Position numbers and translations under genes: made by a program | Part shown: positions 1-64,000 of the stretch, piece after piece | Position numbering within the stretch: the stretch's first letter is position 1 | Layout: every line of letters begins with the position of its first letter | Assembly (NCBI GenBank): GCA_043814605.1 | Contig: JBDRJV010000007.1 | Location: 67,354-131,353, forward strand | Length of the DNA stretch: 64,000 nt | Reading direction: 5' to 3' | Source: Candidatus Omnitrophota bacterium | Lineage (GTDB): Bacteria; Omnitrophota; Gorgyraeia; B26-G9 | The notes under the pieces: generated by a model | Told to the model about the DNA's origin: nothing | Databases searched by the model: none | Seen by the model: only the letters and a program-made list of their open reading frames with translations

Positions 1-11
1 GAAGAAGTTTT

Positions 12-515
12 ATGTTTAAAATCAGATTTAAATCAATAAGATTTATAATCATTTCCTTTTTTACTTTAATTTTTCAAAGCTCATTAGCGGCAATCTTTTC
101 TTTTAAGGGTATTAAGCCGGATCTGATTTTGCTGCTGGTTATTTTTTACAGCTTGTATAACGGGTATTATGCCGGGATGTACTACGGTATAATTTTAGGA
201 TTTTTAGTAGATTGTTTAAGCAGTGGAATCTTAGGGATTAATTCTTTGACTTTCGGAATAGTAGGATTAAGCTGTGGATTATTAAAAGAAAGGGTTTACA
301 CAACTGTGCTGTTGACCAAAGTTTTAGTGGCTTTTACAGCGGGCATTTACGCGATTTTAATTTACTATTTTCTCGCCAGCAATTTTTATATCTTACCGGT
401 TTTTAGGGAAAATTTTGCTTTTATATTTTTAGCTTTAATTTATACTACGTTAACCAATATTATTTTTTTCCGGTTTTTAGAAAAAATAGTTATTATCAAA
501 CAAATGACATTATAA
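12..515 (+). CDS. mreD: rod shape-determining protein MreD (polytopic membrane protein)
   Basis: 167-aa hydrophobic multi-TM ORF immediately upstream of PBP2 and RodA in the conserved mreD-mrdA-rodA order; stop overlaps the PBP2 start (TAATG at 513-517). Confidence 0.6.
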   Translation: MFKIRFKSIRFIIISFFTLIFQSSLAAIFSFKGIKPDLILLLVIFYSLYNGYYAGMYYGIILGFLVDCLSSGILGINSLTFGIVGLSCGLLKERVYTTVLLTKVLVAFTAGIYAILIYYFLASNFYILPVFRENFAFIFLALIYTTLTNIIFFRFLEKIVIIKQMTL

Positions 516-2212
516 TGAGAATAGCAATTCTGCGGGGATTTTTAGTAATTTTATTTATAATTTTATTCACCGATCTTTTTTTGATGCAATTAATTAAAGG
601 CCGTGAATATGCAAAACAAAGTGAAAATAACCGGATTCGTCTGGTGCCGGAGGATGCTTCCCGAGGAATTATTTATGATCGAAATAATATTGCCTTGGTT
701 GAGAATAAACTGGCTTTTGATATTGTGGCTGTACCTTATGAAATTGAATCAAAAAACAAAAAAACGCTGTTTGCCCGCCTGAGTAAGTTTTTAAATATTA
801 ACCCGGAAGTTTTAGCCGATACTTTTAGCTGTAATTATAACCAAAGCTTTTCCCCGGTTATGCTCGCGAGTGATGTTAATCGTGAAATTGCTTTTTCCAT
901 TGAGCAGAATATTACTCAGCTTGCCGGAATTTTTGTAAAAACCCGTGCGGTACGAGAGTATATTTACGGGCCGGTCTGTGCGCATATTATCGGATATATC
1001 GGGAAAATGCAAGAGGATGAATATCCGGAACTAAGGAAATATGGATATCAAATAAAAGATTTTATTGGGCGTAACGGTCTGGAAAAATCTTTTGATGCTT
1101 ACCTGCGCGGTAAACCCGGCGGTATGCAGCTGGAGGTAAATAGTGAAGGTTCAATTATTCAAGTTCTCAGTTATCGGCCGCCTGCTAAGGGTGAAGATTT
1201 ATACTTAACAATAGATGTAGAATTACAAACTTTAATTTATAATTTGCTATCCGGGACAAATTCTGCGGTTACGGTTATGAATGCCGATACGGGTGAGATT
1301 CTGGCTTTATTGAGCAGTCCTTCCTTTGATCCGAATATTCTTATTGACAAAAAAAAGTATAATCAGATCGGTGAAATTTTAAAAGATCAGAATTCGCCTT
1401 TATTAAACAGGAATCTTAATGCTTATCCACCGGGCTCAATCTTTAAAATTGTTACTGCCTATGCCGGATTAAGTAAAGGGAAAATTGATTTAACTTCTGA
1501 GTTTTTTTGTCCGGGATTTTTAAATCTCGGGAATACGACTCGGCATTGTTGGCTAAAAAAAGGGCATGGCCAAGTAAATATTACGCATGCGCTGGCCACA
1601 TCATGCAATGTATTTTTTTGGGAACTGGGTTTAAAAATCGGAGAGAAAAATTTAGCGGATAGTGCGCAAATTTTTGGCTTTAGTAAACAGACAAAAGTTG
1701 AATTGCCTTCTGAAAATACGGGTCTATTGCCTCAGGCGCGCTGGAAAATGCAGACAAAACATGAAAAGTGGTATGCCGGGGATACCTTAAATTTTTCTAT
1801 CGGACAGGGCTTTTTATTGGTGACTCCTTTGCAAACAGCCAAAATGGTCGCCATGATTGCCAACGGAGGAAAAGAAATAAAACCGCATTTGATTAAAACA
1901 ACAAATAAAGTTAACAAAAGCAAGCAGATCCTTTCTCCCAGTGCGGTGACGATTATTAAAAAAGGGATGTTTGAGGTGGTTAATTCTAGCTTTGGCACAG
2001 GCAGAAAAGCTGCATTAAGTAATATAAAAGTGTATGCTAAGACCGGGACAGCTCAAACCGGGCAGGGTGAAACTCATGCCTGGTTTGTGGGTTTTGCGCA
2101 AGCGGGTAATAAAAATATTTGCTTTGTAATTTTTTTAGAGCATGGGGGCCATGGAGGAGAAAGACCAGCGGAAATTGCCAAAGAAATTATTTTATATTTT
2201 AAAAAGGATTAG
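515..2212 (+). CDS. mrdA: penicillin-binding protein 2 (peptidoglycan D,D-transpeptidase)
   Basis: N-terminal TM anchor; transpeptidase motifs SxxK (PGSIFKIV), SxN (SCN) and KTG (KTGTA) in the correct order; sits between mreD and rodA. Confidence 0.88.
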   Translation: MRIAILRGFLVILFIILFTDLFLMQLIKGREYAKQSENNRIRLVPEDASRGIIYDRNNIALVENKLAFDIVAVPYEIESKNKKTLFARLSKFLNINPEVLADTFSCNYNQSFSPVMLASDVNREIAFSIEQNITQLAGIFVKTRAVREYIYGPVCAHIIGYIGKMQEDEYPELRKYGYQIKDFIGRNGLEKSFDAYLRGKPGGMQLEVNSEGSIIQVLSYRPPAKGEDLYLTIDVELQTLIYNLLSGTNSAVTVMNADTGEILALLSSPSFDPNILIDKKKYNQIGEILKDQNSPLLNRNLNAYPPGSIFKIVTAYAGLSKGKIDLTSEFFCPGFLNLGNTTRHCWLKKGHGQVNITHALATSCNVFFWELGLKIGEKNLADSAQIFGFSKQTKVELPSENTGLLPQARWKMQTKHEKWYAGDTLNFSIGQGFLLVTPLQTAKMVAMIANGGKEIKPHLIKTTNKVNKSKQILSPSAVTIIKKGMFEVVNSSFGTGRKAALSNIKVYAKTGTAQTGQGETHAWFVGFAQAGNKNICFVIFLEHGGHGGERPAEIAKEIILYFKKD

Positions 2213-2227
2213 TTTAAGAAAATTGAT

Positions 2228-3334
2228 GTGACTAAAATGCTAAATCAAAAGTTGTTCCATAATTATGACCGTGTTTTAATTGTTATTGTATTATGCATAA
2301 TGATTATTGGTCTAGTGGCTCTGTATAGTGCCTCTTATCAAAAACAAATTTTTACCGGAAAAAATTTTGTTTTCACCCAAATACTGTGGATATTTTTCGG
2401 AGCCGGCCTGGTTTTACTAATTGCCAATACAAATTATCATTCTTTCATCAGTGTTGCGTATATAATTTACGGGATCCAAATTTTTTTCTTATTACTTGTA
2501 TTGTCTGTGGGAAAAACTGCTTTAGGTGCGCAGCGTTGGATTAACATTGGCGGAATAGGGTTCCAGCCTTCGGAGTTTTCAAAAATTTTTACGATTATTG
2601 CCTTAGCCCGGATTATTGGGGATAATCCTAATTGTTTGAAATCGACCAGAGGCCTGCTTGGTCCCATTTTAATTACATTTATTCCCATGCTTTTAATATT
2701 TAAACAACCGGATTTAGGTACCGCAATTGTTTTTTTACCGATTTTTATGGCAATAGTTTTAATCGGCGGAATAAAGTTAAAGTATTTTATAATCGCAATG
2801 TGTTCCGGCCTTTTCAGCCTGCCTTTTTTTTGGCATTTTTTAAAAGATTATCAAAAAGACAGGCTGATGGTTTTTATTAATCCTAATGTTGATCCTTTAG
2901 GTGCTGGCTATACTATTAACCAATCAAAAATTGCGATTGGTTCCGGGGGGTTTTGGGGTAAAGGGTGGTTAGCGGGAACACAGAATCAGCTCAATTTTTT
3001 ACCAGAACGCCACACAGATTTTATTTTTTCTGTAGTTGGAGAAGAATGGGGTCTTTTGGGTGCGGCTTTAATTATTTTTTTATTTTTATTACTGGTATTA
3101 AGGGCTTTAAAAATTGCGGAGTCAACAAATGAAGTCAGTGGTAAATTAATTGCGGTAGGAATAACGACAATGCTGGCTTTGCATGTTATAATAAATATCG
3201 GCATGACGCTTGGGCTAATGCCGATTGTGGGAATGCCGCTGCCCTTTATCAGCTACGGGGGTTCGGCAATAATTTCCAATTTGATTGCAATTGGATTTTT
3301 ATTAAGTATTTATCGGCATCGAGCTATTTTTTAA
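2228..3334 (+). CDS. rodA: peptidoglycan glycosyltransferase RodA (FtsW/RodA/SpoVE family)
   Basis: 368-aa polytopic membrane protein with the SEDS family C-terminal signature (GMPLPFISYGGSA); directly downstream of PBP2. Confidence 0.88.
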   Translation: MTKMLNQKLFHNYDRVLIVIVLCIMIIGLVALYSASYQKQIFTGKNFVFTQILWIFFGAGLVLLIANTNYHSFISVAYIIYGIQIFFLLLVLSVGKTALGAQRWINIGGIGFQPSEFSKIFTIIALARIIGDNPNCLKSTRGLLGPILITFIPMLLIFKQPDLGTAIVFLPIFMAIVLIGGIKLKYFIIAMCSGLFSLPFFWHFLKDYQKDRLMVFINPNVDPLGAGYTINQSKIAIGSGGFWGKGWLAGTQNQLNFLPERHTDFIFSVVGEEWGLLGAALIIFLFLLLVLRALKIAESTNEVSGKLIAVGITTMLALHVIINIGMTLGLMPIVGMPLPFISYGGSAIISNLIAIGFLLSIYRHRAIF

Positions 3335-3378
3335 ATATAAAATTTAACCTAAAAAATTATAAAGATAGGGAGGTAATA

Positions 3379-5838
3379 ATGTCTGGTGAATTAAAAAAAT
3401 GGCAGACTCCGGATAAAGGGTCTAGTGAAGAAAAAGGCATCATTAAAATATTAAAAGCTTTTTCTTCTTGTTTAAGAAAAATACCGTTATATCCCGCAAC
3501 GCACCCGATGGTTAAAGATTCAATTTTAGAATTATTTTTAAGTTTGGATGCGTTTTTAAAAAATTACGGAGATTTTAAATTAGAAGTACTCGGCGGTGAT
3601 ATTTTGATTTGTGAGGAGCGGTTGAATGACTTGCAATCTACAGCCCGGGATTTAATTTCTGATTTAAAAAAAATATACGTGGAGGGAATCACAGTATCCG
3701 GGGGGCTGACAGATGTAGAATTGGAAAATTTTTTAAAAATTCTGGCTTTAAAACCAGAAATTATGAAAGAAAAAGGCGGCATGAATTTTTTGATTAATGC
3801 GGCACAAATTAAAAATATTAATTTAATTGAAGTGCACTATGCCCGGATTAAAGAAGGGGAAGAAGTTACGGAAAAAGGCCAAGACAGCGGGGTGGGTTCA
3901 GGATCAGAGGAAGGAACAGGAGCAGGTGCTGTGGAGAAAGGTAAGGAAAAAGATATTGTCGGCATGGTCAGTGAATTCTTAAGTGGCAGCTCAGAAGAAG
4001 TTCCGGATAAAGAAGCAATTAAGTATGAATTTAAAAAGCATTCCCGCACTATTGTAAAGCAATTACTAAAATTAGTGGGGCCGGAAAAAGCAGTGGAGGA
4101 GGTTTTAAACATCATTGAAGAACGTTTTGATAAAGCGGGTTTTAGTGAAGAGGAGAAAAAGATTTATGTTCAAAAAGTAAAAGAACATACTTTGACAATA
4201 AAGGCACCTAAAGTTTCTAAAAAAGATATGGAAAAACAATTAGCCGAGCTAATGCAGGAAAATAAAAAGCTTAAATCTCAAATGAAGAGCTCCGGAGCAG
4301 GTGTTAGTGTACAAAACCCGGGGGCGGAGGTGATGGCCGAGAGTACCGATTCGATGAAAAAGAAGGTTCCTGAAAAAGATATTGTGGGTATGGTCAGTGA
4401 TTTTTTTTCGGGTGATTTAGATAAAATGCCGGATAAAGAAACAATTCAGTATGAGTTTAGAAAAAACGCCCCAAAAGTTGTAAAGCAGTTATTAAAATTA
4501 ATCGGGCCGGAAAAGGCAGTGGATGAGGTTTTGCATATTATTGAGGAGAGATTTGATAAAGCGGGGTTTAGTATAGAAGAAAAAGAGGCATATGTATCTC
4601 AGATTAAAGAACACACAATTAGAATCAATGCTCCCATGGTGCTGCAGGCGGAATTAGAAGGAAAGATAACTGTTTTAGAACAGGAAAACAGGGAGTTAAA
4701 AAATAATTTAAAAGATTTAGAATCAACCACCCGTCACGCAGCCGAAACGACCCAGGTTTTAGAGCAGGAAAATAAAAAAATTAAAAAAGAAAAACAAAGG
4801 ATAAATTCTGTATTAAGACATGTTGCCGAAGGGTTGGTGATTGTGGACAATGAAGGAAAAGTTCTTGTTTTAAACCCCGCAGCAGAAGATTTACTGGAAG
4901 TGGACAAAGAGGATAAAATTGGTAAACATATTTTAGAAGGATTAAAAGATAGCCAAATGGTTAGCATGTCTCGCGATAAACAGCAAGAAATAGAAATTGA
5001 ATTAGCCGGCCCCGATGATAAGACCAAGAAAACTTTAAGGGCCTCTAATGCGGTGATTGAAAATGAAGAAGGTGAAACAGTAGGAATTGTTTCTGTTCTG
5101 AGTGATATTACCAAAGAAAAAGAATTAGACCGCATGAAAAGCACATTTGTTTCGAATGTAACACATGATTTAAGAGCGCCTTTAATTTCAATTCAAAAGA
5201 GCTTATCCATAATTTTAGAAGAAGCGAAAAATAATATCCCCGCAGAGCAAAGGCAGTTTCTTGAAATTGCCAGCAATAATGCAGCCAGATTAACCACTAT
5301 GGTTAATGATTTATTAGATATCAGTAAACTTGAGTCCGGACACATGAAGCCAAGTTATACGCATGGAAAAATTGATGATGTGATCCAGGGAGTTTTTAAT
5401 ATGCTCGGAGCTTGGGCTGGAGGCAGAAATATTGAGCTTAAAAAAGAAGGGGTTGATTCTCTGGAAATAGATGCTGATATGAAAATGCTGGAGCAAGCTT
5501 TGTCAAATTTAGTGGGGAATGCGATTAAATTTACTCCGGATAAAGGCTGTGTCAGTGTTTGTGTGGAGGATCAAGGGCAAACACTAAAAATTAGTGTTAA
5601 GGATACAGGTTGCGGTATTCCGGAAGATAGTTTAACGCGAATTTTTGATAAATTTGAACAAGCGAAAACTGTGCCTGCCGCCGGCGGGACAAAAGGTACC
5701 GGCTTGGGGCTGGCGATTGTAAAAGATATTATTGAATTACACAGCGGACATATTTGGGTTGAAAGCGAAATTGGCCGGGGTAGTTGCTTCATTTTTACAA
5801 TGCCTAAAGAAAAAGAGGTTCTGGATATCCGTGATTAA
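3379..5838 (+). CDS. cytoplasmic sensor histidine kinase (unknown N-terminal domain, internal duplicated module, coiled coil, PAS, HisKA, HATPase_c)
   Basis: No TM segments; PAS-like segment (RHVAEGLVIVDNEGKVLVLNPAAEDLL); H-box HDLRAPL; G2 box GTGLGLAIVK; an ~85-aa segment is repeated twice. Confidence 0.85.
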   Translation: MSGELKKWQTPDKGSSEEKGIIKILKAFSSCLRKIPLYPATHPMVKDSILELFLSLDAFLKNYGDFKLEVLGGDILICEERLNDLQSTARDLISDLKKIYVEGITVSGGLTDVELENFLKILALKPEIMKEKGGMNFLINAAQIKNINLIEVHYARIKEGEEVTEKGQDSGVGSGSEEGTGAGAVEKGKEKDIVGMVSEFLSGSSEEVPDKEAIKYEFKKHSRTIVKQLLKLVGPEKAVEEVLNIIEERFDKAGFSEEEKKIYVQKVKEHTLTIKAPKVSKKDMEKQLAELMQENKKLKSQMKSSGAGVSVQNPGAEVMAESTDSMKKKVPEKDIVGMVSDFFSGDLDKMPDKETIQYEFRKNAPKVVKQLLKLIGPEKAVDEVLHIIEERFDKAGFSIEEKEAYVSQIKEHTIRINAPMVLQAELEGKITVLEQENRELKNNLKDLESTTRHAAETTQVLEQENKKIKKEKQRINSVLRHVAEGLVIVDNEGKVLVLNPAAEDLLEVDKEDKIGKHILEGLKDSQMVSMSRDKQQEIEIELAGPDDKTKKTLRASNAVIENEEGETVGIVSVLSDITKEKELDRMKSTFVSNVTHDLRAPLISIQKSLSIILEEAKNNIPAEQRQFLEIASNNAARLTTMVNDLLDISKLESGHMKPSYTHGKIDDVIQGVFNMLGAWAGGRNIELKKEGVDSLEIDADMKMLEQALSNLVGNAIKFTPDKGCVSVCVEDQGQTLKISVKDTGCGIPEDSLTRIFDKFEQAKTVPAAGGTKGTGLGLAIVKDIIELHSGHIWVESEIGRGSCFIFTMPKEKEVLDIRD
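3940..4630 (+). repeat. intragenic tandem duplication (~250-nt module twice) inside the histidine kinase gene
   Basis: Two copies of an ~85-aa module (KDIVGMVSEF/DF...PDKE.I.YEF.K....VKQLLKL.GPEKAV.EVL.IIEERFDKAGFS.EEK..YV...KEHT) at ~3946-4210 and ~4375-4635; the copies are also recognisably similar at DNA level. Confidence 0.7.
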
Positions 5839-7630
5839 GGATCAAAATTTTAATACACCGGTTGAGCTTGATGAAATATTATTAAATGTCAGAAAACCTG
5901 CACGTTATATAGGGCAAGAATATAATGCGGTTTATAAAAAACTGAGTTACAAAAATATTAATTTTGCCCTATGCTTTCCGGATAGTTATGAAATTGGTAT
6001 GAGCCATCTGGGTTTAAAAATTCTTTATAATATTTTGAATAAGCAAGAAGATGTTTATGCGCAGCGTTGTTTTTCGCCCTGGCCGGATATGCAGTTGCAA
6101 ATGCAAAAGCAGAACATTAAATTGTTTAGTTTAGAAACACAAACCCCTTTAAATTATTTTGATATAATCGGTTTTTCCCTGCAATATGAACTCGGGTTTA
6201 CCAATGTTTTAGGAATGCTGGATTTAGCGGGTATGGCTTTACACAGCGAGCAAAGAAAAACAGGCCCCTTGGTAATTGCCGGCGGGCCTTGCTGTTTAAA
6301 TCCGGAACCGATGTATAAGTTTATTGATGCTTTTTTTATCGGAGAATCGGAAGAATTGATATTGGAGTTCTTGAATGTATATCGGCAATTCAAAAAAAAA
6401 TTTCTAAATTTTGATAAAAATAATCAGGATGAATTAACCGCACTTAAAATTGAACTTCTGGAACGCATTGCCAGAATCGAAGGTATTTATGTCCCGCGTT
6501 TTTATACGCAGGATTTTAATCATTCATTGGATTTGATCCCGCAAAAATCTTATCTGCCGAAAAAAATTAAAAGAAGGTTTGTCTCGGATCTAAATAATGC
6601 TGAGTATTTTGAAGCGCCTTGCGTCCCTTATGTTGACATTGTGCATGATCGAATCAGTTTAGAAATTATGCGGGGTTGTCCTAACCGTTGTTATTTTTGC
6701 CAGGCAGGATTTACGATTAATCCCCTGCGTATGCGTAGTGTGGAGAACTTAATATCTATGGCCCGTAAAATATATGCAAATACAGGTTATGATAATATAT
6801 CTTTTTGTTCTCTTTCCAGTGCGAATTATCCTCAGCTTAAAAAATTAATTTTAAAAGTGCATGATTTTTTTAAAGAAAAAGGACTGGGGATTTCTTTGCC
6901 TTCATTACGTGTAGATAAAGAATTTTTGAGTGTAATTTCTTTGATTTCTGATCTTAAAAAAACCGGTCTAACGTTTGCCCCTGAGGCAGGCAGTGGGCGT
7001 TTGCGTAAATTGATTAATAAAAATTTAGATATGGAAAAACTTAGCGAAACAATTTTAACTGCCTATCAAACGGGTTGGCGCAGGTTAAAATTATATTTTA
7101 TGATCGGCTTGCCGACTGAGACAGAAACTGATCTTTTAGGAATTGTCCAGATGATTAATGAATATTCAGAATTAAAAAAACAAGTAGATGGCCGGCCGGC
7201 TCGCGTAAGCGTAGGGATTTCTAATTTTATTCCTAAAGCCCATACCCCATTTCAATGGCTGGGGATGGAAAGAAGAGATCAATTAGGAGTTAAACAAAAA
7301 TTTTTACGCGATCGTTTACTAAAAAGAATATTAGATGTGGATTTCCATGATATAGATATGAGTTTTATTGAGGCATGTTTAGCACGGGGCGATAGGAGCA
7401 TGGCTGCGGTAATTGAAAAAGCTTATTTTCTGGGAGCCAGATTTGATGCCTGGACAAATTTTTTTAATTATAATATATGGCAGGAGGCGTTTGAGAAAAC
7501 CGGGTTAAAGGCAGAGCATTATGTGAATGAAGGCTATGCGCTGGATTGTGTTTTACCTTGGGATCATATTGATTGTTTGATTAAAAAAAATGAACTTAAA
7601 CAATATTACACTAATATTAGCACAGTTTAA
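5831..7630 (+). CDS. B12-binding-domain radical SAM protein (TIGR03960-like; function unknown)
   Basis: CxxxCxxC radical SAM motif (CPNRCYFCQAG); N-terminal B12-binding-like region. The ORF track starts at 5732 and overlaps the kinase, so an in-frame GTG at 5831 overlapping the kinase stop is the more plausible start (start uncertain). Confidence 0.75.
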   Translation: MIKDQNFNTPVELDEILLNVRKPARYIGQEYNAVYKKLSYKNINFALCFPDSYEIGMSHLGLKILYNILNKQEDVYAQRCFSPWPDMQLQMQKQNIKLFSLETQTPLNYFDIIGFSLQYELGFTNVLGMLDLAGMALHSEQRKTGPLVIAGGPCCLNPEPMYKFIDAFFIGESEELILEFLNVYRQFKKKFLNFDKNNQDELTALKIELLERIARIEGIYVPRFYTQDFNHSLDLIPQKSYLPKKIKRRFVSDLNNAEYFEAPCVPYVDIVHDRISLEIMRGCPNRCYFCQAGFTINPLRMRSVENLISMARKIYANTGYDNISFCSLSSANYPQLKKLILKVHDFFKEKGLGISLPSLRVDKEFLSVISLISDLKKTGLTFAPEAGSGRLRKLINKNLDMEKLSETILTAYQTGWRRLKLYFMIGLPTETETDLLGIVQMINEYSELKKQVDGRPARVSVGISNFIPKAHTPFQWLGMERRDQLGVKQKFLRDRLLKRILDVDFHDIDMSFIEACLARGDRSMAAVIEKAYFLGARFDAWTNFFNYNIWQEAFEKTGLKAEHYVNEGYALDCVLPWDHIDCLIKKNELKQYYTNISTV

Positions 7631-7665
7631 ACGCGTATGATTATCCGGTAACCTGTTTTAACTGA

Positions 7666-7694
7666 TTGACTTAATTTTAGTTATATGATATAGT
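7666..7694 (+). promoter_or_regulatory. sigma70-like promoter candidate upstream of pilT1 (TTGACT-17 nt-TATAGT)
   Basis: TTGACT at 7666-7671, 17-nt spacer, TATAGT at 7689-7694, ~35 nt upstream of the pilT1 ATG. Confidence 0.4.
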
Positions 7695-7728
7695 TTTTTC
7701 AACATATCAATTAAAAGGAATTAATAAT

Positions 7729-8802
7729 ATGCCGCTAAAATTGAATAATTTATTGAAAATCATGCTCGATAGAGGGGCTTCTGATTTACATATCCATGCT
7801 TATGCTATTCCGCAAATCCGAATAAACTCACAGCTTGTTGCGCTGGATTATCCAGAGTTTACTCCGGAGCAAAGCAAAGATATTGTTTATCCGTACTTAG
7901 CAGAAGATGAAATTAAAGATTTTGAAAAGGATAAAGAACTAGATACTTCCTTTAGCGATGCCGAACTTTCGGCACGCTTTAGAATGAATGTTTTTTATCA
8001 TAAAGGTGGGGTTTGTGCGGCAATCCGGGCAATCCCAAAAAAAATTCCTGATTTTAGTGAATTAGGGTTGCCGGAGCAGCAAATGGTTCAGATTTGCCGC
8101 AGTAAAAGAGGACTGGTCTTAATGACCGGAGCCACAGGCTCAGGTAAGTCCACAACTTTAGCGTCAATAATCAACCGCATAAATGCAGAGCGTAATTGCC
8201 ATATAATTACGGTTGAAGATCCTGTGGAATTTATTTATACTAATAATAAAAGTATTATTACGCAGCGGGAAATTGGCAAAGATACAAATTCTTTTTCCGG
8301 GGCTTTAAAATATATTCTCCGGCAGGACCCGGATGTGATTTTAATTGGAGAGATGAGAGATTTAGAAACAGTGCAAGCGGCAATGAATATGGCGGAAACC
8401 GGGCATTTAGTTTTTGCCACGCTGCATACATCTGATTGTGTTCAAACGATCAACAGAATTATTGATATGTTTCCCTATCAATCACAATCTCAAGCCCGGA
8501 CACAATTATCCTATGTTTTATTATCAACTATTTCGCAGCAGCTTTTAGCTAAATCGGATAATTCCGGTTTATGTTTAGCCAGTGAATTAATGATTGCGAC
8601 TTTCGGGGTACGGGCAATGATTCGGGAAGAAAAGGTACATCAGATATTTTCTCTGATTCAAACCGGATTGAAAGAAGGGATGTATACAATGAATCATTCG
8701 CTTTATGAATTATACAAAAAGGGGTTAATTACTTATCAGGAGGCATCCGCCCACATAACTGATACTCAGGATTTCAAGAGATTTTTTCAAGGTCCAAGAT
8801 AA
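7729..8802 (+). CDS. pilT: type IV pilus retraction ATPase PilT (paralog 1)
   Basis: 357 aa; Walker A GATGSGKSTT; PilT/PilU-family layout without the GspE N-domain or Zn tetracysteine motif. Confidence 0.85.
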   Translation: MPLKLNNLLKIMLDRGASDLHIHAYAIPQIRINSQLVALDYPEFTPEQSKDIVYPYLAEDEIKDFEKDKELDTSFSDAELSARFRMNVFYHKGGVCAAIRAIPKKIPDFSELGLPEQQMVQICRSKRGLVLMTGATGSGKSTTLASIINRINAERNCHIITVEDPVEFIYTNNKSIITQREIGKDTNSFSGALKYILRQDPDVILIGEMRDLETVQAAMNMAETGHLVFATLHTSDCVQTINRIIDMFPYQSQSQARTQLSYVLLSTISQQLLAKSDNSGLCLASELMIATFGVRAMIREEKVHQIFSLIQTGLKEGMYTMNHSLYELYKKGLITYQEASAHITDTQDFKRFFQGPR

Positions 8803-8823
8803 TTTTTTTAAGGATGGTGAAGT

Positions 8824-9231
8824 ATGGAAGAAAAAATTAAAGTATTACTCGTTGATGACGAAGTAGATTTTATTAATATGATGCAGTATTGGCTTAAAAG
8901 TAAGGGGTTTGAAGCAGACTGTCTTTATCAAGGAGATAGCGTAATTGAACAATTAAAGGCAAAAAGCTACAGTATTATGTTTCTGGATTTAAACCTTCCG
9001 GGTTTAAGCGGTATTGAAATATTAACGCGATTAAGGGAGTTTGATAAAACTTTTCCCGTAATAATTTTTAGTGCATTTGGGACAAAAGAAAACTTAAAAC
9101 AAGCTACAAGTTTAGGGATTTCCGGGTTTTTTGCTAAAGAAAGAGGGTTTGAAGAAGCCGCCAGATTAATTCAAACAGCATTAAGAACCCATAAAGGGTT
9201 AACCCATCCAAAAGAAAAAGGGGATAAATAA
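8824..9231 (+). CDS. single-domain CheY-like response regulator (PilH/PilG-like) between the two pilT genes
   Basis: 135 aa; receiver motifs LLVDDE and FLDLNLPG (phospho-acceptor Asp) plus a conserved Lys region; no output domain. Confidence 0.8.
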   Translation: MEEKIKVLLVDDEVDFINMMQYWLKSKGFEADCLYQGDSVIEQLKAKSYSIMFLDLNLPGLSGIEILTRLREFDKTFPVIIFSAFGTKENLKQATSLGISGFFAKERGFEEAARLIQTALRTHKGLTHPKEKGDK

Positions 9232-9232
9232 A

Positions 9233-10297
9233 ATGGCTTTAGAAATGTCAAAATTATTAAAGAATTTAACGGAACGCAGTGGTTCAGATTTACATCTAGG
9301 CGTAAATACTCCGCCGCATTTTCGTATACATGAGAAAATGATTCCGCTGGATTCAAAGGCTTTATCCGCGGCAGAAGTGCGTGATTTAGTTTACAGTATT
9401 TTAAACCCCAGGGATATCGAAAAGTTTGAAAAAGAAAAGGAACTGGACCGATCTTTTGAAATTGAAGGGATGAGCCGGTTTCGTTTAAACGTTTTTTTTC
9501 AAAGAGGATATATCGGATGTGCAATTAGGGTGATCCCGTTTAAAATTCTTACGTTTTCAGAATGCGGTTTGCCGGAGAAAACAATAATTAATTTAGTCAG
9601 AAAGCCCAAAGGTTTAGTTTTGGTAACCGGCGCTACCGGTTCTGGTAAGTCAACAACTTTAGCTTCAATTATTGATCAGATCAATGAAGAAAGGGATTGT
9701 CATATTGTTACTGTGGAAGATCCGATTGAGTTTGTACACAAAAATAAGCAAGCGGTTATTGATCAAAGGGAAGTTGGGCAGGATACGCTCAGTTTTGCTA
9801 ATGCACTAAAGCATGTTTTGCGCCAGGATCCAGACGTCATCTTAGTTGGGGAAATGCGGGATTTAGAAACAATTGAGGCCGCTTTGACCATTGCCGAAAC
9901 CGGTCATCTTGTCTTTGCTACGCTGCATACTTCAGATTCCGTGCAAACAGTAAATAGAATTATTGATGTTTTTCCTTCGCATCAGCAGCAGCAAGTTAGA
10001 ACTCAGCTGTCTTTTGTGCTGCAGGGGATTATTTCTCAGCAATTAATTCCTAAAGTCGGCGGAACCGGCCGGGTATTAGCTTCAGAAATTATGGTTTCAA
10101 CCGCAGCGGTAAAAAGTATGGTGCGAGAGCAGAAAGTGCATCAGATATATTCTCTGATTCAATCCGGGCAAAAAGACGGAATGAGAACAATGAATCAATC
10201 AATATATGAATTATATGCAGAAAAACTAATCACTTATGAAAGTGCAATTGCGCGGTCAACAGATCCGGAAGATTTAATGCGCTTGTTAAAAAGATAA
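9233..10297 (+). CDS. pilT: type IV pilus retraction ATPase PilT/PilU-family (paralog 2)
   Basis: 354 aa; Walker A GATGSGKSTT; ~60% identity by eye to the upstream pilT. Confidence 0.85.
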   Translation: MALEMSKLLKNLTERSGSDLHLGVNTPPHFRIHEKMIPLDSKALSAAEVRDLVYSILNPRDIEKFEKEKELDRSFEIEGMSRFRLNVFFQRGYIGCAIRVIPFKILTFSECGLPEKTIINLVRKPKGLVLVTGATGSGKSTTLASIIDQINEERDCHIVTVEDPIEFVHKNKQAVIDQREVGQDTLSFANALKHVLRQDPDVILVGEMRDLETIEAALTIAETGHLVFATLHTSDSVQTVNRIIDVFPSHQQQQVRTQLSFVLQGIISQQLIPKVGGTGRVLASEIMVSTAAVKSMVREQKVHQIYSLIQSGQKDGMRTMNQSIYELYAEKLITYESAIARSTDPEDLMRLLKR

Positions 10298-10318
10298 TTA
10301 AGAGAAAATATTATAGCC

Positions 10319-10927
10319 ATGAAAAAGTCAAAAACAAAACAAATCGGAGAAATTCTCATTGAAATCGGGCTAATCAGCCAGGAACAATTAGATAAGGCCT
10401 TAGAAGTTCAGTTAAAAGAGGGTGGTCTGCTGGGGCAAATTTTAATTAAACTGGGTTTTGTGACCCAGGAAGAAATGGAAAAAAGTCTTTTTGAACAGAC
10501 AAGCAATGCGCAAAAACTAGAAAATGCTTTAATTGAAGCGAGTATGATTAGTCCGGAGCAATTACAAAAAGCAAAAAAAGTGTTAGCGGAAGAAGGGGGT
10601 TTTTTAATTGAGAAGATTATTCGCCTGGGGTTTTTAGAAGAAGAAGATTTTGTCAGCACTATGGTTACTCAATACGGATTTCCTTATTTACAATTAACAA
10701 ATTATGAGATTGAAGCGGAATTTGTAAAATTAGTGCCCAAGGAAATTGCCAAGAAATATTGCCTGATCCCGATTGATAAAATAGGGAATATCCTTACACT
10801 GGCCATGATTGATCCTCTTAATGCTGCCGCACAGGATGAAATAAGAAAAATTACCGGATTAAATGTAGAAGTTTTTATTTCAACCCTTTCTGATATTAAT
10901 AATGCGATTAATAAATACTACGCTTAA
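10319..10927 (+). CDS. standalone GspE-N-terminal-domain protein with two tandem MshEN-like 24-aa motifs (putative c-di-GMP receptor)
   Basis: Two motifs matching the MshEN pattern: QIGEILIEIGLISQEQLDKALEVQ and LLGQILIKLGFVTQEEMEKSLFEQ. These are followed by a T2SSE_N-like domain (LVPKEIAKKYCLIPIDKIGNILTLAMIDPLNAAAQDEI...). There is no ATPase domain. Confidence 0.6.
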   Translation: MKKSKTKQIGEILIEIGLISQEQLDKALEVQLKEGGLLGQILIKLGFVTQEEMEKSLFEQTSNAQKLENALIEASMISPEQLQKAKKVLAEEGGFLIEKIIRLGFLEEEDFVSTMVTQYGFPYLQLTNYEIEAEFVKLVPKEIAKKYCLIPIDKIGNILTLAMIDPLNAAAQDEIRKITGLNVEVFISTLSDINNAINKYYA

Positions 10928-10951
10928 TTAAATATGATTGAGGCTGTATAA

Positions 10952-12667
10952 ATGATGCAAAGTGTTAAAGACAAAATGCTGGAGGTGTTAACGCGTTCTA
11001 ATTTTTTAACCAAAGAGCAATTGGACGAAGCGATCCTGACACAAAAAAAAACCGGTACGCGTTTGAGTGAAGTTTTAATAACCCTCGGCTATATTTCACA
11101 GCGGGATTTAGTGATTGTATTAAGCCAGAGTTTAAATATCCCCCCGATAAATTTAGCCAAAATGAAGATTAATCCGGAAGTTGTTAAAATTATTCCCCGT
11201 GAGCTTGCCGAAAAATACCAGGCAATAGTAGTTTCTAAAATTGGCAAAATATTAACCATTGCCATGGTTGATCCTTTAAATGTTTTGGCGATTGATGAAT
11301 TAAAAGTATTAACAAACTTTACGCTTAAAATTGTTATTGCTTCAGAAGAGCAGTTAAAAGAAGCGATCAGCAATTATTATAGTGTTACGACGAATGCTCA
11401 GATCCGCGGCATTATTGATGACGTAAAAGATATGGATATTGAAATCATTGAAGACAAACTGGAAAAAGAATTTTCGATCAGTTCGCAGGAATTGTTAAGA
11501 GCGGTAGAAGATGCTCCGGTTGTAAAAATTACAAATTTAATTCTCTCGGAAGCAATAAAACTCAAGGCGAGTGATATTTTAATCGAACCGCAGGAAAAAA
11601 GATTACGGATCCGCTATCGTTTAGATGGTATTTTAAAAGAATTTCCTTCCCCTCCCAAATCAATGCAAGAGGCGATTGTTTCCCGGATTAAGGTTATGTC
11701 TATATTGAACATTGCCGAACATCGCCTGCCGCAGGATGGCCGTTTTAAAATTAAACTGCAAAACCGCGAGGTTGATTTTCGTGTTTCAGTTATGCCGACC
11801 AGCCATGGGGAGAAAGTTGCCTTACGTATTTTAGATAAAACCGTGGTTGTTTTAGATATCGATGCTATGGGATTTGAAGAAGCACCGCTTAAAAAAATAA
11901 AAGAGATTTCTTTAGAACCGCACGGAATGATTCTGATGTGCGGGCCTACCGGCAGTGGTAAGTCAACCACCCTTTACAGTATTCTTAAACATATTGATGA
12001 CCCGGAAAAAAATTTATGCAGTGCGGAAGATCCGGTGGAATATCAATTAAAAGGGATAAACCAGGTAAATGTAAATACAGATGTGGGTTTAACGTTTGCC
12101 GGGTCGCTAAGGTCTTTTTTGCGTCAGGATCCGGATATAATTATGGTCGGGGAAATTCGCGATGTGGAGACTTTAGATATTTCGATTAAAGCAGCCTTAA
12201 CCGGTCATTTAGTTTTGAGTACATTACATACGACTGAGGCAGCGGGTGCCATAACCCGAATGGTAAATATGGGGATAGAACCTTTTTTAATTACATCCTC
12301 ATGCCTTCTGGTATGTGCACAGCGTTTAATTCGAAGAATTTGTCCGGATTGTAAAGAACCCTATCCCATTACCGAAGAGCTGCGGAAAGATTTTAAAATT
12401 CCGGCGAATTACAAAGAACTGTATCGAGGCAAAGGCTGTGCTAAGTGCGAAAAAACGGGATATCGGGGCAGGATTGGTTTATGTGAAGCTTTAGTGTTAA
12501 CCCCGGCAATTCGTGATTTAATTATGGAGCGGGTGCAGGAAAATGTGCTTAAAGCCAAAGCCCGGGAAGAGGGCATGAGCACTTTACGCGAAAACGGAGT
12601 GAAAAAAGCAATAAGAGGCATTACCACAATTGAAGAAGTAACCAGGCTAACTGTGGACGATGATTAA
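10952..12667 (+). CDS. pilB: type IV pilus assembly ATPase PilB/GspE family (paralog 1)
   Basis: 571 aa; N-terminal MshEN-like motif (RLSEVLITLGYISQRDLVIVLSQS) and GspE-N domain; Walker A GPTGSGKSTT; tetracysteine Zn motif CPDCK...CAKCEKTGYRGR. Confidence 0.88.
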   Translation: MMQSVKDKMLEVLTRSNFLTKEQLDEAILTQKKTGTRLSEVLITLGYISQRDLVIVLSQSLNIPPINLAKMKINPEVVKIIPRELAEKYQAIVVSKIGKILTIAMVDPLNVLAIDELKVLTNFTLKIVIASEEQLKEAISNYYSVTTNAQIRGIIDDVKDMDIEIIEDKLEKEFSISSQELLRAVEDAPVVKITNLILSEAIKLKASDILIEPQEKRLRIRYRLDGILKEFPSPPKSMQEAIVSRIKVMSILNIAEHRLPQDGRFKIKLQNREVDFRVSVMPTSHGEKVALRILDKTVVVLDIDAMGFEEAPLKKIKEISLEPHGMILMCGPTGSGKSTTLYSILKHIDDPEKNLCSAEDPVEYQLKGINQVNVNTDVGLTFAGSLRSFLRQDPDIIMVGEIRDVETLDISIKAALTGHLVLSTLHTTEAAGAITRMVNMGIEPFLITSSCLLVCAQRLIRRICPDCKEPYPITEELRKDFKIPANYKELYRGKGCAKCEKTGYRGRIGLCEALVLTPAIRDLIMERVQENVLKAKAREEGMSTLRENGVKKAIRGITTIEEVTRLTVDDD

Positions 12668-12688
12668 AAATCAGGGTCAATTATAAAT

Positions 12689-14410
12689 ATGCGCAGAGCA
12701 AAAAAAAGACTGAATGAACTTTTATTAGATTATAATTTAATTGAAGAAAAGGAAGTTGTCCGGGCTTTAGAATTACAGCGTAAGCGGGGTGTGCCTTTAG
12801 CCACAATTTTAGTCGAGGAAAAATTTGTTAAAGAAGAAGATGTGGTTAGTTGTTTTTGCCGGCATTTAAATATTCCTCCGATTACTTTAGCAAAATTTTA
12901 TGGAGCCGAAAAAATTATTAAATTGATTCCCGAACACATTGCCCGGCATTACCGTTTACTTTGTGTTTCTCAGATGGGGAGAATGTTGACTGTGGCGATG
13001 TGTGATCCTTTAAATGTATTAGCAATTGATGATATCAAAGCTTTAACCGGATACGAGGTAACTCCGGTTGTTGCTGGCTTAGCGGATATGAAATTAGCTT
13101 TAGACAGATTTTATCTGGGAAAAGTTGAAGAAATTAAGCCGGAGCAGTCGTTTGATGAATTAGTAAAAGGTTTAGACAGTGAAGATATTGAGATAGTGAG
13201 TAATCAGTCTCAGATTGATATTGGCGAGGTTATTCGTTCCAGCAGTGAAGCACCGATAGTTAAAATTATTGATGCTTTAATTGCGGAATCTTTAATAAAA
13301 AGGGCTTCGGATATTCACATTGAGCCTTATGAAGATGAAATTCGGGTAAGATACCGCATTGACGGCGCGTTAATGCAAGCGGCAGTATTACCGAAAAAAA
13401 TTCAAAACGCTGTTGCCGCCAGACTTAAGATTATGTCTAATTTAGATATTACCCAAAGATTAGTGCCTCAGGACGGCAGGTTTAAAGTAAGGCTGGAGGA
13501 AAAAGAGGTTGATTTTCGTGTTTCAGTTTTGCCGATAAGTTTTGGGGAAAAGGTTGTTATGCGGGCTTTAGATAAATCGAATTTAAGTATTGGGCTGGAA
13601 GCTTTAGGTTTTCTGCCTCAGGCAATGGAGGCATTTCAATATGCGGTAACCCGGCCTTACGGAATGATTTTAGTGACCGGACCCACAGGTTCGGGTAAGT
13701 CAACAACACTTTACTCTGTTTTAAATAAATTAAACAACCCGGAGCGAAATATTATTACGATTGAAGACCCGGTTGAGTATCAGGTTGAGGGGATTACTCA
13801 GGTTCAGGTTAAACCGGACATCGGGCTTACTTTTGCCACAGGGTTACGTTCAATTTTACGGCAAAATCCGGATATTTTAATGGTAGGAGAAATCCGTGAT
13901 TTTGAAACCGCAGATATTGCGGTTAAGGCAGCTTTAACCGGGGCTTTGCTTTTAAGTACATTGCATACCAATGATGCACCGGGAGCAATAACCCGTCTTA
14001 TTGATATGGGGATTGAACCGTTTCTAATTTCCAGCAGTGTAATTGCGGTTGCTGCGCAGAGATTAGCGCGTAAGGTTTGTGCAGCTTGTAAAGAACCGCT
14101 TGAAATACCGCAAGCAGTATTAGACCGTTTAGGCATAAAACTGGATGCAAAAAAAATAAAAGCGTTTAAAGGCAAAGGTTGTGATAAATGTAGTGGCAGC
14201 GGGTACCGGGGCAGGTTTGCGATTTTAGAAGTTATGATTGTAACCGATGCAGTCCGGGAAATGATTATGAAGCGATGCTCGAGTGATGAAATTAAAAGAT
14301 ATGCCCGGAAAGAATTAGGCATGCTTACATTACGGGATACAGGGATTGAAAATTTTATCAGGGGCCAGACGACACTGGAAGAAGTATTAAGAGTAACATC
14401 GAGTGAATGA
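12689..14410 (+). CDS. pilB: type IV pilus assembly ATPase PilB/GspE family (paralog 2)
   Basis: 573 aa; Walker A GPTGSGKSTT; tetracysteine CAACK...CDKCSGSGYRGR; N-terminal GspE-N domain with a degenerate MshEN motif. Confidence 0.88.
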   Translation: MRRAKKRLNELLLDYNLIEEKEVVRALELQRKRGVPLATILVEEKFVKEEDVVSCFCRHLNIPPITLAKFYGAEKIIKLIPEHIARHYRLLCVSQMGRMLTVAMCDPLNVLAIDDIKALTGYEVTPVVAGLADMKLALDRFYLGKVEEIKPEQSFDELVKGLDSEDIEIVSNQSQIDIGEVIRSSSEAPIVKIIDALIAESLIKRASDIHIEPYEDEIRVRYRIDGALMQAAVLPKKIQNAVAARLKIMSNLDITQRLVPQDGRFKVRLEEKEVDFRVSVLPISFGEKVVMRALDKSNLSIGLEALGFLPQAMEAFQYAVTRPYGMILVTGPTGSGKSTTLYSVLNKLNNPERNIITIEDPVEYQVEGITQVQVKPDIGLTFATGLRSILRQNPDILMVGEIRDFETADIAVKAALTGALLLSTLHTNDAPGAITRLIDMGIEPFLISSSVIAVAAQRLARKVCAACKEPLEIPQAVLDRLGIKLDAKKIKAFKGKGCDKCSGSGYRGRFAILEVMIVTDAVREMIMKRCSSDEIKRYARKELGMLTLRDTGIENFIRGQTTLEEVLRVTSSE

Positions 14411-14498
14411 TTAATTATTAATCTTTATTTTTAATTTTTTTAGAATATAATATAATCATAAAATAAAATTTAAAACATTAATTTATAAGGAGGATTTA

Positions 14499-15704
14499 AT
14501 GCCGCTATTCAAATATGAAGCAAAGGATGAGCAGGGTAATTCGGTAAATGATACAATTGAAGCAAAAGATCAACTGGTTGCTTTGGATATGCTGCGGGTT
14601 AAAAACCTGGTAATTATTTCGATCAGCGAAATTCAAAAGGCAAAGGGAGCAGCTAAAGTCAGCTCAAAAAAAATTAAACCAGATGAACTGGTTATTTTTT
14701 CCCGGCAATTAGCAACGATGGTTAATGCGGGTATTCCGCTGGTGCAAAGTTTGGATATTTTAAGTGAGCAGATGGAAAGTCCTTCTTTTCAGCATGTAGT
14801 TGCTACAGTACGCAGTGATGTGGAAGCAGGTTCTAGTTTATCCGCAGCTTTAGAAAAACACCCCAAGGTTTTTACGATGTTGTACACAAATATGGTAAGG
14901 GCTGGGGAAACAAGCGGTATGTTAGATGAGATTTTAGACCGTTTAGCTGGTTATTTAGAAAAAACCGGCCAGCTGCAAAGAAAAGTTAAATCAGCGATGG
15001 TTTATCCGGCAGTTGTATCATTAATGGCAGTCGCGATTACTCTCGTATTATTATTAAAAGTTATTCCGACTTTTAAAGAAATCTTTTCAACTCTAGGAGG
15101 TACTTTGCCATTGCCCACACAGATTTTAATCGGTATATCCGATACTTTAAGAGCGTATTTTGTTTATGCAGTAGCTCTATTAATTGCTTTTGGTTTTGCG
15201 ATGATTAAACTTGTACAGACTCCCAAAGGTAAAGAAAGATTTGATCAATTGAAGCTGAATTTGCCTGTATTTGGTATTTTATTAAGGAAAGTGGCTGTAG
15301 CCCGGTTTTCGCGGACTCTTTCTACGCTTATTCGGAGCGGCGTGCCGATTTTAGGTGCATTAGAGATTGTAGGAAAAACAGCGGGTAATGTTGTTATTGA
15401 AGCTGCGGTTGAGAGTGCCAGAGTAGGAATCAGGGAAGGTGAAAGCATTTCTGCTCCTTTAGCCAAGAGCAAGGCATTTCCTCCCATGGTAACAAGGATG
15501 ATTTCAGTAGGTGAAGAATCTGGAGAACTGGAAAAAATGCTTTCTAAAATTGCAGATTTTTATGAAGACCAGGTGGATGCTGCAGTGAGCGGGTTAACCA
15601 GCTTAATTGAACCATTAATCATTGCGTTTTTAGGTATAGTTGTGGGTTCGATTGTTATTGCTATGTTTCTGCCTATATTTAAGATTACAGAACTTATTGG
15701 GTAG
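14499..15704 (+). CDS. pilC: type IV pilus inner-membrane platform protein PilC (GspF family)
   Basis: 401 aa; duplicated T2SSF domains with three TM segments; follows pilB. Confidence 0.88.
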   Translation: MPLFKYEAKDEQGNSVNDTIEAKDQLVALDMLRVKNLVIISISEIQKAKGAAKVSSKKIKPDELVIFSRQLATMVNAGIPLVQSLDILSEQMESPSFQHVVATVRSDVEAGSSLSAALEKHPKVFTMLYTNMVRAGETSGMLDEILDRLAGYLEKTGQLQRKVKSAMVYPAVVSLMAVAITLVLLLKVIPTFKEIFSTLGGTLPLPTQILIGISDTLRAYFVYAVALLIAFGFAMIKLVQTPKGKERFDQLKLNLPVFGILLRKVAVARFSRTLSTLIRSGVPILGALEIVGKTAGNVVIEAAVESARVGIREGESISAPLAKSKAFPPMVTRMISVGEESGELEKMLSKIADFYEDQVDAAVSGLTSLIEPLIIAFLGIVVGSIVIAMFLPIFKITELIG

Positions 15705-15757
15705 CATAATATCTTGTGAATTAATAAGTTAAAATTAATAAATATTTTTCAAAAGTC

Positions 15758-15786
15758 TTGACGAAGTTTATTTGTTAATGTATACT
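15758..15786 (+). promoter_or_regulatory. sigma70-like promoter (TTGACG-17 nt-TATACT with TG immediately upstream of the -10)
   Basis: TTGACG 15758-15763, 17-nt spacer, TATACT 15781-15786; ~55 nt upstream of the riboswitch-like element. Confidence 0.55.
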
Positions 15787-15844
15787 TTAAATAGAGGCAA
15801 TATATGCATTTTTCTTATATTAGCCCTTTACAGCTGAAAAAATC

Positions 15845-15975
15845 GAAAAAGGCAAACCTGTTGAAAAACAGGGACTCCCGCCAATGGCGGGATCCTGCTG
15901 CAGTTTAGGCAGGAGCAAAGCCGCGGGTCTAAAGGCGATCCTCATAGACAGCCGGGTTACCGAAGCAAAGGGGAA
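15845..15975 (+). ncRNA. c-di-GMP-I (GEMM)-like riboswitch aptamer candidate in the 5' leader of the minor-pilin operon
   Basis: GEMM hallmark segments occur in the canonical order. GGCAAACC (15851-58) is followed by a 6-bp hairpin capped by a GAAA tetraloop (CCUGUU-GAAA-AACAGG). GCAAAGCC lies at 15915-22. CUAAA ... CCGGGUUACCGAAG lies at ~15929-15965. Two extra small hairpins sit between the first and second conserved blocks. Confidence 0.5.
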
Positions 15976-15984
15976 AACCAATGA

Positions 15985-16026
15985 TAGCCGAGCTACCGAA
16001 AAAAAGGTAGTGCGGCTATTTTTTTT
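15985..16026 (+). terminator. intrinsic terminator / putative riboswitch expression platform
   Basis: Imperfect inverted repeat TAGCCGAGCTACC ... GGTAGTGCGGCTA followed by a T8 tract that ends 14 nt before the pilin ATG. Confidence 0.55.
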
Positions 16027-16040
16027 ATGGGGTGAATTAA

Positions 16041-16502
16041 ATGAAAAATAAAAGCGGTTTTACTTTAATTGAGATTTTAGTTTCAGTAGGTATTTTGGCT
16101 ATAGCCTTAACCTCAACCCTACAAATCCTGAAATTTTTAAATGATCTGACTGAGCAAAATAATATTTCTGTAATTTGCACAAATCATAGCGAAGGGATTA
16201 TCAGCGCAATAAGAAACCTAAATTTTGATGATGTTATTTCAGCCTATGATGGCCGGACATTCACAATCCCGGAATTAACAGCTTTAAATATTAATCACAG
16301 CGGATTGATCAGGGCAAATGAAATCGAAGCAAATTTTTTGATCCGGGTTAAAGTTGTTGTCTGCTATCAGCAGAAAAACCGTTTTTTTGGTGAGGATATT
16401 AATTTTAATAATCTTTTAGATAGCGGTGAAGACCTGAATAATAACGGAGAAATAGATTCACCCTGTACTTTTGAAACTGTGATTGTAGATACGGAAAGAT
16501 AA
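16041..16502 (+). CDS. type IV minor pilin / pseudopilin (PilV/FimT-like) with prepilin N-terminal methylation motif
   Basis: N-terminus KSGFTLIEILVSVGILAIAL, i.e. a G|FTLIE prepilin peptidase site plus hydrophobic helix; 153 aa. Confidence 0.8.
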   Translation: MKNKSGFTLIEILVSVGILAIALTSTLQILKFLNDLTEQNNISVICTNHSEGIISAIRNLNFDDVISAYDGRTFTIPELTALNINHSGLIRANEIEANFLIRVKVVVCYQQKNRFFGEDINFNNLLDSGEDLNNNGEIDSPCTFETVIVDTER

Positions 16503-16508
16503 TCAAAA

Positions 16509-17198
16509 ATGAGGCATAAAATGAAATTAATCCCTAAAATAAAATTTAATAAGCAGGGTTTTACAATAATGGAAGCAATCATTTCTTCGAGTATTTTTGC
16601 CGTTGTTATCGGCTCGTTATTTGCAATGCTGATTATTCAAAATAATTTTTTTCAAACTGTAAATGCCAGGACAGACATGTCGCAGACAGCCCGCAAGGTG
16701 ATGAATAATATGGTTAAAGAATTGCGCATTTCTAAAATTGAATCTGTTGATCTTTATGCTCGTCCCCTGCACATCAGCGGAACTGAGGATACTATTAATG
16801 CCACAAGTATTTGTTTTCAAATACCGGTTGATTCTAATCCCGGAGACGGAAATTATAATTTTTTTGATGAATTCGGCCGGGTTGTATGGGGTGCGGATAA
16901 TGTGGATGGTTATAAAATCGAGTATTATTGGGATCAAGAAAATCAGCGGATTTTAAGACGGGTTTGGGATGCATCAGATACCGCTGTTTATGAGAATGTA
17001 ATTGCCGAGAATATTACCGGGTTTCGTATGCAGGGATTTAGCTGGAATTCAGGGGCGCAAACCTATGAATCTAAATCAGGCGGGCCATGCGATGTAGTGG
17101 AAATCACAGTAACTGCGGAAAAAACAAATTTAGGCGGCCGCACTCTGGAAATGCCTATTGTCTATACATTAAAAAACCAGGTTACCTGGCGCAATTAA
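16509..17198 (+). CDS. type IV minor pilin (PilW-like) with prepilin N-terminal domain
   Basis: KQGFTIMEAIISSSIFAVVIG (G|FT.ME class III signal); 229 aa. Confidence 0.75.
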   Translation: MRHKMKLIPKIKFNKQGFTIMEAIISSSIFAVVIGSLFAMLIIQNNFFQTVNARTDMSQTARKVMNNMVKELRISKIESVDLYARPLHISGTEDTINATSICFQIPVDSNPGDGNYNFFDEFGRVVWGADNVDGYKIEYYWDQENQRILRRVWDASDTAVYENVIAENITGFRMQGFSWNSGAQTYESKSGGPCDVVEITVTAEKTNLGGRTLEMPIVYTLKNQVTWRN

Positions 17199-17223
17199 AC
17201 TTTATAAATATAAAGGAGGCGTA

Positions 17224-19962
17224 ATGATGAAGATAGGGAAAAATCAAAAAGGAACTATGCTGATTGCAACCTACATTGTATTATTTGTGGTTATTGTGGT
17301 TGCAGGTTCATATTTTGCTCTTTCTGTAAACAATAATCAAGCAATACTCAAGGAATCAGAAGGCTCAAAAGCATTGAGTTATGCGGAACGCGGTTTAGCC
17401 TATGCTTTTTATGAGTCCTATATTTCCGGCTGGAACTGGTATACGCATAATTGGAATGAAGATAAAAGCCAGCTTTCTCAGTTACCAACAACTGATCAAC
17501 AGATCGCGCGTACAGATTGTTTTTTTAATACAGATGGTTTTTATGAACATGCCAGCGGTGATTTTATGGTCAAAGCATATCCGGATACAACAAGAGAAAA
17601 TGATACAATTGTGCTTTGTAAAGGCAGATACGGCAAAGAGGAAAGAGTTTTAATGCTTTATTTATCCCGCCAGGGCATATATGATTATTTTGTTTATTCG
17701 CCGTATACTTTAGATTTATCACAAGCAGTTGGTGATGATCCCAAGATAAATGGCGGAGGTATTCATAGTAACGGTGATATTATCTTAGAATACGATACAC
17801 GGCTTGAGAATATTTCAGAATTTAGTGCAGGTAAAGATGGCAGTATATATTATGCGTGTACTCAGTATCAGCCGCCGTATATTGCGGATAAGTTTGATGG
17901 AATTATGGATGGCCAGGCGCCGATTCCGCGATTAAGTGATCTTAGTGATTTATACCGGGATGACCGAATTTCTTATTCCGGGCCGTTTGGTTATTATAAG
18001 AATAAAATATGGACTTATAAAACCGATGCTAGCAAATTTGTCTATGACAATATGGATGGCTGGCCAACAGATTCTTTTTTAAATACAGAAAGAAAATTTT
18101 GCGGTAATAATGAAGATCGATATTTGGTAGAGGTTTATCCCGGAGTATTTTATAATGACTATAATACTTGGATAAAACCCTACAGATTGGACGAAGAAGG
18201 TAATCAGATTGAAACAACCTGGTCACAAATTCCTGCGGAGTTGGATGAAGAATGGGCCTGGAGTAAATACGATGATACAAAGGACAAGCCGGGTTACGGA
18301 GCGGCTGTGGATGAGGTTCCGATAGAATTTTATATTCCGGGTGAAGAGAATACAAGGATTATGGTAAATGATACTTACTGGGAAATTAAGGATGATAAGG
18401 TTATTCAGCTTACGCCACCTGCTGTAGGTGATGTTGCGGGTTGGGAAACATTTTATGCTGAGCATCCAAATGCAGCTAAATATTGGGAGATGTTTCAAAG
18501 CCCGGAATTTTGGGATTGTGTTAAAGACGATAGTTTCATCGCAACTTATTTAAATCCGGAAATTGCTGATGGCCGCTATGGAGATGACCGCAGCAACGGA
18601 GGTACAATTTTAGTTAAACACACGAATTCCATGAAGCAGCCCAATGCCTGGCGTCAATTTATAAGCGAGCAGGGGTTAGAAGATATTGTATTTGAGGGTA
18701 ATACCGGCGGAATGTATCTTGAGCCGCCGTGTTTTTCAGTTACATATAGAAACCTTGCAGATAAAGATGGTTTACATATTAAAGCAATTGATGATTCAAT
18801 ACCTGCAGATTATTGGGCATGGAAAGATAAAATGATCGCAAGTATTGATGCTGCAGTTGAAGATATTAATACCCGAGCCGGAGGCAAAGTAGCAGAGAAA
18901 AAAGGTTTTTATAATACTTTTACGAGTAAATGGGTAACGGTATTAGAGCTGGACCTTGAGGCAATGCAGACCTATAATGTGCATCCGAATAATGGCGTGC
19001 TTTATAGTGAGGTGCCGATCAGATTAGTTAATGCCGAAAGGCTGCCGCGTTCAAAACCAAAATACGGGTTTACTGTGCTCTGTGAGGAAAATATTTTCTT
19101 GCAAGGAGATTATAATATTAAAGATAAAGTGGGTGAGTTTGAAACAGAAAATGAATGGGTAACTAGTGCGGTGATTACGAAAAAAAGAGTTTATACGTTT
19201 TCGGATGATTTTTCAGATCCGCAGCATATTCCGGCAACAGAAAATTACCCGAATTATCCTGGACTTTATGTAAAAGAGGTTGATGGAAAATGGGTGGAAG
19301 TTCCGGAATCAACCAAAGGCGGTACGTGGGTGCTAAATTATTTGTTAACTCCTAATGATCCTAAGGAAGATAATTATCGCGAAATTTCGTATGATGAAGA
19401 AGCAAAATTAAAAACGATAATTAAAGCAAAAAACAAGGCCTATCAATCTGTATTTAATGCTTATCAAACAAAAGAAACAAATGATGCCACAGCAACCTGG
19501 GTTTGGGCAGACTCAGGCACAACTTTAACTCAAGGCCTGAAACCGAATAAAGTGACTCAAGATCAGACTTATAATTGTTTGATTGCGGCAAACCGCTGGC
19601 TGGATTATTCTTATTTAAACCGCGGTTGTATTTTAGAAAACTGGGAGTACGGGGATAATCATTTTTACCGCAATTTAAATGGCGCTTATTTTGTTTTAGA
19701 AAAAGAAGGTTTTACAGCGAGTAGTGATGAATTTGTTGATCTTGAAAGCAAGTCCCTTGCGCTTAAGTATCGGGGGAAGTATAACCCCACATATAATGAA
19801 TATTTTATGGTGGATTCTTCTGCATATTGGGCACCGACAAATATTGCCTATGATGTGGCTTTTCGAACCAGAGTCCGGTCTCCGTCAGATGTGTTTATGG
19901 GCGGGGCGCAGTCGATTTGGATTGAAGCCAGCTGTGATTTATTTTATCAGATGAATTTTTAA
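17224..19962 (+). CDS. large PilX-N-terminal-domain protein (putative pilus tip/minor-pilin-associated adhesin)
   Basis: 912 aa. The N-terminus (NQKGTMLIATYIVLFVVIVVAGSYFALSVNNNQAILKESEGSKALSYAERGL) matches the PilX_N pattern (QxGxxLIxxL hydrophobic helix ... AxxxAEAGL). The rest is a large W/Y/D-rich extracellular region with no recognisable catalytic motif. Confidence 0.6.
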   Translation: MMKIGKNQKGTMLIATYIVLFVVIVVAGSYFALSVNNNQAILKESEGSKALSYAERGLAYAFYESYISGWNWYTHNWNEDKSQLSQLPTTDQQIARTDCFFNTDGFYEHASGDFMVKAYPDTTRENDTIVLCKGRYGKEERVLMLYLSRQGIYDYFVYSPYTLDLSQAVGDDPKINGGGIHSNGDIILEYDTRLENISEFSAGKDGSIYYACTQYQPPYIADKFDGIMDGQAPIPRLSDLSDLYRDDRISYSGPFGYYKNKIWTYKTDASKFVYDNMDGWPTDSFLNTERKFCGNNEDRYLVEVYPGVFYNDYNTWIKPYRLDEEGNQIETTWSQIPAELDEEWAWSKYDDTKDKPGYGAAVDEVPIEFYIPGEENTRIMVNDTYWEIKDDKVIQLTPPAVGDVAGWETFYAEHPNAAKYWEMFQSPEFWDCVKDDSFIATYLNPEIADGRYGDDRSNGGTILVKHTNSMKQPNAWRQFISEQGLEDIVFEGNTGGMYLEPPCFSVTYRNLADKDGLHIKAIDDSIPADYWAWKDKMIASIDAAVEDINTRAGGKVAEKKGFYNTFTSKWVTVLELDLEAMQTYNVHPNNGVLYSEVPIRLVNAERLPRSKPKYGFTVLCEENIFLQGDYNIKDKVGEFETENEWVTSAVITKKRVYTFSDDFSDPQHIPATENYPNYPGLYVKEVDGKWVEVPESTKGGTWVLNYLLTPNDPKEDNYREISYDEEAKLKTIIKAKNKAYQSVFNAYQTKETNDATATWVWADSGTTLTQGLKPNKVTQDQTYNCLIAANRWLDYSYLNRGCILENWEYGDNHFYRNLNGAYFVLEKEGFTASSDEFVDLESKSLALKYRGKYNPTYNEYFMVDSSAYWAPTNIAYDVAFRTRVRSPSDVFMGGAQSIWIEASCDLFYQMNF

Positions 19963-20003
19963 TAAGTTAATAAGTTTAATTATAACTAGTGGGGAGGGGA
20001 GAA

Positions 20004-20447
20004 ATGGATAATAAAGTCAGGATCACTTTAATTACTGCAGTTGTGATTTTAGTGATTATCATTACCCTGGGGCTTAGGGATGTGTTTAAAACCGCAACTG
20101 TGGCAACAGAAAAAAACCAATCTGAGTTAACATCAGATGACCGAAGAATTAGTTATCAGGAGAGGGAAAATGCACCAAAAATAAAAGCAAAAGCAACGCT
20201 CAGTTCAGACGAGTTGTATTTTCCTAAAAAAGATAAACCGGATAAAGTCGATCCAGAGGCAATAAGTAAGGTTAAGCATGCGGCGGAAAATTCTTTAGAT
20301 CCTGAGCAGGTTAATACACCTGTTGCAATCAGGGCAGATTCAGATGAGCTGCGCTTGCCGGAAGGGGTGGACACGCTGGATGCGGATATTTATTTGGATG
20401 CAGAAGGTAATCTGATTATCTCAAATAATCCGCAGAAAAAAATTTAA
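20004..20447 (+). CDS. hypothetical N-terminally membrane-anchored protein (pilus-locus associated)
   Basis: Strong RBS GGGGAGGGGAG before the ATG at 20004 (the tracked ORF begins at an upstream GTG, 19989); single TM then a charged extracytoplasmic region. Confidence 0.5.
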   Translation: MDNKVRITLITAVVILVIIITLGLRDVFKTATVATEKNQSELTSDDRRISYQERENAPKIKAKATLSSDELYFPKKDKPDKVDPEAISKVKHAAENSLDPEQVNTPVAIRADSDELRLPEGVDTLDADIYLDAEGNLIISNNPQKKI

Positions 20448-20476
20448 TATTATGTTTATAATCATCTTGTCAATAT

Positions 20477-21784
20477 TTGATTTATGAAAATTTGACATTT
20501 TTTAATTCCTCTTTTATAATAACCTCAATGTTAACCACAAAAGCTTCTCAATATTTTGTTATCTTCTTCAGGTTTTGCATTGCCACAATTATCCTGGTTG
20601 TGAATGCAAAGCTCTTCGGATTAGGTTTAAATCCTGTTTATTATTTAATTTGCAGTGTATATGTGCTGACTATAATATATCTGCTCTTAATCCTGGCAAA
20701 AATATCGCATGCCCGGCTCTTTTATGCCCAGATAATTGCGGATTTGATAATTGAAACTATGCTCGTGCATTATACGGGCGGCATTGATTCTGTTTTGAGT
20801 TTAATGTATCCGCTTTCTACGATTGCCGCAAGTATCATGATTTCCCCGCGCGCAGCAATCGTGATTGCATTCTTGGGCAGTACATTGTATTCTGTTAATG
20901 TAACTTTAGAAACACTAAATATTTTGCCCATGTATGTTATGGGAATGAATGTCTTGTTGCGGGAAAATTCGTATATTTTTACTTTACTTTATTTTAGAGT
21001 TACAGTGTTTTGCATTATCGGGTTTTTAAGCGCCTATATTGCGCAGCAGGTTAATAAAAAAGATAAAATTGTTAACCTGCTGCAGAAAAAATTACAAAGA
21101 GAAGATAAACTCCTAGCGATTGGTAAATTAGCTGCTAATACCGCCCACGAAATCCGCAATCCTCTGGCTTCAATTTCCGGCTGTGTGGAAGCGCTAAAAG
21201 AAAACCTGGATTTAAGCGGCAATAATAAAAAATTATTTGAACTGATTATCAAAGAGACAAACCGGCTTAATGATATTATCAACGGATTACTCGAATATGT
21301 TAAACCCCGCCAGCTGCAAATTGCCAGGGTTTCTCTGTCCGAACTTATCGAGGAAGTTATTTTTCTGGTTAAAAACAATAAATTTTTTAACGCGAATATT
21401 ATTTTAAAAAATGAAAGCAATGATCAAAATTTAAAAATTAACTGCGACCCGCAGCAGATAAAGCAGGTGCTGTTTAATCTTTTAATTAATGCAGTTGAAG
21501 CAATTGAAAAAAGTGGTAAAATTATAATTAAGCATAAATACTTGGAAGCTATAGATCAGGTGCAAATTGAGATTAGTGATAACGGCCAAGGGATTGGGCC
21601 CCAGCAATTGGAAAACCTATTTGAGCCTTTTTCCAGCGGCCGGGACAAAGGGGTGGGGCTGGGATTGGCCATTGTCTTGAGTATTGTAAAAGAGCATGGC
21701 GGGGATATAAAAGTTAGCAGTAAACTCGGCCGCGGCACGATTTTTCATGTTTTTTTGCCGGTAAGGAAAGAGAGTAATTTATAA
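20477..21784 (+). CDS. pilS: membrane sensor histidine kinase, PilS-like
   Basis: ~6 predicted TM helices; H-box HEIRNPLASI; N box (LLINAVEAI); G boxes (DNGQGI, GVGLGLAIV). Sits immediately upstream of a sigma54 activator. Start codon uncertain (TTG at 20477). Confidence 0.8.
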   Translation: MIYENLTFFNSSFIITSMLTTKASQYFVIFFRFCIATIILVVNAKLFGLGLNPVYYLICSVYVLTIIYLLLILAKISHARLFYAQIIADLIIETMLVHYTGGIDSVLSLMYPLSTIAASIMISPRAAIVIAFLGSTLYSVNVTLETLNILPMYVMGMNVLLRENSYIFTLLYFRVTVFCIIGFLSAYIAQQVNKKDKIVNLLQKKLQREDKLLAIGKLAANTAHEIRNPLASISGCVEALKENLDLSGNNKKLFELIIKETNRLNDIINGLLEYVKPRQLQIARVSLSELIEEVIFLVKNNKFFNANIILKNESNDQNLKINCDPQQIKQVLFNLLINAVEAIEKSGKIIIKHKYLEAIDQVQIEISDNGQGIGPQQLENLFEPFSSGRDKGVGLGLAIVLSIVKEHGGDIKVSSKLGRGTIFHVFLPVRKESNL

Positions 21785-21815
21785 ACCTAGATGAAAAAAA
21801 TAAAAGAAGGGGAAA

Positions 21816-23171
21816 ATGCAGCCAAAGATATTATTAGTTGATGATGAGAAGGATTTACTAGAATGGTTGAGCATTGTATTAGGGAAGGAAGGCTATACAG
21901 TGCGCTGTTCAAGTTCCGGCGAGGAAGCATTAAAACTGTTTAAGCAGGAAAATTTTGAAATGGTGATTACGGATATCCGCATGCCGCAAATGAGCGGGAT
22001 TGAACTCCTGCGTCAGATTAAAAATCATAACCCGGAAGTTATTGTTTTAATGGTGACGGCTTATGCTTCAGTCGAAACTGCAGTGAAAGCCCTGCGTTAT
22101 GGAGCTTATGATTATTTGTTTAAGCCGTTTAAACTTGATGAGATAAAAATAATTATTAAAAAGGCGTTCAGTCAAAAAAGGATTTTAACAGACGATAAGT
22201 CACAGCAGAAAAAATTAAAAGAAAAATACCGTTTTGCCAATATTATCGGCCAGGATAAATCAATGCAAAAAGTTTTTGATCTGATTGAGAAAGTATCCAA
22301 AACTAATACCACGGTTTTGATTAACGGTGAAAGCGGCACAGGAAAAGAGTTAATTGCCAAGGCCATGCATTTTCATAGTTTAAGAGCAACCAAACCGTTT
22401 GTTTCCATTGATTGCGGGGCTTTACCGGAAGAATTACTGGAAAGTGAATTATTCGGGCATGTTAAAGGATCGTTTACCGGTGCGATTTCCAGTAAGCAGG
22501 GATTATTTGAAGTTGCTTCCGGCGGGACTTTATTTTTAGATGAAATCGGCGAAACCTCACAAGCCATGCAGGCAAAGTTACTACGGGCTTTGCAGGAGCG
22601 GGAAATCCGTCCGGTGGGAGCAACAAAAGTAGTTAAAGTTGATGTGCGGGTTTTAGCCGCAACAAATAGAAATCTGGAAGATGAGGTCAAACGGGAAAAT
22701 TTCCGCAAAGACTTATTTTACCGCATCAGTGTGATTTCTTTTCATCTGCCGAGATTAACACAGCGCCGGGATGATATCCCTTTGCTCGTGGCGCATTTTT
22801 TAAAAAAATATCAAATTCCCGGTAAATCTTTAAATAAAATATCTCCGGAATGCTTAGATTTATTTATGCAATACAGCTGGCCGGGAAATGTCCGGGAGTT
22901 AGAAAATGCAATTGAGAGTGCCGTGGCATTAGCAGATAAAGATGTTATTAATATCGAAGATATTCCGGAGCGGATTACAAAACTCTCTGCGCCAGGATCA
23001 GAGGGCGACTCTAGTTTTGAGGATTCTTTAAAAGGAAAAGTAGAGCAGTTTGAAAAAGAGTTAATTGTAAAGACAATGACAGAGGTTGGCGGGAATAAGA
23101 ATCTGGTGGCAAAAATACTCAAAATGACACGCCGGAATCTGGATTATAAAATTAAAAGATATGGGCTTTAA
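21816..23171 (+). CDS. pilR: sigma54-dependent response regulator, PilR-like (NtrC family)
   Basis: Receiver (LLVDDE ... DIRMP); AAA+ sigma54-interaction domain (Walker A GESGTGKE, GAFTGA-equivalent GSFTGA, ELFGH); C-terminal Fis-type HTH. Confidence 0.88.
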   Translation: MQPKILLVDDEKDLLEWLSIVLGKEGYTVRCSSSGEEALKLFKQENFEMVITDIRMPQMSGIELLRQIKNHNPEVIVLMVTAYASVETAVKALRYGAYDYLFKPFKLDEIKIIIKKAFSQKRILTDDKSQQKKLKEKYRFANIIGQDKSMQKVFDLIEKVSKTNTTVLINGESGTGKELIAKAMHFHSLRATKPFVSIDCGALPEELLESELFGHVKGSFTGAISSKQGLFEVASGGTLFLDEIGETSQAMQAKLLRALQEREIRPVGATKVVKVDVRVLAATNRNLEDEVKRENFRKDLFYRISVISFHLPRLTQRRDDIPLLVAHFLKKYQIPGKSLNKISPECLDLFMQYSWPGNVRELENAIESAVALADKDVINIEDIPERITKLSAPGSEGDSSFEDSLKGKVEQFEKELIVKTMTEVGGNKNLVAKILKMTRRNLDYKIKRYGL

Positions 23172-23400
23172 TACAGCGGTTAGAAAAAATCTGAAGTACG
23201 ATGGACGATCGCCCGCCAAAAAACGGCGAAGCTGGGACGAGGGATGAAAAAGCAAAAAAGAGTTAACTATATTTAATAGTTAACACTTAACTTAAGATTA
23301 TTGTAATTAAGAATAAATTTTCATTAATTAGAAAAAATTTTCTAGCATTATAAAAACTGCAAAAACTTATCCACAGTTTAAAGGAATTGCTTGATTATTG

Positions 23401-23425
23401 TAACACAATTGTTTTCAGTGTGTTA
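23401..23425. promoter_or_regulatory. inverted repeat TAACACA-N11-TGTGTTA; candidate upstream activator (PilR-type enhancer) site
   Basis: Perfect 7-bp arms at 23401-07 and 23419-25, ~60 bp upstream of the -24 element; flanked by AT-rich direct repeats (aattg...). Confidence 0.4.
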
Positions 23426-23462
23426 TAAAAAACAATTAAAATTAATTGATTAAATTGTTTTT

Positions 23463-23477
23463 TGGCACAGTGATTGC
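23463..23477 (+). promoter_or_regulatory. sigma54 (RpoN) promoter, canonical -24/-12 elements
   Basis: TGGCAC-AGTGA-TTGC (GG-N10-GC spacing) at 23463-23477, ~60 nt upstream of the pilA1 ATG. Confidence 0.75.
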
Positions 23478-23537
23478 TTGAATTAGTATGGACTTTAACT
23501 ATTTGTTAACGGAATTTTGAAGAAGGGGGTGTTTATT

Positions 23538-24008
23538 ATGGATCGTAAGGGTTTCACATTAGTAGAAATTATGATCGTAGTAGCTATTATTGCGCTATTA
23601 GCAGCCATAGCTATTCCGAACCTTTTGCGTGCCAGGTTAAACGCTAATGAGGCAGCTGCACAGTCAACACTGAAAACAATTTCCACAGCGTGTGAAAGTT
23701 ATCGCGCTGCACAAACAGTGCCGACTTATCCAACAGGAGATTCAACTGTAGCAGGGGTTGGAGGATTGACAGATGTAAATCCAGCATATCTTGATGCTGG
23801 GATCTTTTTAGGAGCAGGTAGACAAGGCTATATTTTTAATTATGATAATGTTAGTGCTAATGAATATGTCGCAGCAGCCAGACCAGCAAATCCCAATGTA
23901 ACGGGTATCCGATGCTTTGGCATTAATGAAAGTGGTGTTTTAAGAGCTGATCCTGCTAATGCAGCTATTACTGATGCCACTTATGATGCTGCTACTGTTG
24001 TGCAATAA
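23538..24008 (+). CDS. pilA: type IVa major pilin PilA (paralog 1)
   Basis: MDRKGFTLVEIMIVVAIIALLAAIAIPNLL (G|FTLVE signal plus conserved N-terminal helix); C-terminal Cys pair; RBS GGGGGTG before the ATG at 23538 (the tracked ORF starts earlier, at 23517). Confidence 0.85.
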   Translation: MDRKGFTLVEIMIVVAIIALLAAIAIPNLLRARLNANEAAAQSTLKTISTACESYRAAQTVPTYPTGDSTVAGVGGLTDVNPAYLDAGIFLGAGRQGYIFNYDNVSANEYVAAARPANPNVTGIRCFGINESGVLRADPANAAITDATYDAATVVQ

Positions 24009-24030
24009 TATTTTTAAAACTAGGATAGAA

Positions 24031-24066
24031 AAAAGCGGTGTTTTAAAAAACACCGCTTTTTTCTTT
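24031..24066 (+). terminator. rho-independent terminator after pilA1
   Basis: AAAAGCGGTGTT-ttaaaa-AACACCGCTTTT followed by a T-tract. Confidence 0.75.
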
Positions 24067-24092
24067 ACACATCCTAAACATAATGCTAAAAT
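24064..24092 (+). promoter_or_regulatory. sigma70-like promoter candidate for pilA2 (TTTACA-17 nt-TAAAAT)
   Basis: TTTACA 24064-69, 17-nt spacer, TAAAAT 24087-92, 13 nt before the pilA2 ATG region. Confidence 0.4.
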
Positions 24093-24104
24093 ATTTATAT
24101 TATA

Positions 24105-24575
24105 ATGAATAAGTTAAAAGCATTTACTTTAGTGGAAATTTTAATTGTGGTGGCAATCATTGCCATGCTTGCAACCTTGACTATTCCTAATTTACTCAGA
24201 GCGCGTCTGAATGCAAATGAAGCAGTAGCGCAAGGGACTTTAAAGTCTATTGCTACTGGTTGTGAGAATTTCAGAGCATCTCAGGTCGCTTTGTCTTATG
24301 CTGCAAATCTAAATGAGTTAACTTCTGCTAATCCTGCATATTTAGACGCAACTGTAGATACTGCCACAATAGGAGTTGCTAAAAATGGTTATAATTTTAC
24401 TTATACTCGGGTAAATCTTAACCAGTATGTGTGCTGTGCTACGCCGGATATTTATCAGGTTAGCGGTATCCGGACTTTTGCAATCAATGAAACAGGGCTT
24501 TTAAGAGCTATGGATAACGGAGCAGTAGTGATAAATACAACAGCTGAATATGAGGCCTTGGATGTTGTCAATTAA
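24105..24575 (+). CDS. pilA: type IVa pilin PilA (paralog 2)
   Basis: MNKLKAFTLVEILIVVAIIAMLATLTIPNLLRARLNANEA is near-identical to the pilA1 N-terminus over the first ~35 aa; the C-terminal region diverges and contains Cys residues. Confidence 0.85.
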   Translation: MNKLKAFTLVEILIVVAIIAMLATLTIPNLLRARLNANEAVAQGTLKSIATGCENFRASQVALSYAANLNELTSANPAYLDATVDTATIGVAKNGYNFTYTRVNLNQYVCCATPDIYQVSGIRTFAINETGLLRAMDNGAVVINTTAEYEALDVVN

Positions 24576-24908
24576 TTTCATTTTAGTTGAGTTATCTTAT
24601 TTGGTTGCGCAGAGATAGAATCTAAAATTATTAAAAATATATTGACAAAATTGTCTAAATTATAATATTATATATATACTTAAAATAAATGGATTTGTTC
24701 AGGGAACAAGGAGGTGTTATTTGCTAAGGTCTAATATTTCTGCATTTTTCCATATCCAGGGTGTAACTTCTAGTTTTACTGGGGCAATTTTTTACTCTGC
24801 TGCCTATCGTCAAAAAATCCATTACACAGAAATTCAATCCAAAAAAAAAGACGCTTTGTTGGTTTTTTGGGGAGGAGTAAGCCGGCAAAAAAAAGAGAAT
24901 AATTATTT

Positions 24909-26186
24909 ATGGAAAAGTTAATTATTATTTTACCGACTGTAGGAATTTTGTTTTTAATAATCCTAGGAATGCTGGCACCGCTCATGGCCCCGCCGGCATT
25001 TCTGGCCACTCTGCCTTTTATTGCCTTAGCAATTTATTTATACAAGAAAAAAAACAGCCTGAAAAAAGAATTAGAGGAAATGCGGCTTTCTTACCGGCAG
25101 AAAAAAATAGAAATTGAAAAAGAAATCATAAAAAAAGACAAAAGGCAGTCTGAACAGTTTAACGAATTAAAAAAATTCGGCCGGGATCTTTCCGGAGCTT
25201 TAAATAAAGGGGAATTATTGCGTTTGATTGCCAATACGTTTCAAAAACTAACTGTTTCTAAATCCGGAGAGAGTCAGTGTTTTTTATTAAGCAATGATTT
25301 AGGCTCAGATGAATTTATCTATGAAGTGGGAGATAATTTTGATAGTAATATCCTAAAATCATTACGTTTTAAAACCACGGATGAGATCATTCAAAGCGTA
25401 GTGACATCTAAAAAAGTGCATACCTTTATCAGTGATATCTTTAGCGGAGATTCAAATATAACTTATTTTTTTAAATCAGAACATTTGGCAACACTGGCGC
25501 AGCTGGATTCTATGGCATTAATCCCCCTAATTTTAGAGGATGAGGTGTGGGGAATTATTGTAATTTTTTGCCATGAGGATGCAGCGGAAAACATAAAAAA
25601 AGAAGAAGAATTTTTTGAGCTATTGATGGCCCAGGCATCGATTGCTTTAGGCAGTGCAATTCACCGCGGTTTAGCCAGTGTGGATAGATTAACGCAATTG
25701 TATAACCGGACTTTTCTGCAAAAACGCATGAATGAGGAAATTGAATTTTGTAACCGGCAATTTTTACCAATGAGCCTGATGATGTTAGATATTGACCATT
25801 TTAAAGAAATCAATGACCTTTACGGGCATCAAGAGGGGGATATGGTTTTAAAAAAAATTGCCCATATTATCAGTAAAAATGTCCGGTTAACCGATTTAGT
25901 CGCGCGTTATGGGGGCGAGGAATTTGTGGTTGTTTTGCCGGGGATTGCGGAAACAACATTTGGAAAATTTTCCATTGCGAAAAGATTATGTGAATCTATT
26001 GCCAAGGAAGACTTTATTATCAGTGAGGAAAAAAAGATAAAAGTAACCGTAAGTATTGGGGTTGCGCTGCGCCGCTATCCTGATGATAAAGCACAGGGCA
26101 TGCAGGAATTAATCAAAAAAGCCGATACCCTGCTCTATAAGGCCAAAAATTCCGGCCGTAATCAAGTTTGTTATAGTGCAGATTAA
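24909..26186 (+). CDS. membrane-anchored diguanylate cyclase (GGDEF domain, GGEEF active site) with a GAF-like sensor region
   Basis: Two N-terminal TM helices; RYGGEEF active site; I-site-like RxxD upstream; DxLT..NR motif typical of GGDEF domains. Confidence 0.82.
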   Translation: MEKLIIILPTVGILFLIILGMLAPLMAPPAFLATLPFIALAIYLYKKKNSLKKELEEMRLSYRQKKIEIEKEIIKKDKRQSEQFNELKKFGRDLSGALNKGELLRLIANTFQKLTVSKSGESQCFLLSNDLGSDEFIYEVGDNFDSNILKSLRFKTTDEIIQSVVTSKKVHTFISDIFSGDSNITYFFKSEHLATLAQLDSMALIPLILEDEVWGIIVIFCHEDAAENIKKEEEFFELLMAQASIALGSAIHRGLASVDRLTQLYNRTFLQKRMNEEIEFCNRQFLPMSLMMLDIDHFKEINDLYGHQEGDMVLKKIAHIISKNVRLTDLVARYGGEEFVVVLPGIAETTFGKFSIAKRLCESIAKEDFIISEEKKIKVTVSIGVALRRYPDDKAQGMQELIKKADTLLYKAKNSGRNQVCYSAD

Positions 26187-26197
26187 ACAGGAGGAAA

Positions 26198-27883
26198 ATG
26201 TTTAGTTTATATAAAGAATCAATCGGGCTGGAAATCGGCGACGGATTAGTTAAAGCCATGCTGATTAAATCTAATGCCCGAGAAAATAAATTAATTGGCT
26301 TTTCCCTGCAGGAGGTTAATTTCCGGGACGGGCGCCAGGGAATAATTAATGCCGTGCAGCATGTGCTTAATGAATTAGGCGTAAATAAAAAAAAGCATAA
26401 GGTGAATATTTCTGTTTCCGGAGAATCCGTAATGGTGCGGGATATTCATTGGCCGCAAATGACCGATGAAGAAATACGTAAAGCTTTAAAATTTGAAGTG
26501 GAAAGGCAGGTGCATTATAAAGCCGAAGAAATTGTTTTTGATTATTATTCAATATTAGATAGAAGCATTGCAGAGACAAAAACCCGGGTGGTTCTGGTTG
26601 CTGCTAAGAAAAACTTGATTGAAAATTACCAGAGCTTGATCGAAGCCAGCGGCTACCAATGCGGGTTTATCGAAGTGGATACTTTTAGCCTTTTAAACTG
26701 TTTTTATTTAAACGGCCCTAAAATTGCACCGGAAAAAACAATTGCGGTAATCAGCGTAGGCATGGAAGTTACCAATATTGATATTGTCAAGGGAAGAATT
26801 GTGGGCTTAACAAAGGATGTTTTTGTGGCTTGGAGTAACTTACTGGATGCCTTACCTAAAAATACAGAGCTGGATTTTTCCCAGATTCAGGGATTAAGAG
26901 GATTAGCCGGCAGTGATGATGTTTATGAGCTGGCGTTATTTATTACAAACGCTTTGAGCAGCCAAATCCGGCGGACCATTGAATTTTATGAAAGCCAGGG
27001 CCGGGATACAGTGGATGAAATTTACCTTTCCGGCCGCATGGCCATGTGTAAAAATTTAGATAAATATTTACAGGATATTTTGGGTTTAAAAGTTATCGAG
27101 TGGAATCCTTTAGCAAATTTGCAGATCAATACAAAAACTGTGCAGAAACAAAAAGTATTGGAAAATGCGAAAATGCTGGCAATCAGTACAGGGCTGGGCT
27201 GCCACCGGTCATTTGATATTGATTTATCCACGAAAAAAATAGAGAAAAAGTCAAAGGCTGGCAGTAAAATTTTCTCAGAAAATAAAGCGATAATCGCCGC
27301 AGTTATAATTACAATTTTCTTTTTGCTAGGGCTTTGGGTAGTTTTGATTAGCCAAATTAAGGTTAAAGAGGCAAATAAAGAAAAACTTTCCAATCAAAAA
27401 AAAGAACTAGAAACGGTATTAAAAAGTATTGAAGATTTAAAAAAAGGCCGGGAACTTCTCGGACGGCATATGCTTGTTGCCCGGACCTTATTTTCCCGCA
27501 AATTACTTTGGGCTGAAAAACTTTATCAAATCAGTAAAAATTTACCGGCGGATATTTGGCTGACAGATATCTATATTTCAAAAACATCAAATAAAAAAAA
27601 TATTTCCAAATCTTCGTTTGATGAGATCAATTTTCTTTTTAAAAATGAAGAGCCGCCGAAAATTATTTTAAATCAGGATTCAGAGTCATTGTTTATTAAA
27701 GGCATTGCCTATTCAGATTTTAGCGATAAGATGCTCTTAAGCATTAATGTTTTGATTAGTAACCTTAAAGCAGAAAAAGGGTTTGTCGCCTGTTTTGATA
27801 AAATAGAATTAAACCGTCTTTACCGGCAAAATTTAGGGGAAACGCCGATTATAAAGTTTGAAATTGAGTGCCAGCTTAAATAG
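26198..27883 (+). CDS. fused PilM-PilN type IV pilus assembly protein
   Basis: N-terminal ~350 aa actin-like PilM; internal TM helix (AIIAAVIITIFFLLGLWVVLI) followed by a PilN-like periplasmic domain; precedes pilO/pilP/pilQ. Confidence 0.7.
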   Translation: MFSLYKESIGLEIGDGLVKAMLIKSNARENKLIGFSLQEVNFRDGRQGIINAVQHVLNELGVNKKKHKVNISVSGESVMVRDIHWPQMTDEEIRKALKFEVERQVHYKAEEIVFDYYSILDRSIAETKTRVVLVAAKKNLIENYQSLIEASGYQCGFIEVDTFSLLNCFYLNGPKIAPEKTIAVISVGMEVTNIDIVKGRIVGLTKDVFVAWSNLLDALPKNTELDFSQIQGLRGLAGSDDVYELALFITNALSSQIRRTIEFYESQGRDTVDEIYLSGRMAMCKNLDKYLQDILGLKVIEWNPLANLQINTKTVQKQKVLENAKMLAISTGLGCHRSFDIDLSTKKIEKKSKAGSKIFSENKAIIAAVIITIFFLLGLWVVLISQIKVKEANKEKLSNQKKELETVLKSIEDLKKGRELLGRHMLVARTLFSRKLLWAEKLYQISKNLPADIWLTDIYISKTSNKKNISKSSFDEINFLFKNEEPPKIILNQDSESLFIKGIAYSDFSDKMLLSINVLISNLKAEKGFVACFDKIELNRLYRQNLGETPIIKFEIECQLK

Positions 27884-27892
27884 GATAAATTT

Positions 27893-28471
27893 ATGAACAG
27901 AGAAATTAAACGAAAAGACCAAGTCCTGATTGCCGGAATTGTGATTATCGGTATTATAATTGGGGCATCTTTTTTGTTTATCTTCCAGCCTTTATTAAAA
28001 CAGATTTTAAATTATAATAATGAGGAAAAAGCAATTAAGGCGGAATTAGAAAAGGTTTTAAATGTAGCCAAAGATAAAGAAGAATTACAAGCGGAAGTAA
28101 AGGGAATTGAGGATAAAATCGCCGCTTACGAACAAAAACTTTCCCAGCAAACCGATATTCCGCAAATGCTGGATGATTTAATCCGGATTGGCAGAAAGAG
28201 CAATGTTGAGTTTGTCTCGATTGAGCCGCAAAAATTAGAGGTAATTACTTTTAAAACAGATGAGCTAAAAAAATATCTTAAAATCCCCATTGATATTACG
28301 TTAAGGGCCGGATATCATGAGGTGGCGCAGTTTGCCAATTATATTGAGAATAGTGAGCAATTCATGAAGATAGATGATGTTAAAATTAGTGGTAACCGGG
28401 AAGAACCATTAAGACATTCTATTGATTTAACGATAAGTGCTTTTGCGAAAGAAACAGAGAACAATGAATAA
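27893..28471 (+). CDS. pilO: type IV pilus assembly protein PilO
   Basis: 192 aa; N-terminal TM; coiled-coil then a ferredoxin-like periplasmic domain; position between pilMN and pilP. Confidence 0.65.
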   Translation: MNREIKRKDQVLIAGIVIIGIIIGASFLFIFQPLLKQILNYNNEEKAIKAELEKVLNVAKDKEELQAEVKGIEDKIAAYEQKLSQQTDIPQMLDDLIRIGRKSNVEFVSIEPQKLEVITFKTDELKKYLKIPIDITLRAGYHEVAQFANYIENSEQFMKIDDVKISGNREEPLRHSIDLTISAFAKETENNE

Positions 28472-28907
28472 TTTAAGAATTTTAAAATTTATTTTTTTGA
28501 TTATTTTTTTAATGACTTTGAGCCTATCCAAGCCGCTAAAAATTTTGGGCCAGGATACAGGGCAAAATAGTAAATTTATTTATCAGCCTGAAGGCCGGCC
28601 GGATCCGTTTATTCCGTTGCTGGATAGCACCGGGTTTCTCAAGGAGAAGGGGTTAAGCCAGCAGCAGGAATTTAACAATAGACTGACAAAAATCAAAATT
28701 AACGGTGTGTTTTGGGATAAGGAAATGCCAGTAGTGATGATTAATGGAAAATTTTATAAACAAAACGATGAAATTTTTGAGGTAAAAATCAAAGAGATAA
28801 ATTATGACAGTGTGGTTTTAGAATATTATGAATTGAAACATGAAATTTCTTTGATTGAAAAAAAGAAATTTGATGTGCAAGGAGGAATCCATGATGGTAT
28901 TTTTTAA
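28464..28907 (+). CDS. pilP: type IV pilus assembly protein PilP-like (secreted or lipoprotein)
   Basis: Signal peptide MNNLRILKFIFLIIFLMTLSLS from the ATG at 28464 (the tracked ORF starts at 28437 and overlaps pilO); small beta-rich protein just before the secretin. Confidence 0.55.
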   Translation: MNNLRILKFIFLIIFLMTLSLSKPLKILGQDTGQNSKFIYQPEGRPDPFIPLLDSTGFLKEKGLSQQQEFNNRLTKIKINGVFWDKEMPVVMINGKFYKQNDEIFEVKIKEINYDSVVLEYYELKHEISLIEKKKFDVQGGIHDGIF

Positions 28908-30462
28908 ATTTACTAAAAAAAGGCGGTTTAGTTTTATTGTAGGCTTGTTACTATTATTAATATTCAGTTCCCATATCGGGATTACCCAGGAAATATCCAA
29001 TCCGCCTGCTAATTCGGATGAGGGAAAGCTATCTATCCGCGTAAAAGACACGAATATTAAGGAAATTTTAGATATATTGGCAATTAAAGGGAAAGTGAAT
29101 ATTATTGCCGGGGATGATGTTAATAATCTGGTTTCAGTGCAGCTTAAAGATGTTTATTGGGAGCAGGCACTGGATATAATTTTAAAAACTTACAATTATA
29201 CTTACAAAAGAGAAGATAATCTGATCCGGGTGATTAGTTTAAACCAGGCAATGGAGGAAGAAAATAAAGTGCCTTTAGTGACCAAAATTATTTCTTTAAA
29301 TTTTGCTTCGGTAAATAATTTAAAAACTTCTTTAAGTAAAATGCTGAGTAAAAGAGGCAATATTGAAATTGATCTGAGAACGAATTCCTTGATCATTACA
29401 GATATTTCTGAAAATGTAGATAAAATTATAAATGCGGCGGAGCAGCTTGATTCCCGTACGCCGCAGGTATTGATTGAGGCAATGATGGTTGATGTAAAAA
29501 TTCAGGAAGATGACCAATGGGGTACGCAAATGTTTGTCGCGGGTCTAAAATCAAAAATGGATGCAGCCCAACTGAATACAGCAATGCCGGCAGATGAAAT
29601 AAATACTTTTTCCTTCCGGACAATTACGGATAGTTTTGATGTGGTCGGACTTTTGGATATGTGGCTTAAACAAAATAGAGCGACAATTTTAGCTAATCCA
29701 AAAGTTCTTACCTTAGATAACCAGGAAGCAAAAATTGAAATAATCGAGGAAATTCCTTACTTAGAAACAGTGGACTCAGGTTCCGGGACAACAACGAACG
29801 TAAAGTTTAAGGATGCCGGGATCAAACTATCTGTAACCCCGCATATTACACAAGGAAATTTTATTTCGATGAATGTAAAACCCGAGCAGAGTTTTAAGTC
29901 CAGTGAACTGGGCGGGCAGCCGATTATTGATTCCCGCCGCGCGGAAACAAACCTTCTGGTTAAAGATGGGCAGACTATTGTTATCGGAGGTTTAAGGCAG
30001 TCAAAGGATACAACAATTTATGAGAAAGTGCCATTTTTGGGGGATATCCCGGTAATCAGTATTTTTTTTAAAAAAAGAAGTATCCAAAAGGTTGAGACAG
30101 AGCTGATGTTGTTTGTTACCCCGCGTATTATTATCGAACCCCTGCTTAAAGATAGAGAGTTAGAATTACACGAAAAATTATCTAAGACTAAACGCGTGGT
30201 TATGGATGAACGCACTGAGCCAGAAAAAATAAAAGAATTTACCCGGTCAGTTACGGATAGATTTAAGGCTAAAAAGATTGAGGAAAAGGAAGTGAATAAA
30301 AAGCTCAAAAAAAGAAATAGAAAAACAAGAGAAAGATTCGTTAATTCTAAAATAGATGATAAATATAAATCCATAACCCGGGAATCAGCTCCACCCCAAG
30401 CCGAACGCCTGGATAGTGAAGAAGCTACGTTGAGAGAGTCTTTGGATATGATTAAAAAATAA
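28891..30462 (+). CDS. pilQ: type IV pilus secretin PilQ
   Basis: Secretin domain with the VPFLGDIPVISIFFKKRS signature and the LANPKVLTLDNQEAKIEI motif; RBS GGAGG 5 nt upstream of the ATG at 28891; N-terminal signal peptide. Confidence 0.88.
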   Translation: MMVFFKFTKKRRFSFIVGLLLLLIFSSHIGITQEISNPPANSDEGKLSIRVKDTNIKEILDILAIKGKVNIIAGDDVNNLVSVQLKDVYWEQALDIILKTYNYTYKREDNLIRVISLNQAMEEENKVPLVTKIISLNFASVNNLKTSLSKMLSKRGNIEIDLRTNSLIITDISENVDKIINAAEQLDSRTPQVLIEAMMVDVKIQEDDQWGTQMFVAGLKSKMDAAQLNTAMPADEINTFSFRTITDSFDVVGLLDMWLKQNRATILANPKVLTLDNQEAKIEIIEEIPYLETVDSGSGTTTNVKFKDAGIKLSVTPHITQGNFISMNVKPEQSFKSSELGGQPIIDSRRAETNLLVKDGQTIVIGGLRQSKDTTIYEKVPFLGDIPVISIFFKKRSIQKVETELMLFVTPRIIIEPLLKDRELELHEKLSKTKRVVMDERTEPEKIKEFTRSVTDRFKAKKIEEKEVNKKLKKRNRKTRERFVNSKIDDKYKSITRESAPPQAERLDSEEATLRESLDMIKK

Positions 30463-30488
30463 ATTCCCTCCGCAATTTTTCTTTAAGG

Positions 30489-30516
30489 TTGACAATTTAC
30501 CAATTATTTGTATAAT
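30489..30516 (+). promoter_or_regulatory. sigma70 consensus-like promoter (TTGACA-16 nt-TATAAT) of unclear target
   Basis: TTGACA 30489-94 and TATAAT 30511-16; lies upstream of the hairpin at 30544-70. Confidence 0.3.
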
Positions 30517-30543
30517 ATTTAAATACATAGGCCAGGCGTATGA

Positions 30544-30570
30544 AGTGGGAAATAATTCCCACTTTTTTTG
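30544..30570 (+). terminator. rho-independent terminator (end of the pilQ transcript, or of a very short transcript from the 30489 promoter)
   Basis: AGTGGGAA-ataa-TTCCCACT followed by T7. Confidence 0.65.
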
Positions 30571-30751
30571 TGGTCGGATTATTTATTATTACAATTGATA
30601 TTAATAAATATTTTTTTAGTGCAAATATCCTAGTCGCAAATAATGTAAAACACAGAGTAAAGCTGGTTATTTGCGATAACTAACTGTAATCAAATAAATT
30701 ACATAATTAACATTAATGATATTTTTAAAAAATTAGAAATTAGGTGCAAAT

Positions 30752-31900
30752 ATGAGCAATGAACTGTTATTAGTATTAGACTATATTGAAAGAGAAAAAG
30801 GTATTAACCGGCAGATAATTGTTTCCGCAATTGAGTCTGCGTTAATGTCTGCGGCGCGTAAACGCTTTGGAGAAGCCGCAGATTTGACTGTGAGCATTGA
30901 TTCTAAAACCGGTCAGATTATTGTGTTACTTGAAGGTAAGGAAACAAAGTCCGCAGGCTTTGGCCGGATTGCGGCTCAGACTGCACGTCAGATAATTACT
31001 CAAAAAATCAGAGAAGCAGAAAGAGAAGTAGTGTTTGGCGATTATCAGAGTAAAATCGGCGATATTACTAATGGAATTGTGCACCGCTTTGAGCGGGGAA
31101 ATATTATTGTGGATTTAGGTAAGACTGAAGGAGTGCTTTCCTTTAAAGAGATTTTACCGAAAGAGGAGTTTAAACAGGGAGCACGTGTCCGGGCTTTAAT
31201 TTTGGATGTAAAAAAGACTAACAAAGGGCCGCAGATTATTCTTTCACGCACGAATGCGGGTTTTGTTAAAAGACTTTTTGAATTGGAAGTGCCGGAAATT
31301 TATGAGGGAATTGTGGAAATAAAAGCAGTTTCTCGTTTAGCCGGAGAAAGAACAAAAGTCGCTGTTTATTCCAAAGATGATAAAATTGATTGTGTGGGTG
31401 CGTGCGTAGGCGTGCGCGGCTCAAGAATTAAAAATATTGTGCGTGAATTACACGGAGAAAAAGTAGATATTGTCCGGTGGAATGCAAATATTAATGAGTA
31501 TGTAAAGGCCGCGATTTCTCCGGCAAAAGTAGATAAAATTACCCTAAGTGAAACAGAAAGTAAAATGGATATTGTGGTTGAAGATGACCAGCTTTCTCTG
31601 GCGATCGGTAAAAAGGGCCAGAATGTGCGTTTGGCTTCTAAACTCATCGGATGGTCGATAAATATCAGCAGCCAATCTCAAGTACTTGAGGAGAACAAAG
31701 CAAAAGTAGATATAGGTAAAAAATCAATTTTAGCGCAAGTTCCCGGAATTGGAAAAAAGACTTTAGAGGCTTTGATTGAGGCTGGGTTTGATCAGCCTGA
31801 GGTTCTGGCAAAGGCGAGCGCAGCGGATCTAACGAAAGTCAAGGGTGTGGGAAAGAAAAGAGCGGAACAGATAGTTGAAGAAGTAAAGAAACTTGTTTGA
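30752..31900 (+). CDS. nusA: transcription termination/antitermination factor NusA
   Basis: 382 aa; NusA N-terminal domain, S1 and tandem KH regions (GxxG in GKKGQNVR); immediately upstream of infB. Confidence 0.9.
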   Translation: MSNELLLVLDYIEREKGINRQIIVSAIESALMSAARKRFGEAADLTVSIDSKTGQIIVLLEGKETKSAGFGRIAAQTARQIITQKIREAEREVVFGDYQSKIGDITNGIVHRFERGNIIVDLGKTEGVLSFKEILPKEEFKQGARVRALILDVKKTNKGPQIILSRTNAGFVKRLFELEVPEIYEGIVEIKAVSRLAGERTKVAVYSKDDKIDCVGACVGVRGSRIKNIVRELHGEKVDIVRWNANINEYVKAAISPAKVDKITLSETESKMDIVVEDDQLSLAIGKKGQNVRLASKLIGWSINISSQSQVLEENKAKVDIGKKSILAQVPGIGKKTLEALIEAGFDQPEVLAKASAADLTKVKGVGKKRAEQIVEEVKKLV

Positions 31901-31919
31901 GTTGTAAATTTAAAAAAGG

Positions 31920-33881
31920 ATGAACATGAGTGTAAGGGTTTACGAATTAGCCAAGGAACTCGGATTTGCGAGTAAAGAGTTTGTGAAAGTGCTTAAAAGT
32001 ATGCATATTTCTGTAAAGGGGCATATGAGTGCATTAGATGCGGATACAGCAGAAATTATTCGTCATGAATTTCAGGAAAAAGCGGCAAAAGCTAAAACAA
32101 CTAAACCTGCAGAAAAAAAACCCCGGTTAAAACCATTGGTTTTAAAAATACCGCTTACCGTTAAAGAATTATCGATTAAACTGCAAACAAGTACAACGGA
32201 TATTATTAAAGCATTAATGAAAATGAATGTAACCGCAGGGATTAATCAGAGTTTAGAAAAAGACATAGTTGAAAAGATTGCTGAAAAATACGGATTTATG
32301 ATCGAAGCCGAAAAGACGGAAGAAGAAAAACTTTTGATTAAACATCTAAAATCAGATAAAAAAGGTACTCATTTACGTCAGCCTGTAGTTACCTTTATGG
32401 GACATGTTGACCATGGAAAAACTTCTTTATTAGATGTGATCCGTAAATCAAATGTTACGGATCAGGAGTCTGGCGGTATTACCCAGCATATCGGGGCTTA
32501 TGAAGTTAATCTCCCGAAAGGAAAAATTACATTTTTAGATACTCCGGGCCACGAGGCTTTTACAGCGATGCGCGCACGCGGGGCAAACATTACGGATATT
32601 GTGGTAATTGTTATTGCTGCGGATGATGGGATTATGCCGCAAACCGTGGAAGCGATAAACCATGCTAAGGCCGCGGGAGTGCCCATAATTGTGGCAATTA
32701 ATAAAATTGATCTGCCGGGTGCAAATATTGATCAGGTAAAAAGACAATTGACAGAGCATGGCTTAACCAGTGAAGATTGGGGCGGAAAAACAATCACTGT
32801 ACCTGTTTCGGCAAAAAACAAGACAGGGATTGATCACCTTTTAGATATGTTATTACTGGAGGCGGAAATGTTGGAATTAAAAGCCTCACCAGAGAGTTTA
32901 GCCCGGGGAACAATAATTGAAAGTAAGCTTTCTAAAGGCACTGGGCCAACCGCAACAATTTTAGTTCAAAACGGTACTTTAAAAACCGGCGATATTTTTG
33001 TTTGCGGGTTAAGTTATGGAAAAGTACGTTTCATGATTAATGACCAGGGCCAAAGGATTGATTCTGCCGGGCCTTGCCTGCCGGTTGAAATATCCGGGCT
33101 TTCCCAAGTAGCGCAGGTGGGTGATGTTTTTTATGTGGTTGAGGATGAGAAAAAAGCTAAAGAACTTTCCGAAAAGAAAAACGTTGAGCTGCGTAATCAA
33201 AGATTAATGCCGGCACAGCGGGTAAGTTTAGAAGAGCTTTTTCAAAAGGCCCAAGAAGGTGAGATTAAAGAATTAAGCATTGTTTTAAAAGCAGATGTGC
33301 AAGGGTCATTGGAAGCATTAACCGGTTCTTTAAAAACCCTCGCGACAAAAGATATCAGTTTAAAGATAATTCATGCTCAAGTGGGGACAATTAATGAATC
33401 CGATGTGATGTTAGCGCTTGCCAGTAATGCGATTATTATTGGGTTTCACGTGAATATTGAAGCTAAGGCCAAAGATATTGCGGAACTTAAAGGTATTCAA
33501 GTTAGGCTTTACCGGATTATTTATGAAGTAATTAATGATGTGCGTTTAAGCATGGAAGGGTTATTAGAACCGACCATAAAAGAGACGTTTATTGGACGGG
33601 CAAAGGTTTTACAGATTTTTAAAATATCTAATTTTGGCAAAATTGCCGGTTGTACTGTGGTTAAGGGAAAATTTATGCGTAATGCAGATTTATTCCGGCT
33701 CTATCGTAAGGAACAATGTTTATTTGAAGGTAAATTAGATTCATTGAAAAGATATAAGGATGATGTTAAAGAAGTTGTCGAAGGTATGGAATGCGGTATT
33801 TCATTAGAAAAATTTTTTAATATTGAACCAGAAGATATTATTGAATGCTATCATATTGAAAAAATAGCACGTAAACTCTAA
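31920..33881 (+). CDS. infB: translation initiation factor IF-2 (short form)
   Basis: 653 aa; G-domain motifs [24 protein letters not shown]; conserved nusA-infB order. Confidence 0.9.
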
Positions 33882-33897
33882 TTTCAATGCAGGAAAA

Positions 33898-34881
33898 ATG
33901 AAGAAAAGAATTCTTAGCGGCATGCGCCCTACAGGAAAACTGCACTTAGGGCATCTGGTCGGGGCTTTAAAAAACTGGAAACAATTGCAGGAAAAATATG
34001 ATTGCTTGTTTATGGTGGCGGATTGGCACGCATTGATGAGCGAATATAAGGACCCGGCAAAGCTTAAAGAATATTCAATCGATAATGTAATTGATTGGAT
34101 AAGCTGCGGTGTTAATCCGGAAGAATCAACTCTTTTTATCCAATCTCAGGTTCCTGAGCATTTAGAATTATTTATGGTTTTATCCTGCATCACTCCCTTA
34201 GGCTGGCTGGAGCGCTGTCCGACATACAAAGAGCAATTGCGTGAATTGAAAAACCGGGAAATAAATAATTATGCATTTTTAGGCTATCCGGTTTTACAGG
34301 CAGCGGATATTTTACTCTACAAGGCAGAGGTTGTGCCGGTAGGAGAAGATCAGCTGCCGCATTTAGAATTAACCCGGGAAATTTCTAAGCGATTTAAACA
34401 TATTTTTAAAAAGCAAATTTTTCCTTTTCCGCAGGCAGAATTAACAAAAATTTCCCGGTTGCCGGGATTAGACGGACGAAAAATGTCAAAAAGCTATGAT
34501 AATTTTATTAATTTAAGTGATTCTGCCGACATTGTGGAGAAAAAAGTTATGAGTATGTTTACGGATCCAAAACGCATTAAAAGAACTGATCCGGGTAATC
34601 CCAAAATATGTAATGTGTTTAATTATTACCAGATTTTTAGTGATTTGCAGGTTTGCGGTATAATAGAAAATCAATGCCGAAATGCAGAGATTGGATGTAC
34701 TGATTGTAAGCAGCAGTTTGCGCAAAGACTTAACGATTATTTAAAACCGATTCAGGAAAAAAGAAAAAAACTCAGCGATGATCAGAAAAAGATCAATGAA
34801 ATTTTAGAAACAGGCTGTAAAAAGGCACGAGCAGTTGCAAAAACAACAATGCGGCAAGTCAAAGAAATGATTGGGTTATGA
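33898..34881 (+). CDS. trpS: tryptophan--tRNA ligase
   Basis: 327 aa class I aaRS; GMRPTGKLHLGHL (HIGH region) and KMSKS motif. Confidence 0.88.
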   Translation: MKKRILSGMRPTGKLHLGHLVGALKNWKQLQEKYDCLFMVADWHALMSEYKDPAKLKEYSIDNVIDWISCGVNPEESTLFIQSQVPEHLELFMVLSCITPLGWLERCPTYKEQLRELKNREINNYAFLGYPVLQAADILLYKAEVVPVGEDQLPHLELTREISKRFKHIFKKQIFPFPQAELTKISRLPGLDGRKMSKSYDNFINLSDSADIVEKKVMSMFTDPKRIKRTDPGNPKICNVFNYYQIFSDLQVCGIIENQCRNAEIGCTDCKQQFAQRLNDYLKPIQEKRKKLSDDQKKINEILETGCKKARAVAKTTMRQVKEMIGL

Positions 34882-35621
34882 GTTATAAAATAAAACTGGA
34901 AATTTTTGAAGGGCCTTTAGATTTATTGCTCTATTTGATTAAAAGAAATCATTTAAACATTCATGATATCCCGATCACCGAGGTTACCGAGCAATATTTA
35001 CAGTATTTAGAATTAATGCGTTTGCTGGATTTAAATATTGCCGGGGAATTTATTGTCATGGCGGCAACGTTGATGCACATAAAATCAAAAATGTTATTGC
35101 CGCCGGATGAGGTTGAAGAAGAAGTGGAAGAGGCGGATCCCCGAGCGGAATTGGTTAAAAAATTGTTAGAGTATAAAAAATTTAAAGAAGCAGCGGGTTT
35201 TCTGGAGAATCGGGAATCAATTCAAAGAAAAATTTTTAAAAGAGTTAATCCCGCGGCAAATATTGAAGGCGAAGCAGAGGTGTTTTTTGAAACCAGCCTT
35301 TTTGATTTAATTAATGCATTTTCGAAAGCGTTAAAAGATGTGCCGCGTGATATTTTCCGTGAAGTTATTGAAGATGAATTTACGGTAGAGGGGAAAATTC
35401 ACGATTTATTGCATGATTTAGTCAAATATAAAAAACTTTCTTTGACTAAGTTATTTAATATTGCTAAAAATAAACATGAAATTATTGTGATATTTCTTGC
35501 GGTTTTGGAATTAATCAGGCAAAAAGAGGTTATCGGAGCCCAGCAAGGTAACTTTGGGGAAATATATATTTTTCAAAACGAAGAAAAAGTTTTACCCCCG
35601 ATGCATGTGAATGTGATTTAG
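34878..35621 (+). CDS. scpA: segregation and condensation protein A (kleisin)
   Basis: 247 aa; ScpA family pattern (ELFEGPLDLLLYLI...); followed by scpB. Confidence 0.8.
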   Translation: MSYKIKLEIFEGPLDLLLYLIKRNHLNIHDIPITEVTEQYLQYLELMRLLDLNIAGEFIVMAATLMHIKSKMLLPPDEVEEEVEEADPRAELVKKLLEYKKFKEAAGFLENRESIQRKIFKRVNPAANIEGEAEVFFETSLFDLINAFSKALKDVPRDIFREVIEDEFTVEGKIHDLLHDLVKYKKLSLTKLFNIAKNKHEIIVIFLAVLELIRQKEVIGAQQGNFGEIYIFQNEEKVLPPMHVNVI

Positions 35622-35632
35622 GAGCAGGGATT

Positions 35633-36430
35633 ATGCCGGATAAAAATTTAAAAAAAATAATTGAGGCGTTATTATTTGTCAGTGAAAAACCCCTGACGCT
35701 AAAACAAATAACCGAGGTCTGTACGGGTGAGGATTTAACCGAAATTAAAAATGCGGTAAAAGAATTAAAAGCAGAATACAGTGATATTGAGAGAGGAATC
35801 CAGATTACTGATGTAGCCGGCGGCTATCAGTTTTCTACTAACCCTGATTGCGGGGATTATTTAAAAAAACTTTACAAGACCCGGACGGTTTGGCGCCTTT
35901 CGGCTCCGGCCTTGGAAACCTTGGCAATTATTGCTTATAAACAGCCGATAACACGTGCGGAAATTGAATTTATTAGAGGGGTAAATGTTGACGGGGTGGT
36001 ACGGACTTTAGAAGAACGGGACTTGATTAAAATAAAGGGAAGAAAAGAAGTTCCGGGAAGGCCTATTTTATATGGGACAACCGATGAGTTTTTGCATTAT
36101 TTTGGTTTAAAGAGTTTACAGAATTTACCTTCCATTGAAGAATATGAGGCAATCGCTTTAGAGAAAGCCAATCAGGCGGAAGCAGAACTAAACCCGGAAA
36201 ATAGAGAAGTTCCGGAGCAGAGAAATGATCCGGAGGAAAAAATACCAGAGGAATCGACTGATCAAGAATTATCCGCAATGGCGGTTGATTCAGAAGAAAT
36301 TAGTGCTGCAGAAGCAGAATTTAACCCGGAGGAAGAAAATACTTCGGATAATGTTGAAAATGTAGTTTTAAGAGAGGGAGAGCTGAATGATGAAGAAGAT
36401 GACCATTCAGAAATTACGAAAAGCAATTGA
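35633..36430 (+). CDS. scpB: segregation and condensation protein B with an acidic C-terminal tail
   Basis: ScpB winged-helix core (ALLFVSEKPL ... AYKQPITRAEIEFIRGV) plus a ~90-aa E/D-rich extension. Confidence 0.8.
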   Translation: MPDKNLKKIIEALLFVSEKPLTLKQITEVCTGEDLTEIKNAVKELKAEYSDIERGIQITDVAGGYQFSTNPDCGDYLKKLYKTRTVWRLSAPALETLAIIAYKQPITRAEIEFIRGVNVDGVVRTLEERDLIKIKGRKEVPGRPILYGTTDEFLHYFGLKSLQNLPSIEEYEAIALEKANQAEAELNPENREVPEQRNDPEEKIPEESTDQELSAMAVDSEEISAAEAEFNPEEENTSDNVENVVLREGELNDEEDDHSEITKSN

Positions 36431-37460
36431 CCAGCTAGATAAAAGATTAATTCAGATTTTAAGTCAGCGGACTAAACTGGCGGTGAGCATCGGTCGGTTA
36501 AAAAAGGATTCTAAGAAAACCGTCTTTTCTCCCTCCCGGGAAAAACAGGTTTATGACCACATTAAAAAAATAAATAAAGGCCCTTTAAATGATCAGACGA
36601 TTGAGGCAGTTTACCGGGAAATTATGTCCGGAACAATAATGCTGCAAAATCCTATGCAAGTGGCGTATTTAGGCCCGAAAGCCACATTTACTCATTTAGC
36701 CAGTTTGAAAAAATTCGGATCCCAGGTTGAATATTTTGAAGTGCAGACAATCACGGATGTTTTTAATGAAGTGGCCCGCGGCAGTTGTGATTTTGGCGTA
36801 ATTCCGGTGGAGAATTCCATTGAAGGCGCAGTTAATCATACATTGGATATGCTGGTTGATTCAGACTTGAAGATTTGTTCTGAAATTTCTTTAGATATTA
36901 CGCATAATGTTTTGGCTAATTGTGCGCTTAAGGATATTAAACGTGTTTATAGTAATCCCATGGTGTTTGGACAATGCCGGCTGTGGCTGGAATCAAATCT
37001 GTATAATCGGGAATTAATCGAAGTCTCTAGTACAACGCGGGCAGCGCAAATTGCCGCAAAAGAAAAAGGGTCAGCGGCTTTAGCTAGCGAATTAGCCGCG
37101 CAGTTGTATAAAATGAAAATTTTAGCTAAGTCAATTGAAGATAGTCCGCATAATGTAACCCGGTTTTTAGTGATTGGCAGAAAAACCGCCGAACGCACAG
37201 GATGCGATAAAACTTCAATTGTATTTTCGGTAAAAGATAGAATTGGGGCTTTACATGATATGCTGCTGTCGTTTAAATCAGCGAAAATTAATTTAACTAA
37301 GATAGAATCAAGACCGTCTAAGAAAAAAGCCTGGGATTATTATTTTTTTGTGGATATGCAGGGACATGCCAGTGAGCAGCGTTTAACAAAGGCATTGGCC
37401 CAGCTTGAGAAAAAGTGCAGTTTTTTAAAAATTCTTGGTTCCTATCCTCAAGCTGTTTAA
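36387..37460 (+). CDS. pheA: bifunctional chorismate mutase / prephenate dehydratase (P-protein)
   Basis: N-terminal chorismate-mutase helix (LRKAIDQLDKRLIQILSQR), PDT domain and C-terminal ACT domain; start ambiguous (36387-36399). Confidence 0.82.
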   Translation: MMKKMTIQKLRKAIDQLDKRLIQILSQRTKLAVSIGRLKKDSKKTVFSPSREKQVYDHIKKINKGPLNDQTIEAVYREIMSGTIMLQNPMQVAYLGPKATFTHLASLKKFGSQVEYFEVQTITDVFNEVARGSCDFGVIPVENSIEGAVNHTLDMLVDSDLKICSEISLDITHNVLANCALKDIKRVYSNPMVFGQCRLWLESNLYNRELIEVSSTTRAAQIAAKEKGSAALASELAAQLYKMKILAKSIEDSPHNVTRFLVIGRKTAERTGCDKTSIVFSVKDRIGALHDMLLSFKSAKINLTKIESRPSKKKAWDYYFFVDMQGHASEQRLTKALAQLEKKCSFLKILGSYPQAV

Positions 37461-37522
37461 TTTTTTAATATTTTTTTAATCAAAAAATTTTTAAGCATAC
37501 CCTCACCAAGGAGAATTTAACA

Positions 37523-38644
37523 ATGAGTATTAAAAAAAGTGTCAGAGATTGTATTCTAAATTTTAAGCCGTATAAACCGGGAAAGCCGATAGAAGAGCTA
37601 AAAAGAGAATTAAAACTAAAAAATGTTTTTAAAATGGCATCTAACGAGAATGCTCTGGGGCCTTCACCCCAGGCAATCAGTGCACTTAAAAATGCTTTAG
37701 CGAATATTAACCGTTATCCGGACGGGGCTTGTTATTATTTGAAACAGGTTTTAGCAAAAAAATATAAACTGCAGCCGGATAATATTATCATAGGTAACGG
37801 CTCGGATGAATTGATTGTTTTAGCCTTAAAGGCTTTTGTCAATAAATCCGATGAAGTAATTATTGCTGATCCCACATTTCTGGTTTATAAATTGGCGGCA
37901 ATTTTAGCCGAAGCGAAAGTGATTAGTGTGGATTTGAAAGCGTTTCGCTATGATTTACCGGCGATGAAAGAGAAAATAACGCCCCGCACAAAAGTAATTT
38001 TTATCGCTAACCCCGATAATCCCACGGGCAGTTATGTGAGCCGGTTAGAAGTTGAACAGTTTTTAAAAGGCATACCCAAAAATATTTTGTTGTTTTTTGA
38101 TGAAGCGTATTTTGAGTATTTAGAAGCCCGCGATTACCCGGATACTTTAAAATATTTAAGACGCGGTAATATTATTGTCTGCCGGAGTTTTTCCAAGGCT
38201 TATGGCCTGGCGGGATTGCGTATTGGCTGGGCTGCGGCATCGCGTGAAATAATTGGATATTTAAATCAAGTCAGAGAGCCTTTTAATGTTAATATGTTAG
38301 CGCAAATTGCCGCAATTGCTGCATTAGCAGATAGAAAACATGTTCAGAAATCACGTCAATTAATTAAAACTGGAAAAAAATTTATTGTCCGAGAGTTAAA
38401 ACAAATGAAATTATTTTTTGTCCCCAGTGTGACAAATTTTATCTTAATTAATATGGGATATAGGGCAAAAGCTGTTTATGAAAAATTACTAAAAAGAGGT
38501 ATTATTGTACGGGAAATGTCTGCCTGGGGATTGAATAACTTTATTCGTGTGACAATTGGCACTCCGAATGAAAATAAGGCTTTTATCCGGGAATTAAAAA
38601 AAATTTTACTCTTAATTAATAAAAAAAAAGGAGATAATCAGTGA
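37523..38644 (+). CDS. hisC: histidinol-phosphate/aromatic aminotransferase (class II PLP aminotransferase)
   Basis: 373 aa; HisC-family layout with PLP-lysine region (SFSKAYGLAGLRIG); placement inside an aromatic-amino-acid cluster suggests a possible aromatic aminotransferase role (inference). Confidence 0.7.
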   Translation: MSIKKSVRDCILNFKPYKPGKPIEELKRELKLKNVFKMASNENALGPSPQAISALKNALANINRYPDGACYYLKQVLAKKYKLQPDNIIIGNGSDELIVLALKAFVNKSDEVIIADPTFLVYKLAAILAEAKVISVDLKAFRYDLPAMKEKITPRTKVIFIANPDNPTGSYVSRLEVEQFLKGIPKNILLFFDEAYFEYLEARDYPDTLKYLRRGNIIVCRSFSKAYGLAGLRIGWAAASREIIGYLNQVREPFNVNMLAQIAAIAALADRKHVQKSRQLIKTGKKFIVRELKQMKLFFVPSVTNFILINMGYRAKAVYEKLLKRGIIVREMSAWGLNNFIRVTIGTPNENKAFIRELKKILLLINKKKGDNQ

Positions 38645-39654
38645 TAATTGTTCTCAAGAAAGAGATAACTGCGGCTCAGAAAAATAAGTTAATGCAGAAA
38701 ATACATTCCCTCGGGCTTAAAACAATGGTTTCCCGGGGGGTGGAAAGATCAATTATTGGCGTAATTGGAGCCGAAGATAAATTGCGGGTACAGCCGCTGG
38801 AGGCTTTTGCCGGAGTGGAGAGTGTTATTTCAGTTTTGGCTCCCTATAAGCTTGTTTCGCGTGAGTTTAAGCCTGAGGATACAGTGATCAAGATAAAACA
38901 GGAACGGATTGGCGGCAAGAAAGTTATTATTATGGCTGGGCCGTGTGCAATTGAGAATCTTAAAATACTTAAGGCAATAGCTAAAGCTGTAAAAAAATCC
39001 GGGGCAACAATCTTAAGAGGCGGGGCTTTTAAACCCAGGACTTCACCCTATTCTTTTCAAGGTTTGGGTGAAAAAGGTTTAAAAATCATGAAACAGGTTT
39101 GTGATGATTTTGGTCTTTTGAGTGTGACCGAGGTTATGGACCCGCGGGATGTAGGGTTAGTTTGTAAATATGTGGATATTATGCAAATTGGTGCAAGAAA
39201 TATGCAGAATTTTAATCTGCTTAAAGAAGTGGGAAAAAGCAGAAAGCCCGTACTTCTAAAACGCGGGATGATGTCTACAATTAAGGAATTACTAATGAGT
39301 GCGGAATATATATTAAGTGAAGGTAATTTCAATGTCATTCTTTGTGAACGGGGGATTCGGACATTTGAAACATACACAAGAAATACTTTAGATATCAACG
39401 CAGTTCCGGCAATAAAAAAATTAAGTCATTTACCGGTTATTGTTGATCCCAGCCACGCGACGGGTAAATGGGGATTAGTTAGTGCGGTAAGCAAGGGCGC
39501 AGTGGCTGCGGGAGCAGATGGGCTGATTGTGGAAGTGCATACTCATCCAGAGCAGGCTGCTTCTGACGGGGCCCAGTCTTTAAGTCCGGAAAATTTTGAT
39601 CAAATGCTTAAGGAATTAAAGAAAATTGCCGCGGCTGTGGATCGGGAAATGTAA
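38641..39654 (+). CDS. aroF: 3-deoxy-7-phosphoheptulonate (DAHP) synthase, type I-beta with N-terminal regulatory domain
   Basis: 337 aa; N-terminal ferredoxin-like regulatory domain then a KDO8PS/DAHPS I-beta core ([12 protein letters not shown] ... KRGMMS ... [10 protein letters not shown]). Confidence 0.8.
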
Positions 39655-39689
39655 AATTAATTTAACTTAAACAAAAAAAGATAAAAAAT

Positions 39690-40532
39690 ATGAAGAAATT
39701 TAAGAAAGTAGTTATTATCGGCCCGGGTCTTATCGGCGGCTCGATTGGTTTATTTTTAAAAAAAGAAAAAGCGGCAGAAGTTATTGTCGGAGTGGCCCGG
39801 CATCAGAAAACATTAAAAAAAGCTAAACAAAAAAAAATGGTAGACGCAACCTCTAAGGATTTGATTAATTCCGTAAGGGGTGCGGATTTAATTATTATTG
39901 CCACACCTGTTCAGTCAGTGCCGCGCATATTCCAGTTAATTAAAAATAATCTGCAGCCAGGGTGTATTATTTTTGATGTGGGTAGCACAAAAAAATATAT
40001 TTTGAAAGCAGCGGATAAATACTTACCGCGTGATATTTTCTTTATCGGCACGCATCCGATGGCTGGGTCGGAAAAAGCCGGGCCGGAATTTGCGGATCGG
40101 AATTTATTCAGAAATAGTATATGCTTTATTGTTAAGCCTAAAAAAGTAAATAAAAAAGCCTTAATTTTCGTTCAATCCTTATGGAAGAAAATGGGGGCAA
40201 AGGTTATTTTGGTTAAAGCCGAAAAACATGACCAAATTGTAGCAGGAATCAGTCATCTGCCGCATTTAGTGAGTGTGGCTATTGTGAATAGTAGCGATAC
40301 GGCCAGCCTTAAATTTGCGGCAACTGGATATAAAGATACAACTCGCGTTGTGGCAGGATTGCCGGAAATTTGGGAAGGAATATTTTTTACCAATAAAAAT
40401 TCAATATTGAAATCAATAATGGTATTTGAAAAAGAATTATTCAAGTTAAAAAAGGCGCTTAAAAATAGTGATAAAAAATTTTTTACGCAACAATTGACCG
40501 CTGCTAAAAAAACAAGGGATAAGCTTAAATAA
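39690..40532 (+). CDS. tyrA: prephenate dehydrogenase
   Basis: Rossmann motif VVIIGPGLIGGSIG; TyrA family catalytic region (GTHPMAGSE). Confidence 0.8.
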   Translation: MKKFKKVVIIGPGLIGGSIGLFLKKEKAAEVIVGVARHQKTLKKAKQKKMVDATSKDLINSVRGADLIIIATPVQSVPRIFQLIKNNLQPGCIIFDVGSTKKYILKAADKYLPRDIFFIGTHPMAGSEKAGPEFADRNLFRNSICFIVKPKKVNKKALIFVQSLWKKMGAKVILVKAEKHDQIVAGISHLPHLVSVAIVNSSDTASLKFAATGYKDTTRVVAGLPEIWEGIFFTNKNSILKSIMVFEKELFKLKKALKNSDKKFFTQQLTAAKKTRDKLK

Positions 40533-40627
40533 AAATAAATTTGATGCTAAGTAAATTATTCCGGACAAAATGGGAATATGGTTTAAATTTATATTTTTTG
40601 GCAATTCATTGATTAAAGGTAGATATT

Positions 40628-41293
40628 GTGATTATTGCTATTGATGGGCCGGCAGGTGCCGGAAAAAGTACAATCGCAAAAATCCTGGCAGATAGATTAG
40701 GATTTTTTTATGTTGATACAGGGGCAATGTACCGGGCATTGACGCTTAAAATATTAAATTGCGGGGTTGGTTTTAGCAGTCCGAAAAAATTAGTCGAAAT
40801 AACTAAGAATACAAAGATTAAGCTGATTGAACATAAAAATGCTAAGTTGTGTATTTTCCTGGATGATCAGGATGTATCCGTTGAGATTAGAAACCCTGCA
40901 GTAACAAAACAGGTTTTTCGTATTGCACGTATTCCGCAAATTAGGCAGATTATGGTTGAGTGGCAAAGGGCTTATGCGGATGAGAGTGATATTGTTATGG
41001 AAGGCCGCGATATCGGTACGGAAGTTTTTCCAGAGACAAAAAATAAATTTTATTTAGATGCCAGTGCTGATGTGCGGGCAAAACGCCGCCTAAAAGAGTT
41101 AAAAGAAAAGAAAATTGATGTCTCGTATAAAGAAATTTTAAGACAAATCCAGGAACGGGACGATAAAGATAAAAGCCGCGCCTGCGGACCATTAAAACAG
41201 GCGGAAGATGCAATTTATCTGGATACATCTAATCTTACGATTCATCAGGTTATTGAAAAAATAATTAGTTATTTACCGAAAGAAGTAAAATGA
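40628..41293 (+). CDS. cmk: cytidylate kinase
   Basis: IAIDGPAGAGKST P-loop and the Cmk family pattern (YVDTGAMYRA); GTG start. Confidence 0.88.
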   Translation: MIIAIDGPAGAGKSTIAKILADRLGFFYVDTGAMYRALTLKILNCGVGFSSPKKLVEITKNTKIKLIEHKNAKLCIFLDDQDVSVEIRNPAVTKQVFRIARIPQIRQIMVEWQRAYADESDIVMEGRDIGTEVFPETKNKFYLDASADVRAKRRLKELKEKKIDVSYKEILRQIQERDDKDKSRACGPLKQAEDAIYLDTSNLTIHQVIEKIISYLPKEVK

Positions 41294-41943
41294 AAAATGC
41301 TTTTTATTGGATGTGCCGTTTTGTGTTGATGATCTTATTAAAGATTTTTTTTCGGTTTAAATGCACCGGACGCAAATATCTGCCGAAAACAGGCGGTTGT
41401 ATTATTGCCTCTAACCACTTAAGTTATCTTGATCCAATTGTTTTAAGTGTGGCCAGCACCCGAATCCTGACTTTTATGGCAAAACGGGAATTATTTGAAC
41501 AAAATTGGTTTTTTACCTGGTTAATTACAATGTTAAATTCTTTTCCCCTTGAACGGGAAAAAACCGATGTTAAGGCTTTGCGTTTAGCCATGGAAAAATT
41601 AAATAAAGGCCATAGCATGATTATTTTTCCGGAAGGAACCCGCAGTAGAACCGGGGATGTAAAAAATGCTCAGGCCGGGGTAAGTATGTTAGCGGCAAAT
41701 TCTAAAGTAAAAGTTGTGCCGACTCTGATTATCGGCACGGACCAGGCAATGGGGGCGAAAGCAAAAAAGCTGATTTTTTTTGTGCCTTTAAGCGTGCATT
41801 TTGGTCAGGCGATGGATATGGAAACCTACAGACGGCAAAATCCGAATCTTGATAAAAAGAAACTTTATTTATCTTTTTCTCAAAAAATTATTGATGAAAT
41901 CAGGTTTTTAAAAGATGAATATAAAAAGGAAAAGTCCGCATAA
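41290..41943 (+). CDS. plsC: 1-acyl-sn-glycerol-3-phosphate acyltransferase
   Basis: Acyltransferase motifs NHLSYLDP (HxxxxD) and FPEGTRS; conserved cmk-plsC-rpsA neighbourhood. Confidence 0.82.
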   Translation: MKNAFYWMCRFVLMILLKIFFRFKCTGRKYLPKTGGCIIASNHLSYLDPIVLSVASTRILTFMAKRELFEQNWFFTWLITMLNSFPLEREKTDVKALRLAMEKLNKGHSMIIFPEGTRSRTGDVKNAQAGVSMLAANSKVKVVPTLIIGTDQAMGAKAKKLIFFVPLSVHFGQAMDMETYRRQNPNLDKKKLYLSFSQKIIDEIRFLKDEYKKEKSA

Positions 41944-41961
41944 ATAATTTTTTATTAATAC

Positions 41962-41990
41962 TTGTAAAATAAATATAAATTTGCTATACT
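41962..41990 (+). promoter_or_regulatory. sigma70-like promoter candidate for rpsA (TTGTAA-17 nt-TATACT)
   Basis: TTGTAA 41962-67 and TATACT 41985-90; followed by a leader hairpin (AGCACAGCAGC...GCTGCGTGCT at ~42075-42105) and the RBS AAAGGAGG. Confidence 0.4.
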
Positions 41991-42128
41991 TATGGGAAAT
42001 TTGCATAATTATAGCAAAAAAAGTGGAGCTTATTGATTATACTGGCGTTATCAAAAAATGAAAAGCCAGTCAGCACAGCAGCTGTAAAAATGCTGCGTGC
42101 TTTATTAAAAAAAGGAGGTTGAAATGAG

Positions 42129-43739
42129 ATGTCACGAAAAAAGAAAAAGAAATTTGCTGATTTTGATGGTTTAGACCAAAATAAGGATAGTGTATTTGCC
42201 AAGGAATTAGAAAATTTTTATGCAAAAGGGGTAACGACACTTGTTGAAGGCGAAATAATCAGCGGTAAGATTGTAGGGATTACAGGTAAAGAAGTATTAG
42301 TTGATATTGGGTTTAAGTCTGAGGGTATCCTGCCTACAGATGAGTTTGATGATCCTGCCGATATAAAAATTAATGAAGTAATCAATGTGCTTTTAGAGAC
42401 AAAAGAAGATGAAAAAGGCATGGTTATTGTCTCTAAACGCAAAGCAGACCGAACCCTGGGCTGGGAAAGAATTATTAATAATTATAAAGAAGGCGATACT
42501 ATTGAAGGAAAAGTTTCGCGTAAGGTCAAAGGCGGCTTAATGGTCGATATCGGAATGGATGCATTTTTACCAGCTTCTCAGATTGCATTAAGAGGCATTC
42601 AAAATATTGATCAGTTTATCGGCAATACATATGAATTTATGATTGTCAAAGTAAATAAGCCGAGAAAAAATATCGTGTTATCTCGCCGGGAGTTATTATT
42701 AAAAGAAAGAGAAGTTTCCCGGGAAAAGCTGCTTAAAGAAATTGAGGAAGGCCAAATTCGCCAAGGTACTGTTAAAAATATTGCTGATTTCGGTGTGTTT
42801 ATTGACCTGGGTGGAGTGGATGGTCTTTTGCATATAACGGATATGAGCTGGGGGCGAATCAGCCATCCGTCGGAAATGGTAGCAATTGGGGATAATATTG
42901 AGGTAAAGGTGCTGAAAATAGATAATGATCCCATGCGGATTTCCTTAGGCTTAAAGCAGAAAACATCTAGTCCCTGGGCCGGGATTGAAGATAAATTTCC
43001 GGTGGGAGCGAAGATTAAAGGCAAGATTGTGAATATTGTTGCCTACGGAGCCTTTGTAGAATTAGAAAAAGGAGTGGAGGGGCTAATTCATATTTCTGAA
43101 TTCTCTTGGACAAGAAGAATTTCCCATCCATCAGAAATGCTGGCAATCGGAGATATTGTAGAAGCTGTTGTTTTAAGTATGGATGTTAATACTCAGAAAA
43201 TTGCCTTAGGTATTAAACAGACTGAAACAGATCCCTGGCAGGGTATTAGCGATAAATATTCCGCAGGTTCCCGGGTAAAGGGGCGGGTGAGAAATCTTAC
43301 GGATTATGGCGCATTTGTTGAGCTGGAAGAGGGTATTGATGGATTGGTGCATGTATCCGATATTTCCTGGACAAAAAAAGTAAATAACCCCTCTGAATTC
43401 TTAAAGAAAGGCCAAAAACTGGAAGTGGTGATTTTAAGCGTGGATGAAATTAATCACAAAATTTCATTAGGCTTAAAACAGTTAACCGATGATCCTTGGG
43501 CTGCGATTGTTGAACGTTATCCGATGGAAAAAGAAGTAGAGGGAACAATTACCAAAGTTACTACTTTTGGGATATTCATTGAACTAGAAAAAGAATTAGA
43601 AGGTTTAATCCACATGACAGAAATTGATATAGAGCCAACGTTGAAACTAGAAGATTCTTTTAAAGTGGGTGATAAAGTAAAGGCCAAAGTTATTAAGGTG
43701 GATAACGATCAAAGAAAAATCGGCTTAAGTATGAAGTAA
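42129..43739 (+). CDS. rpsA: 30S ribosomal protein S1
   Basis: 536 aa containing six S1 (OB-fold) repeats; N-terminal lysine-rich stretch. Confidence 0.9.
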   Translation: MSRKKKKKFADFDGLDQNKDSVFAKELENFYAKGVTTLVEGEIISGKIVGITGKEVLVDIGFKSEGILPTDEFDDPADIKINEVINVLLETKEDEKGMVIVSKRKADRTLGWERIINNYKEGDTIEGKVSRKVKGGLMVDIGMDAFLPASQIALRGIQNIDQFIGNTYEFMIVKVNKPRKNIVLSRRELLLKEREVSREKLLKEIEEGQIRQGTVKNIADFGVFIDLGGVDGLLHITDMSWGRISHPSEMVAIGDNIEVKVLKIDNDPMRISLGLKQKTSSPWAGIEDKFPVGAKIKGKIVNIVAYGAFVELEKGVEGLIHISEFSWTRRISHPSEMLAIGDIVEAVVLSMDVNTQKIALGIKQTETDPWQGISDKYSAGSRVKGRVRNLTDYGAFVELEEGIDGLVHVSDISWTKKVNNPSEFLKKGQKLEVVILSVDEINHKISLGLKQLTDDPWAAIVERYPMEKEVEGTITKVTTFGIFIELEKELEGLIHMTEIDIEPTLKLEDSFKVGDKVKAKVIKVDNDQRKIGLSMK

Positions 43740-43764
43740 TAAGCGGATTTATTTAGTTAATTAA

Positions 43765-43798
43765 AGGCACGGATAATATTTATTCGTGCCTTTTTTTT
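43765..43798 (+). terminator. rho-independent terminator after rpsA
   Basis: AGGCACG-N13-CGTGCCT followed by T8. Confidence 0.75.
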
Positions 43799-43799
43799 G

Positions 43800-44160
43800 T
43801 TTAAAATATGAAATTCTAGAAGGGGCTGTTCCGCCCCTTAAACCCCAGACATCCTTTCTTTTGTGCGGAACAAAAGAAAGGATGCAAAGAAAAACCGCCC
43901 CATGGAAACAGCACTGTTTTTCTAATTAAGTTAGTCTTCTGGGTTGCACTGCCGAAAAGGCAATCCTGCCTTGCGGCGTTCAGACATCCATGTCTTCACC
44001 CATCCGCCTAACTTAAAGAAAAACCTAGTGCTTGGTTTCTAAAGGGGAAAAGCAGTTTTTAAGGTTTTCAAATAGAGAGTAGAGAGAACTAACCGCTATC
44101 CGCGGCTTTCATTTTTTATTGACCAACTAAGAGTAGAGGCGTATTATTTATATATTGCAA
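43800..44160. other. GC-rich, hairpin-rich non-coding block (possible mobile-element end or unclassified structured RNA)
   Basis: GC content locally much higher than the flanks; multiple stem-loops (GGGGCTGTTCCGCCCC; GGAACAAAAGAAAGGATG pairing CATCCTTTCTTTTGTGCGGAAC; GCAATCCTGCCTTGCGGC); no ORF of note; abuts the HNH and transposase genes. Confidence 0.35.
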
Positions 44161-44208
44161 AAAAAAAGAATGGTTGTATATTTAATGTTAGGAAAGTAAA
44201 TAAAACCG

Positions 44209-44520
44209 ATGAATAATTGGAACATACCAGAATGGCTTGAAAAGAAAATAACCAAAAGAGACAAGTTTTGTATTTATTGCGGAGTTAGATTTGGTACATC
44301 AAAAGAATCCAAGAAAACTCAAGCTTCTTGGGAACATATAATAAATGATGCAAAAATAATTACCAAAGATAATATTGCACGTTGTTGTGTAGCCTGCAAT
44401 TCAAGTAAAGGGACTAAAAAACTTTCAGGCTGGATAAATTCAAAATATTGCATAGAAAAAGGCATAAATAAAAATACTGTTGCCGATATAGTTAAAAAGG
44501 CATTAAATAAAAACTTCTAA
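44209..44520 (+). CDS. small HNH endonuclease
   Basis: 103 aa; HNH signature CIYCG ... WEHIIND ... CCVACNSSKG (CxxC...H...N...CxxCN); AT-rich, likely foreign. Confidence 0.7.
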   Translation: MNNWNIPEWLEKKITKRDKFCIYCGVRFGTSKESKKTQASWEHIINDAKIITKDNIARCCVACNSSKGTKKLSGWINSKYCIEKGINKNTVADIVKKALNKNF

Positions 44521-44600
44521 TAACGCACTACAAATGACTGTTACCAGTCATCTTTCGGTATTGGCTACCAGCAGGTGAGTTTGAATGTTATAATATAAAA

Positions 44601-45129
44601 ATGCAAAAATTAAAAACCCGTAAACCTACCAGATTAAATAATTATGATTATTCGTTGAATGGTTATTATTTTGTAACGATGTGTTCCAAGGATAGAAAAA
44701 ATATTTTTGGTGAAAATATAAATACAAATGACGTAGGGGCCGGCCTTGCGTCGGCCCGTGACAATATAAATTTATCAAAAATTGGTCAAATTGTTGATAA
44801 TCTAATCAATATGATGATGTTGCATTAGACAAATATATGTGATCATGCCTAATCACATACATGGAATTTTGATTATTAATAAATTACGGGAGGAGGCAAG
44901 CCCCTCCCCTACGATTTCTGACATTATTTGTTATTTTAAATCAAAATGCACGAATGAATATTTGAATCACATTAACCAGAATGATCTAAATATTTCTGGT
45001 AAAATCTGGCAACGATCATTCTACGACCACGTTATCAGAAACAAACGTTCTTTAAACGCTATTAGAAATTATATTGCAACTAATCCCGAAAACTGGGAGA
45101 ATGATATTGATAATTTAATAAATTTATAA
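44601..45129 (+). pseudogene. tnpA: disrupted IS200/IS605-family Y1 (HuH) transposase, RAYT-like, split into two ORFs
   Basis: ORF1 N-terminus RLNNYDYSLNGYYFVTMCSKDRKNIF and ORF2 motifs MPNHIHGILII (HuH) and RSFYDHVIRN (catalytic Tyr) are in different frames. GC-rich hairpin-like inserts (GGGCCGGCCTTGCGTCGGCCC; GGGAGGAGGCAAGCCCCTCCCC) interrupt both parts. Confidence 0.6.
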
Positions 45130-45211
45130 CGATTCGCTCCAGGCAATCCCGCCGGCCAATTTTTTATTCTATTTTTACAATCATCCAGAATCTAGGATCT
45201 AGAATCTGCTT

Positions 45212-45745
45212 TTATTTCCGATCAAAAAATATATTCTTTCCTGTAGCGGATAAAGGTATGGCGAGGGCGATTTTTACACTTTTATCTTCAAATAAATTTA
45301 AAGCGATTGCGGCTTTTCCTGCAGAATACATGATCCGGTTATCAATATGAAATTTTGCCGCCATGTTTACCGCTGAACCCAGGGCAATACCCAGGTCAAT
45401 AGTATTAAACGCACAGATAGATTTGGCTTTTAACATTGCCTGGCAGTTATCATAATTACAGAGGCTGCAATATTCAATTCCTAATGCCTGTGCTTTTGTG
45501 GCAATGAATACAATCACCGGTGCGGATTTCAAATTTTCTGCATCGCGCTTAAATCCCGGCTTGTTTTTAGAAACAGCTAACTCTTGCATTTTTTTAATTA
45601 ATTTATTTTTTGCATTTGCTTTATCTAGGATTAAAGTAACAATATTATCTGCGCCTTTGGCTTTGGGAGCAGTACGCGCTGCAGTAATCATAAACCCGGC
45701 TACTTGTTTTAAAATATTTTTTTCGATTTTTTTTGTCTGGTCCAT
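45212..45745 (-). CDS. conserved hypothetical protein with Cys cluster (possibly DUF2148/COG4739-type ferredoxin-domain protein)
   Basis: 177-aa ORF on the minus strand with CSLCNYDNC (CxxCxxxxC) plus a further Cys; the only substantial minus-strand gene in the window; convergent with the insertion. Confidence 0.4.
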
Positions 45746-45870
45746 ATTTTTTTTCCTTTCTTTTTATTTATTTCTCTATGAATTTTAACAATCAAATCAT
45801 CATATGTCAAGCGTTGACAATATGTTATTTGTATGTTATGATACGCGCAAAGAAAGGGAAAAAGAAAAAA

Positions 45871-47121
45871 ATGAGTTTTAAAACTCCGGAAGAACAATTA
45901 GAACTGATTAAACGCGGCAGTGTTGAGATTATTTCCGAAACAGAACTGCTTAAAAAACTGGAAAAATCCTGCAAAAATAATAAACCCCTGGTCATTAAAG
46001 CTGGCTTTGATCCGAGTGCACCGGATATCCATTTAGGCCACACAGTGTTATTGCGTAAACTTCGCCATTTTCAGCAATTAGGACATCAAGTTATTTTTCT
46101 AATCGGTGATTTTACGGGTATGATTGGTGATCCTACGGGAAAGTCGGAAATCAGAAAGCAGCTAACCCGTGAGCAGGTTAATAAAAATGCTCAGACCTAT
46201 CAGGATCAAATTGAGAAAATTCTGGATCTAAAAAAAATAAAAATTGTGTTTAACAGCACTTGGTTTGAAAAAATGAATGTGTATAAATTTTTAGAACTTA
46301 CCAGCCATTTGACAATTGCGCAAATTTTAGCGCGGGATGATTTTAAGCAGCGTTATAAGACAGGAAAAGATATCAGTGTTTTAGAATTTATTTATCCACT
46401 TTTACAGGGATATGATTCTGTAGAATTAAAAGCGGATGTGGAGCTGGGAGGGACAGATCAAAAATTTAATCTTTTAGTCGGCCGGCAGCTGCAAAAAGAT
46501 TTCCAAATGGACTCACAGTGTGTATTAATGATGCCTTTATTGGAGGGGTTAGACGGGGCGCAAAAGATGAGTAAGAGTTTAAATAATTATGTGGGTATTA
46601 CTGAGCCCGCCGACGAAATGTATGCAAAATTAATGTCGATTTCGGATGAACTTATGTTTCGTTATTATGAATTACTCACGGATATTGCTTTGCCGGAGAT
46701 CTCTCAAATGAAAAAAGATATTAAATCAGGAAATTTGCATCCGAAAAAAGCCAAAGAAAATTTAGCTTATCAAATCACTGAATTTTATCACGGACAAAAG
46801 TCAGCGGAAAAAGCCCGGATTATTTTTAACAGCCGGTTTAGCGGCGGGACAAACTGGGATGATTTAAATAATTTTCAAACATATGTTTTAAAAAAATCAG
46901 ATTGGCAGCAGGCCAAAAATGGAAAACTTTGGATTTGTAAAATTATTACGCAGGCCGGAGCAACAAAAAGTAATTCTGATGCGAGAAGATTAATCCAGCA
47001 AAAAGCAGTTATGCTTGATGGTCAAGTGCTCGAAGATGACGGTTTAGAATTGCCTTTGCCGGATAAGCATTATTTATTAAAAGTAGGCAAAAAGCAATTT
47101 ATTCGAATAATTACAGAGTAG
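45871..47121 (+). CDS. tyrS: tyrosine--tRNA ligase
   Basis: HIGH-type motif (DIHLGHTV), KMSKS, C-terminal S4-like domain. The tracked ORF starts at 45733, but an RBS-like purine-rich stretch precedes the ATG at 45871 ([13 protein letters not shown]). Confidence 0.85.
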
Positions 47122-47135
47122 TATTTATCTCATAA

Positions 47136-49223
47136 TTGTGGATGAATAAAAATACACAAATCCTCACACAGTCTGCACAATATTTAAAAGGTGTTGGCCC
47201 AAAAAAAATAAAATCCTTAAATAAGTTAAGTATTGCGACAATTAAGGATGTCCTATATTACTTTCCCCGGCGTTATGAAGACCGTTCGAATTTTATTAAT
47301 ATTAGTAAGATTAGTATAGGAAAAATTGAAACTGTACGTGGCCGAGTTTTAACCATGAGCCTAAGACGCTTGCGCGGAAAAAGAACCATATTCCATTTAG
47401 CTGTGGGTGATGAAACCGGCGTAATTTACGGCACCTGGTTTAACCAGCCTTATCTAAAAAATTTCTTTAAGATAAATGATCATGTAATTTTGCACGGAAA
47501 AGTTGATTTTTATCATAAGCTGCAAATTAATTCACCCGAGTATGAAATTTTACAGGATGATGATCCGGAAAATACAATTCACACCGGCCGCATTGTGCCG
47601 ATTTATCCCCTCACGGCTGATGTGAGCCAAAGATATTTACGCAGGATTATTAAATATTGTGTGGATAATTATGCACAGAATATACAGGAATTTTTGCCGG
47701 AAACAATTCTTAAAAGAAATAATCTACTCACATTGGGTCAGTCCTTGCTCAACATCCATTTCCCGGAATCAGATACTCAGTTAAAAACAGCAAGAAAAAG
47801 GTTAATTTTTGATGAATTTTTTCTCCTGCAGTTAGCGCTGGCGATAAAAAGAAAAGATGTAAAAACTAATAAAAACGGAATAAGTTATAAAATCGAAGGA
47901 AAAATTCTAGAAAAATTCAAAAAATCTCTGCCTTTTGAACTTACCGGTGATCAGCAGAAAGTTATGGCGGAAATTGAATCAGATATGGCTAGCTGCCAAC
48001 CGATGAACCGGTTATTACAGGGGGATGTGGGCAGCGGAAAAACAGTTGTTTGTGTGCATGCTGCCCTTATTTGTTTACAAAATAATTATCAAGCTGCTTT
48101 AATGGCGCCGACGGAAATCCTGGCACAGCAGCATGATCAGACAATCAGGGGAATGCTTAAACCTTTGGGGTTTAAAACTGTATGCTTAACCAGCAGCTTG
48201 AAAAAGAAAGAGAAAAAATCTGTTTTAGCGGAAATTGAAAATCAGGCAATAGATTTTATTATTGGTACGCATGCTCTAATTCAAGCAGAGGTTAAATTTA
48301 AAAAACTGGGTTTAATTATCGTGGATGAACAGCATAAATTTGGTGTTTTACAAAGGGAGAAATTATTAAAAAAATCAATTACGCCGGATGTGTTAGTAAT
48401 GAGTGCTACTCCCATACCGCGCACATTAGCAATTACAGTTTACGGTGATTTGGATATTTCCACAATCAGAGAGCTTCCGCCGGAACGGAATCCGGTAAAG
48501 ACCTACTGGATCAGTGAGAAAAAAAGAAAAGATTTTTATACTTTTCTAAAACAAAAAATAAAAGAAAAAAATCAGGTTTATGTGGTCTATCCGGTAATTG
48601 AAAAATCAAAAAGTCTAGATTTAAAAGCTGCCACTAAAATGTTTGAACAGTTTAAAGATAAGATTTTTCCTGAGTATAAAGTTGGCTTAGTACACGGGAA
48701 AATGACAGATTCCCAGAAAAAACAGGTAATGGGGGAATTTAAAAAAGGAAAGATTGATATTTTAGTGGCCACAACTGTGATTGAAGTGGGAATTGATGTC
48801 CCTAATGCCTCAATTATTTTAATCGAACATGCCGAGCGTTTTGGTTTAAGCCAGCTGCATCAGCTGCGCGGCCGGGTCGGACGCGGTAAAAAACAGGCTT
48901 TTTGTGTATTACTCAGTTCTGGGAAATCCGAAGATTCACAAAAAAGGCTCTCGGCGATGATTAAAACAACAGATGGGTTTAAAATCGCTGAGTATGATTT
49001 GTTGATTCGCGGCCCGGGTGAATTTTTTGGCACCCGGCAAAGCGGGCTGCCAGAGCTTAAACTCGGTAATATTATTAATGATAAAGATGCGTTAATCTTA
49101 GCTCGTAAGGAAGCTTTTTCCTTTATGCAGGAACAGAATCTTGATTACACCTCTAATTTTACGTGTATTACGGAAATGCTTGACCGATTTTCTCTTGATC
49201 CGGCTCAGGTAATGTCTCGTTAA
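47136..49223 (+). CDS. recG: ATP-dependent DNA helicase RecG
   Basis: 695 aa; N-terminal wedge/OB domain, helicase motifs GDVGSGKT, DEQHKFG, and a C-terminal RecG-type domain. Confidence 0.88.
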   Translation: MWMNKNTQILTQSAQYLKGVGPKKIKSLNKLSIATIKDVLYYFPRRYEDRSNFINISKISIGKIETVRGRVLTMSLRRLRGKRTIFHLAVGDETGVIYGTWFNQPYLKNFFKINDHVILHGKVDFYHKLQINSPEYEILQDDDPENTIHTGRIVPIYPLTADVSQRYLRRIIKYCVDNYAQNIQEFLPETILKRNNLLTLGQSLLNIHFPESDTQLKTARKRLIFDEFFLLQLALAIKRKDVKTNKNGISYKIEGKILEKFKKSLPFELTGDQQKVMAEIESDMASCQPMNRLLQGDVGSGKTVVCVHAALICLQNNYQAALMAPTEILAQQHDQTIRGMLKPLGFKTVCLTSSLKKKEKKSVLAEIENQAIDFIIGTHALIQAEVKFKKLGLIIVDEQHKFGVLQREKLLKKSITPDVLVMSATPIPRTLAITVYGDLDISTIRELPPERNPVKTYWISEKKRKDFYTFLKQKIKEKNQVYVVYPVIEKSKSLDLKAATKMFEQFKDKIFPEYKVGLVHGKMTDSQKKQVMGEFKKGKIDILVATTVIEVGIDVPNASIILIEHAERFGLSQLHQLRGRVGRGKKQAFCVLLSSGKSEDSQKRLSAMIKTTDGFKIAEYDLLIRGPGEFFGTRQSGLPELKLGNIINDKDALILARKEAFSFMQEQNLDYTSNFTCITEMLDRFSLDPAQVMSR

Positions 49224-49265
49224 AACCTTGCTTAGCTGATTTATGGTAAATTAAGGGTTTTTTTA

Positions 49266-49294
49266 TTGACGTAACTCTAAATTTCTGGTATACA
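49266..49294 (+). promoter_or_regulatory. sigma70-like promoter candidate for the transporter gene (TTGACG-17 nt-TATACA)
   Basis: TTGACG 49266-71, TATACA 49289-94. Confidence 0.35.
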
Positions 49295-49350
49295 TATCTC
49301 TATGTCTGTTATTCCAAAATTCCTAAAGATTAAACATTTTTTTTCAAATT

Positions 49351-50892
49351 TTGGAGGTCATGCAAATGAGTAAGGATTCCTTTGCTCATCACCGGCCGCA
49401 ATGGAAAACTCATATTGGTTTTTTACTGGCGGCAATTGGCTCAGCTGTAGGCTTAGGCAATATCTGGAGATTTCCATACCTGTGTTATAAAAATGGCGGC
49501 GGAGCTTTTTTAGTCCCTTATTTAATTGCGCTTTTTGTGGTGGGTATTCCCTTAATGATTTTGGAAATTGGGTTAGGCCATAAAATGCGTGGTTCAGCTC
49601 CTGCCAGTGTTTCCAGTATTTCTAAAAAATGGGAATGGTGCGGCTGGTGGCAGGTAATCTTAGCTATGGGTGGTATTTTGTTTTATTATTCAGTGATTAT
49701 TGCCTGGTGTGTTGATTATTTTTTTTATGCATTTAGCAGCAGTTGGACTGAGAATCCAAATGCTTTTTTCTTTGAAAAATTTCTTATGGTTAGCGATGGC
49801 CCTTTTCAAATCGGTGATTTAAGAACTCCGATTTTAATTGCACTCTTAGCGGTCTGGATTATAAATTGGCTGGTTGTATTTCTCGGCGTGCAAAAAGGAT
49901 TAGAACGTGCGAATAAAGTATTTATGCCTTTATTATTTTGCTTAACCGTAATAATCGTGCTTTGGAGTATCCGTTTACCAGGAGCCAAAGCAGGAATTCT
50001 GGTTTATATCACGCCTCAATTGGGCTGTTTAAAAAATATTAAAGTGTGGATGGATGCTTTTAGTCAAATTTTCTTTTCTTTAAGTTTAGGGTTTGGGGTT
50101 ATGGTGGCCTATTCATCGTATTTACCGCAGAAATGCCAGATTGTTAAAGATGCTTGCATCATAAGTATTATTGATTGTTTATTTTCGATTTTTGCCGGGT
50201 TTGGAGTTTTTTCAGTTCTGGGGTATATGGCTAATTCCACAGCTGTACCAATCAGCGAGGTTGTGCAGGAATCCATTGGCTTAGCTTTTGTTGTGTATCC
50301 GAAAGCGATTAGTCTGCTGCCAGCTTTTTCCCGTGAATTTGGTTTAATCTTTTTCGCTATTTTAGTTATTGCCGGATTATCTTCCGGAATATCAATATTA
50401 GAAGCAGTAACCTCGGCGATAATCGATAAATTCCATTATTCACGTAAAGTTGTAGTTTCTGTGCTTTCGGTTATCGGATTTTTAGGCGGTATAATTTTTA
50501 CAACCCGTGCCGGGCTTTTCTGGCTGGATATTGTTGATCATGCGGTAACGCATTACGGGATTGTGATCACGGCAATTTTTGAATGCATAATCATTGGCTG
50601 GGTGTTTAAAGCTAAACGTTTACGCATGCACATTAATCATTACAGTGTTTGGAAATTAAAAAAATGGTGGTGGGATGTTTCGATTAAGTTTATTGCGCCG
50701 CTGATTCTTTTGGGGCTGTTAATTTCTACAATTTTAGAAGAAATTGCTAAGCCCTACGGTGATTATTCCCGCCTAGCGACAATTGTGATCGGCCGTGACT
50801 GGCTTATATATACTTTATTTTTTGCAATTATTATTTCAACTTATGCCTGGAAAGTTGAACCACAAAAAAGAATGCTTGATTTGGAAAAGTAA
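49351..50892 (+). CDS. sodium-dependent transporter, NSS/SNF (neurotransmitter:sodium symporter) family
   Basis: GSAVGLGNIWRFPY signature near the N-terminus; ~12 TM helices. Confidence 0.88.
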   Translation: MEVMQMSKDSFAHHRPQWKTHIGFLLAAIGSAVGLGNIWRFPYLCYKNGGGAFLVPYLIALFVVGIPLMILEIGLGHKMRGSAPASVSSISKKWEWCGWWQVILAMGGILFYYSVIIAWCVDYFFYAFSSSWTENPNAFFFEKFLMVSDGPFQIGDLRTPILIALLAVWIINWLVVFLGVQKGLERANKVFMPLLFCLTVIIVLWSIRLPGAKAGILVYITPQLGCLKNIKVWMDAFSQIFFSLSLGFGVMVAYSSYLPQKCQIVKDACIISIIDCLFSIFAGFGVFSVLGYMANSTAVPISEVVQESIGLAFVVYPKAISLLPAFSREFGLIFFAILVIAGLSSGISILEAVTSAIIDKFHYSRKVVVSVLSVIGFLGGIIFTTRAGLFWLDIVDHAVTHYGIVITAIFECIIIGWVFKAKRLRMHINHYSVWKLKKWWWDVSIKFIAPLILLGLLISTILEEIAKPYGDYSRLATIVIGRDWLIYTLFFAIIISTYAWKVEPQKRMLDLEK

Positions 50893-50945
50893 TAAAATAT
50901 TTTATGAAAATTATACATTCTAAACCGATAAGGAGGTAGTGAGTA

Positions 50946-52997
50946 ATGGAGAAATATACAGGTAGCTCTATACGTAATATTGTAGTGCTTTCACATTTAG
51001 GGGCTGGTAAAACGTCACTGGTTGAATCAATTCTTTTTACTCAAGGCCAAGTTACAAGGCTGGGCAGTGTGGATGAGGGAAATTCTAATAGTGATTACGA
51101 TTCGATCGAAATAAGCCGCAAAATTTCTATCAATACTTCCTTACTGCACTGTTTCAGCGGTAAAGTTAAATTAAATTTTATTGATACACCGGGCTATGCT
51201 GATTTTATTATGGAATTGCGCAATGCCATTCCAGCGGCTGAAGCAGCAGTGGTAGTTATCAGTGGAGTTGACGGGATTGAGGTGGGGACACAAAGAGTAT
51301 GGACAATTCTGGATAAATATAATTTACCGCGTTGTGTTTTTATCAATAAATTAGATAAAGAAAATGCAGACTTTTATAAAACTGTAGAGCAAATTGTCGA
51401 GAATTTTGGTAATAACTGTATTCCCGTATTTATTCCTAACGGCACACAAGCAAATTTTAATAATATTGCGGATATTATTTCTCAATCAAACCTGGATTCA
51501 CTCAGTGATGAGGATAAACAAAAAGGTGAAAAATACAGAGAGAAATTTATTGAACTTGTTGCGGAAGTTGATGATAATCTTATAGAAAAGTATCTTAACG
51601 GTGAAGAATTAACCGCGGAAGAGATTAACGCAGCATTTAAACAGGCGTTTATGCAAAATAAAGTGGTGCCGATTTTTTGCGGGAATTCCCTTAAGAGTAT
51701 TGGCGTCAAGGAATTTATCCAAAAAATTGTAGATTTTGTTCCCAGTCCGGATATGAAAGGGGAAATTGAAGGGATTGACCCGCAAACAAAAGAAAAAAAA
51801 GTTTTACCGGTTAAAGACAATGCTGCTTTCAGCGGTTTTGTGTTTAAAACAATTTCTGATCCTTATGTCGGTCAGTTAAGTATTTTTAAGGTAGCATCCG
51901 GGATTTTAAAATCTAACACAGAATTTTTTAATGTTACCGAATCACAAGTTGAGCGCTTCGGACAGCTCTATGTGCTTCAGGGTAAAGAACAGCTGCCGGT
52001 GGATGAGGTTTTTGCCGGGGATATTGCGGCGGTAGCGAAATTAAAAGTAACCCATACCGGAGACTCGATCAGTGATATTAAAGAAAAAGTATTGTATGAT
52101 AAAAAAGCTACGGCTTTACCGGCAATATCATATTCTCTTAAACCAAAAACAAGACAAGATGAAGAAAAAATTTCTCAGGCGCTCGCCAAGATGACAATCG
52201 AAGATCAGGGAATTCAGGTATCCCGCGACACTCAGACAAAAGAATTAATTATTTCTGGTATGGGAGATTCGCATCTGGAAGTTACAATTGAAAGATTAAA
52301 AACCCGGTATCATGTAGAGGTTGAAGTAGGCACGCCGAAAGTCCCTTATAAAGAAACAATCAGAAAAAGCACTAAAGTGCATCATAAGTACAAAAAACAA
52401 TCCGGAGGCCGGGGGCAATACGGTGATGTATGGCTGGAGATTGAGCCTTTACCGCGCGGTGAAAATTTTGAATTTGTTAATAAAGTTGTCGGCGGTGCTG
52501 TCCCGCGCCAATATATCCCGTCTGTGGAAAAAGGTGTGCGCAGATCAATGAGTGAGGGTGCGGTTGCCGGATATCCGTTAGTTGATTTAAAAGTAACAAT
52601 TTATGATGGTTCTTATCATGAAGTTGATTCATCAGATATGGCATTTCAAATTGCCGGGGGTATGGCTTTACGTAAGGGAATATTAGAAGCGTCTCCGGTA
52701 TTATTGGAACCAGTTATGGAAGTAGAGGTTATTATACCCGATGATTGTATGGGCGCGATAAACGGTGATTTAAGTTCCCGCCGGGGCCGGGTACAGGGAA
52801 TGGAACAAGCAGGTAAGTATGAGAAGATTAAAGCCCAGGTGCCATTATCAGAAATGCTGCGCTACGCAACTGACTTGCGCAGTATGACACACGGACGGGG
52901 CTCTTATTCGATGAGTTTTTCCCATTATGAGGAAGTGCCGCAAAGAATCACGGAAAAAATTATTGCTCAGTCAAAAAAAGCGGAAAAGGAAGAATAA
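50946..52997 (+). CDS. elongation factor G-family translational GTPase (EF-G paralog / EF-G2-like)
   Basis: 683 aa; G motifs SHLGAGKTSL (divergent G1), DTPGYADF, NKLD; domains II-V recognisable. The divergent G1 and stand-alone context mean I am not calling it the canonical fusA. Confidence 0.75.
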   Translation: MEKYTGSSIRNIVVLSHLGAGKTSLVESILFTQGQVTRLGSVDEGNSNSDYDSIEISRKISINTSLLHCFSGKVKLNFIDTPGYADFIMELRNAIPAAEAAVVVISGVDGIEVGTQRVWTILDKYNLPRCVFINKLDKENADFYKTVEQIVENFGNNCIPVFIPNGTQANFNNIADIISQSNLDSLSDEDKQKGEKYREKFIELVAEVDDNLIEKYLNGEELTAEEINAAFKQAFMQNKVVPIFCGNSLKSIGVKEFIQKIVDFVPSPDMKGEIEGIDPQTKEKKVLPVKDNAAFSGFVFKTISDPYVGQLSIFKVASGILKSNTEFFNVTESQVERFGQLYVLQGKEQLPVDEVFAGDIAAVAKLKVTHTGDSISDIKEKVLYDKKATALPAISYSLKPKTRQDEEKISQALAKMTIEDQGIQVSRDTQTKELIISGMGDSHLEVTIERLKTRYHVEVEVGTPKVPYKETIRKSTKVHHKYKKQSGGRGQYGDVWLEIEPLPRGENFEFVNKVVGGAVPRQYIPSVEKGVRRSMSEGAVAGYPLVDLKVTIYDGSYHEVDSSDMAFQIAGGMALRKGILEASPVLLEPVMEVEVIIPDDCMGAINGDLSSRRGRVQGMEQAGKYEKIKAQVPLSEMLRYATDLRSMTHGRGSYSMSFSHYEEVPQRITEKIIAQSKKAEKEE

Positions 52998-53009
52998 TTT
53001 CTATTAATA

Positions 53010-53405
53010 ATGTTTCTAAAAAAAACAAAGGCATTTACTTTAATTGAAACGATAATTGCTTTGGCAATTCTAGGTGTGGGTTTGGTTGCGGTCATGCGCT
53101 ATTTTCCCCAGGCTTTAGATACGGCAAAAAGATCGGCAGATTTAACTCAGGCGACCATGATTGCTCAGCAAAAAATTGAAGAGATTAAAGCCGAGAGTTT
53201 TGATAATATTAATAATGCAGATAGTTTTCAGACCAGCGGGTTTATTTTGGATCCAGAGCATAGCGGCTTTGAATATGAAATAGTGATTAACCCCTTAGGT
53301 GATGTTACACTAAAAAGTATTACCGTGCGTGTGCGCTGGCAATTTAAAGCGAAAACAATCAGCCGGGAATTTCAAACACAAATTGTTAAATATGAGCCAG
53401 CTTAA
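53010..53405 (+). CDS. orphan prepilin-type N-terminal domain protein (type II secretion/T4P pseudopilin-like)
   Basis: KAFTLIETIIALAILGVGLVAV (A|FTLIE cleavage/methylation motif); 131 aa; located away from the pilus locus. Confidence 0.65.
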   Translation: MFLKKTKAFTLIETIIALAILGVGLVAVMRYFPQALDTAKRSADLTQATMIAQQKIEEIKAESFDNINNADSFQTSGFILDPEHSGFEYEIVINPLGDVTLKSITVRVRWQFKAKTISREFQTQIVKYEPA

Positions 53406-53440
53406 AAAACAAATAAAATGAAATAGGAGCAGGTGATTTT

Positions 53441-54193
53441 ATGTCCGGACATTCAAAGTGGGCAAGTATCAAACACAAAAAAGCAGCAACGGATGCTAAA
53501 AGAGGTAAAATTTTTACAAAACTGATTAAAGAAATAACTGTTGCGGCTAGATTCGGCGGAGGGAATCCAGAAGCTAATCCACGTTTGCGTTTAGCGATAT
53601 CCAAAGCGAAAGAATCGAATATGCCTAAGGATAATATTGATAAGGCGATAAAAAAGGGTACCGGAGAACTGCCGGGTGTTGTTTATGAAGAAATAATTTA
53701 TGAGGGTTATGGCCAGAACGGAGTAGCAATATTAGTGAATGTTTTAACTGATAATAAAAATCGCGCGGCAGCAGAATTACGCAGTTTGTTTACGAAAAAA
53801 GGCGGGAACATGGCCGGAGCCGGTTCTGTTGCCTGGCAGTTTAAGCAAAAGGGGTTGATTATTGTTAATGCCCGGGAATGTTCTGAAGAAAAACTAATGG
53901 ATATTGTTTTAGAAAACGGAGCCGAAGATATAACGCAGCAGGAAGGGAATTTTGAAGTCAGTATTCCGGTGAAAGAATTCGATAATGTAAAAAAAGCGAT
54001 TGAAGATGCCGGGATAAACCCTGTATCGGCAGAAATAACCATGATTCCCGATGCGAATGTGAAAATTACCGATCAAGTTGTGGCAGCACAAATCATGAAT
54101 TTAGTCAGCGCGTTAGAGGATCATGATGATGTGCAGAATGTTTACGCTAATTTTGATATTCCGGATGAAATTCTAGAAAAATTAGATTCTTAA
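53441..54193 (+). CDS. yebC: YebC/PmpR family DNA-binding transcriptional regulator
   Basis: MSGHSKWASIKHKK N-terminus is diagnostic; conserved yebC-ruvC linkage. Confidence 0.9.
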   Translation: MSGHSKWASIKHKKAATDAKRGKIFTKLIKEITVAARFGGGNPEANPRLRLAISKAKESNMPKDNIDKAIKKGTGELPGVVYEEIIYEGYGQNGVAILVNVLTDNKNRAAAELRSLFTKKGGNMAGAGSVAWQFKQKGLIIVNARECSEEKLMDIVLENGAEDITQQEGNFEVSIPVKEFDNVKKAIEDAGINPVSAEITMIPDANVKITDQVVAAQIMNLVSALEDHDDVQNVYANFDIPDEILEKLDS

Positions 54194-54218
54194 TTTTTAA
54201 TGTGCAAAAGAGAAAAAT

Positions 54219-54764
54219 ATGCGAGTTTTAGGTGTGGATCCCGGACTGCAATGTACAGGTTATGGTATAATCGAATTTAAGGGCAGCAGTACTAATTTAA
54301 AATCAAAGGCGGCAAATCGGATAACTCTTTTGGAAGCGGGAATCATCCGGACGAAAGCGCGCGATAAATTAACCGTAAGATTAAAAAAAATTTATGCCGG
54401 AATTTTAGAAGTGTCAGAGAAATACAATCCGGATGTAATTGCTTTAGAAGAATTATACTCGCATTATCAGAATCCGCGTACGGCAATTATTATGGCGCAT
54501 GCCCGCGGAGTAATTTGCTTAGTTGCTGCGAACACAAACATTAATGTTGTTGATTATGCCGCACGTAAAGTGAAAAAAGCCATAACCGGTACAGGCACAG
54601 CAAAAAAAATACAGATGCAAAAAGTGGTAAAAGAAATTTTAAATTTAAAAAAAAATCCCGAGCCGCATGATGTTGCCGATGCATTAGCTTTAGCGATTAC
54701 ACATTTAAATGTTTCAAGGTTTGTAAAATTTAATGCCGGTGAAAAAATAAGGATTAATTTTTGA
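54219..54764 (+). CDS. ruvC: crossover junction endodeoxyribonuclease RuvC
   Basis: MRVLGVDPGL (catalytic Asp) and the RuvC fold pattern; upstream of ruvA. Confidence 0.85.
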   Translation: MRVLGVDPGLQCTGYGIIEFKGSSTNLKSKAANRITLLEAGIIRTKARDKLTVRLKKIYAGILEVSEKYNPDVIALEELYSHYQNPRTAIIMAHARGVICLVAANTNINVVDYAARKVKKAITGTGTAKKIQMQKVVKEILNLKKNPEPHDVADALALAITHLNVSRFVKFNAGEKIRINF

Positions 54765-55396
54765 TGATTTCCCGAATATCTGGTAAACTAATAAAAAGAA
54801 ACGAACTTTCCTTGGTGCTGGATGTAAATGGAATTGGTTATGAAGTTTTTATTCCCCAAGGGGTAATAAAGTGCATGAGTTTTGACCGGACGGATGCGCA
54901 AATATTAGAGTTTATCACTTTTCATTATTATCAGAACGATCAGTCAAAAAGTATACCGATTTTAATCGGATTCGATAATGAAGTTGAGCGAGAATTCTTT
55001 GAAAAATTTATCACTGTATCCGGCATCGGGCCAAAAGCTGCGGTAAAAGCGTTAAGTGAGCCGATATCCGATATTGCCCGCGCGATTGATAATGGAGATA
55101 TTAGTTTTTTAAAATCATTACCCGGTATTGGTACACAGCGGGCCCGTGAGATTATTGCTAAATTACAGGGTAAAGTAGGAAAATTCGGTTTAATTCAGTC
55201 TGTGGCTTGGCCTAGCCTTATGCCGGAGGTGAAAACAGATTTAGAAAAAGAAGCATTAGCAGTATTATTGCAATTACAGTACAAAAAAACAGAAGCAGAA
55301 TTAATGATTAAAAAAGCAATCGAAAGAAACCCTAACCTAGAAAGTTCAGAAGAGCTGTTAAATGAAGTATACAGACAAAGATCAAAACAAGATTGA
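54761..55396 (+). CDS. ruvA: Holliday junction branch migration protein RuvA
   Basis: 211 aa; OB domain plus HhH motifs (LPGIGTQRA); between ruvC and ruvB. Confidence 0.85.
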   Translation: MMISRISGKLIKRNELSLVLDVNGIGYEVFIPQGVIKCMSFDRTDAQILEFITFHYYQNDQSKSIPILIGFDNEVEREFFEKFITVSGIGPKAAVKALSEPISDIARAIDNGDISFLKSLPGIGTQRAREIIAKLQGKVGKFGLIQSVAWPSLMPEVKTDLEKEALAVLLQLQYKKTEAELMIKKAIERNPNLESSEELLNEVYRQRSKQD

Positions 55397-55409
55397 GCCG
55401 GAGGAAAAT

Positions 55410-56450
55410 ATGCTTCGGGAACCGGTGCTCAGGCAGGCAGAGACAGAAGAAGATATTGTCCTCAATCTTTCTTTGCGTCCTTTTCAATTCAATGATTTTA
55501 TCGGCCAGAAACAGATTAAGGAAAACCTTAAGATCGGGATTGAGGCTTCAAAATCAAGAAATGAGCCGCTGGAACATTTAATTTTTTCCGGACCTCCGGG
55601 ACTGGGAAAAACAACACTGGCGCATATTATTGCGCATGAAATGGGCACGAAGATTACAACAACCTCCGGCCCGGCGATTGAACGGGCGGGAGATTTGATT
55701 GGTATTCTGACCAACCTTGAACACGGAGATATTTTATTTATTGATGAAATCCATCGCTTATCTAAAATTGTCGAAGAATTCCTTTATCCGGCCATGGAAG
55801 ATTATAAAATTGATTTTGTGATTGATAAAGGCCCGTATGCAAAAACAATAAATTTTAACTTGAAACCATTTACCTTAATCGGCGCAACAACGCGTTCCGG
55901 GCTTTTGACTGCGGCTTTGCGCAGCCGTTTTGGCATGTACTATCATCTTGATTTTTATCCCTGGGAAGAATTAGTCACTGTGATCAAAAAATCAGCCGCA
56001 GTATTGGGTATTGATTTAGATGATGAAAGTGCTGTAATAATTGCCAAAAGATCCCGCGGGACACCGCGCGTAGCCAATCGATTACTCAGGCGTGTGCGGG
56101 ATTATTCTCAAGTTAAGGCCAAAGGCCGTGTGGATGCGCAGATTACGGGTACAGCACTTAATTTACAGGGTGTAGATAATTTGGGTTTAGATGATATTGA
56201 CCGCAGAGTATTAAAAGTAATTTTGGATACCTATAATGGCGGGCCTGTAGGCATAGAATCTCTGGCCGCTACTTTAAACGAAGAAAGTGATACAATTGTT
56301 GATGTGGTTGAACCTTATTTATTAAAAATGGGTCTTTTAAAACGTTCACCGCGAGGACGCATTGCCACAGAACTAGCTTACCAGCATCTTGGCTGTAATA
56401 AAATCAAAGGCAAGAAAAACTCTCAAAAGGAGATGTTTGAAAGTGAGTAG
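55410..56450 (+). CDS. ruvB: Holliday junction branch migration ATPase RuvB
   Basis: GPPGLGKTTLA Walker A, sensor motifs, winged-helix C-terminus; RBS GGAGG 5 nt before the ATG at 55410 (the tracked ORF starts at 55362 and overlaps ruvA). Confidence 0.85.
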   Translation: MLREPVLRQAETEEDIVLNLSLRPFQFNDFIGQKQIKENLKIGIEASKSRNEPLEHLIFSGPPGLGKTTLAHIIAHEMGTKITTTSGPAIERAGDLIGILTNLEHGDILFIDEIHRLSKIVEEFLYPAMEDYKIDFVIDKGPYAKTINFNLKPFTLIGATTRSGLLTAALRSRFGMYYHLDFYPWEELVTVIKKSAAVLGIDLDDESAVIIAKRSRGTPRVANRLLRRVRDYSQVKAKGRVDAQITGTALNLQGVDNLGLDDIDRRVLKVILDTYNGGPVGIESLAATLNEESDTIVDVVEPYLLKMGLLKRSPRGRIATELAYQHLGCNKIKGKKNSQKEMFESE

Positions 56451-57018
56451 TCCGGAAATTCAAAAACATGTGCTTTTACATGTTTGCTGTGCTCCCTGCA
56501 TTATTTATCCTCTAAAAAAACTAAAATTATTAAATTATAAAGTCACCGGTTTTTTTTATAATCCGAACATCCAGCCGGAAGCAGAATACGCTTTAAGAAA
56601 AAAAAATATAGAAAAATTTTCACAATGCTTTAATTGTGATATTATTTATGCGGCTAATTATACTGCGGATGATTTTTTTCAAGCAATAGGTAATGCAATC
56701 TCACCGCCGGAACGCTGCCAGCTTTGTTGGGAACTGCGTTTAAAGCAAACCGCACATTATGCTAAGGAAAATAATTTTGATTTGTTCACATCTACCTTGC
56801 TGGTCAGCCCTTACCAGGATAGAATTTTACTAAAACAGGCAGGAGAAAAAACAGCTAGAGAGCAGGGAGTTGAATTTTTATTTTATGATTTTAGCGAAGG
56901 TTATCCGGAATCAGTAACAATTTCTCGAGAGCTGGGTATGTACCGACAAAAATATTGCGGGTGTAAATATAGTCTTGAGGAAAAGACTAAAGAAAAAAAG
57001 ATAAAAGATAAACAATGA
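56443..57018 (+). CDS. queH: epoxyqueuosine reductase QueH (DUF208)
   Basis: LLHVCCAPC ... CxxC ... YCGC cysteine pattern typical of QueH; RBS AAAGGAG before the GTG at 56443; adjacent to queA. Confidence 0.65.
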   Translation: MSSPEIQKHVLLHVCCAPCIIYPLKKLKLLNYKVTGFFYNPNIQPEAEYALRKKNIEKFSQCFNCDIIYAANYTADDFFQAIGNAISPPERCQLCWELRLKQTAHYAKENNFDLFTSTLLVSPYQDRILLKQAGEKTAREQGVEFLFYDFSEGYPESVTISRELGMYRQKYCGCKYSLEEKTKEKKIKDKQ

Positions 57019-57239
57019 ATCAAATAGCCGGGATCGGTAAATATTTAATACTCATCGGTGTAATTCTGATTATTGCGGGAATTTTTGTTTTTTTAGCCGG
57101 GAAAATTAAATGGCTGGGTCATTTACCAGGTGATATTTTTATTCAAAAAAAGAATTTTTCTTTTTATTTTCCGTTAACCACTTGTATTTTAATCAGTATT
57201 TTATTGTCTTTGATTATTTGGCTTTTTTCGAAAAAATAA
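57015..57239 (+). CDS. small membrane protein (DUF2905-like)
   Basis: 74 aa, two TM helices; overlapping-stop coupling to queH. Confidence 0.5.
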   Translation: MNQIAGIGKYLILIGVILIIAGIFVFLAGKIKWLGHLPGDIFIQKKNFSFYFPLTTCILISILLSLIIWLFSKK

Positions 57240-57281
57240 AAAGCCTGTTACTTGCAGCCTGTAACTTGTATCCATGAATAT

Positions 57282-58325
57282 ATGAATATTGAAAAATTCA
57301 ATTACCATCTTCCTCCAGAATTAATTGCCCAATATCCTTTAAAAAAGCGTGATCAGTCGCGGCTCTTAGTGATTAATAGGGCTACAGAGGAGATTATCCA
57401 TACAGGTTTTAAAAACATCCTGGATTTTTTTAATCCCGGGGATGCTTTAGTATTGAATAACACTAAAGTAAAACCCGCAAGGATAATCGGAAAAATTGAA
57501 AAAAAAGAAATTGATGTTTTATTGGTTGAACGCATCAAAAAAAATTGTTATTGGATTAAAGCCAAGCCGTTAGCCAAAATTAAAAAGGTTAAAAAAATTG
57601 TTTTTGATAACGGGAATATTGTGGCTAACTATATCCATCATCCGCATGAATATGCCAGAGTTATGTTAATTTTAGAATTTGAGTGTAAATTTGATATAGA
57701 AGAAAAATTGGAACAGATTGGGATGATGCCTTTGCCGCCATACATCAAGCGAAAAACAGAACTGAGTGATAAATCCCGTTACCAGACAATATACGCTCAA
57801 AAGCAGGGGGCAATAGCTGCTCCGACAGCCGGGCTGCATTTTTCTAAACAAATTCTGATGGCTTTAAACAAGAAAAATATTGAAACAATCTATGTTACAT
57901 TACATGTGGGGTTGGGAACTTTTGAGCCAATAAGAACAAATGATATCTCAGAACATAAAATGCACAAAGAAGATTTTGAAATTTCAGCTCAAACAACAGA
58001 AACGATCAGGAAGGTTAAACAGCAAAAAAGCAAAATTTGTGCGGTAGGCACAACCGTGGCCCGTGTTTTAGAAACTGTTACACAAATTCAAAATAATCAG
58101 ATAAAGATCATTCCGCAGGCAGCTACTACGGAAATATTCATTTACCCACCCTATGAATTCAAGGCTTGTGATATGCTGATCACTAATTTTCATCTGCCAA
58201 AATCAACATTGTTGATGCTGGTAAGTGCTTTTGCCGGACGAGAGTTAATCCTAAAAGCATATGCTGAGGCAGTAAAAGAAAAATACCGGTTTTTTAGTTA
58301 TGGGGATTGTATGCTAATTATTTAA
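57282..58325 (+). CDS. queA: S-adenosylmethionine:tRNA ribosyltransferase-isomerase QueA
   Basis: MNIEKFNYHLPPELIAQYP N-terminus and the length match QueA; the ATG at 57282 is preferred over the tracked 57252. Confidence 0.85.
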   Translation: MNIEKFNYHLPPELIAQYPLKKRDQSRLLVINRATEEIIHTGFKNILDFFNPGDALVLNNTKVKPARIIGKIEKKEIDVLLVERIKKNCYWIKAKPLAKIKKVKKIVFDNGNIVANYIHHPHEYARVMLILEFECKFDIEEKLEQIGMMPLPPYIKRKTELSDKSRYQTIYAQKQGAIAAPTAGLHFSKQILMALNKKNIETIYVTLHVGLGTFEPIRTNDISEHKMHKEDFEISAQTTETIRKVKQQKSKICAVGTTVARVLETVTQIQNNQIKIIPQAATTEIFIYPPYEFKACDMLITNFHLPKSTLLMLVSAFAGRELILKAYAEAVKEKYRFFSYGDCMLII

Positions 58326-58625
58326 ATCGCAGAAGTATGAAATTCAAAATAAAATAAAAAATGACCGAAAGTTAATTTTTTTTCTCTAGTTTTTGCTCCT
58401 TAATGGTATAGGATAAAAGAAAAGGTCAAAATATAGGCGAATGAGTTACCTATTATATTATTTGACTATATAATACACTTATAGTAGCATAACTTTATAT
58501 AGTACCGAACGTTAGATGATTAAAATTAAAATTGAACAAGGAGAAAGAAAAAAGCATATTTTATAAAATATTTTAAAAAAACGGTAATTTTATTAAGTAG
58601 AGATTGGTTTTTCTAAGGGTGAGCC

Positions 58626-59216
58626 ATGGCGAGAGAAAATATTATGCAAGCTTTAATAAAAGGAATGTTTTTAAATATATTGTTAAATTATTTAAAAAAA
58701 AATTCACATGATTTGGTAACAGAAAAAGTAAGTAAAATGCTGGATAAGCCATTAAAATATGTTGATTTTTTTGACTATCCTATAGAAGAATTTATCCTGC
58801 TCATTGAAGAAATTATAAAACAGGTTTTCCCGGATAAAACTTTTGAGGAGGCGTGCTATGAATTAGGCAGAATTTCAGTCGAGGGAATAATTATAAGTCC
58901 TGTGGCAAAAGTGGCTATCGCCTATGCAAAAAAAAATATCCAGGGAGCGATTAAGAATACGCCTTTCTATTTTTCGCAATTTGCCAAAATGGGCAAGGTA
59001 TCTGTTAATCAAAAGAGTGATTATATTTTTAACGTTGTTTTTAAGGCATGGAAGATTTATCCTTATTATGCATACGGTTTGCTTGTTTTTGTATTAAAAG
59101 AAATAGACGCAAAATTAAAGTTAAAATTAGAAGTTGCCAATGTTAAAATTTTAGGTCTAGGTAAGGTTGAATCTGATTTCACCTGCATATTAGAGTTGCC
59201 GGAGGGTAAAAAATAA
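58626..59216 (+). CDS. uncharacterised paralog family A, copy 1 (~190 aa; H-NOX-like layout, no conserved heme ligands)
   Basis: Shares a KPLKY(V/I)DFFDY.I.E(F/Y).(I/L)L.EE ... ACYELG(R/K)I(S/T) ... AKV.IAYA(K/R)(K/R)NI.GA.KN ... KLK(L/F)EV core with the next two ORFs. Confidence 0.6.
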   Translation: MARENIMQALIKGMFLNILLNYLKKNSHDLVTEKVSKMLDKPLKYVDFFDYPIEEFILLIEEIIKQVFPDKTFEEACYELGRISVEGIIISPVAKVAIAYAKKNIQGAIKNTPFYFSQFAKMGKVSVNQKSDYIFNVVFKAWKIYPYYAYGLLVFVLKEIDAKLKLKLEVANVKILGLGKVESDFTCILELPEGKK

Positions 59217-59274
59217 TCAGAGGGAATAATCTGTGGTGGGCTGATAAAACAAATAATAAAGAAGGAACATAATT

Positions 59275-59847
59275 GTGGAAGGTTTAGGAAAAGGAATATT
59301 CGCAAATATAATTTTGAAATATTTAAGAGAAAATCACCATGAGCCGGTAATCGAAAAAGTAAGTAAAATGCTGGGCAAGCCATTAAAATATATTGATTTT
59401 TTCGACTACCCTATTCCAGAATTTATGATTCTTATCGAAGAAATTGCGAAAGAAGTTTTTCCGCATAAAACATTAGAAGATGCATGCTATGAATTAGGCA
59501 GGATTTCAATTAATAAAGTGTTGGATATTCCGGTGGCGAAGGTTGCTATTGCCTATGCGAGGAAGAATATTCATGGCGCGGTTAAAAATGTTCCCTTATA
59601 TTTCTCGCAATTTGCAAGGATGGGAGAGGTTGCCGTTAGTCAGCCTAATCAAAATAGTTATGAGGTAAGATTTAAGGAATGGCAAGGGTATCCGCATTAT
59701 ACATATGCCATGCTTGTTTTTTCAGTAAAAGAAATAGATCCGAATATGAAGTTAAAACTGGAAGTTAGGGATGTAAAAATTTTAGGAAAAGGTAAAGTTA
59801 TATCTGATTTTTCGTGTATCTTGGAGCTACCAAAAGATAAAGAATAA
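59275..59847 (+). CDS. uncharacterised paralog family A, copy 2
   Basis: ~70% identical to copy 1 over the core; GTG start with RBS AAGGAA. Confidence 0.6.
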   Translation: MEGLGKGIFANIILKYLRENHHEPVIEKVSKMLGKPLKYIDFFDYPIPEFMILIEEIAKEVFPHKTLEDACYELGRISINKVLDIPVAKVAIAYARKNIHGAVKNVPLYFSQFARMGEVAVSQPNQNSYEVRFKEWQGYPHYTYAMLVFSVKEIDPNMKLKLEVRDVKILGKGKVISDFSCILELPKDKE

Positions 59848-59898
59848 TTCGATAAATTTCTAAAAAAATAACTAGACAGAAAAAAGATTAAGATTACT

Positions 59899-60471
59899 AT
59901 GCAAAGTATGTTGAAGGGAATATTTTTTAATATATTTTTAAATTACCTGAGAAAAAATAATTATGAACAAGTAATTGAAAATTTCAGCCAGATAACGGGT
60001 AAATCATTGAAATATGTTGATTTTTTTGACTACAGTATTGAAGAGTATATTATTTTAATGGAGGAAATGGCTAAACAAATTTTCCCGGATAAGACAAAAG
60101 AAGCAGCTTACTATGAATTAGGGAAAATAACCGCTATAGCAGTCCTTAATACGTCCATGGCTAAAGTAGGTATTGCTTATGCAAAAAGGAATATTCGCGG
60201 CGCTTTAAAAAATCTGCCGTTTTATTTTTATCAATTTGCAAAAATGAAGGAAGTAAGTGTTAAGCAACTTGATCAAAATAGGTATAAAATAATGTTTAAG
60301 GGCTGGCCGATTTATCCTGATAGTGAGCATGGTTTGTTTAATTTTATCGTAAAACAATTAGATCCGAAAATTAATTTAAAATTCGAGGTTATAAGTTTAG
60401 AAAACCTCGGCCATGGAAAGATCCGGACAGATTTCTCATTTACAGTGGAGTTACCGGAAAGTAAAGAATAA
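59899..60471 (+). CDS. uncharacterised paralog family A, copy 3
   Basis: Same conserved blocks as copies 1 and 2 (LKYVDFFDY, YELGKIT, AKVGIAYAKRNIRGALKN). Confidence 0.6.
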   Translation: MQSMLKGIFFNIFLNYLRKNNYEQVIENFSQITGKSLKYVDFFDYSIEEYIILMEEMAKQIFPDKTKEAAYYELGKITAIAVLNTSMAKVGIAYAKRNIRGALKNLPFYFYQFAKMKEVSVKQLDQNRYKIMFKGWPIYPDSEHGLFNFIVKQLDPKINLKFEVISLENLGHGKIRTDFSFTVELPESKE

Positions 60472-60492
60472 TTTCTCAGGCGATAATATATT

Positions 60493-60885
60493 ATGGCGAT
60501 AAAATCACACTGGATAATGCATAAGAATAAGAGAATATATTTTGTGGATTATTCAGGATTTGGCCATGATTTTGAGTTATTAAAAAAGGAAATTAAAGAA
60601 TCAACAATTGTAATTTGTGCTCAACCGGAAAAGTTTGTGTTGACGCTGGTTGATGTAAGTAATACTGTGGCTACTTCCCAGGCACTTGACTATCTTAAGG
60701 AATGTTTAAAATCGTCAAATAAACACATGAAAAAAATTGCTGTGCTCGGGGTTGAAGGGCTTAAAAATATACTGATGAAAGCGATCATCAGAATTTTTAA
60801 TCTGAATATAAAGTCTTTTGAGCATACGGAAAAAGCTAAAGATTGGTTGATTGAAAGTGATGAAACTGATGATAAATCTGGTTAA
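60493..60885 (+). CDS. uncharacterised paralog family B, copy 1 (~128 aa; STAS/anti-sigma-antagonist-like pattern)
   Basis: Core (M/P)IKSHWI.(H/Y)K.K(R)IYF.DYS.F ... E..VL.L.DV.NTV..S.(A/S)L..LKE ... K(H)MK(K/R)(I/V)A.(L/I)G..G..(N/K)I.M.A..R(I/V)FNL ... F....(E/Q)AKDWL shared with three other ORFs. Confidence 0.6.
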   Translation: MAIKSHWIMHKNKRIYFVDYSGFGHDFELLKKEIKESTIVICAQPEKFVLTLVDVSNTVATSQALDYLKECLKSSNKHMKKIAVLGVEGLKNILMKAIIRIFNLNIKSFEHTEKAKDWLIESDETDDKSG

Positions 60886-60906
60886 AATCGGGTAAAGGGA
60901 AAAACT

Positions 60907-61293
60907 GTGGCAATTAAATCACATTGGATAACGCATAAGAATAAAAGAATATATTTTATGGATGGGTCAGGACTGGGAGCTAATTTTGAGTTAGCAAAAA
61001 ATGAAATAGATGCGACAGCTTCAGCAGTTTCTACAGAGCCAGAAAAATCAGTATTAATTTTATTTGATGTAAATAATACTGTCGTTACTTCTCAATCGCT
61101 CACCTATCTTAAAGAGGCTCTAAAATTATCAAGTAAGCATGTAAAAAAAGTAGCTTCGATTGGAGTCAAGGGTGCAAAGAAAATAATAATGAGCATGATT
61201 ATCAGGGTGTTCAATCTGAATGTTGAGCCCTTTGATAATTTAGAGCAAGCTAAGGATTGGTTAGTGGAAGGTAATGTTACTGAAAATTCCTAA
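60907..61293 (+). CDS. uncharacterised paralog family B, copy 2
   Basis: Same conserved blocks; GTG start. Confidence 0.6.
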   Translation: MAIKSHWITHKNKRIYFMDGSGLGANFELAKNEIDATASAVSTEPEKSVLILFDVNNTVVTSQSLTYLKEALKLSSKHVKKVASIGVKGAKKIIMSMIIRVFNLNVEPFDNLEQAKDWLVEGNVTENS

Positions 61294-61317
61294 AAATTCC
61301 AGGAAGGAGCCAGGCAG

Positions 61318-61698
61318 ATGCCGATAAAGTCACATTGGATAAAATATAAAGAAAAAAGAATTTATTTTTGTGATTATTCAAATTTTAGTGATAAATTTGA
61401 ATTATTAAATGAAGAGATGTCCGGTGCGACTGAAATAATCTGTCAAGAGCCAGAAATTTCCGTGTTGATTCTCGTGGATATAAGTAATAGTTTAGCTAAT
61501 GCTCGGGCTTTTAATCAGGTTAAGGAATATATGAAAAGATCAGGCAAGCATATGAGGGCGATTGCGGTTATTGGCTCAACAAAGGTTCGTAATATCATGA
61601 TCCGGGCTGTAGCACGAATATTTAATTTAGAGATTATGCCTTTTGATGATCCAGAATCAGCTAAACAATGGTTGATCAACAAAGATTTTTCCGCTTAA
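61318..61698 (+). CDS. uncharacterised paralog family B, copy 3
   Basis: Same conserved blocks; RBS GGAAGGAG. Confidence 0.6.
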   Translation: MPIKSHWIKYKEKRIYFCDYSNFSDKFELLNEEMSGATEIICQEPEISVLILVDISNSLANARAFNQVKEYMKRSGKHMRAIAVIGSTKVRNIMIRAVARIFNLEIMPFDDPESAKQWLINKDFSA

Positions 61699-61761
61699 AT
61701 TTAATTAAATTTTTCAGTATGGGTAAACAATTTTTGAATTTGAATTAAAAAGGAGGTAATA

Positions 61762-62226
61762 ATGCGCAGCATTATTAAGATTTTTGTTATTGTTTTAATG
61801 GTAAGCGGGATTGTCAAAGTACAAGCCCAGGAAGAAATTGAAAAACAAGCAGTTTCTCCGGAAGCGGCTGCAGAAATAAAAGAAATATCCATTGAATCGC
61901 TGCCGCCAGTAGTAACAAAAACTGTACCCCAGTCCGGAGACCTGGCGGTTGATCCGGCTTTAAAAGAAATCAGTGTTAGTTTTAGCAAAGATATGATGCA
62001 ACAGGATATGTGGGCATGGGTAATGGTGTCTAAAGATTCGTTTCCCGAAATAACCGGAAACATAAAATTTCTTGATGACGGAAGAACTTGTGTTGCTCCG
62101 GTTGAACTTAAACCTAATAAAACTTATGCAATTTGGTTTAACTCCGAAAATCATACAGCATTTAGATGTATAAACGGCTGCAGTGCTGTACCGTATTTAT
62201 TAGTGTTCCAGACAAAAAGTGAATAA
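61762..62226 (+). CDS. hypothetical secreted protein
   Basis: Strong RBS AAAGGAGGT; signal peptide MRSIIKIFVIVLMVSGIVKVQAQEE; preferred over the overlapping minus-strand ORF 61701..62063. Confidence 0.55.
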   Translation: MRSIIKIFVIVLMVSGIVKVQAQEEIEKQAVSPEAAAEIKEISIESLPPVVTKTVPQSGDLAVDPALKEISVSFSKDMMQQDMWAWVMVSKDSFPEITGNIKFLDDGRTCVAPVELKPNKTYAIWFNSENHTAFRCINGCSAVPYLLVFQTKSE

Positions 62227-62513
62227 TCGATTCAGGGGATAGGCAGAGTAGGGCTAAGGGGGGGCAGGATGGATGGGGCAATAAAGGGAATATTCTTTCA
62301 AGGACAATTGAAAACTTTAATCGGATATATTCCTGTATGCGCAAATTGCGAGCAAATCAGAGATGATCAGGGGGCCTGGAATCGTATGGAGAAATATATT
62401 TCCGATAGGGCAGAAGTTGATTTTACACAGTATTTGCCCGGAATGCGCAGAAAAATTATACAATGAAGTTTTAAATGAATAAAATTTAAAAAAATGAGGG
62501 AGAAAAGGGAAAG

Positions 62514-62801
62514 ATGAAAAAAATAAAATTTTTTAAATATATTTGTGTGCTCGGGGCAATGTTAATTGCTGTCCCGGTAATTTTCGCACAGGATGTTTTA
62601 AAAGATAAGCCAAATGAAAAAAATCTTTTTCAAACAAAATGTGCTAAATGCCATTCACTGGATAAGTCACTATCAAAAACTAAAACATTAGCAGGCTGGC
62701 AGAAAACAACCCAAAGAATGGCAAAAAAGAAAAACAGTGAGATAACTCGGGAAGAAGCAGAAGAAATTGCCGGTTATTTAGCGGATAAAAAGAGTGAATA
62801 G
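62514..62801 (+). CDS. small secreted mono-heme c-type cytochrome-like protein (CxxCH)
   Basis: Signal peptide (MKKIKFFKYICVLGAMLIAVPVIFA) followed by a CAKCH heme-binding motif, with a downstream Met (QRMAKK) as a possible axial ligand; 95 aa. Confidence 0.5.
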   Translation: MKKIKFFKYICVLGAMLIAVPVIFAQDVLKDKPNEKNLFQTKCAKCHSLDKSLSKTKTLAGWQKTTQRMAKKKNSEITREEAEEIAGYLADKKSE

Positions 62802-62810
62802 GTAATTTTC

Positions 62811-63017
62811 GTGCAAAAATTTTTAGCTATTTTTAATTTAACTCAATTTCTTTTGCCATTAGGGATTGCTACGTTTACCTGTATTGTGATTACGTTGGGG
62901 TTAGGATTAAATATCCATAAAAATAGAAAACTTTTGCTGCCTTGGCATAAAAGAACAGCTTTTTTAGCTTTGGTACTGGCGTTAATTCATGGGGCAATTG
63001 CCTTGTTTTTATTTTAA
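62811..63017 (+). CDS. small two-TM membrane protein, hypothetical
   Basis: 68 aa, two hydrophobic helices; weak call (GTG start). Confidence 0.35.
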   Translation: MQKFLAIFNLTQFLLPLGIATFTCIVITLGLGLNIHKNRKLLLPWHKRTAFLALVLALIHGAIALFLF

Positions 63018-63032
63018 AAAAAGGAGGATGAA

Positions 63033-63275
63033 ATGACTTTAGAATTACTAAGGGAAATATTTAAGTGGTGTTCAATTATTAACTTTGGATTATTTATGCT
63101 GAGTATTATTGTTATTTGCTCAGGGCGGGATTGGATCTGTAAAATGCATGGAAAATGGTATAACATACCGGAAGATAAAATATGCGTAATTTTATATCAG
63201 GTAATGGCATTTTATAAAATCAGCATATTAATTTTTAATGTCATACCGTTTATTGTACTAAGTATTTTAACTTAA
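63033..63275 (+). CDS. small two-TM membrane protein, hypothetical
   Basis: RBS AGGAGG before the ATG; 80 aa with two hydrophobic helices. Confidence 0.45.
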   Translation: MTLELLREIFKWCSIINFGLFMLSIIVICSGRDWICKMHGKWYNIPEDKICVILYQVMAFYKISILIFNVIPFIVLSILT

Positions 63276-63347
63276 ATAAAATTGTTTATTATTGACTAAA
63301 TTTTGTCCTCATACTAAAATATAGCACGTACAATAAAATTATAATTT

Positions 63348-63731
63348 TTGAAAAAGGAAAATATGAAATCAAACTGGATAATCCATAAAGAGAAAAGGAT
63401 TTATTTCTGTGATTATTCTAATTTTGGCAGTGATTTTGAGGCATTAAAAGAAGAAATGGTTGCAGTTACCGGAGTTTTGATTCAAGAGCCGGAAAATTCG
63501 GTTCTGATTCTGACAGATGTTACCAATACTGTTGCCAGCCCGAAAGCATTAGATCAATTAAAAGCCGGCATGAAATTTTCAGGTAAACATATGAAACGAG
63601 TTGCGGTTGTGGGAGTAACGGGTGTGCGGAATATTATGCTTAAAGCCGTAGCCCGGACATTTAATCTGAGTATATTCCCGTTTTCGGATATTGAAAAAGC
63701 TAAAGATTGGCTTGTTGAGCACGATCACTAA
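63348..63731 (+). CDS. uncharacterised paralog family B, copy 4 (displaced from the main array)
   Basis: SNWIIHKEKRIYFCDYSNFG ... VLILTDVTNTVASPKALDQLK ... KHMKRVAVVGVTGVRNIMLKAVARTFNL ... EKAKDWL; the start may be the internal ATG at 63363. Confidence 0.6.
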   Translation: MKKENMKSNWIIHKEKRIYFCDYSNFGSDFEALKEEMVAVTGVLIQEPENSVLILTDVTNTVASPKALDQLKAGMKFSGKHMKRVAVVGVTGVRNIMLKAVARTFNLSIFPFSDIEKAKDWLVEHDH

Positions 63732-63772
63732 TATTTTTTAGCGTGCATATTTTTAACTATTTTTTATAAAAC

Positions 63773-63806
63773 CCCCACGGGCTTTAGCCCGTGGGGGCTT
63801 TATTTG
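63773..63806 (+). terminator. rho-independent terminator
   Basis: CCCCCACGGGC-ttta-GCCCGTGGGGG followed by a T-rich tract. Confidence 0.75.
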
Positions 63807-64000
63807 CATTATATTTTCTTTCGTGGTATACTTTTTCGTTTTCCATAATATAGTTTTATGTATTAATTAGAATGAGAATAGGTTATGCATATTTTTAAAA
63901 TAAGCAAATCATGCGCTCTTAAGTTAATTGCGGTTAGCTTAGTTAACTTAGTTTTTCTCTTTAATATTACCTCAATTAATGCGGCTGATATCGCAACAAA

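Follow-up and report, generated by a model that had tools for sequence, protein, structure and literature searches.

A probable type IVa pilus motor operon in Omnitrophota, with two PilB-type ATPases and a predicted stand-alone c-di-GMP receptor

Organisation of the pilus locus

Between positions 7729 and 15704 of the window, the whole 64,000-nucleotide stretch of DNA from a Candidatus Omnitrophota bacterium that was analysed, the open reading frames of pilT1, a receiver gene, pilT2, a gene for a 202-amino-acid protein, pilB1, pilB2 and pilC lie co-directionally on the plus strand, as do all the other features described below. An initial annotation had described a co-directional block of paralogous motor genes with a receiver between the two pilT genes, and this is borne out both by the bounds of the open reading frames, which are exactly those it gave, and by the profile matches; the arrangement is also, as it held, richer than pilB-pilT-pilC. 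The six genes that it named are all present, but a seventh, encoding the 202-aa protein at 10319-10927, was absent from it. We regard the region as probably the motor operon of one type IVa pilus machine, a degree of confidence that attaches jointly to the whole of the explanation developed below.

Upstream of the block, Pfam matches identify a cytoplasmic PAS-HisKA-HATPase histidine kinase (3379..5838) and a syntenic radical SAM protein (Radical_SAM_N2 + Radical_SAM; 5732..7630). The listed TTG start of the radical SAM gene overlaps the kinase gene, and since the orthologues are 572-587 aa long the true start probably lies further downstream. The gap ahead of pilT1 contains a promoter-like site (TTGACT-17-TATAGT with TG, 7666..7694), which is a candidate only because the region contains no more such sites than chance would give. 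At the other end of the block, pilC (14499..15704) encodes a PilC platform protein of 401 aa (T2SSF 226 bits; PilC NCBIfam models about 449 bits) and is the sole copy in the cluster. Beyond it, and 3′ of a riboswitch, open reading frames and a Pfam search give four genes of 153, 229, 912 and 152 aa (16041..20447), the first two of which carry the pilin N-methylation motif. The Pfam search returned no match for the 912-aa protein, whose position is occupied by 907-965-aa genes in four related loci (L001, L003, L167 and L168). There follow a PilS-like histidine kinase (20477-21784; 6TM_PilS, HisKA and HATPase Pfam matches), a sigma-54 PilR-like response regulator (21816-23171; translation and Pfam context of orthologues), two major-pilin-like genes of 163 and 156 aa (23517-24008, 24105-24575; class III signal and FTLVEI motif, orthologues annotated N_methyl), a diguanylate cyclase and, at 26198..30462, a PilM-like gene (561 aa), PilO, a 156-aa gene that is possibly PilP-like and the PilQ secretin. 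The cluster contains one PilC, one PilM/PilO/secretin set, one minor-pilin set and one PilS/PilR pair.

A survey of the window and 86 related loci by open reading frames and phmmer found the MshEN-only gene, PilB1, PilB2 and PilC in fixed order in almost all of the about 80 Omnitrophota species loci that had sufficient flanking sequence. Since the small protein served as the bait for collecting these 80 loci, the conservation of its own gene is partly circular. The genes are tightly spaced, with median intergenic gaps of 15 nt between the small gene and PilB1 and 12 nt between PilB1 and PilB2, and with many overlaps of 1-4 nt.

Two extension ATPases and a stand-alone MshEN protein

PilB1 (571 aa, 10952..12667) and PilB2 (573 aa, 12689..14410) both match T2SSE (about 1e-138) and PF05157. 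With 563 and 564 bits to Geobacter PilB, and about 420 to GspE, both appear to be PilB-type rather than GspE-type; TfpB was considered as an orthologue of either protein and rejected, the NF053534 scores of 455 and 441 bits falling below the cut-off of 850. The Walker A motif, the Asp box, Walker B with its catalytic Glu, the second His of the His box and the CxxC...CxxC motif are kept in both clades, and both proteins look catalytically competent. PilB1 has the complete catalytic motif set, with a TGH His box whose first residue is His in 69 of 69 sequences, whereas in PilB2 this residue is replaced, by A419 in the window copy and by Gln in most orthologues (Q 57, A 5, E 4 and H 2 of 69). In a neighbour-joining tree of 150 PilBs rooted on PilT, with gene positions taken from 69 genomes, all 69 first-position copies fall into one clade (bootstrap 94) and all 69 second-position copies into the other (bootstrap 100); by this phylogeny we have shown that the duplication is at least as old as the sampled Omnitrophota. 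The paralogues are not near-identical recent duplicates or assembly artefacts, PilB1 and PilB2 being 45% and PilT1 and PilT2 56% identical, and the suggestion that the pairs have diverged in function is supported: we consider them ancient and functionally diverged.

The 202-aa protein encoded between pilT2 and pilB1 (10319..10927) scores 75.9 bits on NF053729, whose c-di-GMP motif it matches in two stretches, and 73.7 bits on PF05157, and a protein from a Candidatus Omnitrophota MAG matches it with 100% identity. The window's protein is built of tandem MshEN_N four-helix bundles and an MshEN_C domain, and the AF2 model (pLDDT 86.7) places the bundles at residues 9-62 and 67-119 and an alpha/beta domain at 121-202. 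Foldseek ranks MshEN in complex with c-di-GMP (5HTL) first among the matches to this model, with the PilF GSPII domains also near the top. The C-terminal half of the protein corresponds by homology to the entire N-terminal region of the PilBs (34% identity to PilB1, 29% to PilB2). G10, Q31 and G39 are conserved in the family, and the second bundle of the window's protein is clearly degenerate, with 13 of 22 motif positions matched.

Scored over the 22 key positions of the motif, the small protein matches 20, including all four glycines, PilB1 15 and PilB2 13. The initial annotation had called the motif good in the first PilB copy and degenerate in the second. This stands as a difference in score, NF053729 giving 47.5 bits for PilB1 and 36.7 for PilB2 against a cut-off of 38, but not as a good motif in PilB1, for both PilBs lack the guanine-contacting glycines at position 3 of motifs I and II (L and S in PilB1, N and A in PilB2, Gly in the small protein). 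Across 69 Omnitrophota genomes 99% of small proteins carry the position-3 Gly in either motif; in motif I it occurs in 1% of PilB1 and 1% of PilB2 sequences, and in motif II in 10% of PilB1 and 17% of PilB2. The proposal that the two PilB N-domains bind c-di-GMP differentially is not supported. The median best 53-residue window matches 18 positions in small proteins, 16 in PilB1, 14 in PilB2 and 9 in shuffled sequences. PilB1 may nevertheless retain some c-di-GMP binding, because it passes the NCBIfam cut-off.

Among 95 small-protein sequences, Q24 of motif I is present in 96% and position 1 of motif II is Leu in 81. Position 1 of motif I is mostly Gln, which lies outside both the strict and the relaxed published motifs and counts against c-di-GMP binding; in V. 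cholerae MshE, R9 mattered. The MshEN motif reads R/K/L-LGxx..., and Leu at position 1 of motif II accompanies an affinity of 6 nM in the GSPII-B domain of Thermus PilF (PMC5013675, PMC11731258). We predict that the small MshEN protein is the c-di-GMP receptor of the motor operon. In one locus (P0174/L169; one 50%-identity cluster on one contig) a linker joins it to a PilB1-clade ATPase in a single fusion protein, and the next genes encode a PilB2-clade copy and PilC. About 11 loci have a second stand-alone MshEN gene adjoining PilB2/PilC, so PilB1 may not be the only partner of the small protein.

Riboswitch, cyclase and retraction genes

A promoter-like site (TTGACG-17-TATACT, 15758..15786), again a candidate only, lies upstream of a c-di-GMP-I (GEMM-I) riboswitch aptamer at 15841..15964 (RF01051, 50.3 bits with a gathering score of 35, E = 7e-7), which lies within the leader that precedes the minor-pilin genes. 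Sequence and folds identify an intrinsic terminator as its expression platform (15983..16027; stem 15983-16018 and a U8 tract). L001 and L003 carry this element at the equivalent site, and their terminators keep the hairpin and U-tract, with substitutions in both arms of the stem. A scan of ten more distant loci gave no riboswitch at that position, although L009 has one elsewhere. The ligand would be c-di-GMP, in response to which riboswitch and terminator would control transcription of the minor-pilin genes, and the competing helices hint that this is probably an OFF switch. A membrane-anchored GAF-GGDEF diguanylate cyclase (24909..26186; GGDEF 161.8 bits), which retains an intact GGEEF active site together with an RxxD I-site, is the likely local source of c-di-GMP; its orthologues (49-54% identity) are likewise encoded between the pilin genes and pilM. 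The riboswitch, the PilT1-receiver pair, the tandem MshEN_N form and, as far as the sampled contigs show, the cyclase occur only in the window's clade, and for this reason these parts of the model do not generalise. The earlier suggestion that c-di-GMP is an input to the pilus locus holds up in the presence of the small MshEN protein, the riboswitch and the cyclase in one cluster, and as a prediction from sequence c-di-GMP control of the locus is strongly supported. It probably acts via the trans-acting sensor, the riboswitch and the local cyclase, and not via differing PilB N-domains.

On the retraction side, PilT1 (357 aa, 7729..8802) and PilT2 (354 aa, 9233..10297) score 434.9 and 477.8 bits on TIGR01420, both above the cut-off of 319.1. 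PilT2 is a canonical PilT, with 455 bits to Geobacter PilT and 57-66% identity to the PilT that other loci encode ahead of the small MshEN gene, and its orthologue is the PilT that adjoins the module in about 25 other Omnitrophota loci. PilT1 is a divergent retraction ATPase paralogue of the PilT family that shares 50-57% identity with the sole PilT of other Omnitrophota and was found beside the module only in the window's clade; its identification as PilU was rejected, since its score is 356 bits against Geobacter PilT and 257 against PilU. The single-domain response-regulator receiver between them (135 aa, 8824..9231; PF00072 82.7 bits) has D11, D12, D55, S83 and K105 intact. Its PDB relatives are generic (Spo0F, NtrC and similar), and neither these nor profiles gave specific kinship with CheY, PilG or PilH. 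Only 1 nt separates the receiver gene from pilT2, and in L001 the two overlap; the receiver would be translationally coupled to PilT2. The order histidine kinase, radical SAM protein, PilT1, receiver, PilT2 is kept in L001 and L003, and this synteny makes the PAS-HisKA-HATPase kinase a candidate partner of the receiver. No Chp-type chemosensory operon was found in the window.

Models for the locus and comparison with known systems

The explanation that we favour, with somewhat more confidence than doubt, combines a split c-di-GMP sensor, two motors, a riboswitch and a clade-specific retraction layer. Ordinarily the extension motor contains its own c-di-GMP sensor; here the sensor appears to be a separate small protein, and we envisage that it was relocated from PilB to this polypeptide, which keeps the binding motif that both PilBs have lost. 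The small protein probably binds c-di-GMP made by the cluster's own GAF-GGDEF cyclase and probably attaches to PilB1 as a removable regulatory N-domain, in what would resemble Thermus PilF split into two chains; once docked, it would govern the timing or mode of engagement between the extension motors and the PilC/PilM platform. There is precedent for a single pilus with two extension motors (PMC8213720, PMC11656802), and PilB1 and PilB2 probably share the extension work of one machine in the manner of PilB and TfpB in Acinetobacter baylyi. The single PilC, PilM/PilO/secretin set and minor-pilin set, together with the PilB-type character of both ATPases, favour one machine with two motors over a pair of machines. 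In the window's clade a second layer would have been added, comprising the divergent PilT1, the phosphorylatable receiver and the upstream orphan histidine kinase, through which a two-component signal probably biases retraction.

Among the alternatives, it is possible, if tentative, that PilB1 and PilB2 assemble together, as subunits, into an obligate mixed (hetero-hexameric) motor with the small MshEN protein as its detachable sensor. Both copies are kept in fixed order in all 69 genomes in which both positions are visible, and their very tight or overlapping gene spacing is typical of co-translated complex subunits. Both retain the catalytic residues, PilB2 alone having replaced the first His of the His box, a residue that in Geobacter PilB packs against T411 at the inter-subunit contact (PMC5424180). 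Rings of two non-identical PilB cores are plausible because Parcubacteria encode PilBs of about 1000 aa with two complete ATPase cores per chain; these CPR fusions are, however, not orthologues of PilB1 and PilB2, the difference in HMM score between the clade models being about zero. The characterised PilB, PilT and PilU form homohexamers (PMC6821130; PMC11656802), and separate regulation of each motor is suggested by the fusion of the small protein to PilB1 only and by the second sensor beside PilB2 in some lineages. A good deal less probable is the model of the initial annotation, in which two PilBs and two PilTs drive distinct pilus modes or filaments, for example adhesion and DNA uptake, with c-di-GMP discriminating between the motors via their own N-domains. 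Separate motors do serve separate pili in V. cholerae (PMC11656802), the cluster has two major-pilin-like genes, and PilB1 exceeds PilB2 on the c-di-GMP motif model. Yet the one PilC, one PilM/O/Q set and one minor-pilin set count against it, as do the equal PilB-likeness of the two ATPases, the loss of the ligand-contacting glycines from both PilB N-domains across the phylum, and L168, which has the same motor set and only one pilin gene at that place.

The small protein could also act as a decoy or inhibitor that competes with PilB for docking on PilM/PilC and blocks extension, c-di-GMP tuning the competition. Its homology to the PilB N-terminal region would suit such a role, the same half matching in structure the N1 domain of EpsE/GspE (2BH1, 4PHT) that binds GspL, the PilM/N counterpart, although these Foldseek matches are weak (E 0.1 to 1.4). 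Small trans-acting inhibitors of PilB are known in CpiA and the phage proteins Aqs1/Tip (PMC8213720, PMC11656802), but co-translation with the motors in apparently fixed stoichiometry would be odd for an inhibitor, and the natural PilB1 fusion in L169 points to action in cis with the motor and not against it; we think this reading unlikely. It is more doubtful still that the small protein binds no nucleotide and is a structural adaptor left by fission of a multi-domain PilF-like PilB. The Gln at motif I position 1 in most sequences (in place of R/K/L), the Leu in place of Arg in motif II and the degenerate second bundle of the window's protein would agree with this, but that Leu is the high-affinity state in Thermus PilF GSPII-B (PMC11731258), and the contact residues are near-invariant among 95 sequences whose identity elsewhere is about 40-70%. 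The presence of a cyclase and a c-di-GMP riboswitch in the same cluster also speaks against an adaptor that binds no nucleotide.

The favoured arrangement, with its separate sensor and two motors, resembles several known systems in part. The two PilT-family ATPases with a single-domain receiver gene beside them recall the PilT/PilU pairs and PilG/PilH of Pseudomonas, although PilT1 is not PilU-like and the receiver lacks specific similarity to CheY, PilG or PilH. Pilus genes are preceded by c-di-GMP riboswitches elsewhere, of class II ahead of pilA1 in Clostridioides difficile and of the GEMM-I type in Vibrio and Geobacter. The leader in the window likewise senses c-di-GMP, by prediction, and has a terminator to control transcription of pilus genes, but it is a class I aptamer before minor-pilin (priming) genes, and its cluster also encodes a predicted protein receptor and a cyclase. 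With Vibrio cholerae MshE (5HTL) and the c-di-GMP-binding Myxococcus xanthus PilB and Clostridium perfringens PilB2 the small protein shares the fold, the 24+5+24-residue motif and the tie to a type IV pilus extension ATPase. In those systems the sensor is the N-terminus of the ATPase and position 1 of the two motifs is Arg and Arg, whereas here it is a separate polypeptide with Gln and Leu, and the ATPase N-domains lack the contact glycines.

In the FimX-PilZ-PilB system of Xanthomonas and Pseudomonas, too, a trans-acting c-di-GMP receptor regulates PilB via its N-terminal domain (PMC8389850), and Xanthomonas PilB-N/PilZ structures are among the fold matches of the small protein. The receptors are nonetheless unrelated, being a degenerate EAL protein with a PilZ adaptor there and MshEN here, and this cluster contains no PilZ or FimX gene. 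Acinetobacter baylyi PilB, TfpB and CpiA offer two PilB-family motors apparently on one machine, with a small motor-control protein (PMC8213720, PMC11656802); the Omnitrophota copies, by comparison, fall within the PilB-type radiation, are adjacent and are retained wherever both positions are visible, and their small protein is a paralogue of the PilB N-domain and is not CpiA-like. The best PDB sequence match of the small protein is Thermus thermophilus PilF (134.8 bits, four stretches), which carries three GSPII domains in cis, GSPII-B binding c-di-GMP at 6 nM (PMC11731258). Residues 5-61 align to the GSPII-B binding site, including the Leu at motif II position 1, and both systems stack GSPII/MshEN units, some binding and some degenerate, before one PilB core (PMC11731258). 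PilF, however, is a single chain with one ATPase, whereas in Omnitrophota the sensor has its own gene, with fusion confined to the L169 lineage, beside two ATPase paralogues.

The motor block and its conservation

The long open reading frames (ORFs) of the region all lie on the + strand, and the products of the motor block at 7729–15704 were assigned by Pfam and NCBIfam profiles. The block opens with a PilT-family ATPase, PilT1 (7729–8802; TIGR01420, 434.9 bits), followed by a receiver-only response regulator of 135 aa (8824–9231; PF00072, 82.7 bits), a second PilT, PilT2 (9233–10297; TIGR01420, 477.8 bits), a protein of 202 aa with MshEN features only (10319–10927; PF05157, 73.7 bits; NF053729 ‘c-di-GMP motif’, 75.9 bits over two stretches), the two PilB-type ATPases PilB1 (10952–12667) and PilB2 (12689–14410), each with T2SSE at ~1e-138 plus PF05157, and PilC (14499–15704; T2SSF, 226 bits). 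These ORF calls and profiles bear out the genes and bounds of the initial annotation, whose list was nevertheless incomplete, the 202-aa gene having been overlooked. Intergenic gaps are 1–24 nt, with 88 nt ahead of pilC. A consensus promoter and terminator scan of 3000–17000 returned no terminator-like site in the gaps of the block, and its best + strand promoter-like site lies directly upstream of pilT1 (7666–7694). The scan found sites no more numerous than in shuffled sequence and missed the riboswitch terminator described below, and is used here to support only the absence of obvious terminators within 7729–15704. The block is likely to be a single operon.

The upstream neighbours of the block are MreD, PBP2 and RodA; a PAS histidine kinase and a radical SAM protein come next. 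The N-terminal half of the kinase (3379–5838), as read from its translation, carries an internal duplication of ~90 aa (KDIVGMVSEFLSG...KAPKV and KDIVGMVSDFFSG...NAPMV), with a coiled-coil-like stretch between the two copies. The listed TTG start of the radical SAM ORF, at 5732, lies inside the 3′ end of the kinase gene, an overlap of 106 nt (5732–5838); orthologs of this ORF are 45–60 aa shorter, so the true start probably lies downstream of this TTG. On the 3′ side of pilC, four genes, two of them with pilin N-methylation motifs, are succeeded by those for a PilS-like kinase and a PilR-like sigma-54 regulator. Next are two major-pilin-like genes and the gene (24909–26186) for a GAF-GGDEF protein with a membrane anchor; PilM, PilO, one small gene and the secretin PilQ complete the series, beyond which housekeeping genes begin. 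The cluster has one platform protein and one alignment/secretin set, and encodes one complete type IVa pilus machine with two extension and two retraction ATPases. Abundant type IVa pili have been described in Omnitrophota, as has a ‘symbiotic’ F-type ATPase adjoining their pilus clusters (PMC10066038); we found no such ATPase within the window.

Several other features of the surroundings deserve mention. The gene at 17224–19962 encodes a 912-aa protein with a hydrophobic, pilin-like N-terminus and no Pfam hit; its position and size (907–965 aa) are conserved in relatives, and it may be a tip or adhesin component of the priming complex. An orphan pilin-like gene (53010–53405; 131 aa, with an N-methylation motif), flanked by EF-G and a YebC-family gene, stands ~23 kb away from the pilus cluster. 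Small paralogous genes form a run at 58626–60471, possibly extending to 62226; two match DUF2378, and further ORFs of like size (126–190 aa) follow them. The ~1.4 kb at 43740–45211 hold no ORF of at least 110 aa and have no Rfam or tRNA match; this stretch falls in a low-GC interval (0.33) where GC skew nearly vanishes (0.03 versus ~0.2 elsewhere).

The conservation of the motor genes was surveyed by scanning one genome per species with an alignment of the small MshEN protein. This gave 80 loci, all from Omnitrophota metagenome-assembled genomes (MAGs), some deposited under other labels, in which ORFs were called and classified by phmmer against the window proteins. Where the flanks were long enough, nearly all loci showed the order small MshEN gene, PilB1, PilB2, PilC, often immediately preceded by one PilT. 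Median gaps are 15 nt ahead of PilB1 and 12 nt ahead of PilB2, with many overlaps of 1–4 nt. In the window the corresponding gaps are 24 and 21 nt and all three genes share a reading frame. Across the loci, the same frame occurs in 22/80 cases at the small gene/PilB1 junction and in 24/68 at the PilB1/PilB2 junction, or about one third, and this lack of frame bias rules out a split gene, a sequencing frameshift or programmed read-through at both junctions. The small protein itself has a 100% identical counterpart in a Candidatus Omnitrophota MAG, on a 264-kb contig. Database entries for the stand-alone MshEN family currently carry the label ‘hypothetical protein’ or, wrongly, ‘PilB’.

Two old PilB paralogs and a divergent PilT

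Neither ATPase pair is a recent duplication or an assembly artefact. PilT1 and PilT2 are 56% identical and PilB1 and PilB2 45%, values that mark old paralogs, and each PilB copy has orthologs in 69 genomes. Against solved structures, PilB1 and PilB2 score 563 and 564 bits with Geobacter PilB, 553 and 549 bits with Myxococcus PilB, and ~420 bits with GspE/EpsE. Both are PilB-type, to an equal degree, and the possibility that one of them is the GspE of a type II secretion system is ruled out by the difference between ~563 and ~420 bits. Their scores on the PilB equivalog model TIGR02538 (635.8 and 644.8 bits) fall just below its cut-off of 675.65, as expected for a distant phylum, and exceed those on the GspE model (597 and 590). 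The genomic context is also that of PilB, with PilC directly downstream and PilM, PilO, PilQ, pilins and PilS/R in the cluster.

Relatives do keep both copies. In a neighbour-joining tree of 150 PilBs rooted with PilT, 69/69 first-position copies fall in one clade and 69/69 second-position copies in the other, which makes the duplication at least as old as the sampled Omnitrophota. With 24 generic PilB representatives added, bootstrap values are 94/100 for the PilB1 clade and 100/100 for the PilB2 clade; the grouping of the two as sister clades has a value of only 36/100.

Members of both clades retain Walker A, the Asp box, Walker B including the catalytic Glu, the zinc-binding cysteines and, in the His box, the second His. 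PilB1 of the window has the full set (Walker A, Asp box, atypical Walker B with catalytic Glu, His box and tetracysteine zinc motif), and PilB2 the same except for the first His of the His box, where it has A419. That position is His in 69/69 PilB1 proteins; in PilB2 it is Gln in 57, Ala in 5, Glu in 4 and His in 2 of 69, and among the 150 best representatives the TGQ form is almost confined to PilB2-clade proteins. In Geobacter PilB, T411 lies where packing units meet, sandwiched between H413, the equivalent of this residue, and H420, which also touches the gamma-phosphate (PMC5424180). With its other motifs kept and the H413 equivalent replaced, PilB2 looks like an active ATPase altered at a coupling residue.

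Both PilT proteins score well above the cut-off of the PilT/PilU family model TIGR01420 (319.1 bits). PilT1 scores 356 bits with Geobacter PilT (range for PilT structures 356–360) and 257 with PilU, which rules out its being PilU; PilT2 scores 455 and 278 bits, respectively. An AIRNLIRE-type C-terminal motif marks PilT, and the corresponding sequences are GVRAMIRE in PilT1 and AVKSMVRE in PilT2. On these comparisons PilT2 is the canonical copy and PilT1 a divergent PilT, neither being PilU-like. PilT2 is the ortholog of the PilT that adjoins the module in other loci (57–66% identity). PilT1 and the receiver are found only in the window's clade (L001, L003 and L008, three homologous loci), along with the 202-aa, tandem-bundle form of the small protein. 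The receiver (8824–9231) has the features of a CheY-like single-domain response regulator, namely an acidic pocket, a phospho-acceptor Asp, Ser/Thr and Lys (D11, D12, D55, S83 and K105), with no output domain. It could not be assigned as an ortholog of CheY, PilG or PilH, its best matches being generic receivers (Spo0F, NtrC and OmpR-type), and the window contains no CheA, CheW or MCP gene.

Candidate points of action for c-di-GMP

The published MshEN motif consists of two copies of RLGxx(L/V/I)(L/V/I)xxG(L/V/I)(L/V/I)xxxxLxxxLxxQ joined by five residues; the backbone amides of the position-3 glycine bind guanine and Gln24 binds ribose-phosphate (PMC5013675). The motif was later widened to R/K/L at position 1, and Leu at position 1 of motif II was associated with an affinity of 6 nM in the GSPII-B domain of Thermus PilF (PMC11731258). 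We looked for two such 24-residue motifs, (R/K/L)LGxx(LVI)(LVI)xxG(LVI)(LVI)xxxxLxxxLxxQ, with five residues between them, in a four-helix bundle followed by MshEN_C. The small protein has this arrangement (QIGEILIEIGLISQEQLDKALEVQ-LKEGG-LLGQILIKLGFVTQEEMEKSLFEQ), deviating by a Gln at position 1 of motif I. It matches 20/22 key positions, including all four glycines, and its clade has a median of 18/22, with Gly at position 3 in 99% of 95 proteins for each motif; the median for shuffled sequences is 9/22.

The PilB N-domains tell a different story. PilB1 matches 15/22 key positions (clade median 16/22) with Leu and Ser at position 3 of motifs I and II, where Gly occurs in 1% and 10% of 69 clade members, and it has Gln24 in motif I only. 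PilB2 matches 13/22 (clade median 14/22) with Asn and Ala at position 3, where Gly occurs in 1% and 17% of 69, and has Asn and Lys at position 10. On NF053729 (cut-off 38 bits), the small protein scores 75.9, PilB1 47.5 and PilB2 36.7, so that PilB1 passes the model with its fold kept and its site degraded, while PilB2 fails both motif and model. The hydrophobic core positions are kept in the small proteins, PilB1 and PilB2 alike; with these kept and the position-3 glycines lost, the PilB N-domains retain the fold and not the site. The initial annotation had read copy 1 as good and copy 2 as degenerate, with differential c-di-GMP input to the two motors through their N-domains. The difference in score is real, and the reading of copy 1 as a good site is not sustained, since on alignment both PilBs lack the binding-site glycines. 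The proposed route through the PilB N-domains thus gives way to one in which the product of the separate 202-aa gene is the candidate c-di-GMP receptor.

An AlphaFold model of the small protein (pLDDT 86.7) has four-helix bundles at residues 9–62 and 67–119 and an alpha/beta domain at 121–202. Its best structural matches are 5HTL (MshEN with c-di-GMP), the PilF GSPII domains, XpsE-N and the Xanthomonas PilB-N/PilZ complex; its C-terminal half also matches, more weakly, the N1 domain by which EpsE/GspE binds GspL. Most Omnitrophota have a shorter form of ~150 aa with one bundle, and in the window's clade a second, degenerate bundle is inserted. Around 11 loci (L015, L024, L029, L056, L059, L068, L075, L079, L081, L083 and L084) have a second stand-alone MshEN gene (142–171 aa) between PilB2 and PilC, with the c-di-GMP motif well kept, so that one small sensor flanks the PilB pair on each side.

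A natural fusion bears on the possible partner of the small protein. A search of 1.84 billion representatives with PilB2 recovered P0174, a 765-aa protein encoded at 8001–10298 of locus L169, whose N-terminus is a homolog of the small protein joined to an ATPase by a low-complexity, Gly/Lys/Asn-rich linker of ~45 residues. The ATPase scores as a PilB1-clade member (clade HMM scores of 798 for PilB1 and 665 for PilB2; His box TGH), and the next gene on the contig encodes a PilB2-clade protein (797 versus 692; TGQ), followed by PilC. This fusion, from a single lineage and a single contig, is suggestive of the small protein acting in cis with PilB1 as an extra N-terminal sensor, in the way that Thermus PilF carries extra N-terminal sensor domains.

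When the whole window was scanned with Rfam, the only hit was a c-di-GMP-I riboswitch (RF01051) at 15841–15964, with a score of 50.3 bits (gathering score 35; E = 7e-7). The element occupies the space separating pilC from the first minor-pilin gene, whose start codon is 77 nt downstream, and has the 5′ leader position and expression platform expected of the family: a promoter-like site (15758–15786) precedes it, and a strong hairpin (15983–16018) plus U8 follows, then a ribosome-binding site and the ATG at 16041. The core reads GGCAAACC and keeps the G that marks c-di-GMP-selective aptamers; the predicted ligand is c-di-GMP, with 3′,3′-cGAMP as the alternative. Loci L001 and L003, of the window's clade, have this element at the same place, and their terminators are conserved although bases have changed in both strands of the stem. 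The best-scoring model for L003 is the GGC variant. The aptamer 3′ strand resembles the 5′ arm of the terminator and could pair with the 3′ arm without ligand, which hints at an OFF switch. None of ten more distant Omnitrophota loci has a c-di-GMP riboswitch between PilC and the minor pilins, which argues that the element is clade-specific. In the more distant locus L009, a c-di-GMP-I riboswitch of 63.1 bits (6467–6552, − strand) does lie elsewhere, a few kb from the pilus motor module on the opposite strand.

The GAF-GGDEF protein at 24909–26186 (PF00990, 161.8 bits) has the features of a diguanylate cyclase, with an intact GGEEF site and the RxxD I-site five residues upstream (...RLTDLVARYGGEEF...). 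Its orthologs (49–65% identity) share contigs with the 202-aa form of the small protein; in the two contexts examined, their place is likewise between the pilin genes and pilM. A metagenome scan queried with the cyclase gave nothing beyond generic GGDEF domains of 35–47% identity. In a relative, locus L167, a 62-aa MerR/HTH_17 gene (7800–7988) stands between the pilin genes and the cyclase, and window positions 24576–24908 contain no equivalent ORF. Independently of the PilB and MshEN evidence, riboswitch and cyclase suggest that c-di-GMP acts on this cluster. The involvement of c-di-GMP proposed at the outset is therefore supported from three sides, by the small MshEN protein, the riboswitch and the cyclase.

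A model for the extension motor, and related systems

The observations are best explained by one pilus machine with a two-component extension motor set, which would have been inherited throughout the sampled Omnitrophota and would be regulated by an MshEN sensor encoded in trans. The window's clade would have added c-di-GMP wiring, in the form of a cyclase encoded locally and a riboswitch ahead of the priming (minor-pilin) genes, and phosphorylation wiring, in the form of a kinase/receiver pair beside the extra PilT. Binding, activity and contacts throughout this model are predicted from sequence.

How the two PilBs are arranged can be pictured in two ways. PilB1 and PilB2 could form one mixed ring, a natural heterohexameric PilB in which PilB2 contributes the remodelled His box and which is controlled by a detachable c-di-GMP-binding N-domain, sometimes fused to PilB1; we put this forward tentatively, and would rate it as possible but rather doubtful. 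The change that defines the PilB2 clade lies at a residue involved in inter-subunit coupling. Moreover, the search with PilB2 found PilB-like proteins of ~1000 aa (P0159, P0160, P0162, P0164 (= KKU82539.1) and P0166–P0171; the name of one cluster gives a Parcubacteria group bacterium as its source). Every chain holds two complete ATPase cores, each comprising N2D and CTD with Walker A/B and a His box. These are covalent tandem PilBs, not orthologous to PilB1/PilB2, and such two-core chains make rings of two different PilB cores plausible. The alternative is that each PilB forms a ring of its own and the two divide the labour between them, as has been suggested for the PilB and TfpB motors of Acinetobacter (PMC8213720). 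The parallel does not extend to the proteins themselves: members of the TfpB model NF053534 score above 850 bits, and PilB1 and PilB2, at 455.0 and 441.3, are ruled out as TfpB.

A recent review of PilB regulation lists among its open questions why several PilB homologs are kept and whether different extension ATPases mix in rings (PMC11656802). The locus offers a natural system in which two PilB paralogs have stayed adjacent and in one order throughout the sampled Omnitrophota, as far as genomes show both positions, and in which the c-di-GMP sensor has split off as a protein of its own. The organisms are uncultured, but all four ATPases, like the small protein, are ordinary soluble proteins and could be expressed and tested. 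Omnitrophota are ultra-small and predicted to attach to or prey on other cells, with type IVa pili thought to be central (PMC10066038), and gating by c-di-GMP at three levels (cyclase, protein receptor and riboswitch) would bear on the switch between free and attached states. Recognition of the stand-alone MshEN family is in addition a cheap gain for annotation. The literature searched, whose coverage was incomplete, contains no description of a tandem PilB pair or a stand-alone MshEN gene in Omnitrophota, which is absence of evidence only.

In conclusion, the arrangement is one of known parts newly combined, and it makes the question of why several PilBs are kept a testable one. Should PilB1 and PilB2 prove to share a mixed ring, this would be the first documented hetero-oligomeric extension ATPase of a type IV pilus, and the fused double-PilBs of Parcubacteria would represent a covalent version of the same idea.

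Follow-up and report, generated by a model that had tools for sequence, protein, structure and literature searches.

Does an MshEN protein without a motor domain serve a type IV pilus as a separate receptor for c-di-GMP, and which of the pilus motors would it serve? The question is raised by a 202-aa reading frame in the window, the whole 64,000-nucleotide stretch of a Candidatus Omnitrophota contig analysed here. The preliminary description had proposed a free 202-aa protein without an ATPase, encoded between pilT2 and pilB1. Both points held: the reading frame is present at 10319..10927 on the + strand, a Pfam search gave no match to the T2SSE ATPase domain (PF00437) in its product, and the coordinates of the three genes agree with that order. 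NCBI carries a 100% identical protein, ABIG64_01885, from a Candidatus Omnitrophota MAG. The genes considered here are as follows.

7729-8802, + strand: pilT1, upstream of the 202-aa gene in the same gene string
8824-9231, + strand: CheY-like receiver, between pilT1 and pilT2
9233-10297, + strand: pilT2, directly upstream of the 202-aa gene, 21 nt away
10319..10927, + strand: gene for an ATPase-less MshEN protein of architecture (MshEN_N)2-ND1 (ATG to TAA, 202 aa; Pfam MshEN and NCBIfam NF053729 matches; AF2 model)
10952..12667, + strand: pilB1, by profile matches a full-length assembly ATPase, its MshEN_N degenerate (KML...RLS, in which Leu and Ser replace the two Gly)
12689..14410, + strand: pilB2, by profile matches another full-length assembly ATPase, its MshEN_N likewise degenerate (RLN...PLA)
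14499..15704, + strand: pilC platform protein (T2SSF), by Pfam
24909..26186, + strand: GAF-GGDEF diguanylate cyclase (RYGGEEF), 12 nt ahead of pilM within the pilus supercluster
26198..27883, + strand: pilM, 561 aa, by Pfam (PilM_2)

Gaps of 1-24 nt separate the genes of the string from pilT1 through the receiver and pilT2 to the region of the 202-aa gene. A promoter-like site lies at 7666-7694, upstream of pilT1, and no terminator-like sites were found between the genes on the + strand. The 202-aa gene is co-oriented and tightly spaced with pilB1-pilB2-pilC.

The reading frame and pilB1 share a frame and lie just 24 nt apart, and the JGI annotation calls some homologues 'type IV pilus assembly protein PilB', which would suit a pilB1 5' end split off by frameshift or misassembly, or the dead leftover of a duplication. 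We regard such an origin as extremely improbable. Two in-frame TAA codons (10925, 10949) lie between the reading frame and pilB1, the PilB1 N-terminus is complete (PilB equivalog profile matched over 2-564 of 564), and more than 100 homologues of conserved length come from independent assemblies, with 55-73% identity within the clade. The short gene was found in more than 40 other genomes, with variable gaps to the next gene that are not multiples of three. The stops, the complete PilB1 N-terminus and the non-triplet gaps in relatives rule out a frameshift or fusion with pilB1, so the split pilB N-terminus that the preliminary description had itself raised can be set aside. A recent duplication of the adjacent PilB N-terminus was also ruled out, the protein being 34% identical to PilB1 and 29% to PilB2 against 41% to a Wallbacteria PilB.

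Domain architecture and predicted fold

The preliminary description had proposed HMM searches for T2SSE_N and MshEN together with structure prediction, and both bore the assignment out. PF05157 (named MshEN, formerly T2SSE_N) matched aa 119-202 (E 1.2e-20, 73.7 bits, cut-off 23.1) and NF053729, a 53-aa MshE-related c-di-GMP motif domain, matched in two stretches (E 1.5e-21, 75.9 bits, cut-off 38), each above its curated cut-off. The best NF053729 stretch, aa 8-60, covered the whole profile; the second was placed at aa 66-118 by a custom module HMM. The PilB equivalog TIGR02538 scored 85.6 bits on the protein, below its cut-off of 675.65, over profile positions 2-136 only. Having no T2SSE ATPase domain with Walker A/B, the protein falls outside the PilB/GspE/MshE assembly ATPases. 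Its architecture is two 53-aa modules of 24+5+24 layout, holding four 24-aa motifs, and then ND1.

10340..10498, + strand: module 1, aa 8-60, with motif I QIGEILIEIGLISQEQLDKALEVQ (aa 8-31), spacer LKEGG (aa 32-36) and motif II LLGQILIKLGFVTQEEMEKSLFEQ (aa 37-60); predicted c-di-GMP site (translation; full-length NF053729 match)
10514..10672, + strand: module 2, aa 66-118, with KLENALIEASMISPEQLQKAKKVL (aa 66-89), spacer AEEGG (aa 90-94) and FLIEKIIRLGFLEEEDFVSTMVTQ (aa 95-118); degenerate four-helix module, predicted non-binding (translation)
10673..10924, + strand: ND1 / MshEN_C / GspE-N1-like alpha/beta subdomain, aa 119-202 (PF05157; AF2; Foldseek)

Two details of the preliminary description changed accordingly: it had counted two 24-aa motifs, which are those of module 1 out of four in two modules, and the region it had assigned to T2SSE_N hides the second, degenerate motif pair.

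The AF2 model (pLDDT 85.4) comprised two four-helix modules of MshEN_N type and an alpha/beta subdomain with the ND1 fold. Strands and helices extended across aa 121-200 at a pLDDT of about 90 or higher, and the linker joining module 1 to the remainder (aa 59-63) fell below 50. Top Foldseek matches were the MshE-c-di-GMP complex 5HTL (E 4e-9), GSPII-A/B of PilF, the XcPilB N-domain and the XpsE N-domain, with 9G1W at a target-normalised TM of 0.76; the matches for ND1 were 5HTL, 9G1W, 7LKO, 2D28 and the EpsE N1 domain 2BH1, and also 4PHT. In a profile search against the PDB, aa 7-62 aligned to the c-di-GMP-binding GSPII-B of PilF, and aa 66-203 to the N-domains of MshE (E 2e-21), PilB and PilF. 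Pfam gave no PilZ or EAL match in the 202-aa protein, and no PilZ or EAL protein was found in the operon. Weak matches to FumaraseC_C, DUF4388 and DUF2949 (aa 6-55), all below cut-off and on the helical module, were discarded as noise.

Predicted ligand-contact positions in the two modules

Module 1 retains what c-di-GMP binding requires in V. cholerae MshE: the paired Gly and Gln, the hydrophobic triads and a spacer of 5 aa. Positions 2, 17, 21 and 24 are I9, L24, L28 and Q31 in motif I and L38, M53, L57 and Q60 in motif II, with G10 and G39 at position 3. Among 32 homologues, G10, A27, L28, Q31 and G39 were invariant, and K7, Q60 and the EGG of the spacer nearly so. The two usual Arg sites hold Gln8 and Leu37, the conserved Lys7 standing immediately before Gln8. 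Measured against the Arg/Leu/Gly/Gln alignment on which the preliminary description had staked its reading, the outcome was thus mixed: module 1 still has its Gly, Gln and hydrophobic residues but neither Arg, and module 2 fails. In V. cholerae MshE (VcMshE), whose isolated MshEN_N 1-62 binds c-di-GMP at 0.35 uM, G11L left no detectable binding, G40I caused a 72-fold loss, and Leu-to-Ala and Gln-to-Ala mutants lost 10-38-fold and 9-12-fold, respectively (PMC5013675).

Arg is dispensable for c-di-GMP binding, as PilF GSPII-B demonstrates: its position-1 residues are K167 and L196 and its KD is 6 nM, crystals of the K167L mutant contained bound c-di-GMP, and L196R bound 4-fold more weakly (PMC11731258). 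The relaxed position-1 set published for the MshEN motif is [RKPN] (PMC5013675), and the consensus has been widened to (R/K/L)LG, in full (R/K/L)LGxxhhxxGhhxxxxLxxxLxxQ, twice (PMC11731258). Motif II of module 1 fits the extended form, Leu37 lying inside the R/K/L set; motif I fits except at position 1, where Gln8 is outside both sets. Across homologues this position is mostly Gln, the others being P, H, L, E, M, K, N or R, and solo modules typically pair Gln at motif I (in most) with Leu at motif II. Positions 2, 17, 21 and 24 pass the consensus in 90-100% of the family. At position 10, that of the turn Gly, only 46% and 60% of solo modules agree with the relaxed set. Because this position varies, the full relaxed regular expression, passed by only a minority of members, is too strict for the family; per-position statistics were used in its place.

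Module 2 carries Glu68, nearly invariant in the clade, and Ile97 at the two Gly sites, and it fails on Gly, Arg and one Gln. It is predicted not to bind c-di-GMP because both Gly are missing, given the effects of G11L and G40I in VcMshE. This degenerate module, not module 1, occupies the canonical site beside ND1. In PilF, an Asp of the C-subdomain contacts the ligand (PMC11731258).

Genetic link to PilB and motif loss in the neighbouring ATPases

The solo-gene family is found almost only in Omnitrophota, in a one-module form of about 150 aa and a two-module form of about 200 aa. At about 40 loci, pilB follows the solo gene directly, the median gap being 24 nt. Its downstream neighbour is nearly always pilB, usually within pilB-pilB-pilC, and this holds in both clades. 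The upstream neighbour varies across clades (pilT, radical SAM, ftsW, others), the gene following directly on pilT-REC-pilT in the 200-aa clade and on ftsW, a radical SAM gene or another gene in the 150-aa clade. Because pilB is nearly always downstream while the upstream gene varies, the genetic link is to PilB and not to PilT. Synteny thereby narrows the earlier proposal that the protein might regulate either motor, keeping PilB and dropping PilT. The GAF-GGDEF cyclase also lies directly upstream of pilM in six of seven related metagenome loci.

The PilBs encoded next to solo genes have largely lost the motif glycines. At the exact position of the VcMshE G11L mutation, PilB1 holds Leu. Position-3 Gly of motifs I/II was present in 93%/83% of solo modules, in 89%/85% of PilBs without a solo neighbour and in only 1%/3% of PilBs with one (n=52, 49 with neither Gly and none with both), a statistic that is phylogenetically and methodologically biased because the two groups of PilBs largely contrast one phylum with others and the PilBs from outside Omnitrophota were retrieved through patterns resembling the canonical motif; its within-phylum support comes from one counter-example only (L064). 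PilB1 scored 47.5 bits on NF053729, above the cut-off of 38, so the HMM alone would not call it degenerate. Since both neighbouring ATPases have lost key residues while the small protein keeps its module, signal sensing may, judging from these residues, have moved from the PilB ATPases to a separate subunit.

Candidate roles and relation to known systems

We put the chances at about even that the reading frame encodes a genuine, conserved, ATPase-less MshEN member working as a c-di-GMP-sensing subunit apart from the motor that extends the pilus. A detached receptor or adaptor for PilB motors is our best reading, held with moderate confidence, its ligand binding and its partner being predicted. 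The preliminary description had suggested such a receptor or adaptor; the module 1 residues, the fold and the genomic context (the cyclase in the supercluster and the Gly loss in the PilBs) favour it. Against it stand the missing Arg, with Gln8 outside the published sets, the small share of members that pass the full relaxed motif, the low-confidence linker and non-canonical placement of module 1, and the bias in the PilB comparison. In the mechanism we propose, module 1 would bind one c-di-GMP through backbone amides at Gly10/Glu11 and Gly39/Gln40 and through Gln31 and Gln60, with its hydrophobic clusters (Ile9, Leu24, Leu28, Leu38, Met53, Leu57) in the site and Gln8 and Leu37 stacking on the guanines in place of Arg. 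Module 2, its pocket lost, would be a structural spacer. The protein would dock through ND1 or its helical modules on the N-terminal ring of PilB1/PilB2 or on the PilM/PilC platform, and so might restore to both ATPases, in trans, the c-di-GMP input they would have lost when their motif Gly were replaced. The GAF-GGDEF cyclase encoded beside pilM would make at least some of the ligand. By analogy, the pilM product is a candidate docking partner of ND1-type domains, the precedents being EpsE-N1/EpsL and PilB/PilM, as quoted in PMC8389850.

The same architecture could work without a ligand. ND1 might fill the PilM/PilC docking site or cap the PilB N-terminal ring, making the protein a stoichiometric brake, an assembly chaperone or a scaffold for a PilB1/PilB2 hetero-hexamer, an explanation we consider rather unlikely. 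ND1 is the best-modelled part (pLDDT about 90 or higher) and very strongly conserved, with G120, P122, L124, L126, G156, L159, T160 and P166 invariant, and it is similar to the EpsL-binding N1 domain of EpsE (2BH1, 4PHT). Both Arg are missing, many members of the family do not match the full relaxed motif, and degenerate MshEN domains that do not bind are common, for example XpsE and PilF GSPII-A (PMC5013675, PMC11731258). Such an adaptor or decoy leaves unexplained why the ligand-contact Gly, Gln and hydrophobic residues are invariant in module 1 yet decayed in module 2 and in both PilBs, and why a diguanylate cyclase is retained in the cluster.

Regulation of retraction, with PilT1/PilT2 or the selection of extension or retraction motors as the target instead of PilB, would suit the 200-aa clade, in which the gene directly follows pilT-REC-pilT (here 21 nt past pilT2), but it is improbable: the 150-aa clade has other genes upstream and nearly always pilB downstream, and by Pfam the PilT proteins have no N1 or MshEN domain to pair with. 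Sensing of another nucleotide, such as 3'3'-cGAMP or another cyclic dinucleotide, with the Gln and Leu replacing Arg to retune specificity, is less probable still. VcMshEN binds cGAMP weakly according to a passage of PMC5013675, and the base-stacking position-1 residues are systematically changed in solo modules; however, the guanine-specific contacts are made by backbone amides at the conserved Gly, which are still present, a Leu at position 1 is compatible with high c-di-GMP affinity in PilF, and the cluster has a GGDEF enzyme, not a CD-NTase.

The receptor reading can be set beside several known systems. V. cholerae MshE (5HTL, the top Foldseek match; Wang et al. 2016, PMC5013675) shares the four-helix MshEN_N with an alpha/beta MshEN_C, the 24+5+24 layout and, with module 1, the Leu-Gly, Leu...Leu and Gln positions; here there is no attached ATPase, the helical module is doubled, Arg is replaced by Gln/Leu and the ND1-adjacent module is degenerate. 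Thermus thermophilus PilF (6F8L, 8PDK, 9G1W; PMC11731258) also has serial MshEN/GSPII units, specialised into a non-binding A, a very high-affinity B and an ordinary C, and in GSPII-B, as in module 1, position 1 of motif II is Leu ('DLLGRIL' against 'GLLGQIL' here). In PilF, all units and the ATPase form a single 889-aa chain, whereas here the extra units are separate and the PilB-fused unit is degenerate. Tandem modules occur in Cyanothece cce_1044, an (MshEN_N)2 protein without ND1, and in clostridial Cthe_1107, (MshEN)2-T2SSE in one polypeptide with the ATPase (PMC5013675 Supplementary Table 4). Read jointly, the solo protein and PilB1 reproduce the multi-MshEN-ATPase architecture, and in evolutionary terms the pair looks like a multi-MshEN PilB (Thermus PilF, clostridial (MshEN)2-T2SSE) split into two genes. 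In FimX-PilZ-PilB of Xanthomonas/Pseudomonas (7LKO; PMC8389850), the likeness is functional: PilB ND0 lacks a c-di-GMP motif and the signal arrives in trans from a separate receptor that binds the N-domain, but those receptors are unrelated (FimX an EAL protein, PilZ an adaptor), the predicted receptor here being an MshEN module.

ATPase-less MshEN proteins are already known, and the predicted solo sensor beside degenerate PilBs is a variant of these. Pseudomonas aeruginosa PA3740 (MshEN - xT2SSE_N1; PMC5013675 Supplementary Table 4) likewise combines an MshEN_N with an N1-like domain and no ATPase, and it is listed among c-di-GMP binders and tied to swarming motility (PMC5013675). By its description, it combines one module with an N1 that has diverged strongly, and it belongs to beta-/gammaproteobacteria, whereas the 202-aa family is almost confined to Omnitrophota. 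Literature searches turned up neither a description of a free-standing MshEN protein serving PilB as cofactor nor one of the Omnitrophota arrangement. More tentatively, it is possible that Omnitrophota use a split MshE-type motor, in which a free, high-affinity, cyclase-fed sensor would be common to two PilBs without sites of their own and, as an exchangeable subunit, would gate which extension motor engages the platform, a phylum-wide alternative to cis-MshEN and FimX-PilZ control.

How PilB-type ATPases convert the binding of a ligand at their flexible N-terminus into pilus extension is still unclear (review PMC11656802). If the receptor reading is right, a separate sensor protein beside ATPases without sites would let sensing and motor activity be separated biochemically, and this natural system could directly reveal the partner that a liganded MshEN module engages. 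[quoted passage not shown] Should binding fail, the family would remain a conserved, unannotated accessory part of a two-PilB pilus machine. Omnitrophota are largely uncultured, and type IV pili are believed to attach them to hosts or prey; the protein described here would give this phylum a concrete, testable c-di-GMP output.

Domain architecture and authenticity of the solo protein

The preliminary description placed a standalone MshEN protein without an ATPase, here called the solo protein, between the retraction ATPase gene pilT2 and the pilus assembly ATPase gene pilB1. An ORF is present there, 21 nt from pilT2 and 24 nt from pilB1:

9233-10297, pilT2
10319-10927, + strand, solo ORF, ATG to TAA, 202 aa
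10952-12667, pilB1, full-length
12689-14410, pilB2, full-length, in tandem with pilB1 and 21 nt from it

Two profile searches scored above cut-off. Pfam PF05157, now named MshEN and previously T2SSE_N, matched aa 119-202 (E 1.2e-20; 73.7 bits, cut-off 23.1 bits), and NCBIfam NF053729, a 53-residue MshE-related c-di-GMP motif domain profile, scored 75.9 bits (cut-off 38 bits) over two stretches, the best of which (aa 8-60) covered the entire profile. Our own module HMM located a second copy at aa 66-118. No T2SSE ATPase domain was detected in the solo protein by Pfam profile search, and in the PilB equivalog TIGR02538 aa 67-201 aligned only to profile positions 2-136. The observation is confirmed, far beyond chance; the protein belongs to the MshEN family and not to the PilB ATPases. 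From the domain matches, it consists of a 53-aa module 1, a 53-aa module 2 and an ND1/MshEN_C subdomain. The motif make-up first described holds as to MshEN motifs plus a GspE-N1-like domain, but two modules imply four 24-aa motif copies rather than two.

Structure prediction, also suggested earlier, bore out this reading. An AlphaFold2 model built from 32 homologues (mean pLDDT 85.4, pTM 0.64) contained two four-helix units (helices 9-62 and 67-117, with a low-confidence linker at aa 59-63) and a confident alpha/beta subdomain at aa 121-200. The top Foldseek match in the PDB was the MshE-c-di-GMP complex 5HTL, followed by PilF GSPII-A and GSPII-B, the Xanthomonas PilB N-domain and the XpsE N-domain, and the C-subdomain matched EpsE-N1 and GspE. 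At the level of the model, the fold is shown to be of MshEN type.

The concern that the ORF is a frameshifted or split 5' end of pilB1 was ruled out, as the PilB1 N-terminus is complete (profile positions 2-564 of 564 matched) and in-frame TAA codons at 10925 and 10949 separate the two. The solo protein is 100% identical to one annotated as hypothetical in a Candidatus Omnitrophota MAG, and 113 further homologues were found at E <= 1e-3, including about 44 of 202-206 aa (identity 55-73%) and about 60 of 144-153 aa with one module joined directly to ND1. An artefact or remnant is on this evidence scarcely credible. A recent copy of a neighbouring PilB N-terminus was likewise rejected: the solo unit is just 34% identical to PilB1 and 29% to PilB2, below the 41% to a Wallbacteria PilB, and judged by these identities it is an old paralogue.

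The c-di-GMP motif in the solo modules and in PilB

The MshEN site comprises two RLGxx(L/V/I)(L/V/I)xxG(L/V/I)(L/V/I)xxxxLxxxLxxQ motifs with a 5-residue separation (Wang et al., PMC5013675). Its c-di-GMP contacts are chiefly hydrophobic, with additional ones from two main-chain amides, those of the Gly and of the residue after it, and from the terminal Gln; in ITC of VcMshE, binding was not detectable for G11L, 72-fold weaker for G40I, and reduced 10-38-fold by Leu-to-Ala and 9-12-fold by Gln-to-Ala changes, and the isolated MshEN_N (1-62) bound c-di-GMP at 0.35 uM (PMC5013675).

The alignment to MshEN on which the preliminary description staked its claim holds in module 1 (QIGEILIEIGLISQEQLDKALEVQ-LKEGG-LLGQILIKLGFVTQEEMEKSLFEQ) for both Gly, both Gln, all hydrophobic positions and the spacer length, and fails only for both Arg, which are Gln8 and Leu37. 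By analogy with PilF GSPII-B, Arg at motif position 1 is not essential for c-di-GMP binding: that domain has Lys167 and Leu196 at the Arg positions with a KD of 6 nM (Neissner et al., PMC11731258), its L196R variant binds 4-fold more weakly, and the K167L crystal contains bound c-di-GMP (PMC11731258). The consensus start has been widened to (R/K/L)LG (PMC11731258), and Leu37 therefore fits; Gln8, preceded by a conserved Lys7, falls in no published residue set for its position. Module 2 (KLENALIEASMISPEQLQKAKKVL-AEEGG-FLIEKIIRLGFLEEEDFVSTMVTQ) does not preserve the motif residues: the Gly positions are occupied by Glu68, nearly invariant within the clade, and Ile97, Lys replaces the hydrophobic residue of position 21, and Leu replaces the first Gln. 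This module is predicted to be non-binding. Across the 32 homologues G10, A27, L28, Q31 and G39 never vary, Q60 and the spacer EGG almost never do, and module 2 is much more variable than module 1, a pattern that agrees with this residue-level reading. From its residues, we lean slightly towards predicting that module 1 binds c-di-GMP.

The first modules of all solo proteins and all PilBs from the related loci were aligned.

Table. Gly at motif position 3 (motif I; motif II)
Solo modules: 93%; 83%
PilBs without a solo neighbour: 89%; 85%
PilBs with a solo neighbour: 1%; 3%

Both Gly were absent in 49 of the 52 PilBs beside a solo gene and present together in none, versus both present in 29/32 PilBs without a solo neighbour, a contrast that is largely between phyla and uses outgroup PilBs retrieved via motif-like patterns. 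The within-phylum contrast comes from one Omnitrophota locus only (L064), whose PilB is canonical (KLG...RLG) with no solo gene upstream. PilB1 of the window reads KML...RLS, its Leu sitting exactly where the binding-dead G11L mutation is, and PilB2 reads RLN...PLA; neither gave a match to the relaxed motif, and PilB1 as a whole clears the NF053729 cut-off (47.5 bits).

Both PilBs carry Walker A (GPTGSGKST) and Cys-x2-Cys...Cys-x2-Cys motifs, and most of the Omnitrophota loci examined share such a tandem pair; the two proteins might form a hetero-hexamer or serve as alternative extension motors.

Genomic context of the solo gene

The solo gene lies inside a pilus supercluster at ~7.7 to 30.5 kb of the window, in this order:

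pilT, CheY-like receiver, pilT, solo ORF, pilB, pilB, pilC
two minor pilins, 912-aa protein (no Pfam match), 152-aa protein
PilS-like kinase, PilR-like sigma-54 activator, two pilins
GAF-GGDEF cyclase (24909-26186), pilM, pilO, T2SSB-like ORF, secretin

Intergenic gaps from pilT1 through pilB2 are 1-24 nt, with a promoter-like site upstream of pilT1 and no terminator-like sites seen between genes on the + strand. Among 79 related genome loci annotated by our own ORF and BLAST pipeline, the solo gene is immediately 5' of pilB in about 40 (median gap 24 nt), almost all Omnitrophota MAGs and a few under other taxonomic labels, most commonly as solo-pilB-pilB-pilC. The clade of 200-aa proteins keeps the entire string rSAM-pilT-REC-pilT-solo-pilB-pilB-pilC. 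The 150-aa clade has no fixed upstream neighbour (ftsW, radical SAM, pilT), but pilB comes next in nearly all, which links the solo gene to PilB, not PilT. No solo gene was found in loci of other phyla (Wallbacteria, Clostridia, Elusimicrobia, others), where the matches were ordinary PilB N-termini in pilB-pilT-pilC operons. We are highly confident that this is a genuine, conserved, PilB-linked MshEN protein lacking an ATPase.

The diguanylate cyclase between the pilin genes and pilM (GGDEF E 1.5e-47), a candidate source of the ligand, has an intact RYGGEEF site and lies 12 nt 5' of pilM. The same cyclase is directly upstream of pilM in 6/7 related metagenome loci (L083-L086, L088, L089), the seven being those found through PilM that have upstream sequence. 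PilM itself (26198-27883) is 561 aa long, with a PilM_2 match spanning aa 47-334 only; its C-terminal ~230 aa may represent a fusion to a PilN-like domain or to another module.

Several neighbours deserve mention. The single-domain receiver (8824-9231; 1-nt gap to pilT2) is conserved between the pilT genes in the 200-aa clade and recalls PilG/PilH-type control of motor choice. Directly 5' of the pilT-REC-pilT-solo-pilB string is a gene for a radical SAM protein with a Radical_SAM_N2 domain (5732-7630), a linkage seen again in numerous loci from the two clades (L005-L013, L020, L022, others). Read from the TTG listed as its start, this gene would overlap the histidine kinase ORF before it by ~100 nt, so translation probably begins at a codon further 3'. 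The ORFs without a Pfam match (17224-19962, 912 aa; 19989-20447, 152 aa), directly 3' of the two minor-pilin genes and 5' of the pilS/pilR-like pair, may be a tip adhesin or PilY1-like component. Some Omnitrophota loci (Ca. Zapsychrus exili and nDJH6bin18) have an additional solo MshEN gene, placed after pilB2 and before pilC (L027 12178-12627, L033 11908-12330) that keeps both motif Gly (LLG...YIG, LIG...LVG). Planctomycetota MAGs (L044 7800-8585; L066, L067 7893-8620) encode ATPase-less proteins of 242-261 aa with up to three MshEN_N modules; protein P0095 has motif starts RLG and RIG. No pilB lies within 8 kb of these genes, so solo MshEN also occurs outside pilus operons.

Proposed role and relation to known systems

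We propose that module 1 would bind c-di-GMP and module 2 would serve as a structural spacer, with the solo protein docking by ND1 or its helical modules onto the PilB N-terminal ring or PilM/PilC and supplying both PilBs in trans with c-di-GMP input. ND1-type domains bind GspL/EpsL, which are PilM paralogues, and PilB binds PilM (PMC8389850). The architecture, fold, conservation, operon position, residue loss in the PilBs and cyclase in the cluster are shown and support this sensor-subunit model, to which as a whole we give an even chance. A ligand-independent decoy or adaptor has a smaller claim and seems rather doubtful. Action on PilT is improbable, as synteny ties the gene to pilB and the upstream neighbour varies, and a nucleotide ligand other than c-di-GMP is very improbable.

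Such a role would mirror that of FimX-PilZ acting on motif-less PilB in Xanthomonas and Pseudomonas (PMC8389850), but with an MshEN receptor. Taken together, the solo protein and PilB1 look like a multi-MshEN ATPase (compare Thermus PilF and clostridial (MshEN)2-T2SSE) divided between two genes. The MshEN domain, its motif and tandem (MshEN_N)2 proteins are already catalogued, and ATPase-less MshEN-N1 proteins such as PA3740 are known (PMC5013675 Supplementary Table 4). An exhaustive profile search returned 37,783 MshEN relatives at E <= 1e-3, among them numerous short proteins without an ATPase and very large ones with as many as 7 repeats. Representatives of 1,000-1,345 aa (P0115-P0121, P0144, P0157, P0167, P0223) have 4-7 separate MshEN matches each, exceeding (MshEN)4-T2SSE, the maximum of the 2016 survey.

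A recent review of PilB cofactors does not include a standalone MshEN protein, and we found nothing relevant in the literature on Omnitrophota pili. Three features appear undescribed: the (MshEN_N)2-ND1 architecture in which the added N-terminal module holds the intact site, the near-constant place of the gene before the tandem pilB pair in Omnitrophota, and the reciprocal loss of motif Gly in the adjoining PilBs. Without invoking a new principle, the solo protein and its PilBs would be a neat natural separation of sensor from motor that lends itself to testing.

Follow-up and report, generated by a model that had tools for sequence, protein, structure and literature searches.

Predicted sigma-54 control of a pilin gene beside a PilS/PilR-type pair in a type IV pilus cluster of Omnitrophota

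How are two adjacent pilin genes of a type IV pilus cluster expressed in a little-studied phylum? The question is raised by the window analyzed here, a 64-kb stretch of Candidatus Omnitrophota DNA that encodes one large type IV pilus cluster. Omnitrophota are uncultivated and mostly ultra-small, and it has been suggested that they use type IV pili to attach to host or prey cells (PMC10066038). In addition to the two pilin genes, pilA1 and pilA2, the window encodes pilT, two copies of pilB, pilC, minor pilins and pilMNOPQ. The two PilB paralogues are 45% identical to each other, and the locus encodes two PilT-like ATPases. A c-di-GMP riboswitch precedes the minor-pilin operon, and a diguanylate cyclase gene follows pilA2.

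The pilin locus and its regulator pair

Related loci were sampled from Omnitrophota MAGs and comprise 11 loci identified by a PilR orthologue plus one (L016) whose contig carries only the C-terminal 86 residues of PilR. The upstream comparison spans the 10 loci that retain DNA 5′ of pilA1, namely the window and nine relatives, which are not independent, L005, L006 and L008 being close to each other. The downstream comparison spans the nine loci with DNA 3′ of pilA1. The recurring gene order is pilS-pilR-pilA1-terminator-pilA2(-pilA3)-GGDEF, and the kinase–regulator pair is linked to pilA1, and upstream of it, in the window and in the related loci that carry pilR and pilA1 on one contig. A small open reading frame at 24721–24921 was considered as an additional gene and dropped; its conservation across loci is weak and patchy.

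The regulator pair is encoded as follows:

20477–21784, plus strand: PilS-like sensor histidine kinase, in which HisKA and HATPase_c are joined to a multi-pass membrane N-terminus; the assigned start, a TTG codon, is uncertain
21816–23171, plus strand: PilR-like response regulator, an NtrC-family sigma-54 enhancer-binding protein with REC, AAA+ and a Fis-type HTH

The domain content of both proteins is directly observed. Pfam identifies HisKA (1.4e-16) and HATPase_c (3.1e-26) in the kinase, and Response_reg (3.2e-32), Sigma54_activat (8.6e-71), AAA_lid_14 and HTH_8 (2.2e-12) in the regulator. The regulator has the architecture of an NtrC-type enhancer-binding protein: REC, a sigma-54 interaction domain of the AAA+ class carrying a GAFTGA-type loop, and a Fis-type HTH at the C-terminus. 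Its orthologues in Omnitrophota MAGs are 71–80% identical, that of L010 being the most divergent among the relatives, and all nine orthologues compared share the GSFTGA loop (residue 218), the Walker A motif GESGTGK and a near-identical HTH. Neither protein reaches an NCBIfam equivalog cut-off, the best matches being sub-cut-off hits to AtoC/AtoS and NtrC models, and the kinase matches 6TM_PilS only weakly (22.6 bits, E = 9.2e-05, against a Pfam cut-off of 27 bits); for these reasons, the names PilS and PilR are given by context. More distant PilR-like matches from Syntrophales and Desulfosporosinus (L012–L015) have no pilin gene nearby, and were therefore set aside as other NtrC-family regulators.

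An NtrC-type activator works with sigma-54, and the genome presumably encodes RpoN, given that the activator is intact and the promoter described below is conserved. Pfam scans of 39 larger open reading frames of the 64-kb window, including every candidate of RpoN-like length, found no rpoN, and a search for the RpoN-box peptide in the window and the related loci gave no match. A literature search combining Omnitrophota with RpoN or sigma-54 returned nothing relevant.

The pilA1 promoter, the terminator and pilA2

Downstream of the regulator gene, the locus contains the following features:

23463–23477, plus strand: sigma-54 -24/-12 promoter TGGCAC-N5-TTGC, an exact consensus match, with a predicted transcription start near 23489
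23538–24008, plus strand: pilA1, the presumed major type IV pilin gene, with leader MDRKG, cleavage before FTLVE, a strong Shine-Dalgarno sequence AAGGGGGTG at 23523–23531 and a stop codon at 24006–24008
24029–24062, plus strand: intrinsic terminator with a GC core GCGGTG/CACCGC at 24035–24056, a T6 tract at 24057–24062 and an A tract upstream
24064–24092, plus strand: sigma-70-type extended -10 promoter for pilA2, TTTACA-N17-(TG)n-TAAAAT, with a predicted leader of ~6–8 nt
24105–24575, plus strand: pilA2, a conserved paralogous pilin gene, with leader MNKLKA, Ala at -1 and no Shine-Dalgarno sequence

The original prediction placed a sigma-54 element about 60 nt upstream of pilA1, next to pilS/pilR, and this element is borne out by the comparison. 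It is the only exact TGGCAC-N5-TTGC match in the 64-kb window, where 0.14 are expected by chance (100 window shuffles), and an RpoN promoter scan with the looser GG-N10-GC consensus ranks it first, with no other sigma-54 promoter of comparable score in the window. Its -12 GC (23476–23477) lies 61 nt from the pilA1 ATG (23538). The pattern TTGGCA[CT]-N5-nTGC occurs 67–113 nt 5′ of the pilA1 ATG in all 10 loci of the upstream comparison, and GG-N10-GC is invariant among them in flanking DNA that is otherwise unalignable. A stricter sigma-54 pattern had no match 3′ of pilA1 in the three relatives that this pattern matched. That the -24/-12 match is a chance occurrence, with a housekeeping sigma factor transcribing pilA1, is effectively refuted by sequence conservation: one exact match does arise in 14 of 100 window shuffles, and TTGACA-N17-TATAAT promoters do serve pilA genes of more distant Omnitrophota, but all 10 orthologous loci carry the element with comparable spacing to the ATG, in diverged surroundings and always adjoining the sigma-54 activator gene. 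A predicted sigma-54 promoter of pilA1 beside a PilS/PilR-type pair is thus supported.

The product of pilA1 has the hallmarks of a type IV pilin. It contains the N_methyl motif (1.4e-08), matches TIGR02532 and begins with a class III signal peptide (MDRKG|FTLVE), in which a short, basic leader ends in Gly (-1) and is followed by Phe at +1, Glu at +5 and an N-terminal hydrophobic helix. Its N-terminal helix matches the solved Geobacter, Myxococcus and Thermus pilins, of which Geobacter and Myxococcus are closest. Within the PilA1 orthologue group, leaders are of the invariant type M[DNG]RKG, and the N-terminus is 88–100% identical.

The gene is followed by a strong hairpin, as the original prediction of a clean terminator had it. 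The predicted fold has an energy of -26.3 kcal/mol (z = -9.2), equaled by none of 200 shuffles, and an equivalent hairpin with a T tract lies 3′ of pilA1 in all nine loci with downstream DNA. Because of the A tract upstream, the terminator looks bidirectional. A simple terminator scan missed this element, which was revealed by folding, presumably because the A/T runs on either side lengthen the stem so that it reaches into the T tract. No known RNA family is found by Rfam between 23100 and 25000, and the sub-threshold matches all fall on the terminator hairpin; they comprise terminator-containing leader or sRNA families and one miRNA precursor family.

Immediately past the terminator lies the sigma-70-like promoter that had been proposed for pilA2 alone. 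It has 10 of 12 consensus matches and a TG before the -10 hexamer, and only 10 of 2000 spacer shuffles score as well. A strong predicted extended -10 promoter follows the terminator in five of the nine loci (the window and L005–L008): in the four relatives it reads TTGnnn-N17-TATAAT with TG, in the same place, and is matched by 0–18 of 2000 shuffles of the locus's own spacer. In L007, the same promoter precedes a Shine-Dalgarno sequence and a GTG start. The distance from the terminator T tract is always 14–21 nt. Transcript ends in this region are predicted, and a single promoter may be considered instead, in which pilA2 is transcribed mainly by read-through from the sigma-54 promoter, the resemblance to a sigma-70 promoter being a chance effect of AT-rich sequence. 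Such hexamer pairs are frequent here (15 found against 7.9 expected), the predicted pilA2 leader is very short and lacks a Shine-Dalgarno sequence, and four loci have the promoter in weak form (L009 and L011) or not at all (L003 and L016). However, a high-scoring promoter with an upstream TG, at an equal distance from the terminator in five loci and so seldom matched in shuffles, speaks against read-through, as does a terminator that is strong and universal, and we consider this explanation decidedly improbable. A separate sigma-70-type promoter for pilA2 is the preferred assignment.

The two pilins are each 156 residues long and 53% identical overall. They had been described as sharing a near-identical N-terminal helix and differing in their C-terminal globular domains; this is roughly right, as residues 1–52 of the mature proteins are 77% identical and the remainder 43%, except that the C-terminal domains are clearly homologous. 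In a neighbor-joining tree, PilA1 and PilA2 form separate orthologue groups, each conserved across species, the PilA2 group spanning eight loci. It follows that the duplication is an old one that has been kept stably, rather than part of a variation system, and the proposed regulated switching, or antigenic variation, of major subunits finds no footing in these stable groups or in the weak expression signals of pilA2.

PilA2 has a type IV pilin motif (N_methyl, 8.2e-06), but with Ala at -1, a residue also present in L011 and L016. Together with the missing Shine-Dalgarno sequence and the 6–8 nt leader, this makes PilA2 look like a weakly expressed accessory pilin, the relative expression of the two pilins being a prediction from these signals. 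It might instead be a major subunit in its own right and form a separate type of filament, as in the PilA4/PilA5 system of Thermus thermophilus, possibly through the second PilB paralogue. PilA2 is full-length, about half identical to PilA1 and has its own conserved orthologue group and predicted promoter; two PilB paralogues and two PilT-like ATPases are encoded at the locus, and the sequence matches include the pilins PilA5 and PilA4 of Thermus, both of solved structure. Against this, the translation signals of pilA2 in the window are weak and its product has Ala at -1, the gene has neither a terminator nor a strong Shine-Dalgarno sequence of the pilA1 kind, and the present data tie PilA2 to no particular ATPase. 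A second filament is accordingly rather unlikely, and the accessory role is retained.

Elements upstream of the pilA1 promoter

Four conserved elements precede the promoter:

23311–23322, plus strand: distal dyad E1d, GAATAAATTTTC, of the GAAA-N4-TTTC type with one mismatch, spanning roughly -178 to -167 relative to the predicted start; a candidate PilR site
23331–23342, plus strand: proximal dyad E1p, GAAAAAATTTTC, spanning roughly -158 to -147 relative to the predicted start; the best candidate PilR site
23367–23375, plus strand: E2 box, TTATCCACA, conserved, non-palindromic and identical to the DnaA-box consensus
23401–23425, plus strand: E3 palindrome, TAACACA-N11-TGTGTTA, exact in the window; a candidate architectural (IHF-like) or secondary activator site

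The positions of these elements relative to the T of TGGCA are observed directly across species and are held within ~2 bp. E1d-type dyads are found in six of nine relatives (-150 to -154), E1p in eight (-130 to -132, and -126 in L007), E2 in eight (-92 to -98, with at most two mismatches; five are exact), and the outer part of E3, TAAC-N17-GTTA, at the same position in five; in shuffle tests, which ignore the shared ancestry of the relatives, none of 5000 shuffles reached the count of any of the four. L003 carries 3.4 kb of inserted DNA between pilR and pilA1, yet E1, E2 and E3 remain with pilA1.

The two E1 dyads are separated by 20 bp, or two helical turns, and the 64-kb window contains just one other pair of GAAA-N4-TTTC dyads, at 39070/39090. 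L010, the most divergent relative, keeps the promoter and shifted E1-like dyads and has lost the other upstream elements. As the only upstream element kept in L010, the E1 pair is the best candidate for the PilR enhancer; by conservation logic alone, it is most likely the PilR site. The dyads and TTATCCACA had been overlooked in the original prediction; both are better conserved than the palindrome and locked in position.

The palindrome itself is where it had been predicted, upstream of the promoter, and extends to 17-nt arms with 82% complementarity. Its assignment as the PilR site, with the GAAA-N4-TTTC dyads binding something else, fares less well. PilR of P. aeruginosa reportedly binds in a zone from -40 to -120 (the work of Jin et al. 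in 1994), into which E3 falls. An exact palindrome is improbable by chance, its outer TAAC-N17-GTTA is conserved in position in five of nine relatives, the T, A and A of its left arm hardly vary in the alignment, and the hallmarks of the P. aeruginosa PilR site are ‘TGT-N11-AGA’ and nearby elements (PMC6058289). Nevertheless, the full 7-bp arms are specific to the window, recurring only in L003 with two mismatches, and the inner 3 bp of either arm are not conserved. The dyad is missing from L005, L010, L011 and L016, yet all PilR orthologues that could be compared share the same recognition helix (PilR of L016 is incomplete on its contig). The 21 bp between half-sites would also be unusual for a single Fis-type HTH dimer, and the E1 dyads are better conserved. 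We therefore regard the palindrome as a doubtful PilR enhancer and favor the E1 dyads.

Other roles were considered for E2 and E3. Compared by eye with the IHF consensus WATCAANNNNTTR, both match in part, and the TTR part is not conserved. A reading of E2 as part of a sigma-70 promoter was rejected, as no second hexamer pairs with it consistently. As E2 is a perfect DnaA-box 9-mer whose spacing is fixed while the intervening sequence drifts, a second input may act beside PilR. The pilA1 control region would then be a rigid four-element enhancer in which PilR may combine with a second sequence-specific input, DnaA or another factor, in addition to a c-di-GMP layer, a speculative scheme to which we give little credence. 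If true, a DnaA input to pilin transcription would reflect the cell cycle or replication status.

The following sequence of events is proposed, in which the pairing of proteins with DNA elements is predicted. The membrane kinase would phosphorylate the adjacent NtrC-type regulator, perhaps sensing pilin levels, by analogy with PilS of Pseudomonas. The phosphorylated regulator would assemble on an upstream enhancer, most plausibly the tandem dyads at 23311–23322 and 23331–23342, ~130–150 bp from the -24 element, and remodel the closed complex, the sigma-54 promoter firing only then. Between enhancer and promoter lie TTATCCACA and TAAC-N17-GTTA, of which the palindrome would be the window's perfected form; together with phased A/T tracts, E2 and E3 probably bind or create a DNA bend or a co-factor for looping. 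The strong terminator would end most pilA1 transcripts, and pilA2 would be expressed separately, and probably weakly, from the extended -10 promoter directly past the T tract. We hold with reasonable confidence to this model as a whole, that is, a PilR-like activator on E1, sigma-54-driven pilA1, a terminator and a separately and probably weakly expressed old paralogue, pilA2.

Known systems and the wider Omnitrophota

Control of pilA by PilSR and sigma-54 is established in Pseudomonas, Myxococcus, Geobacter and Kingella (PMC6058289, PMC6211767, PMC3333781, PMC9592894). As in Pseudomonas aeruginosa, the Omnitrophota locus combines a multi-pass membrane kinase and an NtrC-type activator with a -24/-12 promoter before the major pilin gene; the P. 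aeruginosa activator binds repeated sites 5′ of the promoter (PMC6058289), for which the present locus offers candidate sites. The elements differ, being TGT-N11-AGA and GTCT in P. aeruginosa but GAAA-N4-TTTC dyads, TTATCCACA and TAAC-N17-GTTA here, and the Omnitrophota proteins, from a different phylum, reach no equivalog cut-off. In Pseudomonas, pilSR is not known to lie immediately upstream of pilA.

The arrangement in Myxococcus xanthus and Geobacter sulfurreducens, for which the gene order pilB-pilT-pilC-pilS-pilR-pilA is said to have been described by Wu & Kaiser in 1997 and Juarez et al. in 2009, matches that of the window. In both organisms, pilS-pilR lies directly 5′ of pilA within a cluster of assembly genes. 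The pilA gene is sigma-54-dependent (PMC6211767), and Geobacter pilA expression depends also on IHF (PMC7962754). The enhancer motif differs, and the Omnitrophota locus adds the c-di-GMP riboswitch and the diguanylate cyclase. The Geobacter pilin has a PilA-C partner, whereas PilA1 is accompanied by a full-length paralogous pilin with its own predicted promoter.

The major pilin gene of Kingella is also named pilA1 and is RpoN- and PilR-dependent (PMC9592894). Kingella PilA1 varies strongly among isolates under host pressure, in contrast with PilA1 and PilA2 of Omnitrophota, which are stable cross-species groups. A dispensable pilA2 reportedly adjoins the Kingella gene (Kehl-Fie et al.). T. 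thermophilus, with PilA4 and PilA5, likewise has two full-length pilins per organism with a similar N-terminal helix and differing globular domains; they form two filament types, whereas the Omnitrophota pilins are known here from their genes. Thermus is not known to regulate its pilins by the sigma-54/PilSR scheme.

The locus is a new member of the known PilSR/sigma-54/pilA scheme, a familiar arrangement in a little-studied phylum. The principle being a textbook one, the locus adds detail and not a new concept: a cis-regulatory map for one clade, with a promoter, candidate enhancer dyads, two more conserved boxes, a terminator and a second promoter. Beyond this clade, a metagenome scan with PilA1 returned 80 loci, all at most 68% identical and mostly from other lineages, with pilA genes that lack the sigma-54 element, so that none was added to the enhancer comparison. 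The pilA genes of more distant Omnitrophota have a sigma-70-type promoter (TTGACA-N17-TATAAT) and a long conserved leader. Judged by predicted promoters, Omnitrophota lineages thus differ in how the major pilin gene is transcribed, with sigma-54 and PilSR in the clade studied and a promoter of the sigma-70 class in distant ones.

Pilus cluster and its relatives

A complete type IV pilus cluster lies within the window. It runs from two PilT-like ATPases (7729-8802, 9233-10297) and a single-domain response regulator through two tandem PilB-type assembly ATPases (10952-12667, 12689-14410; 45% identical) and pilC to minor pilins, pilS, pilR, pilA1 and pilA2, and then a GAF-GGDEF cyclase, pilM(N), pilO, pilP and the secretin gene pilQ, with nusA and infB after. 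The paired PilB and PilT-like ATPases may matter if the two pilins make different filaments. The first regulator gene upstream of pilA1 encodes a kinase that has HisKA and HATPase_c domains and a multi-pass N-terminus and that scores 22.6 bits against the PilS 6TM domain, below the Pfam cut-off; the second encodes a REC, Sigma54_activat and HTH_8 protein in which a GSFTGA loop is present and the Walker A motif is intact. Neither reaches an NCBIfam equivalog cut-off, so ‘PilS/PilR’ is a name by context. No rpoN was found within the 64-kb window.

Scanning a genome collection with the pilR product as query recovered 11 loci with a full-length regulator gene (71-80% identity) from Candidatus Omnitrophota MAGs, and additionally L016, whose contig holds only the C-terminal 86 residues; the window accordingly belongs to this phylum. 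The recurring order is pilS-pilR, a spacer, pilA1 with its terminator, between one and three additional pilins and a GGDEF gene. In relatives, the spacer between pilR and the enhancer region is an insertion hot spot (L002 1780-2781, L003 3063-6330, L004 2010-3000). Inserted there are minus-strand pairs of small ORFs resembling toxin-antitoxin modules, along with further cargo genes, GC-rich REP-like hairpins and a fragment that codes for a HuH motif (PNHIHG); every insertion lies upstream of the E1 dyads described below.

A c-di-GMP-I riboswitch (RF01051; 15841-15964, + strand) scores 50.3 bits, exceeding the gathering score, and is located 76 nt 5' of the first minor-pilin gene (16041); the diguanylate cyclase gene (24909-26186) is immediately 3' of pilA2. 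Because of this arrangement, the minor pilins may be under c-di-GMP control and the major pilin under PilSR/sigma-54. The region's best sigma-70 match, TTGACA-N18-TATTAT (11/12; 24642-24671), precedes a 66-codon ORF (24721-24921) before the GGDEF gene; the promoter recurs in relatives, and the ORF is patchily conserved, sharing an LVFWGGxSR motif with L011.

Predicted promoters and terminator of the pilin genes

Features of the pilA1-pilA2 region in the window
23463-23477, + strand: sigma-54 -24/-12 element, TGGCAC-N5-TTGC
23538-24008, + strand: pilA1, 156-aa prepilin with leader MDRKG, then FTLVE; strong Shine-Dalgarno AAGGGGGTG
24035-24056: GC core of a hairpin 3' of the pilA1 stop codon, then a T6 tract
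24064-24092: TTTACA-N17-TAAAAT with TG before the -10 hexamer, starting two bases past the T tract
24105-24575, + strand: pilA2, 156 aa

Reading of 22900-25000 together with the ORF list confirmed each sequence feature of the original prediction. The sigma-54 element that it placed upstream of pilA1 is the single exact TGGCAC-N5-TTGC match in the 64 kb (0.14 expected by shuffling, with at least one match in 14 of 100 window shuffles) and the top match in a looser GG-N10-GC scan; 61 nt separate the GC of its -12 element from the pilA1 ATG. Wherever DNA upstream of pilA1 is preserved, which is the case in ten loci, TTGGCA[CT]-N5-nTGC occurs 67-113 nt 5' of the ATG. The invariance of GG-N10-GC in all ten, within flanking DNA that is mostly unalignable, is strong comparative evidence for a functional -24/-12 element. 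A further conserved element, TGGnCTTTAACTATTTGTTAAC (23490-23512), extends over the initially transcribed region and the 5'UTR and includes a TTAAC-N5-GTTAA dyad. It occurs in the window, L005, L006, L008 and L011, is missing from the remaining relatives, and may act as an operator or form a small RNA hairpin.

The predicted terminator after pilA1 was overlooked by a simple terminator scan, probably because flanking A/T runs lengthen the stem into the T tract. Folding revealed the hairpin (-26.3 kcal/mol, z = -9.2), and a GC-rich hairpin with a T tract follows pilA1 in all nine loci having downstream DNA.

The sigma70-like promoter proposed for pilA2 has strong counterparts: a high-scoring TTGnnn-N17-TATAAT with upstream TG occurs in the window and in L005, L006, L007 and L008 (0-18 of 2000 shuffles each), in every case 14-21 nt past the terminator T tract. 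L009 and L011 have a weak version, and none was found after the terminator in L016 and L003. A separate housekeeping-type promoter for pilA2 is therefore likely, though it is not universal. In L007 a Shine-Dalgarno and a GTG start come after the promoter. In the window, only ~6-8 nt separate promoter and ATG, pilA2 lacks a Shine-Dalgarno (an obvious one is likewise missing from about half of the ORFs in the window), and residue -1 of PilA2 is Ala rather than Gly, as in L011 and L016. Strom and Lory reportedly found in 1991 that Ala for Gly at this position reduces, and does not abolish, Pseudomonas prepilin cleavage. The short leader, missing Shine-Dalgarno and Ala at -1 suggest, without proving, low pilA2 output in the window.

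Conserved elements upstream of the sigma-54 promoter

Upstream regions were aligned by anchoring on the -24 element, with positions measured from the T of TGGCA and occurrence scored in the nine loci other than the window.

Upstream elements: window coordinates, aligned position and occurrence in relatives
23311-23322: E1 distal, GAAA-N4-TTTC; -150 to -154; 6/9
23331-23342: E1 proximal, GAAA-N4-TTTC; -130 to -132 (-126 in L007); 8/9
23367-23375: E2, TTATCCACA, at most two mismatches; -92 to -98; 8/9
23401-23425: E3, TAAC-N17-GTTA, at most one mismatch; -59 to -63; 5/9
23401-23425: full 7-bp-arm palindrome TAACACA-N11-TGTGTTA, exact in the window; -62; L003 only, with two mismatches

The counts for E1 proximal, E1 distal, E2 and E3 were each reached in 0 of 5000 mononucleotide shuffles, a test that disregards shared ancestry among relatives of which three are mutually close, so these values are supportive and are not probabilities. 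The palindrome proposed earlier as a plausible PilR enhancer site is thus real in the window but is not the main conserved feature, E1 and E2 recurring more often. We favor the E1 dyads as the candidate site of the adjacent PilR-like activator. They are two tandem dyads spaced two helical turns, the classical enhancer layout for sigma-54 activators. The most divergent regulator, that of L010, yet has an identical recognition helix, and its upstream region keeps only E1-like dyads (-143, -121) and the promoter. In L003, a ~3.4-kb insertion between pilR and pilA1 leaves E1, E2 and E3 beside pilA1, which assigns all three to the promoter module and also counts in favor of E1. E3 sits roughly halfway between E1 and the promoter, and sigma-54 promoters often have an IHF site midway between enhancer and promoter; it matches the IHF consensus only in part, and E3 is therefore not claimed as such a site. 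E2 is identical to the DnaA-box consensus.

Pilin paralogues and other lineages

PilA1 and PilA2 are 53% identical overall, 77% within the first 52 mature residues, 43% beyond them. A neighbour-joining tree of 24 pilin-like genes from the window and related loci resolves three orthologue groups, with the more distant L011_g3 and L016_g4 outside all of them: a PilA1 group (always the first gene, M[DNG]RKG leaders, N-terminus 88-100% identical), a PilA2 group that includes the window's second pilin (variable leaders of 6-17 aa) and a third without a member in the window. Since PilA1 and PilA2 form separate groups, their duplication is older than these species. Both copies have been kept, which argues against the antigenic switching originally suggested. 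The earlier regulatory reading thus largely holds for promoter, terminator and second promoter, partly for the enhancer, and is unsupported for switching.

In Myxococcus and Geobacter, as in the window, pilS-pilR-pilA lie in this order inside the assembly cluster. The closest solved pilins to the PilA1 N-terminal helix are from Geobacter, Myxococcus and Thermus. The major pilin gene is under PilS/PilR and sigma-54 control in P. aeruginosa (PMC6058289), Myxococcus xanthus (PMC6211767), Kingella kingae (PMC9592894) and, as cited in PMC3333781, Geobacter. The window differs from these systems in phylum, in its enhancer motif set and in a full-length pilin paralogue that has a likely promoter of its own.

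One study reports type IV pili in nearly all Omnitrophota and links them to host attachment; it makes no mention of pilR or rpoN (PMC10066038). In metagenomes, the pilA genes of more distant Omnitrophota instead carry TTGACA-N17-TATAAT promoters and a ~170-nt conserved leader, which makes the sigma-54 arrangement clade-specific. These promoters lie ~260 nt upstream of pilA (L034, L038, L039, L048, L060, L061, L063, L065, L071), their spacers mostly containing GAAAGGAGGTG (others in L065 and L071); the leader ends in AAGTCAATTnnACCTTAGGAAGGAGG and may fold into a regulatory structure. Shorter pilins of the IPNF(V/I)(K/R)AR type (~115-130 aa; L066, L070, L074, L077, L078, L081, L085, with further loci L087-L092, L094 and L100), probably from outside this Omnitrophota clade, carry TGGCA[CT]-N5-nTGC ~106-149 nt 5' of the ATG, a distance described as strikingly constant; pilin genes driven by sigma-54 are therefore common among environmental bacteria. 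The locus is a further case of the well-known PilSR/sigma-54 pilin regulatory scheme, and its most unusual trait is an upstream region of several position-locked elements, a perfect DnaA-box sequence among them.
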